42,953 nt of DNA from a virus. Lineage: Duplodnaviria > Caudoviricetes. Position 1 is the stretch's first letter. Every line of letters starts with the position of its first letter. The notes beneath the pieces were generated by a model. The model saw only the letters and a list, made by a program, of their open reading frames with translations, searched no databases and was not told where the DNA came from. Positions 1 to 42,953 of this stretch are shown here, piece by piece. Location of the stretch: positions 1 through 42,953 of the IMG/VR virus record IMGVR_UViG_3300045000_000090; one strand, written 5' to 3'. The position numbers and the translations under genes were made by a program.

Positions 1-127
1 CGCACTGTCCTGATCCAGCTCGACGCAATGATGCCCGACCCGGCGCTCCGGCCCGTCTCGGAGTTCGCCCTCGGTGACCTGGAGGAGTGGTTGGCCAAGC
101 CCGGCAATCGGGCCACTCTCCTACATC
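1..127. repeat. Terminal direct repeat, copy 1 (identical to 42827-42953); circular-assembly overlap
   Basis: The first 127 nt match the last 127 nt exactly and lie inside a continuous ORF. 127 is a common assembler k-mer size. Confidence 0.97.
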
Positions 128-612
128 ACCTCCTGGTCCTGGTACGCGGCTGGATTGTCGCTGGTGCCCGCCGAGTGGAGATGCCCATGCGGACCTTCAC
201 CCCATGGGCCTCGGCCGCGGCTGGGTTGCTGGAGTGGCTAGACGAGCCAGGGTTCCTGTCCAACCGAACGACCCTGGCTGAGGTCGATGAGGAAGAGGCG
301 CAGTACGGGGCGTTCTTCACCCGCTGGCATGAGATCTTTGGCGACGCCAAGCTCGGCGCTGGCCAACTCCGCGAGTCTGCGCTACCCAACACCAGCGAGT
401 TCTATGACCCCGACCGGAAGGACTGGAAGGGGACCTTCCTGGTTCGGAAGAAGGACGGCGCAGTCCCCTCGGCGGTCGGCCTGGGCAAGATGCTGTTCTC
501 CGAGCGCGGCCGGTTCCGCGGCGCCTACCGGCTCAACGCCCACTTCGACACCCACTCCAAAACGTGGACGTACTCGGTTACGCCCCCACCGGTCGACGGG
601 GAGTCGAAGTGA
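1..612 (+). CDS. C-terminal part of the P-loop helicase/primase-associated ATPase that begins at 41675 and crosses the circular junction
   Basis: Frame 1 (RTVLIQLDAMMPDP...) continues the 41675 ORF in frame and stops at TGA 610-612. Confidence 0.85.
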   Translation, partial: RTVLIQLDAMMPDPALRPVSEFALGDLEEWLAKPGNRATLLHHLLVLVRGWIVAGARRVEMPMRTFTPWASAAAGLLEWLDEPGFLSNRTTLAEVDEEEAQYGAFFTRWHEIFGDAKLGAGQLRESALPNTSEFYDPDRKDWKGTFLVRKKDGAVPSAVGLGKMLFSERGRFRGAYRLNAHFDTHSKTWTYSVTPPPVDGESK

Positions 613-1045
613 CCGCGGTGCGGGGGTTGCGGGGGTTGCGGGGGGTAGGAGTTCCATCCTCCGCACTATCCCCCGCAGGTCACACGCTTGCTGCGGGGGA
701 TGGGTTTGATCTTGTCTCCTACCCCCCGCAACTCTTCACTTGCAAAGCCCCAGGTCAAGGACACAAATACATAGACCATGCGGGGGATGCGGGTGATAGA
801 ACGCTGTTTTCAGCCATGCGCGACACGCGCAAAGAAAAAACACACACCCCTCGTGCCCGGTTACGCCCCATTTCGCCCCACACGGCGCGCGTGTATTTTC
901 GCGCTCGCATGCCTAGAGGGCTGAATTCGCCTCCTCATCACCCGCATCCCCCGCAACGTCGATGGTTTCCCCATCCTGACCTGCGCATGAGCGAATGGAT
1001 CTTTGCGGGGGATAGCGCGAATGCCGATTTCCATCCCCCGCAGGA
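613..1045. promoter_or_regulatory. Putative replication origin with ten TGCGGGGG iteron-like repeats in both orientations
   Basis: TGCGGGGG at 619, 628, 637, 692, 779 and 1004; CCCCCGCA at 670, 723, 948 and 1035. A-rich patch at about 831-847. Lies directly downstream of the helicase gene with no convincing ORF. Confidence 0.55.
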
Positions 1046-1051
1046 GGTGTC

Positions 1052-1603
1052 ATGACACCCGAGTGGCCGAGCCAGCGACGCGAGCCCTCGCGCTACACCG
1101 ACACCGAATGGGCCGAGCGGCTCCGGGCCGCCACCGAAGCCAGCCTCGCCCACCGGCAAGCCCGCCGCGACCAACGACGCCAGTTCGCCGAACGACGCGC
1201 CCACGGGCTCGACGCACGCCACGCCACCAAGCTCTCTAGGAAGGACACCACCATGCCCAACGACACCACCCAGATCACCGACGAAGCCATCCGCGCCGCC
1301 GTCGCCGTGTACCTCGACCACCACGGCGCCGCCAACATCGTCCCCGAATTCACCTACGCCCAAATCCGCGGCCTCACCCGAGCCATGATCGACGCAGCCC
1401 TACCGCACATCAGCACCACCACCGTCTCCGCCAGCCGCCACCCCAGCCGCCAGGACCGGATCCTCGCCACCAAGGCCAAGCACCTCGATGCCGGACGGCA
1501 AATCGCCGACGCCCACCAGCTCGGCCAGCAGATCCACGACACCATCCACGACCGCCTCGGCACCGTCGACCAGGTCCTCGGCAACCGTGAGGAAGACCAG
1601 TGA
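1052..1603 (+). CDS. Hypothetical protein (second in-frame RBS and ATG at 1253)
   Basis: AGGAGG RBS before ATG 1052; stop overlaps the next GTG. Confidence 0.7.
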   Translation: MTPEWPSQRREPSRYTDTEWAERLRAATEASLAHRQARRDQRRQFAERRAHGLDARHATKLSRKDTTMPNDTTQITDEAIRAAVAVYLDHHGAANIVPEFTYAQIRGLTRAMIDAALPHISTTTVSASRHPSRQDRILATKAKHLDAGRQIADAHQLGQQIHDTIHDRLGTVDQVLGNREEDQ

Positions 1604-1869
1604 CCACCGCCGAGCAGAAAGCCGCCGTACTCGACCGGCTGTCGCGCTCCGGCGGAGACAAGGCCCGACGCCCACCCACACCACCGCCAGCACCCGCCAG
1701 CGAGCCCAGCGACCCGATCCTCGCCACCCTCGCCGAAATCCTCCGCACCTTCACCGTCAAAGGCCACCCCGGCGAACCCTGCCTCCGCAGCCGCTGGATC
1801 CCCACCGCCACCATCACCCGCTGGCAAGCCGTCCTCACCGCCGCCCAAGCCCGACGGAGCAAACCATGA
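1600..1869 (+). CDS. Hypothetical protein
   Basis: GTGA/ATGA coupling at both ends; GAGGA RBS. Confidence 0.7.
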   Translation: MTTAEQKAAVLDRLSRSGGDKARRPPTPPPAPASEPSDPILATLAEILRTFTVKGHPGEPCLRSRWIPTATITRWQAVLTAAQARRSKP

Positions 1870-2093
1870 TCAAAGGAGTCAGCCACATACCCGACCCCGA
1901 CGCACCTGGCACCCGCCGCGCCAAACCCGGCCAGACACGCCTCATCTGCTGCCGCTACCTACGCCGCGGCACCGCCGGCCAATGCACCGCCGAAAGCCTC
2001 TTCGACGAAAACTCAGACATCCAGCTGTGCGCCCGACACGTCGGCCTCGTCCTGGAACTCATCACCAGCCACGCCGGCCGGAGGCCACGGTGA
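1866..2093 (+). CDS. Small Cys/His-containing hypothetical protein (MIKGVSHIPD...CC...C...CARH)
   Basis: ATGA overlap with the upstream stop; GGAG RBS; last 75 aa of track ORF 1488..2093. Confidence 0.7.
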   Translation: MIKGVSHIPDPDAPGTRRAKPGQTRLICCRYLRRGTAGQCTAESLFDENSDIQLCARHVGLVLELITSHAGRRPR

Positions 2094-2728
2094 CCACCGA
2101 CCGGCAGATGGCCCACATCACCGAACTCGCCGAACAGCTCGCCGACCCCACCCAGCACACCGAACCCATCACCGAATGGACCCGAAGCCGCAACAAGCGG
2201 ACACGCCGCGCCTGGACCACCACCCAGCCCGGCCTACTCCAGCAGCTCGCCGAACAGATCACCGCCCGAGGCATGGACGACGGCGACAGCACCGGACGCC
2301 CCATACCCGGCTCCAGGCCGCCCCTCAACCTCTCAGCCCTGGCCGTCCACGTCGAGGTATCCATCGCCTCGTCACGGTGGCTGTGGAGCCTCAGGGCCGA
2401 ACTCCGCGACACACCCGAAGCCAACGTGCGCGCCCTCGTCGGACTCGCCCCCGGCCTCGACGACGACGTTGCCGCCCTCCTACTCGACGAGATGACGACC
2501 TGGGTCCGCTGGGCCAGCGTCCTCACCGGCTGGCGCTCCAAGCCCTACCGGCCACGCTGCCCCTGCCCCGTCGCCGGCTGCGGCAAGATCAACACATTGG
2601 TGATCAACCTGCACCGCCAAGCCGGCATGTGCACCAACTGCCGCACCGTCTGGCAAGCCGACGACGGCGGCCTACTGCTCCTCGGCGGCTACGTCCGCTC
2701 GATCACCGACCCCGGAGCCGCCGCGTGA
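2090..2728 (+). CDS. Hypothetical protein with C-terminal Zn ribbon (CPCP...C...CTNC); possible late-gene regulator
   Basis: GTGA overlap and GGAGG RBS. Lies between the replication and packaging genes. Confidence 0.75.
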   Translation: MTTDRQMAHITELAEQLADPTQHTEPITEWTRSRNKRTRRAWTTTQPGLLQQLAEQITARGMDDGDSTGRPIPGSRPPLNLSALAVHVEVSIASSRWLWSLRAELRDTPEANVRALVGLAPGLDDDVAALLLDEMTTWVRWASVLTGWRSKPYRPRCPCPVAGCGKINTLVINLHRQAGMCTNCRTVWQADDGGLLLLGGYVRSITDPGAAA

Positions 2729-2937
2729 ACAACCACCGGTGCTACATCTGCGGCGCCAAGCCCCAGCTGATCGACGTCACCCAACTCGGCGACCCCGAAC
2801 CCCAGTACATGCCCGGCCACTGGCCACCCGGCGACCACACCCACGCACTCAACCCACCAGCCCCACCCACACCCAGCGACCTGCAAGCCCAAGGCGACGC
2901 GGCACTAGCCCAGGTGAGGGCACAGTGGTCACAATGA
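2725..2937 (+). CDS. Small hypothetical protein (CYIC)
   Basis: GTGA overlap, GGAG RBS, coupled to the next ORF. Confidence 0.6.
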   Translation: MNNHRCYICGAKPQLIDVTQLGDPEPQYMPGHWPPGDHTHALNPPAPPTPSDLQAQGDAALAQVRAQWSQ

Positions 2938-3263
2938 GCGCCATGCCGAGTGACCCGCGCACCTACCACGGGCCAGCAGTTGTCGAGACCGACGACGGCG
3001 ACCAGATCCCCGTCAAGGCCGAACTCCAGATCGAAGTCGCTGACATCGGCGAGCGCTACTCGTGGCATGGCGTCATCACCGGCGAGACAGACCATCCCCG
3101 AACGCTCCTCAAGGCGTGTGGTCTTTCGCTGGCCACACTCCACATGCCAGACGGCCAGACCGCCTCGATCTTCACGCGACTGGTTGAGTTCAAGGAGCCG
3201 ATCGAGCTGGGGATCGTCGGCATCGGTCCGGCCCCGTTCGGCGACGTCGGGCGGACGCCATGA
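2934..3263 (+). CDS. Hypothetical protein, DUF4873-like
   Basis: YHGPAVV...SWHG pattern recalled for DUF4873; ATGA overlaps. Confidence 0.6.
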   Translation: MSAMPSDPRTYHGPAVVETDDGDQIPVKAELQIEVADIGERYSWHGVITGETDHPRTLLKACGLSLATLHMPDGQTASIFTRLVEFKEPIELGIVGIGPAPFGDVGRTP

Positions 3264-3454
3264 GCAACCTGATCCGCGCCGAGGACTTCGCCATCACCTG
3301 GGCAGCCAACGGAGTCATGTACCTCACCTGCCCCGGCAAAACCTGCGGCCTACTCGACGGCATGATCGAAGTCGAAGCCGGCGATACCATCGAACGGCTT
3401 ACCGAGAAAGCCTGGACGCACGTCGACCAGATGCACAGCAAAGGCCAGCCATGA
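3260..3454 (+). CDS. Small hypothetical protein (CxxxxC...H...H)
   Basis: ATGA-coupled at both ends. Confidence 0.65.
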   Translation: MSNLIRAEDFAITWAANGVMYLTCPGKTCGLLDGMIEVEAGDTIERLTEKAWTHVDQMHSKGQP

Positions 3455-3612
3455 GCACGCTACCGCCAAGAATGGGCACCACGACGAGCAACCAACCCCG
3501 CTGCATGGTGACGGTCACTTGGCCTAGACCTTGGTGGCGGCGACTCCTCCACCTGCCCGCCAAGACCAAAACCACCGGGCCGTACACCGTCGAGCCGTGG
3601 CCGTGGCAGTGA
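3451..3612 (+). CDS. Small hypothetical protein (WPRPWWRRLL motif)
   Basis: ATGA/GTGA-coupled chain. Confidence 0.5.
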   Translation: MSTLPPRMGTTTSNQPRCMVTVTWPRPWWRRLLHLPAKTKTTGPYTVEPWPWQ

Positions 3613-3794
3613 ACCCCTGGATATGCCCCAACGACCCACCATGCCCACACATGGGCGCCGTGCACGACGTCTACGACCTCGAAGACACCACACCGCGATG
3701 CTGCATCGAAGGCTGCGACTGCGGACGGCCAGCAACAGGGGGTCGACAACGCCCGATAGAGCAGCCTGGCGCCACAATGTGGCCGAACGGCTGA
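3609..3794 (+). CDS. Small Cys-rich hypothetical protein (CPH...HD...CCIEGCDC)
   Basis: GTGA overlap; metal-binding-like Cys/His pattern. Confidence 0.55.
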   Translation: MNPWICPNDPPCPHMGAVHDVYDLEDTTPRCCIEGCDCGRPATGGRQRPIEQPGATMWPNG

Positions 3795-3805
3795 GCGTGG
3801 CGAAC

Positions 3806-3834
3806 TTGACTAGATGTCCGATTACAACGATCAT
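3806..3834 (+). promoter_or_regulatory. Candidate promoter TTGACT-N17-GATCAT (possible late promoter)
   Basis: Near-consensus -35 in a locally AT-richer intergenic gap upstream of the packaging genes. Confidence 0.35.
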
Positions 3835-3892
3835 GCGACTAACCTCGCGTGACCTCTAGCCCCGGGTCGCGCCCAGCACACTCGACACCCCC

Positions 3893-3916
3893 ACGGCCCG
3901 CCACAGCGCGGGCCGT
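3893..3916. terminator. GC-rich hairpin ACGGCCCGC-N6-GCGGGCCGT
   Basis: 9-bp perfect stem next to the stop of the minus-strand ORF 3919..4107. Confidence 0.4.
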
Positions 3917-3918
3917 CG

Positions 3919-4107
3919 TCATTCGATCAAGTCCTGAACCGGATCCACCACACGACCACAGTTCGGACAGCGGATTGACCGCTCGCCCAAGTCGCCCAGC
4001 GAACCCTCACGGTTGACCTGAGACACTCCAGCAGTCTCCGGCTCCGGCGCGTCGAACTCGTGACCACAATCCGGATGAGGACACCTCAGCCCCCTCGGCT
4101 GCGTCAT
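3919..4107 (-). CDS. Small Zn-ribbon protein (CPHPDC...CPNC) on the opposite strand
   Basis: ATG at 4107 in track ORF 3919..4266; two Cys knuckles. Confidence 0.6.
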   Translation of the reverse strand: MTQPRGLRCPHPDCGHEFDAPEPETAGVSQVNREGSLGDLGERSIRCPNCGRVVDPVQDLIE

Positions 4108-4204
4108 GACGATCACCCCTGGATCCACGGTCCCACCACGGCGGTCAGGTACGAAGGCACATCGACGAAGCCGTTCATCCACACCGGGGAGCGGGGTGGA
4201 CCAC

Positions 4205-4345
4205 ATGCCGATCTGGCGCTGCCCCACACGCCTCCGGCTGTGCTGCCACATCGGGCTGCACTTCACGGCCTGGGACTTCCGGCGCGATGGCTTCTACTGC
4301 AAGTGCGGACGGCAGTACCTGCTAGCCGAACAGATCAGGCCGTGA
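4205..4345 (+). CDS. Small Cys-rich hypothetical protein (LCCHIGLH...CKCG)
   Basis: GGTGG-type RBS; GTGA-coupled to the next ORF. Confidence 0.45.
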   Translation: MPIWRCPTRLRLCCHIGLHFTAWDFRRDGFYCKCGRQYLLAEQIRP

Positions 4346-4617
4346 GCACCGTCGAATGCACGATCTGCCTACAACCGGTCTCGATGAAAGACGAACGCGG
4401 CGAGGATCGCGTATGGGACTCGGACACAGATCTTGGCGGCTGGTGTCACCGAGCCTGCTGGGACACCGAGCACGCCGAGGCCGGATCGACCGAGGCCGCC
4501 ATACGCGACATCTTCGTCCGCACGCCCGGCGGAAGGGGCAGGCAAACCCTTGCCGCCCGAAGAGTGGATCGAGAGGGCAGCCTCAGAGTCCGGCGCAATC
4601 CCACTGACCCCATGTGA
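4342..4617 (+). CDS. Hypothetical protein (CTIC...HRAC)
   Basis: GTGA overlap; Zn-finger-like motif. Confidence 0.5.
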   Translation: MSTVECTICLQPVSMKDERGEDRVWDSDTDLGGWCHRACWDTEHAEAGSTEAAIRDIFVRTPGGRGRQTLAARRVDREGSLRVRRNPTDPM

Positions 4618-4629
4618 GCGCGGCATCCC

Positions 4630-4968
4630 ATGCCGATCCTCCGCCGGTGCGCAGGCTGCCGGGCACTCACCAGCAACCCCCGCTGCCCGACATGCACCAC
4701 CCGGTACGAGGCCGACCGCACCCGCCGCAAACGCCAACGCCGGCCCTACACCTGGGCCGAACAAGTCAGGCGCAAAGCCACCGTCGACCAGTGGGTGGCC
4801 AGGCACGGACCGGTCTGCCCAGGCTGGCGACGGGCACCACACCAAGTGCCAGCCGACACCCTCACCGCCGAACACCCACACCCCGTAGGTGCAGGTGGAG
4901 ACGAGGCCCAGCCGCTCACCGTCCTATGTAGGGTGTGCAACTCGGCCAAGAGCAACCGCGTTTCATGA
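4630..4968 (+). CDS. HNH endonuclease, terminase-associated
   Basis: N-terminal CxxC...CxxC and C-terminal TAEH-PHP...GG...LCRVCNSAKS; sits immediately upstream of TerS. Confidence 0.85.
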   Translation: MPILRRCAGCRALTSNPRCPTCTTRYEADRTRRKRQRRPYTWAEQVRRKATVDQWVARHGPVCPGWRRAPHQVPADTLTAEHPHPVGAGGDEAQPLTVLCRVCNSAKSNRVS

Positions 4969-4974
4969 CCCGAA

Positions 4975-5085
4975 CCGGACCCAACCCCCGACCCCCGGGG
5001 GGTCAATGTCCGTTTTGGGGGGATTCACCTAGACCCTGCTTTCCGCCCTCCGTACGCCGTCTCAACTCCCAACTTTCCCGGTCGA
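4975..5085. other. Probable cos/packaging region
   Basis: Non-coding gap between HNH and a P27-type TerS, with near-palindrome GACCCCCGGGGGGTC (about 4990-5004). The + strand changes from C-rich to G-rich here. Confidence 0.45.
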
Positions 5086-5103
5086 CTACGGAGAGTGATT
5101 GCG

Positions 5104-5586
5104 GTGGCGAGTCCGAAACCTGAGCCGTTCGCGCTGAAGCTGTTGAAGGGTCGCGGCCCGGGTCGTGATTCGGGTGGCCGCCCGGTTGCCTCGGTGCCGA
5201 GCTACGAGCGCAGTGCCCCGTCTGCTCCTGGCTGGCTGCCCGTTGAGGCGCGCGCCGAGTGGGATCGGGTGGTGCCGGAGATGGACCGCCTGGGCATCCT
5301 GAAGGCCATCGACCGGGGTTCGCTGGCCGCGTACTGCATGGCTTGGCACCGGTTTGTCGAGGCTTCGGCGATCGTGGCCGTGGAGGGCATGGTCCTGCAT
5401 GACGACAAGCAGGGTCGCGCGCAGCGTCACCCGGCGCTGTTGACGGCCGAGGCCGCGTCGAAGGACATCCGGTCCTGGGCGAGCGAGTTCGGGCTGACTC
5501 CGGCGGCCGAGCACAAGCTGGCCGGAGCGAAGGACGACGATGGCGACCAGGGCAACCCGTTCGGCTCGTCGCCCCGCTCGGCTTAA
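5104..5586 (+). CDS. terS: Terminase small subunit (P27 family)
   Basis: P-x-WL...A..EW.RVVP...D...LAAYC...HPA...EFGLTPA signature; GGAGAG RBS. Confidence 0.93.
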   Translation: MASPKPEPFALKLLKGRGPGRDSGGRPVASVPSYERSAPSAPGWLPVEARAEWDRVVPEMDRLGILKAIDRGSLAAYCMAWHRFVEASAIVAVEGMVLHDDKQGRAQRHPALLTAEAASKDIRSWASEFGLTPAAEHKLAGAKDDDGDQGNPFGSSPRSA

Positions 5587-7354
5587 CCTGCCGGATGAGG
5601 CCACTCTCGCCGAGCTGAAACTGTCGCCGGAGGTCGCCTGGTTCCTGCTGTCGCGGGGGATGGCGCTGCCGGAGCCGTGGCAGGTCCCGATCTGGAAGAC
5701 CCCGGAGCCGCGCGAGCTCGAAGGCGCGGCGTTCGATCCGGCCCGGGTGGACCGGGTGCTGGCCGCGTTCGGTCGGCTGCGGCACACCCAGGGCCGCTGG
5801 GCGGGTAAGCCGCTGACCCCGGCCAACTGGCAGGTGGCCTACATCCTGGCCCCGGTGTTCGGCTGGGTGCGCTGGGATGACGAAAGCTCCTCGATGGTCC
5901 GGGTGATCCGGGCCGCGCAGGTGGACGAGCCACGGAAAAACGGCAAAACGACGTTGGCCGGCGGCGTGGCCATGTACCTGACCGCGGCCGACGGGGAGCA
6001 GGGCGCCCAGGTGCTGGCGGTCGCCGCGAGCAAGGACCAGGCCGGCTACTGCTTCAACCCGGTCAAGGCCATCGCCGAGAAGAGCCCGGACCTAGCCCCG
6101 TACGTGAAGGTTTACGTCGGGAAGATCGTTCACGGGGCGTCGGGCAGCTACTTCCAGGTCGTCGCATCGGTCGCCGACCTACTCCACGGGGCGAACGTCC
6201 ATGGGGCGGTGGTCGACGAGCTGCACGTCCACAAGACCCGTGACGTCGTGGACGCGGTGGAGACCGGCACTGGTGCCCGTGCACAGCCGCTGATTTTCTC
6301 GATCTCGACGGCGGATGAGGGCAAGCCGGGCACGATCTACAGCGAGAAGCGCGAGTTGTTGGAGAAACTCGCCCGCGGGGTATTCGTCGACTTCACGTTC
6401 TACGGGGTGGTGTGGGCGGCGGCGGAGTCGGAGCGGGATCTCGTTGCAGAGGGCTTGAGCCCATTCAGTGTGGAGGCTCAGCGACGGGCGAACCCGGGCT
6501 ACGGAGTCAGCCCTACGGCCGCGTTCTTGAAGGCGGAGGCCGACAGGGCGGAGCAGACCCCGGCGAACCTGGCCCGGTATCTGCGGCTGCACCTCGGGAT
6601 CCGAACCAAGCAGGCCACCCGATACATCAAGCTCGACGCGTGGGACGCCTCGGCGGGTGTGGTCGATGAGGCGGCGCTGGCTGGCCGTCCTTGCCATGGC
6701 GGCCTGGACATGGGTTCGGTCAGCGACCTGACCGCGTTGTGCTGGATCTTCCCGAACCGGGCGGTTGACACGTACACCGCGTTGTGGCGGTTTTGGACGC
6801 CGGCCGATTCGCTGACGGATTTGGATCGCCGGACGGCCGGGTCGGCGGAGGCGTGGGTGCGTGACGGCTGGCTGTCGACGACCCCGGGCGCGGTGTTCGA
6901 CCCGTCCGCGGTCAACGACCAGTTGGATGCCGACGCGCAGACCTTCGACGTGCAGACCGTGGGCTATGACCGGTGGGGCGCCAACGACGTGACCCGCAAG
7001 GCGTCTGAGGCCGGCATGACGCTGGTCCCCATTGGACAAGGCTTCGCCGCCCTGAGCGCGCCGATGAAGGAGATGCTTCGGCTCACGTTGGTGGGCCGGT
7101 TGCATCACGGCGGGAATCCGGTCATGCGGTGGATGGTCGACAACCTGGCGGTGGCCATGGACAGGCACGCGAACGTCAAGCCGGACAAGGCCGCCGCCGC
7201 CGACAAGATCGACGGCGTCAGTGCGGCGGTGAACGCGCTGAAGGAGTGCATGGATGCGGCGGTTGTCGAAGCCGTGAACCCACCGGCTACGGCGCCGGCC
7301 AGCGCACCGGACCCGGGCCAGTTGTGGCGGCCAACAAAACGACTCGCGATCTGA
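5540..7354 (+). CDS. terL: Terminase large subunit
   Basis: Walker A PRKNGKTT, Walker B VVDELH, nuclease GGLDMG...DLTA, YDRWG and KIDG motifs. Confidence 0.96.
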   Translation: MATRATRSARRPARLNLPDEATLAELKLSPEVAWFLLSRGMALPEPWQVPIWKTPEPRELEGAAFDPARVDRVLAAFGRLRHTQGRWAGKPLTPANWQVAYILAPVFGWVRWDDESSSMVRVIRAAQVDEPRKNGKTTLAGGVAMYLTAADGEQGAQVLAVAASKDQAGYCFNPVKAIAEKSPDLAPYVKVYVGKIVHGASGSYFQVVASVADLLHGANVHGAVVDELHVHKTRDVVDAVETGTGARAQPLIFSISTADEGKPGTIYSEKRELLEKLARGVFVDFTFYGVVWAAAESERDLVAEGLSPFSVEAQRRANPGYGVSPTAAFLKAEADRAEQTPANLARYLRLHLGIRTKQATRYIKLDAWDASAGVVDEAALAGRPCHGGLDMGSVSDLTALCWIFPNRAVDTYTALWRFWTPADSLTDLDRRTAGSAEAWVRDGWLSTTPGAVFDPSAVNDQLDADAQTFDVQTVGYDRWGANDVTRKASEAGMTLVPIGQGFAALSAPMKEMLRLTLVGRLHHGGNPVMRWMVDNLAVAMDRHANVKPDKAAAADKIDGVSAAVNALKECMDAAVVEAVNPPATAPASAPDPGQLWRPTKRLAI

Positions 7355-7370
7355 AGAGAGTGGGAAAGAA

Positions 7371-7595
7371 ATGGCTGCCCGAGCCAAGTTCAGGTGCACC
7401 AAGGTCGAGCTGATGTTCGGCAAGAGTTTCAAGTACACGTTCGCGCCGCAGTATCAGCCGGATGTGCCGGAGGACCAGAAGTTCGAGAAGGTCACGCCGC
7501 AGGGCGAGTTGTGGATGGTGGTCGACAACCCGGCGGTGTTCTTCGAGCTCGGCGCGGACTACTACCTCGACCTTGAGCCGGTCTCGGCGACCTAG
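7371..7595 (+). CDS. Conserved small phage protein (RAKF...TPQG...NP...YYLD family)
   Basis: Recognisable widespread phage motif; compact ORF after TerL. Confidence 0.75.
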   Translation: MAARAKFRCTKVELMFGKSFKYTFAPQYQPDVPEDQKFEKVTPQGELWMVVDNPAVFFELGADYYLDLEPVSAT

Positions 7596-7730
7596 ATGGA
7601 GCCGACCAGGCCGGCGCTGATCTGTGAGTTGGAGCCGGATCCGATCGGCCATCCCCGCTTCGCTTGGCCCCTCTACCTGTTGCTGCCGGCCGTCATCGCG
7701 TTCGGCCTTCATCTGATCGGAGTGGTTTGA
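7596..7730 (+). CDS. 44-aa putative membrane peptide (not in ORF track)
   Basis: ATG directly after the upstream TAG; MEPTRPALIC...FAWPLYLLLPAVIAFGLHLIGVV; fills the gap exactly. Confidence 0.5.
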   Translation: MEPTRPALICELEPDPIGHPRFAWPLYLLLPAVIAFGLHLIGVV

Positions 7731-7733
7731 GCG

Positions 7734-7988
7734 ATGGACATCCGTATCCGGCTGCCCCGCATCCCGGCTGGCTTGGCCGCGAACCTGCTCGGCCTGTTCG
7801 GTCTGATCGGCGTGGCCCTGGCCGTCGGCGGCCTGACCGGCAACTGGTGGTGGTCGGTTCTGACGGGCGCGGTGTTCGCGGTGGGTCTGTCGTATGTCGC
7901 GCAGACCCAGGTCGCGTCGGCCGATACAGCCGTGAACGAGCCGACGGCGGAGCTGCCCCGCGTGCCGCTTAGGGCCGCATCGGCATGA
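7734..7988 (+). CDS. Two-TM membrane protein upstream of the portal
   Basis: Two hydrophobic helices; ATGA overlap with the portal. Confidence 0.75.
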   Translation: MDIRIRLPRIPAGLAANLLGLFGLIGVALAVGGLTGNWWWSVLTGAVFAVGLSYVAQTQVASADTAVNEPTAELPRVPLRAASA

Positions 7989-9484
7989 GGCCCTGGCTGG
8001 TGCCCGCCCGCCGCGCCACCGAGGCGGTCCGGGCGACAGAGGCGACCCCGGAGCAGATGGTCGCCACCGGCGCGCTCGTTGGTGGGTATGGCCGTGACCC
8101 GGTTGATGGGGACACCGGGTACAAGCCGGCCGGCCTCGCCGGGCGGAAGGTGCCGTACTGGACCGCTGAGAAGGCGCGCACGGCGTCGGTCGCCTCCTAC
8201 CGGTCCAACCCCATGGCCCGCGCCATCATCGACACCTACACGTCGTTCTGTGTCGGCGACAAGGGCTTGTCGTTGCAGTGCACCAACCCGCAGGTGCGGG
8301 TCATCGCCGAGGAGTTCTGGACCGATCCCCGTAACCGGCTCGGCCAGATCCAGGACCTGATGTTGCGTGACCAGATGGTCATGGGTGAGCAGGTCCTCGA
8401 ACTGATGACCGGCCCGGTCACCGGTGTGACCCGGTTCTCGCCGATCGACCCGCAGTCGCTGTCTCACGTCACGCTGCTCAACAACAATCCGATGTGGCCG
8501 GAGAAGTTGTGGATCCGCTCCAATGTCGACGGCATGCAGGCGTACGGCGGCCGGCCGCTGACAGTAGCGCAGGTCGACGACCTGACCGGGTTGCGTGACG
8601 GCGAGGCGATTTTCTGGGCGCCGTGGCGCACGCTGTTGACAGACACCCGCGGCGAGCCGTTCCTCACCCAGATCCTGGACTGGCTCGACTCGTACGACAC
8701 CGTCTTGTCCAACCTGATCGACCGGACCGCGCTGGCCCGCTACATGGTGTGGGACGTCACCGTCACGGGCTCACAGACCGATGTGGACAACTTTGTGCAG
8801 AGGCGCGGTGGCCTGCACGTGCCGCCGTCCGGGTCGGTCGAGGTCCACAACGAGGGCGTCAAGTGGGAGTCGAAGACGGCGCAGACCGGCGCGTATGAGG
8901 ACGCCACGGCGAACAAGAACGTGTTGACGAACATCGCCGCCGGCACTGGCCTGGCCAAGCACTGGCTGGCCGAGCCGGACCAGACGAACCGGGCGACCGG
9001 GCAGACGATGCAGGAGCCGGTACGCCGCCGGATCGGTGGGGTGCAGAAGACCTGGTTGGACCAGCAAACCGACTTCGTGCGGTTCGCGGTTGACCGGGCG
9101 GTCGCCGCCGGCCGGCTACAGCGCACCGTCACCGCCGTTGACCCGCAGACCGGCGACGAGTACGAGATCCCGGCGTCGCAGGCCGTGACGGTCACCGGGC
9201 CGGAGATCGCCGCCGCTGACGCCCAGGTCAACGCGGAGGTGCTACTGAACTTGTCCACCGGGCTGATGCAGCTGGTGGAGGGCGGCGTGCTGTCCGCCCC
9301 GGCCGCCCAGGTGGCCGCCCGCAAGGCGTGGGAGGACTTCGTGGGTGTGCCCTACGTGGCGTCCCTGGATTCCCCGCAGACGAACCCGGACGACATCGCC
9401 ACTCACATCGATGACCAGGGCGGCAAGGTGCGCAAGTTGCAGCCGCGCATCCCGCCGCCCCTGAACGTTTCACGCGCCCAGTAG
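7985..9484 (+). CDS. Portal protein
   Basis: 499 aa between TerL and the capsid gene; NPMARAIIDTYTSF..G.G, GEPFL..ILDWLD.YD and NRAT motifs. Confidence 0.85.
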   Translation: MRPWLVPARRATEAVRATEATPEQMVATGALVGGYGRDPVDGDTGYKPAGLAGRKVPYWTAEKARTASVASYRSNPMARAIIDTYTSFCVGDKGLSLQCTNPQVRVIAEEFWTDPRNRLGQIQDLMLRDQMVMGEQVLELMTGPVTGVTRFSPIDPQSLSHVTLLNNNPMWPEKLWIRSNVDGMQAYGGRPLTVAQVDDLTGLRDGEAIFWAPWRTLLTDTRGEPFLTQILDWLDSYDTVLSNLIDRTALARYMVWDVTVTGSQTDVDNFVQRRGGLHVPPSGSVEVHNEGVKWESKTAQTGAYEDATANKNVLTNIAAGTGLAKHWLAEPDQTNRATGQTMQEPVRRRIGGVQKTWLDQQTDFVRFAVDRAVAAGRLQRTVTAVDPQTGDEYEIPASQAVTVTGPEIAAADAQVNAEVLLNLSTGLMQLVEGGVLSAPAAQVAARKAWEDFVGVPYVASLDSPQTNPDDIATHIDDQGGKVRKLQPRIPPPLNVSRAQ

Positions 9485-9491
9485 GAGCCCG

Positions 9492-9893
9492 ATGGACAAG
9501 CATGAGGCCGCGCGCCTGCTCGGCGTCGCGGAACACGAAATCCTTTCAGTCCGCCACGACGCCGAGGGCTGGTGGGCGCATCACGAGGACATGGCCAGCC
9601 ACGTACGTACGTGGCGCCACATCCCCGGCTGGCAGGTCGCCAGCGAAACGGCCTCGCCTCCCGAGGAACCGGCCTCGCCGCCCGAAGAGGAAGCGACTGG
9701 CCCGGCCGTCGATGTGGACGGTGACGGCGTGCCCGACGGCACCGCCTCGCAGGTCCTGGAGTGGGTCGGCGACGACCCGGCCCGCGCCGCCCTGGCCCTG
9801 GCCGCCGAGGCCGCCCGCGACAAGCCCCGCATCTTGCTGAGCGCCGCGCTGGAAAAGCTGGCGGGAGGTACGAATGCCAACCCGGACAGCTGA
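9492..9893 (+). CDS. Hypothetical protein with GT..QVLEWVGDDP.RA..AL..E...PR motif
   Basis: AGGAG RBS; C-terminal helical motif common in actinophage head regions. Confidence 0.75.
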   Translation: MDKHEAARLLGVAEHEILSVRHDAEGWWAHHEDMASHVRTWRHIPGWQVASETASPPEEPASPPEEEATGPAVDVDGDGVPDGTASQVLEWVGDDPARAALALAAEAARDKPRILLSAALEKLAGGTNANPDS

Positions 9894-12501
9894 GGCCGCG
9901 GCGGCGCCGGCGTACGGCGACGTCGAGTACGCCGACACGGGCCTGCGCAAGGACGGCAAGAAGCGGTACCCGATCGACACCAAGGCGCACGCGAGGTCCG
10001 CGTGGAGCTACATCAACCAGGCCGACAACGCCGCCGAGTACACGGCGACGCAACTCAAGACCGTCAAGAACAAGATCAAGGCGGCGTTGAAGAAGTTCGG
10101 GGTGACCGTGTCCGAGTCCACAAAGGAAGCCGTCATCGACGGCAAGCGCACCTTCGATGAGATCCGCGACCTGGTCCGCGACGCGTTGACCGACAGGCTC
10201 AAGGAGAGCAGCGGCGCCTTCTACGTGTACGTGTACGTCGCGGACCTGACCGACACCGATGTGATCTACACGTGCTCGGATGAAGACGACCTGATGCAGT
10301 GCTCCTATGCGGTCGGCGACGACGAGTCGGTGACCCTCGGCGAACCGATCCAGGTGGTGCGTACCTACGCGCCGGCCGCGACGACCCGCAATGCCCCGCC
10401 CGAGGACGACCCTGCCGGGCAGGCCATGGAGTCGGTGCGGGTTGCCGGGCGGGTCGTTGAGGCGAAGGGCACCGACGAGGCCGGGGGCCGGGTGTTCCGG
10501 GTTCGGATCATCGCCTACGGGGACTCCAAGAATGGGCGCCGCTACCCCGAGGACGTCATGCGGGAAGCCGTCAGCCTCTACGAGGGGGCGAAGGCGTACG
10601 ACCATCACCGCACCCTCGAAGAGCTGCAGTCCTCGACCCTGACCGGGCTGGTCGGCTACTACCGCGACGTGGCTGCCGAAGCCGACGGCGTGTACGGGGA
10701 TCTGCACCTGCTGCCGTCGGCGACGCACGCCGCCGAGGCCCTCGACGCGTCCCTGGCCACCCAGGACGCCGACCTTCCGCCCGTCGTCGGGATCTCCCAC
10801 GACGTGCAATGCCATTTCCGTCCCATCGTGTCGGCTGGCCGGCGGCTGCAAGAAGCCGTACAGGTCGTGTCCGTCGACTCGGCGGACATCGTCGCCAAGC
10901 CCAGCGCCGGGGGCAAAGCGGTCCGTGCTGTAGCCGGCGGCCCCACCATCGAAGAGGAGTCAGACGTGCCCACAACGGCCGACGTCTTGGCCGCGTTCAA
11001 GGAAGCAACGGATGCGGACCTCGCCGCCGTTGGCCTCGCGCGGGCGACCAAGACCACGGAGAGCACCAAGCCGACGACCACCCTGCAGCGGGCCACCGAG
11101 GGCCCCGAGTCGGGCCGGGAAGCGGAGCAGCCCAAGACGTCGTTCCTGGGCAAGCTGATGGTTTCGCAGAAGGTCGCCGACGCCGGCCTGCCGGTCGCGG
11201 TGGCCGAGTCGCTGCTGGCCGAACTGCCCGACCGGATCACCGAGTCCGATGTGGACGCCCGCGTTGCCTCCCTCAAGTCGGCCCTGGGCATCCTGGAGCG
11301 GCCCGGCCTGATCCCGACCGTCACCGCCACGGTGGCCACGGAGTCCCACGAGAAGAAGATCAAGGCGCTCGACGACTTCTTCTCCGGGAACTTCCGTGAG
11401 GGCTACCGCTCGTTCCGGCAGGCGTTCGTCGACTTCACCGGCCACGGTCCCCGCACCTGGGATGAGGATTTCAACAAGACGATGATGCGGGAGTGCGTGT
11501 CGGCGTACGACTCGGACGGCCGCATCCGGCGCAGCACCGAAGGCGTGATCGAGCGCACCACGGAGTCGCTGTCCGCGTCGAGCTGGAACCTGGTGTTGGG
11601 TGACTCGATCACCCGCCGCCTGGTCGCCGAGTACAACCAGCCGAACCTGATGACGTGGCGGGAGATCGTCTCCAGCATCGTGCCGGTCAATGACTTCCGC
11701 ACCCAGCGGATCGACCGCATCGGCGGCTACGGGGTGCTTCCTGTCGTCGCCCAGGGCGCCCCGTACCAGCCGCTGACGTCGCCGACCAACGAGGAAGCGA
11801 CCTACGCGATTACCAAGAAGGGTGGGACCGAGGACATCACGTTGGAGATGATCGCCAACGACGATGTGCGGGCGATCTCCCGGATCCCCACCAAGCTGGG
11901 CCTGGCCGCCGCGCAGACGCTGTACCGGTTTGTGTGGGACTTCCTCAACGCCAACGCCGCGATCTACGACACCGTGGCCCTGTTCCACGCCGGCTCGCAC
12001 CTCAACGACGGCGGCGCGGGCCGGGTCCTGACCCAGTCCGGCCTGTCGGCCGCGCGCGCCGCGCTGCGCACCCAGGCCGCGTTCGGGGACACCAAGGACA
12101 TCCTGTCGATCGTGCCCCGCATCCTCGTCGTGCCCACGGCGCTGGAGGAGATCGCGTACCAGCTGTGCACCAGCGCCGTGGCGATTCCGGGCACCGTCAA
12201 CACCGGCAACGCGGCGGCTGCGGCGGCGAACACGCCGAACATCCACCAGGGTCTGATGCCCATCGTCGTTGACTACTTCAACGCCACGTCGGCGGTCGGC
12301 TGGTATGTGGTCGCGGATCCGGCCATGTGCCCGACCGTCGAGGTCGGTTTCTACCAGGGCCGCGAGGACCCGGAGCTGTTCACCCAGTCGGACCCGACGG
12401 TCGGTTCGGTCTTCAACTCGGACACCGTGACGTACAAGATCCGGCACATCTACAGCGGCGCCATCCTCGACTGGCGCGGCTTCCAGCGGGCCGGTATCTG
12501 A
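9874..12501 (+). CDS. Head polyprotein: DUF6582-like N-terminal domain, prohead protease, scaffold and major capsid protein (Mu gpT-like, HK97 fold)
   Basis: N-terminal YGDVEYAD...KKRYPIDT..H.RSAWSY; protease-like II.YG.SKNGRRYP...AYDHH...GISHD...SADIV.KPSAGG; capsid-like LVVP.ALE...GFYQG...YKIRHIY...DWRG. Confidence 0.9.
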   Translation: MPTRTAEAAAAPAYGDVEYADTGLRKDGKKRYPIDTKAHARSAWSYINQADNAAEYTATQLKTVKNKIKAALKKFGVTVSESTKEAVIDGKRTFDEIRDLVRDALTDRLKESSGAFYVYVYVADLTDTDVIYTCSDEDDLMQCSYAVGDDESVTLGEPIQVVRTYAPAATTRNAPPEDDPAGQAMESVRVAGRVVEAKGTDEAGGRVFRVRIIAYGDSKNGRRYPEDVMREAVSLYEGAKAYDHHRTLEELQSSTLTGLVGYYRDVAAEADGVYGDLHLLPSATHAAEALDASLATQDADLPPVVGISHDVQCHFRPIVSAGRRLQEAVQVVSVDSADIVAKPSAGGKAVRAVAGGPTIEEESDVPTTADVLAAFKEATDADLAAVGLARATKTTESTKPTTTLQRATEGPESGREAEQPKTSFLGKLMVSQKVADAGLPVAVAESLLAELPDRITESDVDARVASLKSALGILERPGLIPTVTATVATESHEKKIKALDDFFSGNFREGYRSFRQAFVDFTGHGPRTWDEDFNKTMMRECVSAYDSDGRIRRSTEGVIERTTESLSASSWNLVLGDSITRRLVAEYNQPNLMTWREIVSSIVPVNDFRTQRIDRIGGYGVLPVVAQGAPYQPLTSPTNEEATYAITKKGGTEDITLEMIANDDVRAISRIPTKLGLAAAQTLYRFVWDFLNANAAIYDTVALFHAGSHLNDGGAGRVLTQSGLSAARAALRTQAAFGDTKDILSIVPRILVVPTALEEIAYQLCTSAVAIPGTVNTGNAAAAAANTPNIHQGLMPIVVDYFNATSAVGWYVVADPAMCPTVEVGFYQGREDPELFTQSDPTVGSVFNSDTVTYKIRHIYSGAILDWRGFQRAGI

Positions 12502-12537
12502 GCCAGCGCCCTCAACGGCTCGAATAGGAGAAACCTG

Positions 12538-12945
12538 ATGCAGTTCAAGGAACTCGGCGGCGACTGGAACTTCCACATCGCGGCCTACGCCATGGCCGGT
12601 GCGACGACCAGCCGTGAGGACGTCGCGCTGCGCGTCCCCTACAACATGACCATCACCGGTGTGGACTGGGTGCCGCAGGCGGCGGTGACCGCGAACGGCA
12701 CCAACTTCTCCACCCTGTCGCTGCGCAACCGTGGTGCGGCGGCTGCCGGCGCCGCGCTGCCGGCGACCCGGTCCTACGCGGCCACCAACTCGGTGGCGTT
12801 CGTGCCGGAGGCGATGACGCTGTCCGGTACGGCCGCTGACCTTCTGCTCACCGCCGGGGACATTCTCACCGTCCAGATGATCTTCACGGCGGCCGGTCTG
12901 GTCATCCCCGCCGGCACCCTGCGGCTGACCGCCCGGATCCGGTAG
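12538..12945 (+). CDS. Virion structural protein (possible head decoration)
   Basis: AGGAG RBS; Ala/Thr-rich and beta-strand-like; directly follows the capsid gene. Confidence 0.7.
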   Translation: MQFKELGGDWNFHIAAYAMAGATTSREDVALRVPYNMTITGVDWVPQAAVTANGTNFSTLSLRNRGAAAAGAALPATRSYAATNSVAFVPEAMTLSGTAADLLLTAGDILTVQMIFTAAGLVIPAGTLRLTARIR

Positions 12946-13217
12946 TGACCGCACAGGGCACCCCGATCAACGTCGCGGGGACCGGTGGCCTGGCCGTCAC
13001 TGGTCCCTGCACCTACCGGGGGTTCTCGATCTCCAGCGTCGCCGGAGCGGACGTGGTGATCTACGACAACACATCCGGTGCCGGCCTGGTGCTGGCGGCG
13101 TTCACCCTGGGCGCGAAGGGCTGGTCAGCTGACGACATCACCGATGGAGTTCGCTGCCTCAACGGGATCTTCCTCACCGCCACCGCGGCGATCACGGGCC
13201 ACGTCAGGATCGGCTGA
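12945..13217 (+). CDS. Small virion protein
   Basis: TAGTG overlap; IYDNT...G motif. Confidence 0.7.
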   Translation: MTAQGTPINVAGTGGLAVTGPCTYRGFSISSVAGADVVIYDNTSGAGLVLAAFTLGAKGWSADDITDGVRCLNGIFLTATAAITGHVRIG

Positions 13218-13220
13218 CCG

Positions 13221-14216
13221 ATGCCGACCGGCACGGTGACGAGGGTGGCCAGGTCCGCCCCGGCCACCCTCACCCACACCTTCGTGGTCGGCGAGACCCC
13301 GACGGACGCGGCCGGGTCGGTGACGGTGGCCATCACCGATGCCGGCGGCAACGCGGTGGCGTCCGGCACCGCCGCGCACGGCACGGCCGGGGTGTACACG
13401 TACGCGATGGCCGGGCAGGCGGCGCTGGCCCGCTACACGGTGACGTGGACGGGAACGTTCTCCGGCTCCGCCCTGACCGAGACCGACTATGTGGAAATCG
13501 TCGGCGGGTTCTTCTTCAACCTCGCCGACGCCCGCGCCAGCGACCCGTCGCTGGCCGACGACGCGAGGTACCCGACGGCAGCGCTCGCCTCATCCCGCCA
13601 AGAGGTCGAGGACGAGTGCGAGATGATCTGCGACAGGTCTTTCGTGCCCCGCTACCACCGGGCTGTCCTGGACGGCTCCGGCTCCCCGGATCTGCTGCTG
13701 ACCGACTACGCCTGGGCGGCGGATGGCCGCTCGGTCGCCGACGTGCGCACTATCCGGTCGGCGACCATGGCCCCGAAGGTGGGGCAGGCGTTCGTCGCCC
13801 TCACCGCCGGGCAGCTGGCCAGCCTCACGGTGACCGCCGACGGGATGCTGCGGCGTGTCGACGGCAACATCTGGACCGAGGGTGTCCAAAACATCATCGT
13901 CGAGCTTGAGTACGGCTTGGACTCGCCGCCCTCCGAACTGGTCCGCGCCGCCATGGTGCGGCTACGCAGCCGGCTCGCGATCCCCATGTCGGGCATCCCG
14001 GACCGGGCTACCTCGTTCACGTCGGCGGTCGACGGCGGCACCTACCGGCTAGACCTGCCCGGCCCGTTCAAGACCGGCCTGCCCGAGGTCGACGGCGTCT
14101 ACTCCCGGTACTCCCGGCGCTCCGGCGCCGGCACCGGCACGGGTCGCATGCTGGCCGCCTCGCGGACCCTGTCCTACGACGTGCAAACCAACTCCCTGTT
14201 CCACCAGCGGCTCTGA
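13221..14216 (+). CDS. Head-to-tail adaptor/connector with N-terminal beta domain
   Basis: E.E.ICDR.FVPR, LDGSG and YG...PP..L.RAA motifs; genomic position. Confidence 0.7.
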   Translation: MPTGTVTRVARSAPATLTHTFVVGETPTDAAGSVTVAITDAGGNAVASGTAAHGTAGVYTYAMAGQAALARYTVTWTGTFSGSALTETDYVEIVGGFFFNLADARASDPSLADDARYPTAALASSRQEVEDECEMICDRSFVPRYHRAVLDGSGSPDLLLTDYAWAADGRSVADVRTIRSATMAPKVGQAFVALTAGQLASLTVTADGMLRRVDGNIWTEGVQNIIVELEYGLDSPPSELVRAAMVRLRSRLAIPMSGIPDRATSFTSAVDGGTYRLDLPGPFKTGLPEVDGVYSRYSRRSGAGTGTGRMLAASRTLSYDVQTNSLFHQRL

Positions 14217-14217
14217 G

Positions 14218-14382
14218 ATGGTGCTGTCCGTCGGGCCCATCGACGTCGCCTGGACCACCACGGCACCCGACGTCGCCTGGCTGCCCCAGCTTCCCGACAC
14301 ACCGTGGACCGCCGCTGGCCCCGGGACTGGGTGGGACGCGCGGTACCCGGACGCCGGCTGGACCGACACGGCTCCACAGTAG
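14218..14382 (+). CDS. 54-aa peptide with five 9-aa Trp-periodic repeats (not in ORF track)
   Basis: ATG 1 nt after the upstream TGA; W at residues 12, 21, 30, 39 and 48; TAG just before the next gene's AAGGAG RBS. Confidence 0.65.
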   Translation: MVLSVGPIDVAWTTTAPDVAWLPQLPDTPWTAAGPGTGWDARYPDAGWTDTAPQ

Positions 14383-14388
14383 AAGGAG

Positions 14389-14736
14389 GTGCCGGTCCAC
14401 GTGGTGTCATCGTCACCGACCGCGATATCCGCCTCGGCCCTGATATACGTGCGCGTCAAGGTCGCGGCCAAACTCAACGGTGCCAGCGTCAACCCGACCG
14501 CCGACACGGTCACGATGGCGTTCATGTCCGGCTCGGCCACCCCGACGTCCGGGGATTGGAAGACGGCCAGCTGGGACACCGACCCGACGACGAGCCCCCC
14601 GACCTACCGGGCGCGGTGCCTGGTCGGCCCCGCCGGCACGGTCACCCTCACCCCTGGCCTGTGGAACGTGTGGGTGAAGGTCGTAGACAGCCCCGAAGTT
14701 CCGGTCCTGCACGGCGGCCCCCTAAAGGTGGTCTGA
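14389..14736 (+). CDS. Virion protein, Ig-like/BppU-like
   Basis: A.CLVGP.G...L.PG.W.VWVKV.D.PE.P motif; AAGGAG RBS. Confidence 0.7.
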   Translation: MPVHVVSSSPTAISASALIYVRVKVAAKLNGASVNPTADTVTMAFMSGSATPTSGDWKTASWDTDPTTSPPTYRARCLVGPAGTVTLTPGLWNVWVKVVDSPEVPVLHGGPLKVV

Positions 14737-14737
14737 G

Positions 14738-15175
14738 ATGGCCGGAACGAACGCGCAGCCGGCGAAGAAGGCACTGTTCGAACTGCTCACCGCCGAGCTG
14801 GGCGGGATCCGGGTCGACTACGCCTACGACGGGAAACGCGCCGAACGGGAGTACGTCTACCTCGGCCGGGTCGTCGGCACACAGCGGCTGGAAACGTTCA
14901 AGGGCGGCCTCGGCAACCGGCCCACCCGCGATGAGGACCTGCTCCTCAACCTCCACATCCGGGTAACCGGGCCCGGCCAGCAGGTCGCCGACACCGACGC
15001 CCGCGCGACCGAGATCGGCACCGTCATTGAGGAGTTGCTGGCCGGCGAGCAGCTGCAGACCCCCGGCCTGCTCTACGCCGGGATCGCCGAGCTTGAGCTG
15101 GACCCCGGCAACTCGGACGAGGCCGCCACCAGCACGCTGCTGTATCGGGTCGCGCTCGAATCCACTCTGGACTGA
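14738..15175 (+). CDS. Probable tail terminator
   Basis: 145 aa, acidic, located before the tail-tube genes. Confidence 0.6.
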   Translation: MAGTNAQPAKKALFELLTAELGGIRVDYAYDGKRAEREYVYLGRVVGTQRLETFKGGLGNRPTRDEDLLLNLHIRVTGPGQQVADTDARATEIGTVIEELLAGEQLQTPGLLYAGIAELELDPGNSDEAATSTLLYRVALESTLD

Positions 15176-15189
15176 GGAAGGACTTCGTC

Positions 15190-15369
15190 GTGGCCAAGCA
15201 GAAATGGCGGGTGCTGGTCGGCATGAACTATCCGCCGAACGGTCGGGCGGGCACGGAACGCCGCGTCGAGCCGGGCGAGGTCGTCGACGACCTGCCGGCC
15301 GCGGCCGTGGCGGGCCTGGCGGAGCAGGGCGTCATCGAACCGGCCGAGCCGGCCGAGCCGAAGGAGTAG
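15190..15369 (+). CDS. 59-aa hypothetical protein (not in ORF track)
   Basis: GGAAGGA RBS and GTG start; W.VLVG.NYP...R.EPGEVVDDLP...L..QG.IE. Confidence 0.65.
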   Translation: MAKQKWRVLVGMNYPPNGRAGTERRVEPGEVVDDLPAAAVAGLAEQGVIEPAEPAEPKE

Positions 15370-15372
15370 CAC

Positions 15373-16083
15373 GTGCCTCGCGCGCATTCGATGAACAGCC
15401 GGGTGTTCGCCAACGAACGCCACCTGTCCGGGTTCATCTCCGGCTACACGCTGACCCACCAGCGGGCCTACGGGGACGTCACCACGATCGTGGACACCGG
15501 CGAGCGGTGGCTACCGGGCCTGCTCGGTGGCGCCCTGGCCCTGACCGGCCCGTTCGACTCGGACCCGACGGGCCTGTACGCGGAGGCGTTGTCGTCGGCC
15601 GGCCTCGATGACGGCCTGCTGGTTACCGCGATGCCGGACGCGTTCACGGTTGGCCAGCCGGCGTTCATCTCGATCGCCGACATCGAGTCGATCACTGTGG
15701 ACGCGAAGGTCACCGACCCGGTGGGGCTGATGATCAGCGCCAAACCCGACTCGGGGGTGGACTGGGGCCTGTCGTTGCACACCTTCCAGGCCGAGACCGT
15801 TGACGGGAACTCCACCGGCGTGGACAACCTGGCGTCGAGTGCCGGCGGGGCAGTCGCGTCCCTGCATGTGACCGCCTACTCGGGTTTTACGAACGTGGTG
15901 TTCAAGGTGCAGCACAGTGTCGACAACTCGGTGTGGACGGACCTGATCACGTTCACCACGATCACGGCGGTCGGCGCCGAACTCAAACGCTTCACCGGCA
16001 CCGTGAACCGGTATCTGCGCGGCTTCTGGGACGTCACCGGATCCGGCTCGGTCACCTTCGCCATCGCGGCCGCCCGCCGCTAA
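15373..16083 (+). CDS. Tail tube-like protein A with C-terminal accessory beta domain
   Basis: N-terminal ~125 aa align by eye with 16150..16578 (LS..I, DVT...D.GER..PGL, G.FD, VDAKVTD.V). Confidence 0.7.
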   Translation: MPRAHSMNSRVFANERHLSGFISGYTLTHQRAYGDVTTIVDTGERWLPGLLGGALALTGPFDSDPTGLYAEALSSAGLDDGLLVTAMPDAFTVGQPAFISIADIESITVDAKVTDPVGLMISAKPDSGVDWGLSLHTFQAETVDGNSTGVDNLASSAGGAVASLHVTAYSGFTNVVFKVQHSVDNSVWTDLITFTTITAVGAELKRFTGTVNRYLRGFWDVTGSGSVTFAIAAARR

Positions 16084-16104
16084 ACCTCAGCCCGCCTCAC
16101 CACC

Positions 16105-16128
16105 TGACCCGGCCTGCCAGCCGGGTCA
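16105..16128 (+). terminator. Hairpin TGACCCGGC-N6-GCCGGGTCA between the tail-tube paralogs
   Basis: 9-bp perfect intergenic stem with no U tract. Confidence 0.35.
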
Positions 16129-16149
16129 TCGTCATGCCCGGAGGAACCC

Positions 16150-16578
16150 ATGGCCCGTACCCACGGCAAGGACGCGGTCTTTTCCATCAAAGACAGCGGC
16201 GCCACCCTACGAAACCTGTCCGCGTACATCGACAGCGTGGCCGGCCTGCCCGGCGCCCGCGCCCTGTCCGACGTCACCGGGTTCACCGACCAGGGCGAGC
16301 GGTCCATCCCCGGCCTGCAGAGCGCCGCCATCACCGTGTCCGGCTCGTTCGACAGCACGGCCGTCACCGGCCCGAACGTGGTCTTCAACGGCCTACGGAA
16401 CGCTGTGGCGACGTCGACGTTCGAGTACGGGCCGGAAGGATCGGCGGCGGGGAAGGTGAAGTTCACCGGCGAATGCTGGCTGGAGACCTACACGGTCGAC
16501 GCGAAGGTCACCGACAAGGTGCCGTTCCAGGCGACCCTGAAACTCGACGGTGTGGTCACGACCACCGTCTACCCGTAA
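16150..16578 (+). CDS. Major tail (tube) protein B
   Basis: GGAGGA RBS; DVT.F...PGL...TVSG.FD and FEYGPEG...G.VKFTGEC motifs. Confidence 0.8.
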   Translation: MARTHGKDAVFSIKDSGATLRNLSAYIDSVAGLPGARALSDVTGFTDQGERSIPGLQSAAITVSGSFDSTAVTGPNVVFNGLRNAVATSTFEYGPEGSAAGKVKFTGECWLETYTVDAKVTDKVPFQATLKLDGVVTTTVYP

Positions 16579-17030
16579 TGCCGGTCACCGGCGGGGTGGA
16601 GCTGCGGGCCCTGGCGGCCCGGTTGCACGCCGCGGACAAGGCGCTGATACCGCAGCTGCGCAAGGAAATCAAAGCCGCGGTCGACCCGATCCCGACGGCG
16701 ATCCGCGCCGAGATCCCGCGCACGATGCCCAGCGGCTACGCCCCGGTGCTGTCCCGATCGCTGCGCACCCGCATATCGACGCGGGTCACGGCCGGGGACA
16801 TCAAGGTGACTCTGACGGCGTACGCGGACGGCAAGACGAAACGCCGCGAGGTGGGTCCGCTAAACCGTGGGGTGCTGCGGCACACCCGCTGGGGCGACCG
16901 CCGGCACTGGTACGCGCAGGCGGTCCAGGCCGGGTTCTGGTCGCGGCCTATCGAGGCCGGCCTGGATGACGTGAAGGCCGCCGCCGCCCGCGCCCTGGAG
17001 AAAATCGCGAACATCGCAGCAGGAGGCTGA
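16578..17030 (+). CDS. Tail completion/neck protein (HK97 gp10-like)
   Basis: TAATG overlap; basic protein with LRH..WG.R..WY.Q....GFW motif. Confidence 0.65.
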   Translation: MPVTGGVELRALAARLHAADKALIPQLRKEIKAAVDPIPTAIRAEIPRTMPSGYAPVLSRSLRTRISTRVTAGDIKVTLTAYADGKTKRREVGPLNRGVLRHTRWGDRRHWYAQAVQAGFWSRPIEAGLDDVKAAAARALEKIANIAAGG

Positions 17031-17038
17031 CCCCGCCA

Positions 17039-17392
17039 ATGACACAGATCCGGATCGCCCTGTCGGAAAAGGACCTCGCCGAGTACGGCGGCCCAGCCGT
17101 GGTCACCTTCGACACCGAAGCGCTGAAGGACCTGCCGTGCAGCCGCCTGGTGGAGCTGCAGGAGCTGGCCGGCGGTAAGTCGGTGTTGCAGTGGATGGCG
17201 GACATCGACAGGGTCGAGGCGGACGCCCGGCGGCTCGCGGTGTGGTTCGCCCGCTCGCAGGCCGGCGTCGTCGAACCGTTCCACGACTTCGACCCGCAGG
17301 TCCTGCGCGCCGACTTCGACTACTCGCCCGAGGTCGATGATGTCGACCCCCCGGCCGAGGCGCCATTGCCTTCCTCGGAGACCAGCTCATAG
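17039..17392 (+). CDS. Tail assembly chaperone (G)
   Basis: AGGAGG RBS; acidic; upstream of the tape measure gene; ends shortly after the slippery site. Confidence 0.75.
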   Translation: MTQIRIALSEKDLAEYGGPAVVTFDTEALKDLPCSRLVELQELAGGKSVLQWMADIDRVEADARRLAVWFARSQAGVVEPFHDFDPQVLRADFDYSPEVDDVDPPAEAPLPSSETSS

Positions 17393-17541
17393 CCGACCAG
17401 CTGGCCGAGCTCGAACCGTACTTCTCGCTGATCTACCGCATCCACCCGTGGCAGCTGCGGCGCCTTTCGCCGCGCCAGATCTGCCGCTACATCGACGTCG
17501 CCGAAACGCGGACGCGGGCCAAGGAGGCGGGCGATGGCTGA
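17347..17541 (+). CDS. Tail assembly chaperone frameshift extension (T), -1 frame from C CCC CCG at 17347-17353
   Basis: Open -1 frame with no RBS-linked start of its own (…LEPYFSLIYRIHPWQLRRLSPRQ…) ending at TGA 17539-17541. Confidence 0.7.
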   Translation, partial: PPGRGAIAFLGDQLIADQLAELEPYFSLIYRIHPWQLRRLSPRQICRYIDVAETRTRAKEAGDG

Positions 17542-19549
17542 CGAGACGACCCGGCTCACCCTGGAGATCCTGGGCAAGGACCGGTCGGGTAAGCAGGCGT
17601 TGAAGGACGTCGGCGACCAGGCCGACAAGTCCGCGAAGCAGGTCGATCACCTGTCGGTGGCGATCGAAGAGTCCGAGCAGCACATCGGGACGCTCGCCAA
17701 GGAGATCCAGAAAACCGGCAAGCTCGACCTGTTCCCCGAGCTGCGCAAGAGCCAGTCGGATCTGCGCAAGCTGCAGCTGGTCAAGAAGCTGCTGCCGAAT
17801 GAGGAAGACGGTAAGCGGGCCGGGAAACGCACCATGCTGGGCCTGGCCGGGGAGCTGCTCCGGGGTGCCGGGTCGGCCGGGTTGAAGCTGTCCGAGGGCA
17901 TCTCCAAGGCCATCCCGGGTGCCATCGGCCAGGGGCTGCAGTCGATGCCGCCGCAGCTGCAGGCCGGCGTCGTGGCCGCCCTGATCGGCGCGACGGTCAC
18001 CGCGTCCGCGTTTGTCGGTGCAGCCGCGTCGGGGGCCATCATGGCGGCGGTCGGCGGTGGAACCCTCGCGGGCGGTGTGGCGCTGGCGTTCCAGGACCAG
18101 CGGATCCAGGAAGCCGCGAGCTCGCTCGGCAAGGACGTCATGGCGGCGCTGACCGACGCGAGTTCGGTGTTCATCGGCCCGGTCCTCAAGTCGATCGGGA
18201 TCCTGCGGACCGGGTTCGGGCAGATCATGCCCGGCATCAAGACGGCGTTCTCGTCGGTGGCCCCCAGCGTGACCAGCCTTACCAGGGGCGTGGTGGCCTT
18301 GGTGACGAACCTGATGCCCGGCTTCAACAATGTGGTGGCGCGGTCGGCGCCGATCCTCGACATGCTGGGCGGCAAGCTCGGTGACGTCGGCCGGTCGATG
18401 AGTTCCTTCTTCGACTCGATCGCCAGCGGCTCGGATGGCGCCAAGCGCGGCCTGTCGGATCTGGTCACCATCCTGGACGGCCTGATCGTCGGCACCGGCG
18501 CGACCCTCGGATTCCTGTCGAAGACGTACGACAAGACGATCGGGTCGCTGTCGGCGGCCGGCAACGCGATCGGTGACCTGTTCCAGGGCAACTTCTCCAA
18601 GTCGTGGAAGGACCTCGACTGGCAGACGAAGCAGAACACGGCGTCGACCGACGAGTACACCGTGATGCAGATCCGGCTGGCCGACGCCATGAGGGCGACC
18701 GAGGAGCATGCCCGCGCCCTGGCCGACGACCTGGACAAGCTGGCCGGCGCCCAACAGAACGGGCGGCAGGCCAGCAGCGACTTTCAGGCCGGTCTCGACG
18801 AGCTGACCAAGTCGGTCGCTGCCAACGGCACCTCACTAAACGACACGTCCGTTGAGGGCCGCAACAACCTGCGGGTCGTCGATTCCCTGATCTCCGCCTC
18901 GGAGCGGGCCGGCGCCGCTGCCCGGGACCAGGCGCTGGCCCAGGGCAAAAGCGCGGATGAGGCGAATGCGGCCGGGGCGCGGATGCGTGAAGGGTTCATC
19001 GCCGACCTGCAGCGGGCAGCGAACAAGGCGGGCCTGTCGAAGAAGGCGATCAACGACATGGTGGCCGCCCTGGTCGCGGCCGACAACAAGCGGATCTCCA
19101 TCTTCATCGACGAAATCCACCGCACCCGCACGTCGGACAGCCCCTCGCAGACGTTCCACGGCCTGCGGTCAGGTGGTGTCGTGGCCGCCGCGTCGGGTCT
19201 GGTGACCGGCGGCGGGATCCTGCGCTCACCGACCATCCTCGCCGGGGAACGCGCCACCGGCGGCGAAGTGCTGATGCCCCGCATCCCGGGCCAGGGCGGG
19301 CGGGCGCGGCAGCGCAGCCTGGCGGCCGTCGCCGCGGACTGGGCGGGCGGCATGTTCGTGTCCGGGCAGGGTGGCGCGGGCGGCGGCGCATCCGGTGCGG
19401 GCGGCGGTTTCTCCGGCGGCCCGACGCGGGTCGAACTCACGTTCAGGTTCCCGGATCGCCCCGACCTTGACTGGCTGTTCAAGGCGTTCCGCAAAGAGGT
19501 CCGGGTCACCGGCGGCGGCGACGTCCAGGTCGCGTTCGGGAAGAACTGA
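17534..19549 (+). CDS. Tape measure protein
   Basis: 671 aa, Ala/Gly-rich and helical; L.LEILGKD N-terminus; C-terminal GG...AGE..GGEVLMP motif. Confidence 0.9.
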   Translation: MADETTRLTLEILGKDRSGKQALKDVGDQADKSAKQVDHLSVAIEESEQHIGTLAKEIQKTGKLDLFPELRKSQSDLRKLQLVKKLLPNEEDGKRAGKRTMLGLAGELLRGAGSAGLKLSEGISKAIPGAIGQGLQSMPPQLQAGVVAALIGATVTASAFVGAAASGAIMAAVGGGTLAGGVALAFQDQRIQEAASSLGKDVMAALTDASSVFIGPVLKSIGILRTGFGQIMPGIKTAFSSVAPSVTSLTRGVVALVTNLMPGFNNVVARSAPILDMLGGKLGDVGRSMSSFFDSIASGSDGAKRGLSDLVTILDGLIVGTGATLGFLSKTYDKTIGSLSAAGNAIGDLFQGNFSKSWKDLDWQTKQNTASTDEYTVMQIRLADAMRATEEHARALADDLDKLAGAQQNGRQASSDFQAGLDELTKSVAANGTSLNDTSVEGRNNLRVVDSLISASERAGAAARDQALAQGKSADEANAAGARMREGFIADLQRAANKAGLSKKAINDMVAALVAADNKRISIFIDEIHRTRTSDSPSQTFHGLRSGGVVAAASGLVTGGGILRSPTILAGERATGGEVLMPRIPGQGGRARQRSLAAVAADWAGGMFVSGQGGAGGGASGAGGGFSGGPTRVELTFRFPDRPDLDWLFKAFRKEVRVTGGGDVQVAFGKN

Positions 19550-22500
19550 TGGACCCGCGCAGCGACGCCTTCATCGGCGGCCAGTGGCTTGACGTGTCCC
19601 CCGATGTGCGCGGCCAGGAAGCCGTCATCGGGCGCGGCCGAGCCGACGAACAGTCCCGGGTGACATGGACCAAAGTTGGCCTGGCGCTCAACAACCGCGA
19701 CGGTAGGTACAGCAACCGCAACCCGACGTCCCCGTACTACGGGCTGATAGGCCGCAACACTTTGCTGCGGACCCGGATGCGGCTACTGGTCGACACGTTC
19801 ACCCGCACCACTGCCGCCGGGGGCTGGGGTACAGCCGACACCGGGCAGGTGTGGACGGTCACCGGCGGTCCGGCGCCGGAGTTTTCCACCGACGGGTCGC
19901 GCGGGTTCATGGCGATCGCCGACAGCACCACCGCCCGCCAGATCCTCAACAACACCCCGGTCCTGAACGCCGACGTCGTTGCCACGATCCAGGTCGGGGT
20001 ACTCGCGTCCGGTAACACCATCTCGGCGGGCCTGACCGCCCGCAACGCCGCCGGCAGCTACTACCTGGCAGACATGGGCCTGCACACCAACCAGAGCGTG
20101 ACCCTGGAACTGTGGTCGGCGACACCGGCCTCGGGTCTGGTGTCGCTCGGGTCGGTGACGGTTGCTGGCCTCACCCACACCATCACCACCCAGTTCCGGT
20201 TGCGGTTCCAGGTCAACGGCCAGCAGCTACGCGCCCGGGTGTGGGACGCGGCGACCGTCGAACCAACCACGTGGCACATTGTGCGGACCAGCAGTGCCGT
20301 CACCGCGGCCGGCGGGGTGGGCGCCTACGGCTTCCTGTGGCCGGTGAACACGAACACGAAACCGGTCACCATCGCCTTCGACAACGTCGAATGCAACGTG
20401 CACCGCTCCATTGGCGAAGTGAGCCAGTGGCCGCAACGCTGGGACGTGACCGGCCGCGACGTGTGGGTGCCCTTGGAGGTGTCCGGCATCATGCGGCGCC
20501 TGACCCAGGGTGCCCGCAAGCTCAAGTCGCCTATCTACCGGGAAGCGACGACCGCCACCAACCTGCAGTACCTGATCGCGTACTACCCCTGCACCGACGG
20601 TTCCTCGTCGACAACGGCCGCGTCGGGCATCGGCGGCCCACCCATGGTCGCCTCGACGGGCGTGTCATTCGCGGCCGACTCGACGTCGTTCCCCGGCTCC
20701 GAGCCGCTCGCCGTGTGCACCGCTGGCGGCTTCACCGCCACCCTGCCGCCCTACACCTTCACCAACACGTTCGCCTTCCGGGGCCTGTTCACCTTCGGTG
20801 CGGGCGGCCTGACCGACATGGCGGTGCTGGCCGACACGTTCGGTATCGGCGCGGTCCGCCGCTGGGCGATCCGGTACCGCACCGGCGGAGGCATCAGCCT
20901 CCACGCCTACGACCAGGCCGACACCGAGCTGGGCACCAGCGGCGCGGTGGCGTTTAACGCCAACGGCAAAAGCCTGATGGTCGGGTTCAGCGCGACCCAA
21001 AACGGCGCCAACATCGACTGGGCGATATTCACCCGCGAGGCGCGCGCCGATGGGTCGGTGGGCCAGGTGGGTCTCAGCGGCACATTCAACGCATTGACCT
21101 TAACCCCACCTAACACGTTGATCATCGGCAACGGCGGGAACCTGTCGTCGACGACCGTGGGCCACTTCATGATCGGCACCAGCGTCGCGCTGGCGTCCGG
21201 TGTCTGGTCGGCGTTGACCGGAAACTCCGGTGAGAAAGCGGCGACCCGGATGGCGCGGGTGTGCGCGGAGGAAGGTGTGCCCTTCGTGCTGGTCGGCAAC
21301 GCATCCGACACGGCCGCGATGGGTCCACAAACGACCGGCACCCTGCTGGAAATCGTCAACGACTGCGGTGACGCCGACGCCGGGATCGTCTTCGAACCAC
21401 GCGAAACGTTCGGACTGGGCTACCGGACCCGCACCAGCCTGTACAACCAGACCGGGCTGAGCCTCAACTACGCCGCCGCGCACCTCACGCCGCCCCTGGA
21501 ACCCATCGACGATGACCAGGGCGTCCACAACGACATCACCGCGAGCCGACCAAACGGCTCATCCGTGCGGGCCTTCCTTGGCACCGGGCCGCTGTCCATC
21601 CTGGACGTGCCCAACGGTATCGGCACCTACGAAGATCCGATTACGGTCAACGTCCAAACCGATGCGCAGCTCTCGGACGTGGCCGGCTGGCGGCTACACA
21701 CCCAGGCCTGGGATGAGGCACGGTTCCCGACGGTCACCGTCAATCTCGCGGCCCCCGCGTTTGTCGCCAACCCCACCCTTGCGGCCGGCGCGGCCGGCGT
21801 CGACATCGGCGACTATTTCTCGATCGCCAATCCTCCGCTCTGGTTGCCGCCTGACCCCATCGAGCAGATTGCCCAGGGCGCCCAGGAGCGGCTCGGCAAG
21901 TTCCGCTGGCAGATCACCTGGAACGCATCCCCGGCCGGCCCGTACCGGGTCGTCGTCCTCGACGGCGCCGGGAACCTCGGCCGCCTCGACCAGCCCGGCT
22001 CCACACTCACCACCGGCGTCAACACCACCGCCACCGCCCTGTCCGTCACCGTCCCCACCGGCAACCCACTGTGGACCACATCCATCACCGACGTGCCGTT
22101 CGACATCGGCGTGGCCGGCGAACGGATCCGCGTCGACGCGGTGGGGTCCGTGATCAACGCCAACCCGTGGATGATTGTTGACGCGGCCGGCTGGTCCGGC
22201 GACGGATCCACCCTGGCCTGGTCGACCGCCCAGCAGTACAACCCGGCGTACGGCTCCCTCTTCGTCACACCGACCGCCGGGGGACTCCCGGCCTACGCCC
22301 GGTCCACCGCCCGGGTCGCTGGCACCGCGACCCTTCAATACCAGATCGGGGCGTGGATCCGGGCCAGCACCGCGTGGGCGTCGGGTTTTCGGCTCGGCGT
22401 GGACTGGTACACCGCAACCGTCGGCGGGTCCTACATTTCGACGACGTTCCACAGTGCCTCGGTTGTGCTGACCGCGAACACGTGGACGTACCTGTCCGGT

Positions 22501-22731
22501 GTCGTCACCGCCCCGGCCACGGCGGGCGGCGGCCAACTGTTTGTCGTCCAGAGTGGAACGCCGGCCGTGACGGATGTCTGGTACGCGTCCGGCATCACCT
22601 ACGCGTTCGTGGGCACGATCAACGCCTCACCCCAGGGGATGACGACCACCCGCAGCATCAACGGCGTCGTCAAGAGTCAACTGTCCGGCGCCGCCGTAGA
22701 CCTATGGCGACCGCCCGTCCTGGCCCGATAG
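19549..22731 (+). CDS. Large minor tail/tail-tip protein with lectin/CBM-like inserts
   Basis: 1060 aa; LNN.DGRYS..NP.SPYYG, DTFTRT..GWGTADTG and TRSINGVVK motifs. Confidence 0.85.
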   Translation: MDPRSDAFIGGQWLDVSPDVRGQEAVIGRGRADEQSRVTWTKVGLALNNRDGRYSNRNPTSPYYGLIGRNTLLRTRMRLLVDTFTRTTAAGGWGTADTGQVWTVTGGPAPEFSTDGSRGFMAIADSTTARQILNNTPVLNADVVATIQVGVLASGNTISAGLTARNAAGSYYLADMGLHTNQSVTLELWSATPASGLVSLGSVTVAGLTHTITTQFRLRFQVNGQQLRARVWDAATVEPTTWHIVRTSSAVTAAGGVGAYGFLWPVNTNTKPVTIAFDNVECNVHRSIGEVSQWPQRWDVTGRDVWVPLEVSGIMRRLTQGARKLKSPIYREATTATNLQYLIAYYPCTDGSSSTTAASGIGGPPMVASTGVSFAADSTSFPGSEPLAVCTAGGFTATLPPYTFTNTFAFRGLFTFGAGGLTDMAVLADTFGIGAVRRWAIRYRTGGGISLHAYDQADTELGTSGAVAFNANGKSLMVGFSATQNGANIDWAIFTREARADGSVGQVGLSGTFNALTLTPPNTLIIGNGGNLSSTTVGHFMIGTSVALASGVWSALTGNSGEKAATRMARVCAEEGVPFVLVGNASDTAAMGPQTTGTLLEIVNDCGDADAGIVFEPRETFGLGYRTRTSLYNQTGLSLNYAAAHLTPPLEPIDDDQGVHNDITASRPNGSSVRAFLGTGPLSILDVPNGIGTYEDPITVNVQTDAQLSDVAGWRLHTQAWDEARFPTVTVNLAAPAFVANPTLAAGAAGVDIGDYFSIANPPLWLPPDPIEQIAQGAQERLGKFRWQITWNASPAGPYRVVVLDGAGNLGRLDQPGSTLTTGVNTTATALSVTVPTGNPLWTTSITDVPFDIGVAGERIRVDAVGSVINANPWMIVDAAGWSGDGSTLAWSTAQQYNPAYGSLFVTPTAGGLPAYARSTARVAGTATLQYQIGAWIRASTAWASGFRLGVDWYTATVGGSYISTTFHSASVVLTANTWTYLSGVVTAPATAGGGQLFVVQSGTPAVTDVWYASGITYAFVGTINASPQGMTTTRSINGVVKSQLSGAAVDLWRPPVLAR

Positions 22732-22740
22732 GGGATTCAC

Positions 22741-23256
22741 GTGGGATACCAGTCCGGGCAGATCCTCACCCCCGCCGAAATGACGTCGTGGCTGCCGCTC
22801 AGCGCGACCAAGGCGAGCAGCCTGAGTCGGACGGCGACCGTAACCAAAACCGCCGACCCTGACCTGACCGTCCCCGTGTTGACCAGCACGACGTACGAGG
22901 GCTGGCTGGTCATCTCCTACACCGCCCCCGCGGCCAATGACATCAGCATCGACTTCAACTACCCGGCGGGCGCGACCTGTAGCGCGGTGCAGATCGGGCC
23001 ACACAACACGATCGCCTCGGCCGGTAGCCAGGCCACCGACGTCGAGTTCCAGGCCCTGATGTTGGACGCCTCGGCGCCGACCGGCGCGATGCCGTTCGGG
23101 GGCACGGCCGGCGGGATCGGCGCCCTGATCATGGTCCGGCTGGTGGTCGGCTCGACGACCGCCGGAAACCTGACCGTCGAATGGGCGCAGCTGGTGAGCG
23201 GCGGAACGACGACCCTCAACGCCGGTTCGTGGCTGACGATCCGCCGAGTGGCATAG
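22741..23256 (+). CDS. Minor tail protein
   Basis: GQILT...DPDL...WAQ...TTL.AGSWL..RR motifs. Confidence 0.75.
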   Translation: MGYQSGQILTPAEMTSWLPLSATKASSLSRTATVTKTADPDLTVPVLTSTTYEGWLVISYTAPAANDISIDFNYPAGATCSAVQIGPHNTIASAGSQATDVEFQALMLDASAPTGAMPFGGTAGGIGALIMVRLVVGSTTAGNLTVEWAQLVSGGTTTLNAGSWLTIRRVA

Positions 23257-23281
23257 GAAACGCCACATCGAGTAGGTAGGG

Positions 23282-23376
23282 CGGCCCCGGCGGGATTCGA
23301 ACCCGCAAGCCGCAGGGGTTTCACGGCAAGCCTGTATGTACAGAGGCCCGAGTCATGCCATTTGCACCACGGGGCG
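23282..23376 (-). tRNA. Aberrant tRNA-like gene, class II architecture, Tyr(GUA)-like; possibly a pseudo-tRNA
   Basis: Perfect T arm GCGGG-TTCGAAT-CCCGC; acceptor stem GCCCCG/CGGGGC; D-loop AAATGGCA; long variable arm. The anticodon loop is enlarged (CTGTACATAC) and CCA is not encoded. Confidence 0.55.
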
Positions 23377-23408
23377 CGCCCGCCTTGATGATACCGGGAG
23401 GACCAACA

Positions 23409-24263
23409 GTGACCCGCTGGACTGATCTCGCGACCTGGCGCGGACCAACCGTCAACCAGGGCGGGCAGATGGCCGAGCACCGCGGTGTGGTCCTGCACAT
23501 CGCCGAGGGCAGCTACGAGGGCACCATCTCCTGGCAGCGCAACCCCGCCGCCCAGGTGTCGAGCCACTTCATCGTCGCCCAGTCCGGCCAGGTCGCGCAG
23601 ATGGTCGACACCGACACCACCGCGTGGACCCAGATAGCCGGCAACGGCTACTGGCTCAGCGTCGAAAACGAGGGCCACACCCCGGGTGCGCTGACCGCCG
23701 CCCAGGTTGAGGCCAACGCCCAGCTGCTCGCCCGCGCCCACCGGCAGTACGGGATACCGCTGCGGGTGACCGCGAGCCCGACCGGCCAGGGCCTGGGCCA
23801 CCACTCGATGGGCGGCACCGCCTGGGGCCACCTCGACTGTCCGGGCCCGGCGATCATCGCCCAGAAGGCGGCGATCGTGGCCCGCGCCAGCCAAATCGCC
23901 AACGGAGGGAACGAAGACATGTCATTGACCCCGGCCCAGGATGGTGCGCTTTCTGTTGCGTGGGAGGTGGCGGCGGCACTGCGGGACGGCAAGGACGTCA
24001 CCGAGGCCCGCCACGACCCGGTGTGGCTGGTCAAGCAGTCCAAGGCGCTGGCCGCCGACGTGGCCGCGCTCAAGACCCAGGTGGCCGCGCTGGCCGGCAA
24101 GGACCTGGTCGACGAGGCGGAGGTCGCCCGGCAGGTCCTCGCCGCGTTGACCCCGGCCGCTATCGCGAACGCAGTCGTCACCGCGCTGCCCGCCGAGCTC
24201 GCCGCGCAGGTCGTCAGCGAACTCAGTGCCCGGCTGGCCGCGGCCAAGACCCCGCCCGCGTAG
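23409..24263 (+). CDS. Endolysin, N-acetylmuramoyl-L-alanine amidase (Amidase_2) with C-terminal helical domain
   Basis: VVLH, SSHF, SVENEG and HH...H.DCPG Zn-amidase motifs; GGGAGGA RBS before GTG 23409. Confidence 0.9.
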   Translation: MTRWTDLATWRGPTVNQGGQMAEHRGVVLHIAEGSYEGTISWQRNPAAQVSSHFIVAQSGQVAQMVDTDTTAWTQIAGNGYWLSVENEGHTPGALTAAQVEANAQLLARAHRQYGIPLRVTASPTGQGLGHHSMGGTAWGHLDCPGPAIIAQKAAIVARASQIANGGNEDMSLTPAQDGALSVAWEVAAALRDGKDVTEARHDPVWLVKQSKALAADVAALKTQVAALAGKDLVDEAEVARQVLAALTPAAIANAVVTALPAELAAQVVSELSARLAAAKTPPA

Positions 24264-24274
24264 CGGAACCAAAC

Positions 24275-24694
24275 GTGAGGCGCATCGTCCGGCACGCGGC
24301 GGCGGCACCGTTCGCGACGCTGATCCCACTCGCCGCCGTCCCCATTGGACTCCTGTCGATCGCGATAGGACCGGAAGTCTCCCGGGCGTTCACGATCGTG
24401 TACCACCGGCCCGAGCTGATCTACGCGTGGGGCGCGGTGCTGGCCCTCGGCGGCGCATATGTGGCGGCGGGCATCATGCGACGCACCCCGAGTTACGAGC
24501 GCGGTGGCCTGTACGTTCTCGGCGGCGCGTTCACCTTCTATGGCATCAGCGTCATCATCGGGCTCGGCCGTGGCGGGCTGGTCACCGGGCCGATGTTCTG
24601 CGTCATCGCCGCCGCGTGCCTGCTGCGTGCCCGGCTGATCCTGGTCCAGGCCAAGGATCTGGTCCAGCGCGGAGACGACATTGAGGACTCATAG
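24275..24694 (+). CDS. Four-TM membrane protein (holin candidate)
   Basis: Four hydrophobic segments; follows the endolysin gene. Confidence 0.65.
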   Translation: MRRIVRHAAAAPFATLIPLAAVPIGLLSIAIGPEVSRAFTIVYHRPELIYAWGAVLALGGAYVAAGIMRRTPSYERGGLYVLGGAFTFYGISVIIGLGRGGLVTGPMFCVIAAACLLRARLILVQAKDLVQRGDDIEDS

Positions 24695-25053
24695 TGAGCG
24701 GCTTCGTCGACCTGCTCATCCGCTCCGTGCCCATCGTCATCGGCGGCGGCACGGTCCAGTTCGCGATCTTCCTGATCCGCCGCCGTGGCGAACTGCGGCA
24801 ACTGGACAGCGCGGTCAAGAAGACGGACGTGGAAGGCGACGCGATCGTGGTCGCATCGGCTGCGCAGAGCCTCGCCCTGGCGGGGCAGATCCGCGACCAG
24901 GCGGCGGCGCGGGCCGCCGAGGTGGAGCAGGAGTTGGTCAAGGTCCGCACCCGGCTGGCCGAGGCCGAGGCGGAGATCATACTTCTGCGCCGGGAGGTCC
25001 AGAAGCTCAAGGACGCGCCCGCCGTGGCGCCAGCCAGCGAGGGGCAAGGGTGA
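24694..25053 (+). CDS. Protein with N-terminal TM and coiled coil (lysis-cassette accessory)
   Basis: One TM followed by a heptad-rich C-terminus; GAGGA RBS. Confidence 0.7.
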   Translation: MSGFVDLLIRSVPIVIGGGTVQFAIFLIRRRGELRQLDSAVKKTDVEGDAIVVASAAQSLALAGQIRDQAAARAAEVEQELVKVRTRLAEAEAEIILLRREVQKLKDAPAVAPASEGQG

Positions 25054-25277
25054 CGATCTTCGAACCGCCAGGCCATCATGCCCGCGATGGCTGGTTTTTC
25101 AGGCGCGACGCGGACGGCGCGGTAGTCGTCACCGCCGCGAGCTGGCCGGGCGAACCCAAGGTCATCCTGGACCCGCACACATGGGCATCCGTGGTGGCCT
25201 CGGTGAGCGCGGCCGGCGAGACGGCTGAGACCTATCGGCAAGCGCTGGCGTTCCATGCAGGCCCGTCGCTGACCTAG
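25050..25277 (+). CDS. Hypothetical protein
   Basis: GTGA overlap; H..DGW.F.R..DG.V...WASVVASVS..GE motif. Confidence 0.65.
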   Translation: MTIFEPPGHHARDGWFFRRDADGAVVVTAASWPGEPKVILDPHTWASVVASVSAAGETAETYRQALAFHAGPSLT

Positions 25278-25312
25278 GATCGGGACGTCAGACTCGCAGA
25301 GCCGCAAGACAG

Positions 25313-25347
25313 AAGAGGGCCCCACCATTGCGGTGGGGCCCTCTTTC
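25313..25347. terminator. Bidirectional intrinsic terminator
   Basis: 14-bp perfect stem AAGAGGGCCCCACC-ATTGC-GGTGGGGCCCTCTT between convergent operons. Confidence 0.85.
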
Positions 25348-25383
25348 GCGTGCCCCCGGCAGGCGGGACAACGCTGGAGTGTC

Positions 25384-25518
25384 CTAGTTCTTGTCAGCCT
25401 GTTCCCGCCGGTCGTCGACCTTGACGGCCTCCCGCTTCGCCTCCTGCTTCTGAGCGAAGTCCTTGTGAGCCTTCCGGAGGCCGTCCTCCTCTTGCGGCGT
25501 CAACGACTCCGCCGTCAC
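25384..25518 (-). CDS. 44-aa charged peptide (not in ORF track)
   Basis: GTGA overlap with the upstream stop; MTAESLTPQEEDGLRKAHKDFAQKQEAK... Confidence 0.45.
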   Translation of the reverse strand: MTAESLTPQEEDGLRKAHKDFAQKQEAKREAVKVDDRREQADKN

Positions 25519-25673
25519 AGGTGCCGGCGCATATTTTCGTGCGCGACATGGTCATCTACCGCCTGCTTCAACTCATTCTTTTGAGCCTCAGCTTCACGCT
25601 CTTCCCGAGACTTATTACCGCCGCCGGTCTGCTTTCGGTCGCCGGTCTGCTTTCGGTCGTCCTGCTTTCCCAT
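25515..25673 (-). CDS. 52-aa basic/charged peptide MGKQDDRKQTG..., in frame with the GntR ORF
   Basis: GAAAGG RBS and ATG at 25673; contains an 18-bp tandem duplication (DRKQTG x2, 25623-25658). Confidence 0.45.
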   Translation of the reverse strand: MGKQDDRKQTGDRKQTGGGNKSREEREAEAQKNELKQAVDDHVAHENMRRHL

Positions 25674-26011
25674 AGTTGGCCTTTCTTCATCGGGGGTGGA
25701 TGTCGGCGGCATGCCGCACACGAAGGTGCCTGTTGCTGAGCGCGGGCGCAGCAGCCCCTCGCTGGCGAGGAGTTGGACGGCCTTCCGCACCGTCGCTGAC
25801 GTCACGCCGTAATGGCGGGCGATCACCTCCATGATCGGAATGGGTTTGGCCTGCGGGAGGCGGCCGGCGCCGATCGACACGCGGATCCGGTCGGCGATCT
25901 GTACGTACAGGGCGCGCGTGTCGTCGCGGTCGAGCGGGTCGAGGACCAGCGTTACCGGCTGGTCGTCAAAAAGCGGCGACCTGCGCCGCGTGGCCTGTGC
26001 GGGGTGCTCAT
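25515..26011 (-). CDS. GntR-family winged-HTH regulator (Kor/TraR-like); needs a -1 frameshift or non-canonical start, or is a pseudogene
   Basis: LYVQIADRIR...G.L...IP...IA..YGV...TVRKAVQLL..EGL.....GTFV. The upstream ATG at 26011 is in another frame. Confidence 0.7.
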
Positions 26012-26259
26012 GGCTGATCCCGTTGTCCTTCGGTAGGGGTTGGCACCGCCTCGGGTGCTCGGCGACCGATGTGCCAGCCGCCGAGGCTCACGTCGCACTC
26101 GTACTCGCGCATGCGGCCCTTCCCGCGCAGCTCTCGGATCCTGCGCTTGGCGTTGCGGCGGCCGACGGAGATCCACTGGTTGTGGGTCTCGCACCAGACC
26201 GAGAAAGAGGAGACGTCTCCGGCGTTGCGGGGCGCTCGCGGAAATTGACTGGAACTCAC
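26008..26259 (-). CDS. Hypothetical protein (C..H...YEC...WHIG)
   Basis: Zn-finger-like motif; ATGA-coupled. Confidence 0.65.
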   Translation of the reverse strand: MSSSQFPRAPRNAGDVSSFSVWCETHNQWISVGRRNAKRRIRELRGKGRMREYECDVSLGGWHIGRRAPEAVPTPTEGQRDQP

Positions 26260-26295
26260 TGCCTACCCGGTTCCTTTCGTGGTTGGGGATGGTGG

Positions 26296-26610
26296 TCAGC
26301 GCCGTCTGATGTTGAGACCCGGTGGCAGACCGTCGGGCTCGGGCGGCAGCTCTTCGGGCACCACCAGCCAGTCCGCCGCCGTCAGGTCGTAGAACCTCGT
26401 GAGGTGGCACCCTGGCGCGGCCCGGACCCACCGGGGCGGCAGATTGTGTTGGCGGATCGTCAGCCCGCACCGGAGCTCCAGTAGGGGCGGGCCGTGCCGG
26501 CGGCGGTAGACGACCATGCGGAGCGGGATCAGGACGGGTTGCTTGCAGCACGGCGAGACAGTGGCGAACGTCCATTCGGCGTGGTGCCATATCAGCCGGG
26601 GTCTATCCAC
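26296..26610 (-). CDS. Hypothetical protein
   Basis: Overlap-coupled ORF; Cys-containing. Confidence 0.55.
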   Translation of the reverse strand: MDRPRLIWHHAEWTFATVSPCCKQPVLIPLRMVVYRRRHGPPLLELRCGLTIRQHNLPPRWVRAAPGCHLTRFYDLTAADWLVVPEELPPEPDGLPPGLNIRRR

Positions 26611-26869
26611 CGGTCACCGCCGCCAGTAAGGCCTCGACGGCGACGAGCACCTGGGCCGTGTGGCCGGCGATGGTCGAGTCCACCCAGATGCCGGCGTGGC
26701 CCAGGTCGGCGAGTTCCCTCGCGTCGGCCCACGACCACAGATCCGTCCGGACCCGACGGACCTCCAACACCAACGGCAGGGTGCTGCCCCAACCCCACTG
26801 ACCCGGCTGCAGGTGCAGCACGGTGCCGGCGGCCACCTCGGGCAGCGACGTGGACCGGTAGACGCTCAT
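26603..26869 (-). CDS. Hypothetical protein
   Basis: ATGA-coupled; GAAGG RBS. Confidence 0.6.
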   Translation of the reverse strand: MSVYRSTSLPEVAAGTVLHLQPGQWGWGSTLPLVLEVRRVRTDLWSWADARELADLGHAGIWVDSTIAGHTAQVLVAVEALLAAVTGG

Positions 26870-27045
26870 GACGGTGGGCCTTCGCGGTGCATGTCGCGGA
26901 TCCGGTCAAGCGGCAGGTCGGTCAGCCAGTGCGAGGCCGGCCGCTGGGGCTCAACGTGCGTGTCGGGGCAAGGGCAGTGAGCACCGCACCGGCACCGGAG
27001 TTGCCATAGGGTCCGCCAGCCGCGGACCGGTTCGTGAATCGCCAT
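26866..27045 (-). CDS. Small Cys-rich protein (H.P...W...CRCG..CPCPD)
   Basis: GGAGGTGG RBS before ATG 27045. Confidence 0.6.
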   Translation of the reverse strand: MAIHEPVRGWRTLWQLRCRCGAHCPCPDTHVEPQRPASHWLTDLPLDRIRDMHREGPPS

Positions 27046-27372
27046 CGGCTGCCACCTCCGGGGCGGGAGGGGCGACGCGGGTGCACCGGCGAAGGCACCC
27101 ATATCCCGCGTCGCCCCCCGCTGGGGGGCACGGCGTCCATGGAAGAGAATCAAGTGTGGCGGCGCAGCGACACATGATCCGGACGTCGTACCCCGGCTTG
27201 GGGGGTGCGTCGGCAACACCGCGAGGTCGACCGCGATGCTGCCTTCGCCCCACTGGGAGCGGGATGCGGTAGCAAGTTGGGGACCGGCTACCGCATCCCT
27301 GTCCGCGCCGCCCGACCTTCCGTACCTCGGCACCGCGTCCTGGGCACAGACGGTATTACCGCGATCACCAGT

Positions 27373-27409
27373 CGGGGGGTACTAACAGTTGGGGGTACTG
27401 CCAGTACCC
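27373..27409. promoter_or_regulatory. Putative operator: GGGGGTACT twice, including palindrome GGGTACTG-C-CAGTACCC
   Basis: Direct and inverted repeats just after the XRE stop, upstream of the small-gene operon. Confidence 0.4.
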
Positions 27410-27413
27410 GGCA

Positions 27414-28625
27414 TCAGGCCGGCACACCAAGGCTTTCGGCGAGACTGGCGACCTCACGGCGGAGCATCGGACCCGCGTGCGCCTGCAGCTCGTGAGTAAT
27501 CGACCGGGCGTACGCGCTGAACAGCGTTGCCTCGGGCGAGGTCTGCTGGGCTCGGCGAAGCAGGTGGACAGCACCGGCGTACTCCCGCTTCAACATCTGC
27601 CCCCGCGTGGCTTCGATCATGAGGCGGGTACGGCGGGGCAACGACCCGACTGCATCGACGTCGATAGAGTTGGCGCGACGCGACGCGGAAGCGATCTTTC
27701 CTAGCTCGACATCGAGGGTGAGCGCGACGTCATCGCACGACGCGCCGAACAGCACATACGCGGCTGGCATCTCGGCGGCGACCCGGTCAGCGTTAACCGC
27801 CGCATCCCAATCTCGCCATGCCCGTGCAGGCTGGCCGTCTCGGGCATGATTCCACGCTGACGCGAGGCGAACGATGGACCGCTGGCGGGCGACCGTCGGG
27901 CTCTGCTCGCGGGCGGAGTCGAGCTGCCGGAGGGCGTCGTCGACGACCTGGTGCGCCTGGTCGACGTAGCCGAAGTCGCGGTAGAGGTACGCACTAAACC
28001 ATGCGGCCCGGCCGAACGCCGCGGCGTCCTCGGATTCCAGCGCAGAGCTCATCCCGCGGTCGACGACTACCCATAGCAGTTCAGGTGCGTCCTGATAGCA
28101 GAGGTAGAGCTGCCCAAGGTGGTAGGCCTCGGCGAGGGCCCGGTGTCCGGCAGGTGTGTCGGCGGTCCGCGCCGCGCGCTGGGCGTCGACCAGCAGGCGC
28201 GGCAAGACGGCGGCGAGGTCGCTGCGGTCGTGGGTGGACACCGCCCGCAGCTGCCAAGCGTTGCGGACTCGTGCCCAGATGTCGTCGACGGTCGGAGGCG
28301 GGTCGCTACCGGCGGTGCCGTAGGACGACATGGCGCGGCGTACGTCACCGAGCGCGGGATGTTCGGGGCGTGCGTAGAGGACGGTGGGCAGTTCGTCGTT
28401 GCCGAGCAGGTCGGTCAGGTCGGGCACCTTGAGTACTTCGGCGAGGCGGGCCACCATCTTCAGGCCGGTGCCCCGGTTGCCGCGCTCGATCTGTCGTAGC
28501 CACTCCGTGGATCTGCCGCACAGTGCGGCTACGGCGTCGCGGGACATGCCGCGGCGGGTTCGTGCTGCCTTGACACGTTGACCGAATTCAGGGTCGGGTG
28601 GTACGCCTACGCCGTTGCGGGGCAT
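27414..28625 (-). CDS. XRE-family HTH regulator with long helical (TPR-like) C-terminal domain
   Basis: FGQRVK.AR.RRGMSR..VA.LCGRS.EWLRQIERG; architecture typical of filamentous actinomycetes. Confidence 0.9.
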   Translation of the reverse strand: MPRNGVGVPPDPEFGQRVKAARTRRGMSRDAVAALCGRSTEWLRQIERGNRGTGLKMVARLAEVLKVPDLTDLLGNDELPTVLYARPEHPALGDVRRAMSSYGTAGSDPPPTVDDIWARVRNAWQLRAVSTHDRSDLAAVLPRLLVDAQRAARTADTPAGHRALAEAYHLGQLYLCYQDAPELLWVVVDRGMSSALESEDAAAFGRAAWFSAYLYRDFGYVDQAHQVVDDALRQLDSAREQSPTVARQRSIVRLASAWNHARDGQPARAWRDWDAAVNADRVAAEMPAAYVLFGASCDDVALTLDVELGKIASASRRANSIDVDAVGSLPRRTRLMIEATRGQMLKREYAGAVHLLRRAQQTSPEATLFSAYARSITHELQAHAGPMLRREVASLAESLGVPA

Positions 28626-28725
28626 CGCGGTTACTCCCAGGTAGAGGACTGGGCGGCGGCGCGTCGGGCCTCTACCCCCGACGAGCCGCCAGTGGCCACG
28701 CTACCCCTGGTCACCCGGACGGGTG

Positions 28726-28746
28726 ATGTCCACAGCCTGTGGACAG
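28726..28746. promoter_or_regulatory. Pair of DnaA-box-like 9-mers in inverted orientation with a 3-bp spacer
   Basis: ATGTCCACA-GCC-TGTGGACAG; each box is one mismatch from TTGTCCACA. Confidence 0.5.
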
Positions 28747-28754
28747 ACGGGCGG

Positions 28755-28991
28755 TCAGTTCGCGTCGCGGCGCAGGCCGGCCCAGTGGTTGTAGATCCAC
28801 CGGCCGAGCCGCAGCCGGCGCCCGGTGCCTTTGCACCACCAGCACACCCGGAACGCGCGGCCCGACGGCGACGGCCGCCGGCCCAACCCCGAGCAGACCC
28901 GGCACGGCTTGAACGCCCAGATCCAGCACGCCAGCCCGTAGCCCACCGCCCACGCACCGACCGCCAACACCAGCAGAACAAAGCCGTCCAT
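28755..28991 (-). CDS. Small TM protein with CxxCxGxG Zn finger (type seen downstream of AICE traB)
   Basis: N-terminal TM; CRVCSGLG...CWWCKGTG; AAGGAGAGG RBS. Confidence 0.8.
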   Translation of the reverse strand: MDGFVLLVLAVGAWAVGYGLACWIWAFKPCRVCSGLGRRPSPSGRAFRVCWWCKGTGRRLRLGRWIYNHWAGLRRDAN

Positions 28992-29010
28992 CGATACCCT
29001 CTCCTTGATC

Positions 29011-29106
29011 GGCTAGCAGCGGCAGGTGCTAGACCTAGCACCGCCGCTAGCACCGCAAACCGCTGTGACCTGCTGCTTAGCGGCTAGCGGCACCCGCGCC
29101 TAGACC
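29011..29106. repeat. CTAG-core repeat cluster directly downstream of traB; candidate clt (cis-acting locus of transfer)
   Basis: CTAG at 29013, 29029, 29035, 29047, 29084 and 29100 (GCTAGCAG, GCTAGACC, CCTAGCAC, GCTAGCAC, GCTAGCGG, CCTAGACC). Confidence 0.55.
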
Positions 29107-31202
29107 CCCGAATTGGCCGGGGAACCCGTGATCTGACCCTTGGTCCGCTCGGTGATAGCCGCCCGCAGATGCGCGTACTCGATCCCGCGACGGTTCGCAC
29201 CCTCACCCGTGGTCGGATCTGTGCCCCACACCTGCACCGTGCTGATCCCGTACGGCTTGAGCGCCTTCGCCAACTGGTCGGCCGTCCACCCCACGTACAC
29301 CTCGGGCCGCAGCTCAGACAGCAAAGCGATGACCGTCTCCGACCACATCTTGTCCTCGCCGGAAGGCCACACCGCCGCGACGTCTTCCAGCAGGTTGTAC
29401 GCCGGCACCCGCACCTGCGGTTCGTGGTCGGCCGGCAGGACACCGGCGGCCTGGCGGATCCGCAGCGCCCGAGCCACCACCCGGTCCGCGTCGGGCTTGT
29501 TCACGTAGTAGGTGTGCACCACCTCGGGCTTGTTCAGCCCCACCAACCAGCCCCAGCCGATGTCATCGTCACCAAAGATCGTGGCCCGGATGCCCTGCTT
29601 GTGCCGGCCCGTACCCAGGATCATGTCGTTGGCTTCGTGGCCCATCACCCGCAGGCAGAAGCGCATACCGGCGTTGTCGCTGACACCCTTCGGCAGACTC
29701 TTCGCGTCCGGCCGCTGAGTGGCCAGCAGCAGCACGATGCCCAACGCCCGACCCAGCTTGATGATCTTCTCGGCCAGTTCGCCGGCCTCTTTGCCGTACT
29801 CGGAGTGCGCGAACAGCATCTGGCATTCGTCGATCGCCGCGACCAGGGGGCGCAGGTCAAGGCCGGGCATGGCCGCCAACAGCGGTGTGATCTTGTTGTC
29901 GGGCGCCTTGCCGGCCTTCGCCATCCGCTTGATGATCGGACCACGGCGGATGCATTCGGCGAACAGATCCCGCAGCATGTCCAACGCGGCGGCGGCCGTG
30001 TCGTCATCGGCACCAGACCCGAACTCGGTGCACAGCGACTCCAACGGGTCAAGGTCGCCGGTACCTTTGAGTTCGAACAGCCGCAACTCCACGCGCGGAT
30101 CCAGGGCGGCGAACAGCAACGGCAGCCGCAGCGCCGATGTCTTCCCGGCGCCCGGCATCGCGCCGATCAGCCAGTTGCGGTACATCAGGGCGCCGTCGAC
30201 CTTACGTAGCCGCGGATCCGTGCCGAACGGGAACGGCTTGAACACGTCCGTGGGCTTGTCGTCGCCCTTCACCAGCGGCCACGGCGGCTGGCGCATCTCC
30301 GACGCCGGTTCGTAGCCGACCCACAGAGCCAGCCGCCCCGGGTGCGCCTTCGGCATCGGCTCCGGCCACACCTGGTCGACCGGAATCCTCAGCGCCGACG
30401 CCAGCTTCGAGCGCCGCTCGATGACCTCCGCCGCGTCGATGCCACCGGGTAGGTCGACGATCGCCATCTGCCCCGGACCGTCCACCGCGATGTCGTGCAC
30501 CAACTCGACGTCGGACGGGTCCTTCACGCCCGGGATGCGGCACGCCATCACCGCCGCCCGGACCAACTCCAGGGTCAGCTTGCGGTACTTCGCTGACACC
30601 ACCGCCGGGGTGACGATCGGATGCTCGTCGGGCCGGCCGAAGTGCGCCAACGTCGGTACCACCACGACCAGCAGCAGCACCACATCAACCCACCACGGGG
30701 CGACGAACACGAGCGCGACCACCACCACGGTCAGGAAGACCACCTCGACGAGCAGCACACTGCCCCGCCACGCCCGGGTCACCTTCGCCTCCCGGTGCAG
30801 CCGCAGCCACATGATGCCGTCGTTGTCGGTGGCCGCCTGCTGTCGCAGGTGGTGCTGCTCCAGCACCCACCACCAGGTGATCTGCCGCCCGGCCAGCTTG
30901 AACACGCCGGCCGCCGACCAGAACAGGGCCAACGGCAGGTACCACAACGGCAGCCGGGCCAGGTGGTACGCGGACTTGTGGGCGACCCGGCCGGTGACGT
31001 TCTTGACGGTCGGTTTCAGGTTCCCGCGCCGCAGGACCGCGGGCACGATCGGCCGCCGCGGCTCGCCCTTGCTCACGATCGCGGCGAACACCGGCTCACG
31101 CGCTGGCTTAGGTGTCCTAGCCGGGTCGGCCGGACTGGTCTGCGCGTCGAACACCTCGCCGACTGGCGGCACTTCCAGGCGATCGGGCGACGAATCGGGC
31201 AT
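29100..31202 (-). CDS. traB: TraB-type FtsK/SpoIIIE conjugative DNA translocase
   Basis: N-terminal TM segments; Walker A GAMPGAGKT; ELKG.GD; Walker B IDECQ; GRALGI.L.LATQRP; C-terminal wHTH-like domain. Confidence 0.88.
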   Translation of the reverse strand: MPDSSPDRLEVPPVGEVFDAQTSPADPARTPKPAREPVFAAIVSKGEPRRPIVPAVLRRGNLKPTVKNVTGRVAHKSAYHLARLPLWYLPLALFWSAAGVFKLAGRQITWWWVLEQHHLRQQAATDNDGIMWLRLHREAKVTRAWRGSVLLVEVVFLTVVVVALVFVAPWWVDVVLLLVVVVPTLAHFGRPDEHPIVTPAVVSAKYRKLTLELVRAAVMACRIPGVKDPSDVELVHDIAVDGPGQMAIVDLPGGIDAAEVIERRSKLASALRIPVDQVWPEPMPKAHPGRLALWVGYEPASEMRQPPWPLVKGDDKPTDVFKPFPFGTDPRLRKVDGALMYRNWLIGAMPGAGKTSALRLPLLFAALDPRVELRLFELKGTGDLDPLESLCTEFGSGADDDTAAAALDMLRDLFAECIRRGPIIKRMAKAGKAPDNKITPLLAAMPGLDLRPLVAAIDECQMLFAHSEYGKEAGELAEKIIKLGRALGIVLLLATQRPDAKSLPKGVSDNAGMRFCLRVMGHEANDMILGTGRHKQGIRATIFGDDDIGWGWLVGLNKPEVVHTYYVNKPDADRVVARALRIRQAAGVLPADHEPQVRVPAYNLLEDVAAVWPSGEDKMWSETVIALLSELRPEVYVGWTADQLAKALKPYGISTVQVWGTDPTTGEGANRRGIEYAHLRAAITERTKGQITGSPANSGV

Positions 31203-31282
31203 GCTGGACTTCTTCCTGTTCGCTGGGAGGGGGCCGGGCGCGGCCAGCTTTCCTAGGGCTGTCGGCCGCGCCCGGCGCGGAA

Positions 31283-31408
31283 CTACTTCGTGTTCTTGCT
31301 GGTCTGCTGCGGCTGCTTGTCGGCGAGCGCCTTGGCGTGTGCTGCCGCCTGCTGCGGGGTAGGGCCTGACTGGCGTCCCCACTGGTTTGCCTGGCTGAAC
31401 TTGCCCAT
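31283..31408 (-). CDS. 41-aa peptide (not in ORF track)
   Basis: GGAAGGAG RBS; MGKFSQANQWGRQSG... Confidence 0.55.
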   Translation of the reverse strand: MGKFSQANQWGRQSGPTPQQAAAHAKALADKQPQQTSKNTK

Positions 31409-31479
31409 GAACGTCTCCTTCCGTTGCTCTGGCCCACCACGGTGGCGGCCAGCTTTCTAGGGGGCTGAGGGCGTGCGGG

Positions 31480-31623
31480 TTACTTCTTGAGGGCCTTCAG
31501 GATGCCGGCGGCGAGACCGGTCGTGACCTTGTTGCCGTCCTGGTCGACCGGCCCGGTGTAGCCGGACTGGCGCAGCGCCTTGAGCTTCGGGTACGAGGCG
31601 TCAGACTTCGGGGTACCGCTCAT
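31480..31623 (-). CDS. 47-aa peptide with LR.SGYTGP.DQDG motif (not in ORF track)
   Basis: GAAGGGAG RBS; motif recalled from small actinomycete mobile-element proteins. Confidence 0.65.
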   Translation of the reverse strand: MSGTPKSDASYPKLKALRQSGYTGPVDQDGNKVTTGLAAGILKALKK

Positions 31624-31704
31624 CGGATTGCTCCCTTCGCTGGTCCGCCACCGTGGCGGCCACCGCGAACACCCGGACGATGCGGCCGGGCGCTGCGGAA
31701 GCCG

Positions 31705-31896
31705 TCACGACTGCGGCTCGTCCACCGTGGGTCGGGTGAGGAAGCTGGCCACGTGGCAGGCCAGGCTGAGGACACCGGTCAGCGCGAACGCGACCTTGAC
31801 CGGCATGGACGCCTCGCCGGTGACCAGGATGAAGATCGCCAAGCCGGCGAGGACGAGCCCCAGGGCGCGGGCTATCCGGTTGAACGCGGTGCTCAT
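31705..31896 (-). CDS. Two-TM small membrane protein (Spd-like)
   Basis: AAAGGAG RBS; two hydrophobic helices. Confidence 0.7.
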   Translation of the reverse strand: MSTAFNRIARALGLVLAGLAIFILVTGEASMPVKVAFALTGVLSLACHVASFLTRPTVDEPQS

Positions 31897-32729
31897 GATG
31901 GCGCTCCTTTGCTCGCACCGGTCAGCACCGGCACGTGGTTGTTGATCTCCACACCAGTTGGTGTGTTGATCACTTCGGGGGTGCTGGTCGTTGGCGGCAC
32001 GATGGCCGCAAGATGACGCCGCGCGGTGGACTCGGAGATGCCGACCTTCACCGCGACCTCGGTGGGTGTCGCGTCCGGGTTCCGGGCGACGAACTTGGCC
32101 ACCGCTGGCGCCGACGATGGCGGCAACTTGCGCCCACCACGCCGCCGCCGAGGTGCACCAGCCGGAACATCGGTGCCACCTGCCGACCGTCCGGACTCGG
32201 ACAGTTCGCTGGGCAATTCGAGCGCGGCGGCGAGAGCGGCCTGTGCGGCTTTCGCCATGGTGAGCGGGTCGACCTCTGGCGCCTCGGTTTCTGTGTCATC
32301 TGAGACGACCTCACCGGCCCGGCGACGGCTCGTACCGATCAAGGCGCTCGTCGCCATCACCATCAGCCCGTCGACCGCCAGCGGCCCGATCGTGGCCGTT
32401 AGCGGATCCTCGGCGTAGAACGCCAGCAGGCCCGACATGTGCCGGTACGACACGACCGCGGCGACGATCGCCACCGGCAGCAGGCCCAAGAACCGGGCCA
32501 CCACCCACCGCTTGCCCGTGGGCCACCCGGTGCGGGCGAAGATCTCCACCGCGACCAGCAGAGCCACCGGCCAGAACACCGCGCTGCCGACCGCACCCCG
32601 TTCCGGTACCCACCCGGCCAGCGCGCCTACGGGCGGCACGTACGAGTGGGCAATGTTCGCGGCGATCGACACCGCGCCGCCGAGGAGCGCACCCGTGTAC
32701 GCCCAACCCCGACCCATACCTGGCCTCAC
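31893..32729 (-). CDS. Four-TM plus C-terminal HTH protein (DUF2637/SpdB2-like spread protein)
   Basis: VSIAANIAHS, FWPVAL, AAVVSYRHM and GPLAVDGLM motifs; C-terminal PTEVAVKVGISESTARRH HTH. Confidence 0.8.
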   Translation of the reverse strand: MRPGMGRGWAYTGALLGGAVSIAANIAHSYVPPVGALAGWVPERGAVGSAVFWPVALLVAVEIFARTGWPTGKRWVVARFLGLLPVAIVAAVVSYRHMSGLLAFYAEDPLTATIGPLAVDGLMVMATSALIGTSRRRAGEVVSDDTETEAPEVDPLTMAKAAQAALAAALELPSELSESGRSAGGTDVPAGAPRRRRGGRKLPPSSAPAVAKFVARNPDATPTEVAVKVGISESTARRHLAAIVPPTTSTPEVINTPTGVEINNHVPVLTGASKGAPS

Positions 32730-33001
32730 CGGCTGATCCCCTTCCGAATGGTCTTCGCGGTGTCGTTGGCGTGGCTGTAGACCGACCGGGGCGCCACCAT
32801 CGCGACGACCCACACGACGAGCACCAGGCCCACCGCCGCGCCGTCCAAGGCCGCCAGCAGCAGCCACCCACCTTGCGACCAGATGACCCCCTGGCTGCCG
32901 GCGGCGAACCCGGCAATGGAGCCCACAGACGCCACCCGGCGGGTCCGGGGCGAGTAGTCCCGGCCCCGCGACCGGCGTGCCGAAACGAGTTCACGGCTCA
33001 C
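32726..33001 (-). CDS. Small membrane protein
   Basis: GTGA-coupled; hydrophobic segments. Confidence 0.55.
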   Translation of the reverse strand: MSRELVSARRSRGRDYSPRTRRVASVGSIAGFAAGSQGVIWSQGGWLLLAALDGAAVGLVLVVWVVAMVAPRSVYSHANDTAKTIRKGISR

Positions 33002-33132
33002 GACGTCGCCCCGTTCCGGCAACGCCGGCAGCAGCAGTGCTCCGGGGTCGCTGGACGGCCGCACGCGTCGCACCGGTCACTGCGGACCCGGCCACGCAGG
33101 ACCGACCGCAGCAGGGCACCTAGGCGCCTCAC
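32998..33132 (-). CDS. 44-aa Cys-rich peptide (not in ORF track)
   Basis: GTGA overlaps at both ends; CDAC...HCCCRRC. Confidence 0.45.
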   Translation of the reverse strand: MRRLGALLRSVLRGRVRSDRCDACGRPATPEHCCCRRCRNGATS

Positions 33133-33563
33133 TGGGCACCGTCCCCGGGGTTGTCCCGGATCACCTTGCTAACCCGCACCGGCTCGCCGGCCCGGTACAC
33201 CGACTGCTGCAACGGCCGGTCCGCCGCTGTCCAGATCCACACCATCTCGGCGGGGTCGTCGACCTGCTCGGGCCAGACCCGAGTCACAACCGACCAGCCG
33301 TGGCCGTGGACCACGATCCGGTCGGTAACCTCGATTTCAGCGGCCGTGATCGTTTTGGCCGACTTGATCCGGGTCGGGTTTGCCGGCGGCGGCACCACGG
33401 TCAGTTCTTCGCGCAGCTCGGCGCGGGCATACACCTCGACCACGCCAAGCGGCTCGCCAGTGGCAGGCCGCGGCGGGGACACGGTCCCGAGGTTCAGGAC
33501 CAGGCCCACGGCCTCGATCGCCTCGGCGCACTCCTCGTGGGAGCCGATGATCCGGATCTTCAT
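33129..33563 (-). CDS. Hypothetical protein with MKIRI.G...E N-terminal domain typical of actinomycete mobile elements
   Basis: ATGA-coupled start at 33563. Confidence 0.65.
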   Translation of the reverse strand: MKIRIIGSHEECAEAIEAVGLVLNLGTVSPPRPATGEPLGVVEVYARAELREELTVVPPPANPTRIKSAKTITAAEIEVTDRIVVHGHGWSVVTRVWPEQVDDPAEMVWIWTAADRPLQQSVYRAGEPVRVSKVIRDNPGDGAQ

Positions 33564-33757
33564 CGGGCCACCGCCGCACGCTCGTGACGGGCCAGCGCCC
33601 GCACCACGTACACCAGGGCGGCCACGACGATCACGAAGGCGTAGACCCAACCTTGGCGGTCGGCGCTGACGAGCGCCGCCGACAGGGCATGGCCGGCACC
33701 GGCATGGTTCAGCGCCGCCGTGAACAGCACCAGCAGGACGACGATCAGCGTCTTCAC
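33560..33757 (-). CDS. Two-TM small membrane protein
   Basis: GGAGGGTGG RBS; hydrophobic. Confidence 0.65.
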   Translation of the reverse strand: MKTLIVVLLVLFTAALNHAGAGHALSAALVSADRQGWVYAFVIVVAALVYVVRALARHERAAVAR

Positions 33758-34203
33758 GACCGCTCACCACCCTCCGGCGAGTCCGGACGGCGAACCGGGA
33801 TGCCCTCCACATGCGGCGGCACCGGCTCACCCGTCACCGCGTCATCCCGGCCGGCGAACACGCCCAGACCAGCCGGACGCGCATCCTCCGGAAACCACAC
33901 CGCCAGCAGCACCGAATCCACCGCACGGGCCGTCAGGAACGCCTGCCGCAGCGACAGCACCAACACGTCCGTCGGCTCCACGCTCGGCGCGTCCTCGCCC
34001 GCGTCGTGATACCCGGCGACGTGCATCACGGCCACGTCCGGCCAGCCCGGCGCGTCGGCCCGCTCCGCCACCGACACCCGCACCTCGAACGGGTCGCCCT
34101 CACGCGGCTGGACGACCTGCCACGCCGACCGGTGGGCACCCCGGTTCGGCCCGGTGACACTGCACCGTGCCCGGTCACACCACACGGGATGACGGACGTT
34201 CAT
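33754..34203 (-). CDS. Hypothetical protein (HP.WC...C...H motif)
   Basis: GGAGGTGG RBS; ATGA coupling. Confidence 0.65.
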   Translation of the reverse strand: MNVRHPVWCDRARCSVTGPNRGAHRSAWQVVQPREGDPFEVRVSVAERADAPGWPDVAVMHVAGYHDAGEDAPSVEPTDVLVLSLRQAFLTARAVDSVLLAVWFPEDARPAGLGVFAGRDDAVTGEPVPPHVEGIPVRRPDSPEGGERS

Positions 34204-34493
34204 GCCGCCACCTCCGCCGGCTCTTCGGTGGAGTAGTAGAGCAGCACCTCGACGCCATGCCACATCCCGGAAAGGACGCGGCTCGCCCTGCGCTCCGACG
34301 GCCAGGCGCGCAGCGGCCTAGCCAGCTCCTCGGCACCGAGGCGCAGCGCCTTGGCCCACTTGTCTTGGTCGGCCGTCGAAGCGGTAGTGATCACGGGGCC
34401 GCGGGCGGTCACCGTCACGCTCCGCGGCTCAGGCAGGCCACAGCGGGCGATCGCCTCGGCCACGGCGAACAGCATCACGCTCATCGAGGTCAT
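34200..34493 (-). CDS. Hypothetical protein
   Basis: ATGA-coupled chain; ends EVAA. Confidence 0.65.
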   Translation of the reverse strand: MTSMSVMLFAVAEAIARCGLPEPRSVTVTARGPVITTASTADQDKWAKALRLGAEELARPLRAWPSERRASRVLSGMWHGVEVLLYYSTEEPAEVAA

Positions 34494-34738
34494 GCGGCAC
34501 CACCGAGGAGCAGGCGCCTAGACCTGCGGACAGCGACCTCGCGGGCCGTGGCCAACATCAACGCCGTAGCGCGCCGCTGGTCCAGGCGCTCCGCGACGAC
34601 CCGGCCGCCGTCCTTCGCGACCATCCAGCCCGTCGGGGTCCGCAACGCCACCGCCAGCACACCGGCACGCGGCTGATCCACGTCGTGGGCGGCGTACGCC
34701 CGGTCCTTCACCAGCGTCTTCTTCAGCAGCACGGTCAT
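34490..34738 (-). CDS. Hypothetical protein
   Basis: ATGA-coupled start at 34738. Confidence 0.6.
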   Translation of the reverse strand: MTVLLKKTLVKDRAYAAHDVDQPRAGVLAVALRTPTGWMVAKDGGRVVAERLDQRRATALMLATAREVAVRRSRRLLLGGAA

Positions 34739-35331
34739 GCCGCACCGCCCTCGGACAGGCCGGCGATCCCGTGGGCGATGGCCGACTCGATCGGCGCCAC
34801 GGTGGTGTCGTTGACCGGCGCCGGATGCGGGCTGCCACGGTCCTCCACGCACCGGTCGATGGCCGTCTCGGTGAGCCGGTCCAGGACCTCGAAGAACGCG
34901 GCCACCTGCGAGGGGTACAGCGGGTCGGAGCCCATCTGCATCCGGTGCTGCGCGGCCTCGCGCATGCCCCGCACGAACGCTTCGGCGAGCACCTCGTCCA
35001 TGGCGTACGCGACCCGGGTGGCGTGAACGATGCCGATCGCCAGGTCAATGTCGTCGATGAACGTCGCCGCGAACTCGCGGCCGTTGTGGCCGGCGATCGC
35101 CTTCGCGGCAGGGGACGGACCGGGCTCGGTGGGCTCGTCGATGTAGGCGCTGACCACGTCGCGGCGGGGCTCCTCGGCGGCACACACCAGCTGGGCGGGT
35201 TCGCCGTACACGGCCGACAGGTAGATGGTGCCCGGCGACTTCAAGATGGCGGCCAGGTCCAGGGTCGCGCCGTCGAAGTGGATGGGTGTCGTGGGTGCCG
35301 CTTTGGGCACCGAATCGGGGAGGATGTGCAT
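34735..35331 (-). CDS. Hypothetical protein; first gene of the leftward (transfer) operon
   Basis: AGGA RBS before ATG 35331. Confidence 0.7.
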   Translation of the reverse strand: MHILPDSVPKAAPTTPIHFDGATLDLAAILKSPGTIYLSAVYGEPAQLVCAAEEPRRDVVSAYIDEPTEPGPSPAAKAIAGHNGREFAATFIDDIDLAIGIVHATRVAYAMDEVLAEAFVRGMREAAQHRMQMGSDPLYPSQVAAFFEVLDRLTETAIDRCVEDRGSPHPAPVNDTTVAPIESAIAHGIAGLSEGGAA

Positions 35332-35407
35332 CGGGTCCTGACCTTTCACGGAAGGTTCTGGATCAAGGCCCTCAGCTGGAGTTCCCGCTCCGCTGGGGGC
35401 CGCTTTT

Positions 35408-35421
35408 TAGTTGGTCAACTA
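35408..35421. promoter_or_regulatory. Palindrome TAGTTG-GT-CAACTA (operator or attP core candidate)
   Basis: Perfect 6-bp inverted repeat around a dinucleotide, in the AT-rich gap upstream of the integrase. Confidence 0.45.
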
Positions 35422-35457
35422 CAGATGGTTACCGGAGTAGGTTTTCGGCTGTCGTGG

Positions 35458-35493
35458 TGGCAATGGTGACACAAGGACGCTAGTCTGTCCACC
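35458..35493 (+). promoter_or_regulatory. Leaderless promoter for the integrase: TGGCAA-N17-TAGTCT-N7-ATG
   Basis: Correct spacing; no SD sequence before ATG 35494. Confidence 0.55.
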
Positions 35494-36957
35494 ATGTTGA
35501 GCGACTTCTACGGCAGGAAATCGTCCAAGGACGAAGGTCGTTCCGTCGCGTCCCAGGAAGCAGAGTGGCGAGCCGACTGCACCGAGCAGAACTTCAAGAC
35601 CGGCCGCGCGTTCGCCGACCCGGACAAGTCCGCCAGCCGCTACGCCAAGCAGCCCCGCCCCGACTTCGAAGCGCTGGTCGAGCACATCCGGTCCGGGCAG
35701 TGCGAAATGCTGACCATCTGGGAGTGCTCGCGCGGGTCGAGGAAGCTCGGCGAGTGGATCGAGTTCCTTGACCTCTGCCTTGAGCAGAAGACGCTGATCC
35801 GCGTCCTCAACGACGAGCGCACCTACGACATGAGTAAGGATTCCGACTACAGCACCCTGGCCACCGCCGGGGTCAAGAGCCGGTCCGAGTCCGAGATCAT
35901 CTCCAAGCGCACCCTGCGGGGCAAGCGCGCCGCCGCCGTTGCCGAGGGTGGCGGGCGCCCAGCCGGGAAGCTCGTCTACGGGTTCCTGCGCGAGTACGAC
36001 GAGCGCGGCAACTTCCTGCGCCAGTACGAGCACCCCGAGCAAGGGCCGGTGGTCCGCGAGATCGTCTCGCTGGTCGCCGCCCCTGTGCCCCTGAGGGAGA
36101 TCGCCCGCAGGCTCAACACCCGCGGCTTCACCACCGCACAGGGCCACGCCTGGACTGCCGAGCAGGTTCGCGACACCGCCATCAACCCGGGTTACGCCGG
36201 CCTGCGCGTCGACCGGGGAAAGATCGTCGGTCCAGCGTGCTGGGACCCGATCGTGGACGTCGCCGAATGGAAGACAGCGCATGCCCTGCTGACCGATCCG
36301 AAGCGGCGGAAAGGCAACGACCCGAGGCTCGCCAACTGGTTGACCGGTGCCGTCTCCTGCGGTGTCTGCGACAAGCCACTGCACAGCGCGAAGCGGGGGA
36401 CCGGGGTTCGCATCTACCGATGCCTGAGTTGCCTGCGCTGCTCGGCGTCCGCCGCTGGTATGGAAGCCGTGGTTGAGACGCAGTTGCTGGCCCGCATGCG
36501 GCGGATCGACGCCAAGGAGTTGTTCCTGCCCCGGGTCGACGACGAAGCGCTCCGGCTTGCCGAGAAGGAAGAGACCGACCTGCGGAAGCATCTCCAGGAG
36601 CACTACGACCTACCTCCCGGACAGTTGTCTGCGACGGGGCTGGCAGCGATTGAGGCGAAGCTCCTGCCGCAGATCGCCGAGGCCGAGGCGAAGGTGAAGC
36701 GCCTGTCCCTGCCCCCTGTACTGGCCGAGCTGGCGGATGTTGACGTGGTGGCCGAGTGGGACAACCTGGCCATCCACGTTCGGCGGGAGTTGGCGCGGAC
36801 GCTGGCGACCCTGATCCTGGACCCGGCGGTCTCGACCCCGCCGCGCTTCGACCGCCGTCGGCTGGGCCGCTCGCGCTGGGCCGGCGACGACCTCACGTGG
36901 GCCGCGCATTGGGCCGGGGTCGCGCCTGCTTCTCGGCCTCATTCAATCGATACTTGA
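35494..36957 (+). CDS. int: Large serine recombinase (integrase)
   Basis: YGRKS catalytic motif; SR.SR; ESE.ISKR..RG; recombinase domain YGF...NPGYAG; Zn ribbon CGVC...YRC..C. Confidence 0.95.
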   Translation: MLSDFYGRKSSKDEGRSVASQEAEWRADCTEQNFKTGRAFADPDKSASRYAKQPRPDFEALVEHIRSGQCEMLTIWECSRGSRKLGEWIEFLDLCLEQKTLIRVLNDERTYDMSKDSDYSTLATAGVKSRSESEIISKRTLRGKRAAAVAEGGGRPAGKLVYGFLREYDERGNFLRQYEHPEQGPVVREIVSLVAAPVPLREIARRLNTRGFTTAQGHAWTAEQVRDTAINPGYAGLRVDRGKIVGPACWDPIVDVAEWKTAHALLTDPKRRKGNDPRLANWLTGAVSCGVCDKPLHSAKRGTGVRIYRCLSCLRCSASAAGMEAVVETQLLARMRRIDAKELFLPRVDDEALRLAEKEETDLRKHLQEHYDLPPGQLSATGLAAIEAKLLPQIAEAEAKVKRLSLPPVLAELADVDVVAEWDNLAIHVRRELARTLATLILDPAVSTPPRFDRRRLGRSRWAGDDLTWAAHWAGVAPASRPHSIDT

Positions 36958-37870
36958 GCACCTCAATTTGTCCGGCGAGAGACTGAATATGCATGTACGC
37001 CTGCTCGCGCTCGGCGGCCAGTGTGGCGATCTCGTCTTCCGCCCGGGTGACAAACCGATCGACCTGCCGCTTGTCGTAGCCACGAAGAGCGGTGGCGAAA
37101 CCTATCGGGTCGCTAATCCCAAAATCAGGCGAATCAGGGAGCCGGGGCTCTGGGGCGTCGATCTGCCCGGGTCGTCGACCTTTCAGCCCACCCTTAGGCT
37201 CGATGATCTCCTTCAAGCGTGCCCGCGCTACCAGCATTTCTGTATCGAGCGTATCCAATATCGTGTTTATAGCCTTGCCCTGGCGGACCAAGTCGTCGCG
37301 CCAGTCCTGGAGCCCCTCCTCGGTCGACGGCGAGGTCGCGACCATCCGAAGCCTCGCATATGTGCCCTTGCCAAACTGGGTGTCCACCTGGCGTTCAAGC
37401 CGGGCCGCGAACCGCCGATAGTTGTGCTCACCCGGCGGCTCGATAATTTCTGGAACGAACATGGAAATGAAGGCCTCCATGAATGACCTGGTGTGCGGAA
37501 CGGATTCGGCGAATACGAGTTCGTAGCCGACGGATGGCCCACCATCCTCCGCCGGCAAGAATTCGTCCGGCGGTAGCAATAGGCCGAGGATCGGAACCCG
37601 GAGCGCCAACGAAAGCGCGAGCAAATCGTCAGCGTCGAACTGTCGGATGCGTTTGCCGTCCCACCCTCGTTCGGCGGCACTGACCGTTGCCTTCGACCAC
37701 GGACGACCGGTCAACTCCGCCAGCATCGTGCCCAATTGCTCCTGGGTATACCCAAGCGCTCGACGCCAGTGTCCGACGTTATAGGCCACGAACTGGTTGA
37801 GCGTGTAGCTCGACCTGTTGGGGGGCTCAGCGGGCTGCCGCTCCTCGATGGCCGGCGTCGGGTCTGTCAT
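36893..37870 (-). CDS. XRE-family immunity repressor with C-terminal DivIVA-like domain
   Basis: N-terminal HTH (R.ALGYTQEQLG...WSKATVSAAER); C-terminal FATALRGYDKRQVDRFV followed by a coiled coil. Confidence 0.8.
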   Translation of the reverse strand: MTDPTPAIEERQPAEPPNRSSYTLNQFVAYNVGHWRRALGYTQEQLGTMLAELTGRPWSKATVSAAERGWDGKRIRQFDADDLLALSLALRVPILGLLLPPDEFLPAEDGGPSVGYELVFAESVPHTRSFMEAFISMFVPEIIEPPGEHNYRRFAARLERQVDTQFGKGTYARLRMVATSPSTEEGLQDWRDDLVRQGKAINTILDTLDTEMLVARARLKEIIEPKGGLKGRRPGQIDAPEPRLPDSPDFGISDPIGFATALRGYDKRQVDRFVTRAEDEIATLAAEREQAYMHIQSLAGQIEVLKYRLNEAEKQARPRPNARPT

Positions 37871-37905
37871 GGATGCACTGTAGCCAGTGAGTCAACACTA
37901 GTCCA
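37871..37905 (-). promoter_or_regulatory. Leaderless repressor promoter: TGGACT-N17-TACAGT-N6-ATG
   Basis: Minus-strand hexamers at 37905-37900 and 37882-37877; the spacer contains a GTGTTGAC operator-like box. Confidence 0.6.
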
Positions 37906-38015
37906 GACTTGCCGCGCCACGGTGGCAGGTTTGTTGACTCAGTGGTCATGGTCGTGCGATCGTGTCACGGTGTTGACCGAGATCGTCGAGTCAAGTACGG
38001 CGTTGACCGTCAAGG
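37887..38015. promoter_or_regulatory. Operator cluster (GTTGAC/GTCAAC boxes) and rightward promoter candidate TTGACC-N17-TACGGC
   Basis: Boxes at about 37891, 37933, 37972 and 38002, between divergent HTH genes. Confidence 0.5.
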
Positions 38016-38023
38016 GCAGTGCA

Positions 38024-38254
38024 GTGTTGGCGAGCCACACGACATCACCCCTGCGTACGGTGCGCCTTGCCCAAGGCTTGTCCCTGAGACAAACCGCCGC
38101 ACGTGCCGGCATTGACCCAGCGCACCTATCGCGCGTCGAACGGGGCGAGCGGGTGCTCAGCCTCGACGCGATGCACCGCCTCGCCGTGGTGCTCAAGCTG
38201 GAGATGCTTGCGTCGATGCTGCGGCTTTACCTGCCAGACCAGGACGCGCTGTGA
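38024..38254 (+). CDS. Cro-like XRE HTH protein
   Basis: LR..R..QGLSLRQTA.RAGID.AHLSRVERG; divergent from the repressor. Confidence 0.85.
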   Translation: MLASHTTSPLRTVRLAQGLSLRQTAARAGIDPAHLSRVERGERVLSLDAMHRLAVVLKLEMLASMLRLYLPDQDAL

Positions 38255-38436
38255 AGGACACCGCCCAGGTCGACGACGACTGGGCCGAGCGCGCTGCCGC
38301 TGCCGCCCCGCCGCTGACCACTGAGCTGCGCGAAAAGATCCGCCGGCTCCTCGCCACCAACAAGGCGTACGAGCCACGTCCCGAGCCGCGATGCCGGCCA
38401 CGGGGCTCCACCCACACGACCGTCCGGGCCACCTGA
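38251..38436 (+). CDS. Putative recombination directionality factor (phiRv1 Rv1584c-like)
   Basis: AAAPPLT.E.R.....LL resembles the recalled Rv1584c C-terminus; located in the early operon. Confidence 0.5.
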   Translation: MKDTAQVDDDWAERAAAAAPPLTTELREKIRRLLATNKAYEPRPEPRCRPRGSTHTTVRAT

Positions 38437-38508
38437 GGTCCAGACGCAGAACGCCCCGGTCGCTGCTCGACCGGGGACGTCCATCAAGTAAGGAGTACCT
38501 ACGCAGCG

Positions 38509-39429
38509 ATGAATCTACCATCGAGCGGCGACAAGAAGCCGACTGGCGGCGCGTTCGCGATCGGCTACGACGTCGCCCAGCCCGGCTGCGGCACCTGCGA
38601 GGCCGGCGAGATCGGCGCCGTCTACATCGAGGTCAACGGCGACCCGCAGTGCGGCGACTGCTGGGAAAACTCCGGCAGCCTCGACCTTCCAGCCCTGCGC
38701 ACCGTCCGCTACCTCGCCAACGCTCTCGACGACATCGACTCGGCCCTGTTCCACGCCCCGGAAGGCATGGGCGGCTGGATGCTGTCCGCCGCCCTCGACA
38801 CCGTCATGTTCAGCGGCGCCGAGCGGGTCGAGGCCGGCCGCGACGGCCCGATGCCCGATGCCGACTTCGTTGACGAACTCATCCGCCGCCGCCCCGACTC
38901 GATGGACCGCGAGGACCTGTGGCGGCTCGTCGGCCTGCTCGCCCCGGACCTGACCGCCGAGGACACCACGCGGATGGCCGCCGCCGCAGAGGCCCGGCAC
39001 GTCCAGGCCACCACCCAGATCGTGGCGATGGATGCCGCGCTCCTCGTGATGGCCAGGGCCGGCGCCGGACCGGGTAGCCCGATCACGGTCGGGGAAGCGG
39101 TGGAGAAGGTCGGGATCGACTTCGACCGGTTCCAGGCCACCCTGACCACGGTGTGCGCGGAGCTTGGCGTCGGGCCGCGTGACCTGCCGCCGGACGTGGT
39201 CAACGACGTCATCGCGACCTCCCGGAAGGAGGTCGCCGTTGACCCGGACGCGCCGCTGGACCCGGCCGCGTTCTTGAGGGCGAAGGGCCTCGACGAGGCG
39301 CGGATCGCCGAGATCCTGCCGGACTTTGAGGAGAAGGTTCGGCAGGCGTACGTGCGGGAGCACGGGCATGAGCCGCCCACTGAGGTTCGTGAAGGACCTC
39401 AGTCGCGGCACGGCGAGGCGACCCGGTGA
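38509..39429 (+). CDS. Hypothetical protein with N-terminal CxxC/CxxC
   Basis: AAGGAG RBS; 306-aa ORF with GC3 bias. Confidence 0.7.
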   Translation: MNLPSSGDKKPTGGAFAIGYDVAQPGCGTCEAGEIGAVYIEVNGDPQCGDCWENSGSLDLPALRTVRYLANALDDIDSALFHAPEGMGGWMLSAALDTVMFSGAERVEAGRDGPMPDADFVDELIRRRPDSMDREDLWRLVGLLAPDLTAEDTTRMAAAAEARHVQATTQIVAMDAALLVMARAGAGPGSPITVGEAVEKVGIDFDRFQATLTTVCAELGVGPRDLPPDVVNDVIATSRKEVAVDPDAPLDPAAFLRAKGLDEARIAEILPDFEEKVRQAYVREHGHEPPTEVREGPQSRHGEATR

Positions 39430-39737
39430 GCGACACGTACCTGCTTGTCGGTGACCGGGGTGAGCCGCTCGGCATGATCGACATGGGCCGGGTCACCGAC
39501 CTGGGCACCGCGCTGGCGTTCGAGTTGGCGGCGGTCTGCGACGACCCGGCCGCCATGCACCGGGTCCAGGCCGCGATGCTCGCCCACGTCGGCGTAAGGA
39601 CGTTCGGCTACGTGGCCGCGTGCGCGTTGCGGCAGCTCGCCGAGCACATCCTCTCGCCCAGCCTCGACGTCGCTACGGCTCACGGCACCGACCTGCGGCC
39701 CGGGATCCGGGCCATCGCCGACGGGCGGGAGCCGTGA
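39426..39737 (+). CDS. Hypothetical protein
   Basis: GTGA overlap. Confidence 0.7.
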   Translation: MSDTYLLVGDRGEPLGMIDMGRVTDLGTALAFELAAVCDDPAAMHRVQAAMLAHVGVRTFGYVAACALRQLAEHILSPSLDVATAHGTDLRPGIRAIADGREP

Positions 39738-39915
39738 ACGAATCATCGGCCCGGATTACCGCCGGCCAAAGCGGGAACCGGACCACGGACGCAAGGCAGA
39801 TGTTTAAACCCACTCGCCGCGCTGTATTGCAAATGGCGCGACATTGAGCAGCCCGACTGGACCGGTTCGCAGGCCGACCGGAACCCGGAACCGCCACCGC
39901 CGAAGGGACCTTGCC

Positions 39916-40413
39916 ATGACCAGCACCACAGCAGCACCGAAGCTGGAGCTGTTGACCGACGGGCCCAACGACCTGGACTCGCTACTCGACCGCGCGGCCC
40001 GCGACCTGCACCGCAACATGCGCGCCGGCTACACCCCAGGGTTCGAGCGGGACCTGAAGGACTACCTGCTCGGCGCGTACCTCGCAAACGACGAGACCAA
40101 CCAGCGCGTCACCAGCGGCCTGGAAACGCTGATCGAGACCCGGATGCACCGGTTCATCCTCGTCGACTGCCTGCTCGACGAGGACGACGCGGCCAGCTAT
40201 GCCACCACCGCGGCGATGGGCGACATGCTGCTCGCCGCGATCCGCGCCCAGTCACGGGAGTACGAGGCGCTCGAACAGCTCGTGCTTGACGAGATCTGCG
40301 ATCGCTCCCGCATGGAGTCTGTCGTCCAGGTCGTCGACCGGTCGCATGTGGACGCCGTCATCGGAGAGAACGACTGGCCGCCGGTCGCGCAGCCCGGAAC
40401 CGGAGGGTGTTAG
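39916..40413 (+). CDS. Hypothetical protein
   Basis: GAAGGGA RBS before ATG 39916; strong GC3 bias. Confidence 0.7.
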   Translation: MTSTTAAPKLELLTDGPNDLDSLLDRAARDLHRNMRAGYTPGFERDLKDYLLGAYLANDETNQRVTSGLETLIETRMHRFILVDCLLDEDDAASYATTAAMGDMLLAAIRAQSREYEALEQLVLDEICDRSRMESVVQVVDRSHVDAVIGENDWPPVAQPGTGGC

Positions 40414-40449
40414 CAGGTCAGCCCCGGCGCGGGTACCGAACCGGACTTA

Positions 40450-40482
40450 TCCGGTCAACACATACACAAACGTCTATAATTA
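40450..40482 (+). promoter_or_regulatory. Candidate replication-gene promoter (TATAAT at 40475) with operator-like CGGTCAACAC
   Basis: AT-rich island. The box is the exact reverse complement of GTGTTGACCG at 37970. Confidence 0.45.
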
Positions 40483-40568
40483 GCCCTGAGACTGGAGCCG
40501 GCCGGCACACCCGCGTTCACGTCGCGGCAGGGCACAGGGCCACACAACACGAAGAAGGCGGGGGCGCC

Positions 40569-41678
40569 ATGAACGAGCTCCACAAGGAAGTGCGTACCGC
40601 CGTACAAGCCTGGTACCGCGCCGGGATGGCCGTCGTGCCAGTCCGCGCCGACGGGTCGAAATGCCCGGCCGTCGCGTGGAAGGGATACACCCGAACCCGG
40701 CCCACGTGGGAACAGACCTGCCGCTGGTATCGCGGCGACCAGCACGGGCTCGGGCTCATCTGCGGCGCCGTCTCCGGTGGCCTGGAACTCCTCGAAGTCG
40801 AAGGTCGCGCCATCGCCGACGGAGCCCGCGACCGGCTGCTCCCCGCCATCCGGCAGGCCGGCCTCGCCGACACCTGGCACCGGGTCATCACCTACGCCGA
40901 GATCTCCCCAGCTGGCGGGTGGCACGCGCTGTACCAGATCACCGGCGGACCGGTCCCGGGCAACACGAAGGTCGCCTCCAGGTTCGCCCGGCCCGACGAG
41001 CTGACCGAGCAGGAGCGCCAGGTCCTCGCGCAGCACCCGGGCAAACAGTTCCTCCGGGTCCTGGCGGAGACCCGGGGTGAGGGCGGCTTCGTCGTCGTCG
41101 CACCCTCCGGCGGACCTACCCATCCGACCGGGCGGCCGTGGGTGCTCGGCCGCAACGCCCAGCCCGGGGTCGTCGCCACCCTCGACCGGGCCGAGCGGGA
41201 CGCCATCGTGGCCGTGTTCGCCGAGGTGCTCGACGAGCGTCCCCAGCCCGAGGTGGTGCCCCGGCCACGGCGGCCGGCTGGCCCAGCACTCGCCGGGGAA
41301 CGCCCAGGGGACGCGTGGGCTAGGCAGACCGACTGGACGGACATCCTCGAACCCCACGGCTGGACGCGGGCATTCCAGCGCGGCCAGCAGATCTTCTGGC
41401 GTAGGCCCGGCAAGGAGCCCGGCGAGGGCCACGGCTGGTCTGCGCGGACCGGCGGCGAGCACGACACCCTGTACGTGTGGTCGACGTCGACCGAGTTCCC
41501 GGCCGAGGAGACGATCACCAAGTTGCGGGCGCTCGCGATCCTGGCCCACCGGGGCGACGACCGGGCCGCTGCCGCCGAGCTGCGCCGGCTCGGCTACGGC
41601 GACCCGCTACCCGATCTGCCCGGTGACGACGTGTGGGCGACCGCGACCCGGACCCGGCCCATCCGGAGGGCCGCGTGA
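40569..41678 (+). CDS. Bifunctional DNA primase/polymerase (Prim-Pol, AEP superfamily)
   Basis: G.AVVP...DGSK.PAV.WK, GLGLICG..SGGL..LEVE, SPAGGWH.LY and ETRGEGGFVVVAPS motifs; C-terminal WRRPGK domain. Confidence 0.9.
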   Translation: MNELHKEVRTAVQAWYRAGMAVVPVRADGSKCPAVAWKGYTRTRPTWEQTCRWYRGDQHGLGLICGAVSGGLELLEVEGRAIADGARDRLLPAIRQAGLADTWHRVITYAEISPAGGWHALYQITGGPVPGNTKVASRFARPDELTEQERQVLAQHPGKQFLRVLAETRGEGGFVVVAPSGGPTHPTGRPWVLGRNAQPGVVATLDRAERDAIVAVFAEVLDERPQPEVVPRPRRPAGPALAGERPGDAWARQTDWTDILEPHGWTRAFQRGQQIFWRRPGKEPGEGHGWSARTGGEHDTLYVWSTSTEFPAEETITKLRALAILAHRGDDRAAAAELRRLGYGDPLPDLPGDDVWATATRTRPIRRAA

Positions 41679-42953
41679 CCGACCAGACCAAGCCCGCCCT
41701 TCTCCTCGTCAACGGCGAGGGGCAGACCGAATCGCAGCGCGCTCGCATGGCACGCGAGACGCACGAGCGGTTCCTGGCCAAGCAGGCGACGCTGGCCAAG
41801 AAGGAGAAGGCGGCCGAGGAGCGCCGTGCGGAACTCAGGGCACGCAGCGAGCTGGTAGCCGGCCGCGGACTACCCTCCATTCACCTCAGCACTGACCCGG
41901 ACTCGATCCGATCAATCGCCAAGGCAGTCGACACCGGCTCGATCCCCGACACCTACGTGCGGGCGGGGGCGGTCGTAGTCGTGGAAACCCCATCCGGGGC
42001 CATCGACAGCGGCGACGAGCCCATTCAGACCATCGTCGTCGTCGACCCGACCCGGCTCGCCCGCATGCTGGCCGACCACACCTTCACCTACGAGATGCGG
42101 CGGGAGAAGCTACCCGACGGCGCCGAGGCGCTCGTAGAGGTCGAGACGACACCTAAGGCGCACGTGTCGGCATCCGCGCTCGCAGCGACCAACTGGCCCA
42201 ACCTGCGCCCACTGAGGGGAATCGTCACGGCGCCAGTGTTTCGGCCGGACGGAACCTTGGTTCAGAGCCCCGGATACGACGACACGACCGGGCTGATCTA
42301 CTCGCCGAAGTTGTCGCTCGCCGAGGTGCCGGAACGGCCCAGCGCGGAGGAGGTGGCGAACGCCCGCACGTTCATCCTGGAGTCGCTGCTCGGCGATTTC
42401 CCGTGGGTCGGGCCGAGCAAAGCCAACTACGTAGGGATGCTGGTAACTCCATTGCTGCGGACGTACCTCGGCGGCGTGCCAGTACCGCTCGCCGCGGTCG
42501 ACGCCACCTCGCCCGCAACAGGGAAGTCGCTCCTTCCGCAGATCATGATCAGTATCTACTCCGGATACACCCGCCCTTGGGTCGGCGACGACGCCGAGCT
42601 TCGCAAGGCCATCACAGCCACGCTCGTCGACGAGGCCGGCGCGATCGTCTGCCTGGACAACGTCGGGAAGGGTGAGGTCGTCGACCAGCCGACCCTCGCC
42701 GCGCTGCTCACCACGAAGGTGTGGTCCGACCGGATCCTCGGCGTCTCGACCAGCGTCCGCGTGCCCAACGACAGGGTCTGGTTCGTCACCGGCAACTCCC
42801 TTTCCATCGGCGGCGACATCGCCTCGCGCACTGTCCTGATCCAGCTCGACGCAATGATGCCCGACCCGGCGCTCCGGCCCGTCTCGGAGTTCGCCCTCGG
42901 TGACCTGGAGGAGTGGTTGGCCAAGCCCGGCAATCGGGCCACTCTCCTACATC
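41675..42953 (+). CDS. P-loop helicase/primase-associated ATPase, N-terminal part (about 587 aa in total, ending at 612); missed by the ORF track
   Basis: GTGA overlap with the Prim-Pol stop; GGAGG RBS; P.FRPDG.....PGYD..TG; Walker A ATSPATGKS; Walker B LDN; TGN....GD..SR. Confidence 0.88.
   Translation, partial: MTDQTKPALLLVNGEGQTESQRARMARETHERFLAKQATLAKKEKAAEERRAELRARSELVAGRGLPSIHLSTDPDSIRSIAKAVDTGSIPDTYVRAGAVVVVETPSGAIDSGDEPIQTIVVVDPTRLARMLADHTFTYEMRREKLPDGAEALVEVETTPKAHVSASALAATNWPNLRPLRGIVTAPVFRPDGTLVQSPGYDDTTGLIYSPKLSLAEVPERPSAEEVANARTFILESLLGDFPWVGPSKANYVGMLVTPLLRTYLGGVPVPLAAVDATSPATGKSLLPQIMISIYSGYTRPWVGDDAELRKAITATLVDEAGAIVCLDNVGKGEVVDQPTLAALLTTKVWSDRILGVSTSVRVPNDRVWFVTGNSLSIGGDIASRTVLIQLDAMMPDPALRPVSEFALGDLEEWLAKPGNRATLLH
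42827..42953. repeat. Terminal direct repeat, copy 2
   Basis: Identical to 1-127. Confidence 0.97.

Follow-up and report, generated by a model that had tools for sequence, protein, structure and literature searches.

Results

The repressor locus

The window, by which we mean the whole 42,953-nt stretch of DNA analysed here, is a complete temperate phage whose circular contig, with a 127-nt terminal repeat, represents free phage. It has genes for a terminase, a portal, a capsid-protease and an endolysin, and none of the 30 ORFs scanned could be assigned to a tail or tape-measure family. At 9874–22731, an 875-aa DUF6582-protease-capsid fusion is followed by 671-aa and 1060-aa proteins that match only PHROGs of unknown function or otherwise uninformative ones, and at 23280–23376 ARAGORN called a tRNA of undetermined type that overlaps the start of the endolysin gene and is probably spurious. 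The FtsK/SpoIIIE protein (Table 1) resembles actinomycete plasmid transfer proteins, is 39–47% identical to its three best matches in a plasmid collection, and nothing ties it to the repressor. Its neighbours at 27414–32867 include a weak DUF2637 match and a second XRE regulator of 403 aa; in this region, a phage otherwise equipped with terminase, portal and capsid genes possibly carries a transfer module of the plasmid type.

Table 1. Features of the repressor locus (first nine rows, positions in the window) and of three related loci (last three rows, positions in the locus named).
Feature	Position	Strand	Basis
XRE-type repressor gene P0001, 325 aa, likely immunity repressor	36893..37870	-	open frame of 325 codons; divergent from cro-like gene; family alignments
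HTH DNA-binding part, aa 24-98	37577..37801	-	Pfam HTH_3 E 0.003, under cut-off; helices in low-confidence model
Family's own C-terminal helix, aa 184-223	37202..37321	-	predicted; alignable across relatives; not detectably DivIVA-derived
Pro/Gly-rich linker, aa 226-257	37100..37195	-	pLDDT <50 over most
Captured DivIVA-like head of FilP/Scy-group gene, 58 aa, aa 258-315	36926..37099	-	motif loop and heptad coiled coil
Large serine integrase	35494..36957	+	convergent; overlaps repressor 3' end by 65 nt
Switch region	37871..38020	.	operator-like repeats; 14-nt inverted arms at 37884-37897 and 37932-37945
cro-like HTH gene, 77 aa	38021..38254	+	Pfam HTH_3 E 2.7e-11
FtsK/SpoIIIE protein, context only	29100..31382	-	phrog_1358 E 1.7e-25
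DivIVA-coil subgroup, locus L114	689-1498
DivIVA-coil subgroup, locus L195	7629-8771
DivIVA-coil subgroup, locus L223	9480-10295

The repressor gene P0001 diverges from the cro-like gene across a 150-nt gap that contains six GTCAA half-sites against 0.28 expected; the layout is that of an immunity switch, in which P0001 would repress the cro-side promoter. The match of its DNA-binding part to HTH_3 lies under the cut-off, and 31 of the best 150 of 1308 relatives match the same model at E 1e-4. P0001, with a probable N-terminal HTH, shares with XRE/CI-type repressors that have a divergent cro the cro-like gene, the operator-like repeats and an adjoining integrase, but differs from them in its C-terminal slot, which holds pieces of host scaffold proteins; a Pfam search detected no S24 or self-cleaving peptidase domain in P0001, so this slot would be a plausible place for the inducing input.

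A sequence-only reading of this locus had proposed that the frame of the XRE repressor runs without a stop into a DivIVA-like stretch, and this holds: the frame is unbroken throughout, leading from the HTH through the predicted helix and the linker to a DivIVA-like head. The peptide quoted in that reading covers residues 258–305 (37099–36956), and homology of the head continues to about residue 315, inside the overlap with the 3′ end of the integrase gene. The head contains the motif GY[DN]xx[QE]V[DN], as in PMC9858780, followed by a heptad coiled coil with 13 a/d positions in register, and a low-confidence single-sequence AlphaFold model (pLDDT 55.5) predicts a helix at residues 267–316. An extended form of the pattern, with two fixed hydrophobic positions, is absent from the head and occurs in just 19 of 80 host rows, and is thus not discriminating. 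The DivIVA HMM check on the tail that the same reading suggested gave a split result: TIGR03544 recognised it (22.6 bits for the whole protein and 25 for the tail, against a cut-off of 22), but the Pfam DivIVA model PF05103, with a cut-off of 28, reached just 22 bits on the full protein and 25.3 on its terminal 85 aa. The full-length models for DivIVA/Wag31 (NF050102, 14 bits, cut-off 260) and Scy (18.9 bits, cut-off 1040) do not recognise P0001. The protein is on record in three contigs.

Two other accounts of the C-terminal region were rejected. A separately started mini-gene for the head would find no in-frame start codon between codons 220 and 292 of P0001, and the family's own helix, considered as a worn DivIVA coil, gave no HMM match and an hhalign probability of 0.8%.

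Origin of the head

A scan of GTDB genomes with the head pattern gave 590 matches, of which 437 were confirmed; the best 80 of these were used, and all are titled Micromonosporaceae or unclassified actinobacteria. The 48-residue core of the P0001 head is identical at up to 37 of 48 positions to residues 20–67 of a conserved coiled-coil host gene, and at the DNA level the two are 75–81% identical over 112–145 nt, which confirms a resemblance to chromosomal coiled-coil proteins of Micromonosporaceae that the sequence-only reading had suggested. The motif lies near the N-terminus in 80/80 of the best host rows. All nine invariant donor columns are kept in the P0001 head, a count that is partly circular as six of these columns lie in the search pattern. 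In five of six loci inspected, the host gene is downstream of thiolase, methylmalonyl-CoA epimerase and/or crotonyl-CoA reductase genes, the family scan behind these identities having been run for locus L056 only; the sixth locus holds a paralogue located elsewhere. Some Micromonosporaceae have another, less closely related copy of the donor gene (three of five genomes: G001, G002 and G005; loci L058 and L060–L062), and the copy at L062 sits apart from the mce locus.

The head nests in the clade of the host gene (99/95, 47 rows), on a long branch and with 58 columns, and is identical to the upstream paralogue of that gene at just 12–14 of 48 positions. By sequence, therefore, the donor of the P0001 head is a Micromonosporaceae FilP/Scy-group gene near mce/ccr, and not divIVA; the earlier proposal of a captured DivIVA-type host domain stands as regards a DivIVA-like head of host origin, but not as regards divIVA as its source. 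The FilP/Scy group of the DivIVA-like superfamily takes in genes of this kind (Martinez-Goikoetxea and Lupas 2023, PMC9858780, available text). P0001 resembles that group, as described there, in its RGYDxxQVD motif followed by a heptad coil and in a donor near methylmalonyl-CoA epimerase and crotonyl-CoA carboxylase/reductase genes, and is unlike it in that the domain belongs to a phage protein, where it sits C-terminally, joined to an HTH and lacking the long rod. We infer the function of the host gene itself from Streptomyces FilP and Scy.

Divergence of the head

Divergence was compared with 61 orthologue-type host rows; the other 19 of the 80, which are more distant and of paralogue type, were dropped. 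Pairwise, the P0001 head gives a pS of 0.61 and a pN of 0.18, so its divergence is mostly synonymous; these are pairwise measures over 48 codons, and part of the terminal branch falls within a host lineage outside the sample. At matched pN, pS is 0.46–0.53 between hosts and 0.59–0.62 between phage and host, and neutral decay predicts the opposite shift. At the first two codon positions the G+C content of the head is close to that of the host (0.73 and 0.40, against 0.75 and 0.36), and at codon position 3 it is lower, 0.73 against 0.87, a value matched by just 1 of 80 hosts. The P0001 head is thus apparently under selection.

Related repressors

Whether homologous repressors keep the fusion, a question raised with the original reading, has a mixed answer: the head is found in none of the first 22 repressor relatives and in 0 of 42 repressor loci (five of which run off their contig), but one divergent homologue, P0037, keeps it, and a subgroup carries a different piece of DivIVA. 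An exhaustive search for repressor relatives gave 1308 matches, the best 150 of which were examined; among 215 family rows, 2 carry the head.

P0037, known from a single 2154-nt contig of a source collection other than that of P0001, has 331 aa and is 36% identical to P0001 overall; its HTH is likewise followed by a comparable linker and by the same kind of head. P0037 scores 13.6 bits on TIGR03544, below the cut-off of 22. In an alignment, the Pro, Leu, Gly and Ile residues of the two linkers are similarly spaced, and the linker alone has no BLAST match. The two heads have 30 of 48 residues in common; shared positions amount to 12/13 in the core, 8/12 at the tip, 6/14 in the flanks and 7/19 on the surface, and an exposed Leu-Arg at the tip is kept in both. 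In the head tree, P0001 and P0037 group weakly (73/0). A sister relationship of their HTH parts is rejected (AU p 0.02, 32 chosen rows), and each has nearer relatives without a head, so the head module would either have moved between repressor lineages or have been captured twice.

Viral contigs, phage records and plasmids yielded no further head fusion and no stand-alone copy of the head. Among 401 genomes of the donor family there was one repressor, which lacks the head; 301 genomes of a second family gave eight matches, none with the head and one of them a DivIVA-coil fusion; and the ten matches in 401 genomes of the class were all ordinary divIVA genes. A search for longer proteins, covering up to 8000 candidates, gave at least 29 matches, two of them fusions. 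Another scan matched 165 of 301 genomes, and in 30 loci the matches span only the head, in frames of 507–856 aa.

The C-terminal half of the DivIVA/Wag31 model was matched at E 1e-4 or better by 17 of the best 150 of the 1308 relatives, and each other recognisable non-HTH appendage (TPR, NUDIX, DUF1508 or a CBASS cyclase piece) by one member of the same set. Judged by motif, the DivIVA C-terminal coil fills the slot that the head occupies in P0001 in 19 of the 215 rows, of which 212 are distinct, with one protein entered twice among the 19 (P0018, P0067, P0072, P0075, P0079, P0098, P0103, P0104, P0110, P0112, P0113, P0129, P0137, P0141, P0152, P0154 and the three loci of Table 1), and one further fusion is present in genome G1083. 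The coil is identical to that of real DivIVA proteins at up to 32 of 44 positions; its start point differs between fusions and its distal end is kept. At the three loci with context, which belong to integrative elements, the fusion is flanked, as judged by eye, by an excisionase-like HTH gene on one side and a tyrosine-integrase-like gene on the other. Since a single 29-row clade (support 81), to which neither P0001 nor P0037 belongs, takes in 18 of the 19 rows, the DivIVA-coil fusions may go back to a single capture, in which case overall recurrence may amount to just two events.

Several side observations concern this family. In P0135, similarity to the DivIVA coil ends part-way, as if frameshifted by a sequencing error or in a pseudogene. 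P0039 has a weak HicA-like match and a CBASS cyclase piece, and by eye P0040 contains a similar stretch; further C-terminal appendages among P0127, P0075, P0110, P0038 and P0041 comprise NUDIX, TPR, DUF1508, a weak zinc-finger match and extra HTHs. At L221:1255–1947 a short DivIVA-like protein follows, by eye, directly after a globin-like oxidoreductase gene.

Integrase neighbourhood and attachment site

At the five closest integrases outside the window (41–51% identity, one duplicate locus left out), a convergent ORF overlaps or abuts the 3′ end, so the 65-nt overlap in the window fits the layout of the family; the integrase at L086 (45% identity) is without a clear convergent partner. At the three closest serine integrases (L083–L085), the host gene breaks off immediately upstream of int, at the end that faces away from the repressor, as judged by eye; all three appear to insert in the same permease-like gene. 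By analogy, attP of the phage would lie on the far side of int from the head. An inverted-repeat scan for attP singled out no site; a perfect 6-bp inverted repeat around GT at 35408–35421, 78 nt upstream of int, is a candidate that over 24-nt arms is at background level. In integration-dependent immunity, attP lies inside the repressor and the integrase is a tyrosine integrase; unlike those systems, the window has a serine integrase. An attP inside the head, or more broadly in the 3′ end of the repressor gene, is less likely: the relatives point upstream of int, and the scan confirmed no site.

Discussion

P0001 is a real, apparently selected and recurrent fusion of a likely phage repressor with a captured host domain, and would represent a new variant among XRE-type repressors of mobile elements. 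On present sequence evidence, its family has drawn on polar-growth scaffolds through two donor genes and two different domains, an apparent donor bias that is inflated to the extent that less conserved coiled coils are harder to recognise as captures. In the accessible literature, as judged from titles, abstract openings and term counts, we found no description of repressor, phage or mobile-element fusions with DivIVA-type domains, and the available text of the superfamily survey PMC9858780, whose cluster files could hold such proteins unremarked, names a kinase as the sole additional folded domain and never mentions phage.

The reading that we tentatively prefer, at somewhat below even confidence, is that the head pairs with the host FilP/Scy-group protein as well as with itself, such that free, operator-bound repressor follows the growth state of the host. 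The head of P0001 would dimerise, in keeping with the role reported for DivIVA-like heads, which are described as parallel dimers with crossed loops (PMC9858780, available text), and, being about 75% identical to the host protein with its core intact, would be likely to form mixed coiled coils with that scaffold. The amount of free repressor would then track the state of the scaffold, and through repressor action at the cro-side promoter induction would be affected. This growth-state coupling is favoured by the closeness of the head to the host gene, by its synonymous divergence with a drop in G+C at codon position 3 only, and by P0037, which has the same architecture on a non-sister HTH and retains the tip Leu-Arg; the DivIVA coil in the same slot of 17 of 150 relatives points the same way. 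Coupling is also favoured by Corynebacterium Wag31, whose isolated C-terminal domain self-aggregates and reaches a pole when endogenous Wag31 is present; the isolated N-terminal domain is directed to the septum by contacts with proteins and showed no binding to liposomes (PMC13463852, available text). Against it stand the conservation between the two fusions, which is high in the core and low on the surface, as a plain dimeriser would give, and the rarity of the head, together with a recurrence of scaffold capture that may comprise only two events. More broadly, it is possible, if rather doubtful, that repressors of actinobacterial phages and integrative elements have repeatedly captured assembly domains of polar scaffolds and co-assemble with them; the cytoskeleton would then inform the dormancy decision about growth, branching or septation independently of SOS.

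A close rival, which fits the conservation almost as well and does not exclude growth-state coupling, is that the head is a borrowed self-association module whose origin in a polarity protein is incidental, giving stronger dimers or higher oligomers for cooperative operator binding. DNA-binding domains of lambda cI fused to leucine zippers do repress, core positions of the head are conserved above surface ones, the DivIVA-coil fusions keep their distal end and vary at the start, and the switch region has several operator-like sites. Both captured pieces are, moreover, self-association coils (PMC9858780; PMC13463852; available text of both). However, P0001 retains the long helix proper to its family, which in many relatives forms the C-terminus; a coil so similar to a host scaffold protein would tend to be titrated by it; and the two different donors belong to one pathway. 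We regard self-association as the whole explanation as possible, with the balance of the evidence somewhat against it.

It is unlikely that the repressor serves as a tether that anchors operator DNA at a septum or growing tip and in this way positions free phage DNA for partition or for FtsK/TraB-type transfer. The tip residues are kept in both head fusions, the phage encodes a plasmid-like FtsK protein, and TraB of pSG5 is found at hyphal tips (PMC2440964, available text), but the P0001 fusion lacks the C-terminal oligomerising coil of DivIVA, the isolated Wag31 head was septal and bound no liposomes (PMC13463852, available text), and a repressor would act mainly on the integrated prophage, where tethering has no obvious use. 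P0001, like Bacillus RacA and Corynebacterium ParB, would be a DNA-binding protein linked to a polar scaffold, but those proteins belong to host chromosome systems and bind DivIVA as partners rather than carrying a copy of one of its domains.

That the head is an incidental leftover, be it host DNA picked up at an attachment site or through aberrant excision, a selectively neutral read-through or a chimeric assembly, we consider very improbable. The rarity of the head would suit such an origin, as would a terminal branch that includes time in an unsampled host lineage, but a second fusion comes from another source collection, divergence is mainly synonymous, the related integrases cut their host gene on the side of int away from the repressor, and the circular contig is that of free phage. 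Least probable of all is a decoy function, in which the head would upset the host scaffold and shut out other phages that depend on it, as repressors are usually made at low levels, the head has no stand-alone copy in viral contigs, phage records or plasmids and no in-frame start of its own, even if a truncated head could act dominantly. The model for such a decoy is mycobacteriophage Fruitloop gp52, which binds Wag31 and impedes phage Rosebush (PMC7474061, available text); it resembles P0001 as a temperate actinophage protein aimed at a polar scaffold, to which P0001 would bind, and differs in that the same text presents gp52 neither as fused to a repressor nor as a domain captured from a scaffold.

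That repressors have turned more than once to the polarity scaffolds of their hosts is surprising, and the idea is directly testable through 58 residues. To our knowledge, how induction is timed without a self-cleaving repressor in temperate phages and integrative elements of filamentous actinobacteria is poorly understood; if growth-state coupling is true, these elements would tie dormancy to how their host grows. Even if self-association is all that the head provides, regulators of mobile elements would be taking cytoskeletal coiled coils as oligomerisation modules, in an architecture absent from the available text of the PMC9858780 survey. In either case, the captured pieces would be natural probes of the FilP/Scy-group proteins of Micromonosporaceae.
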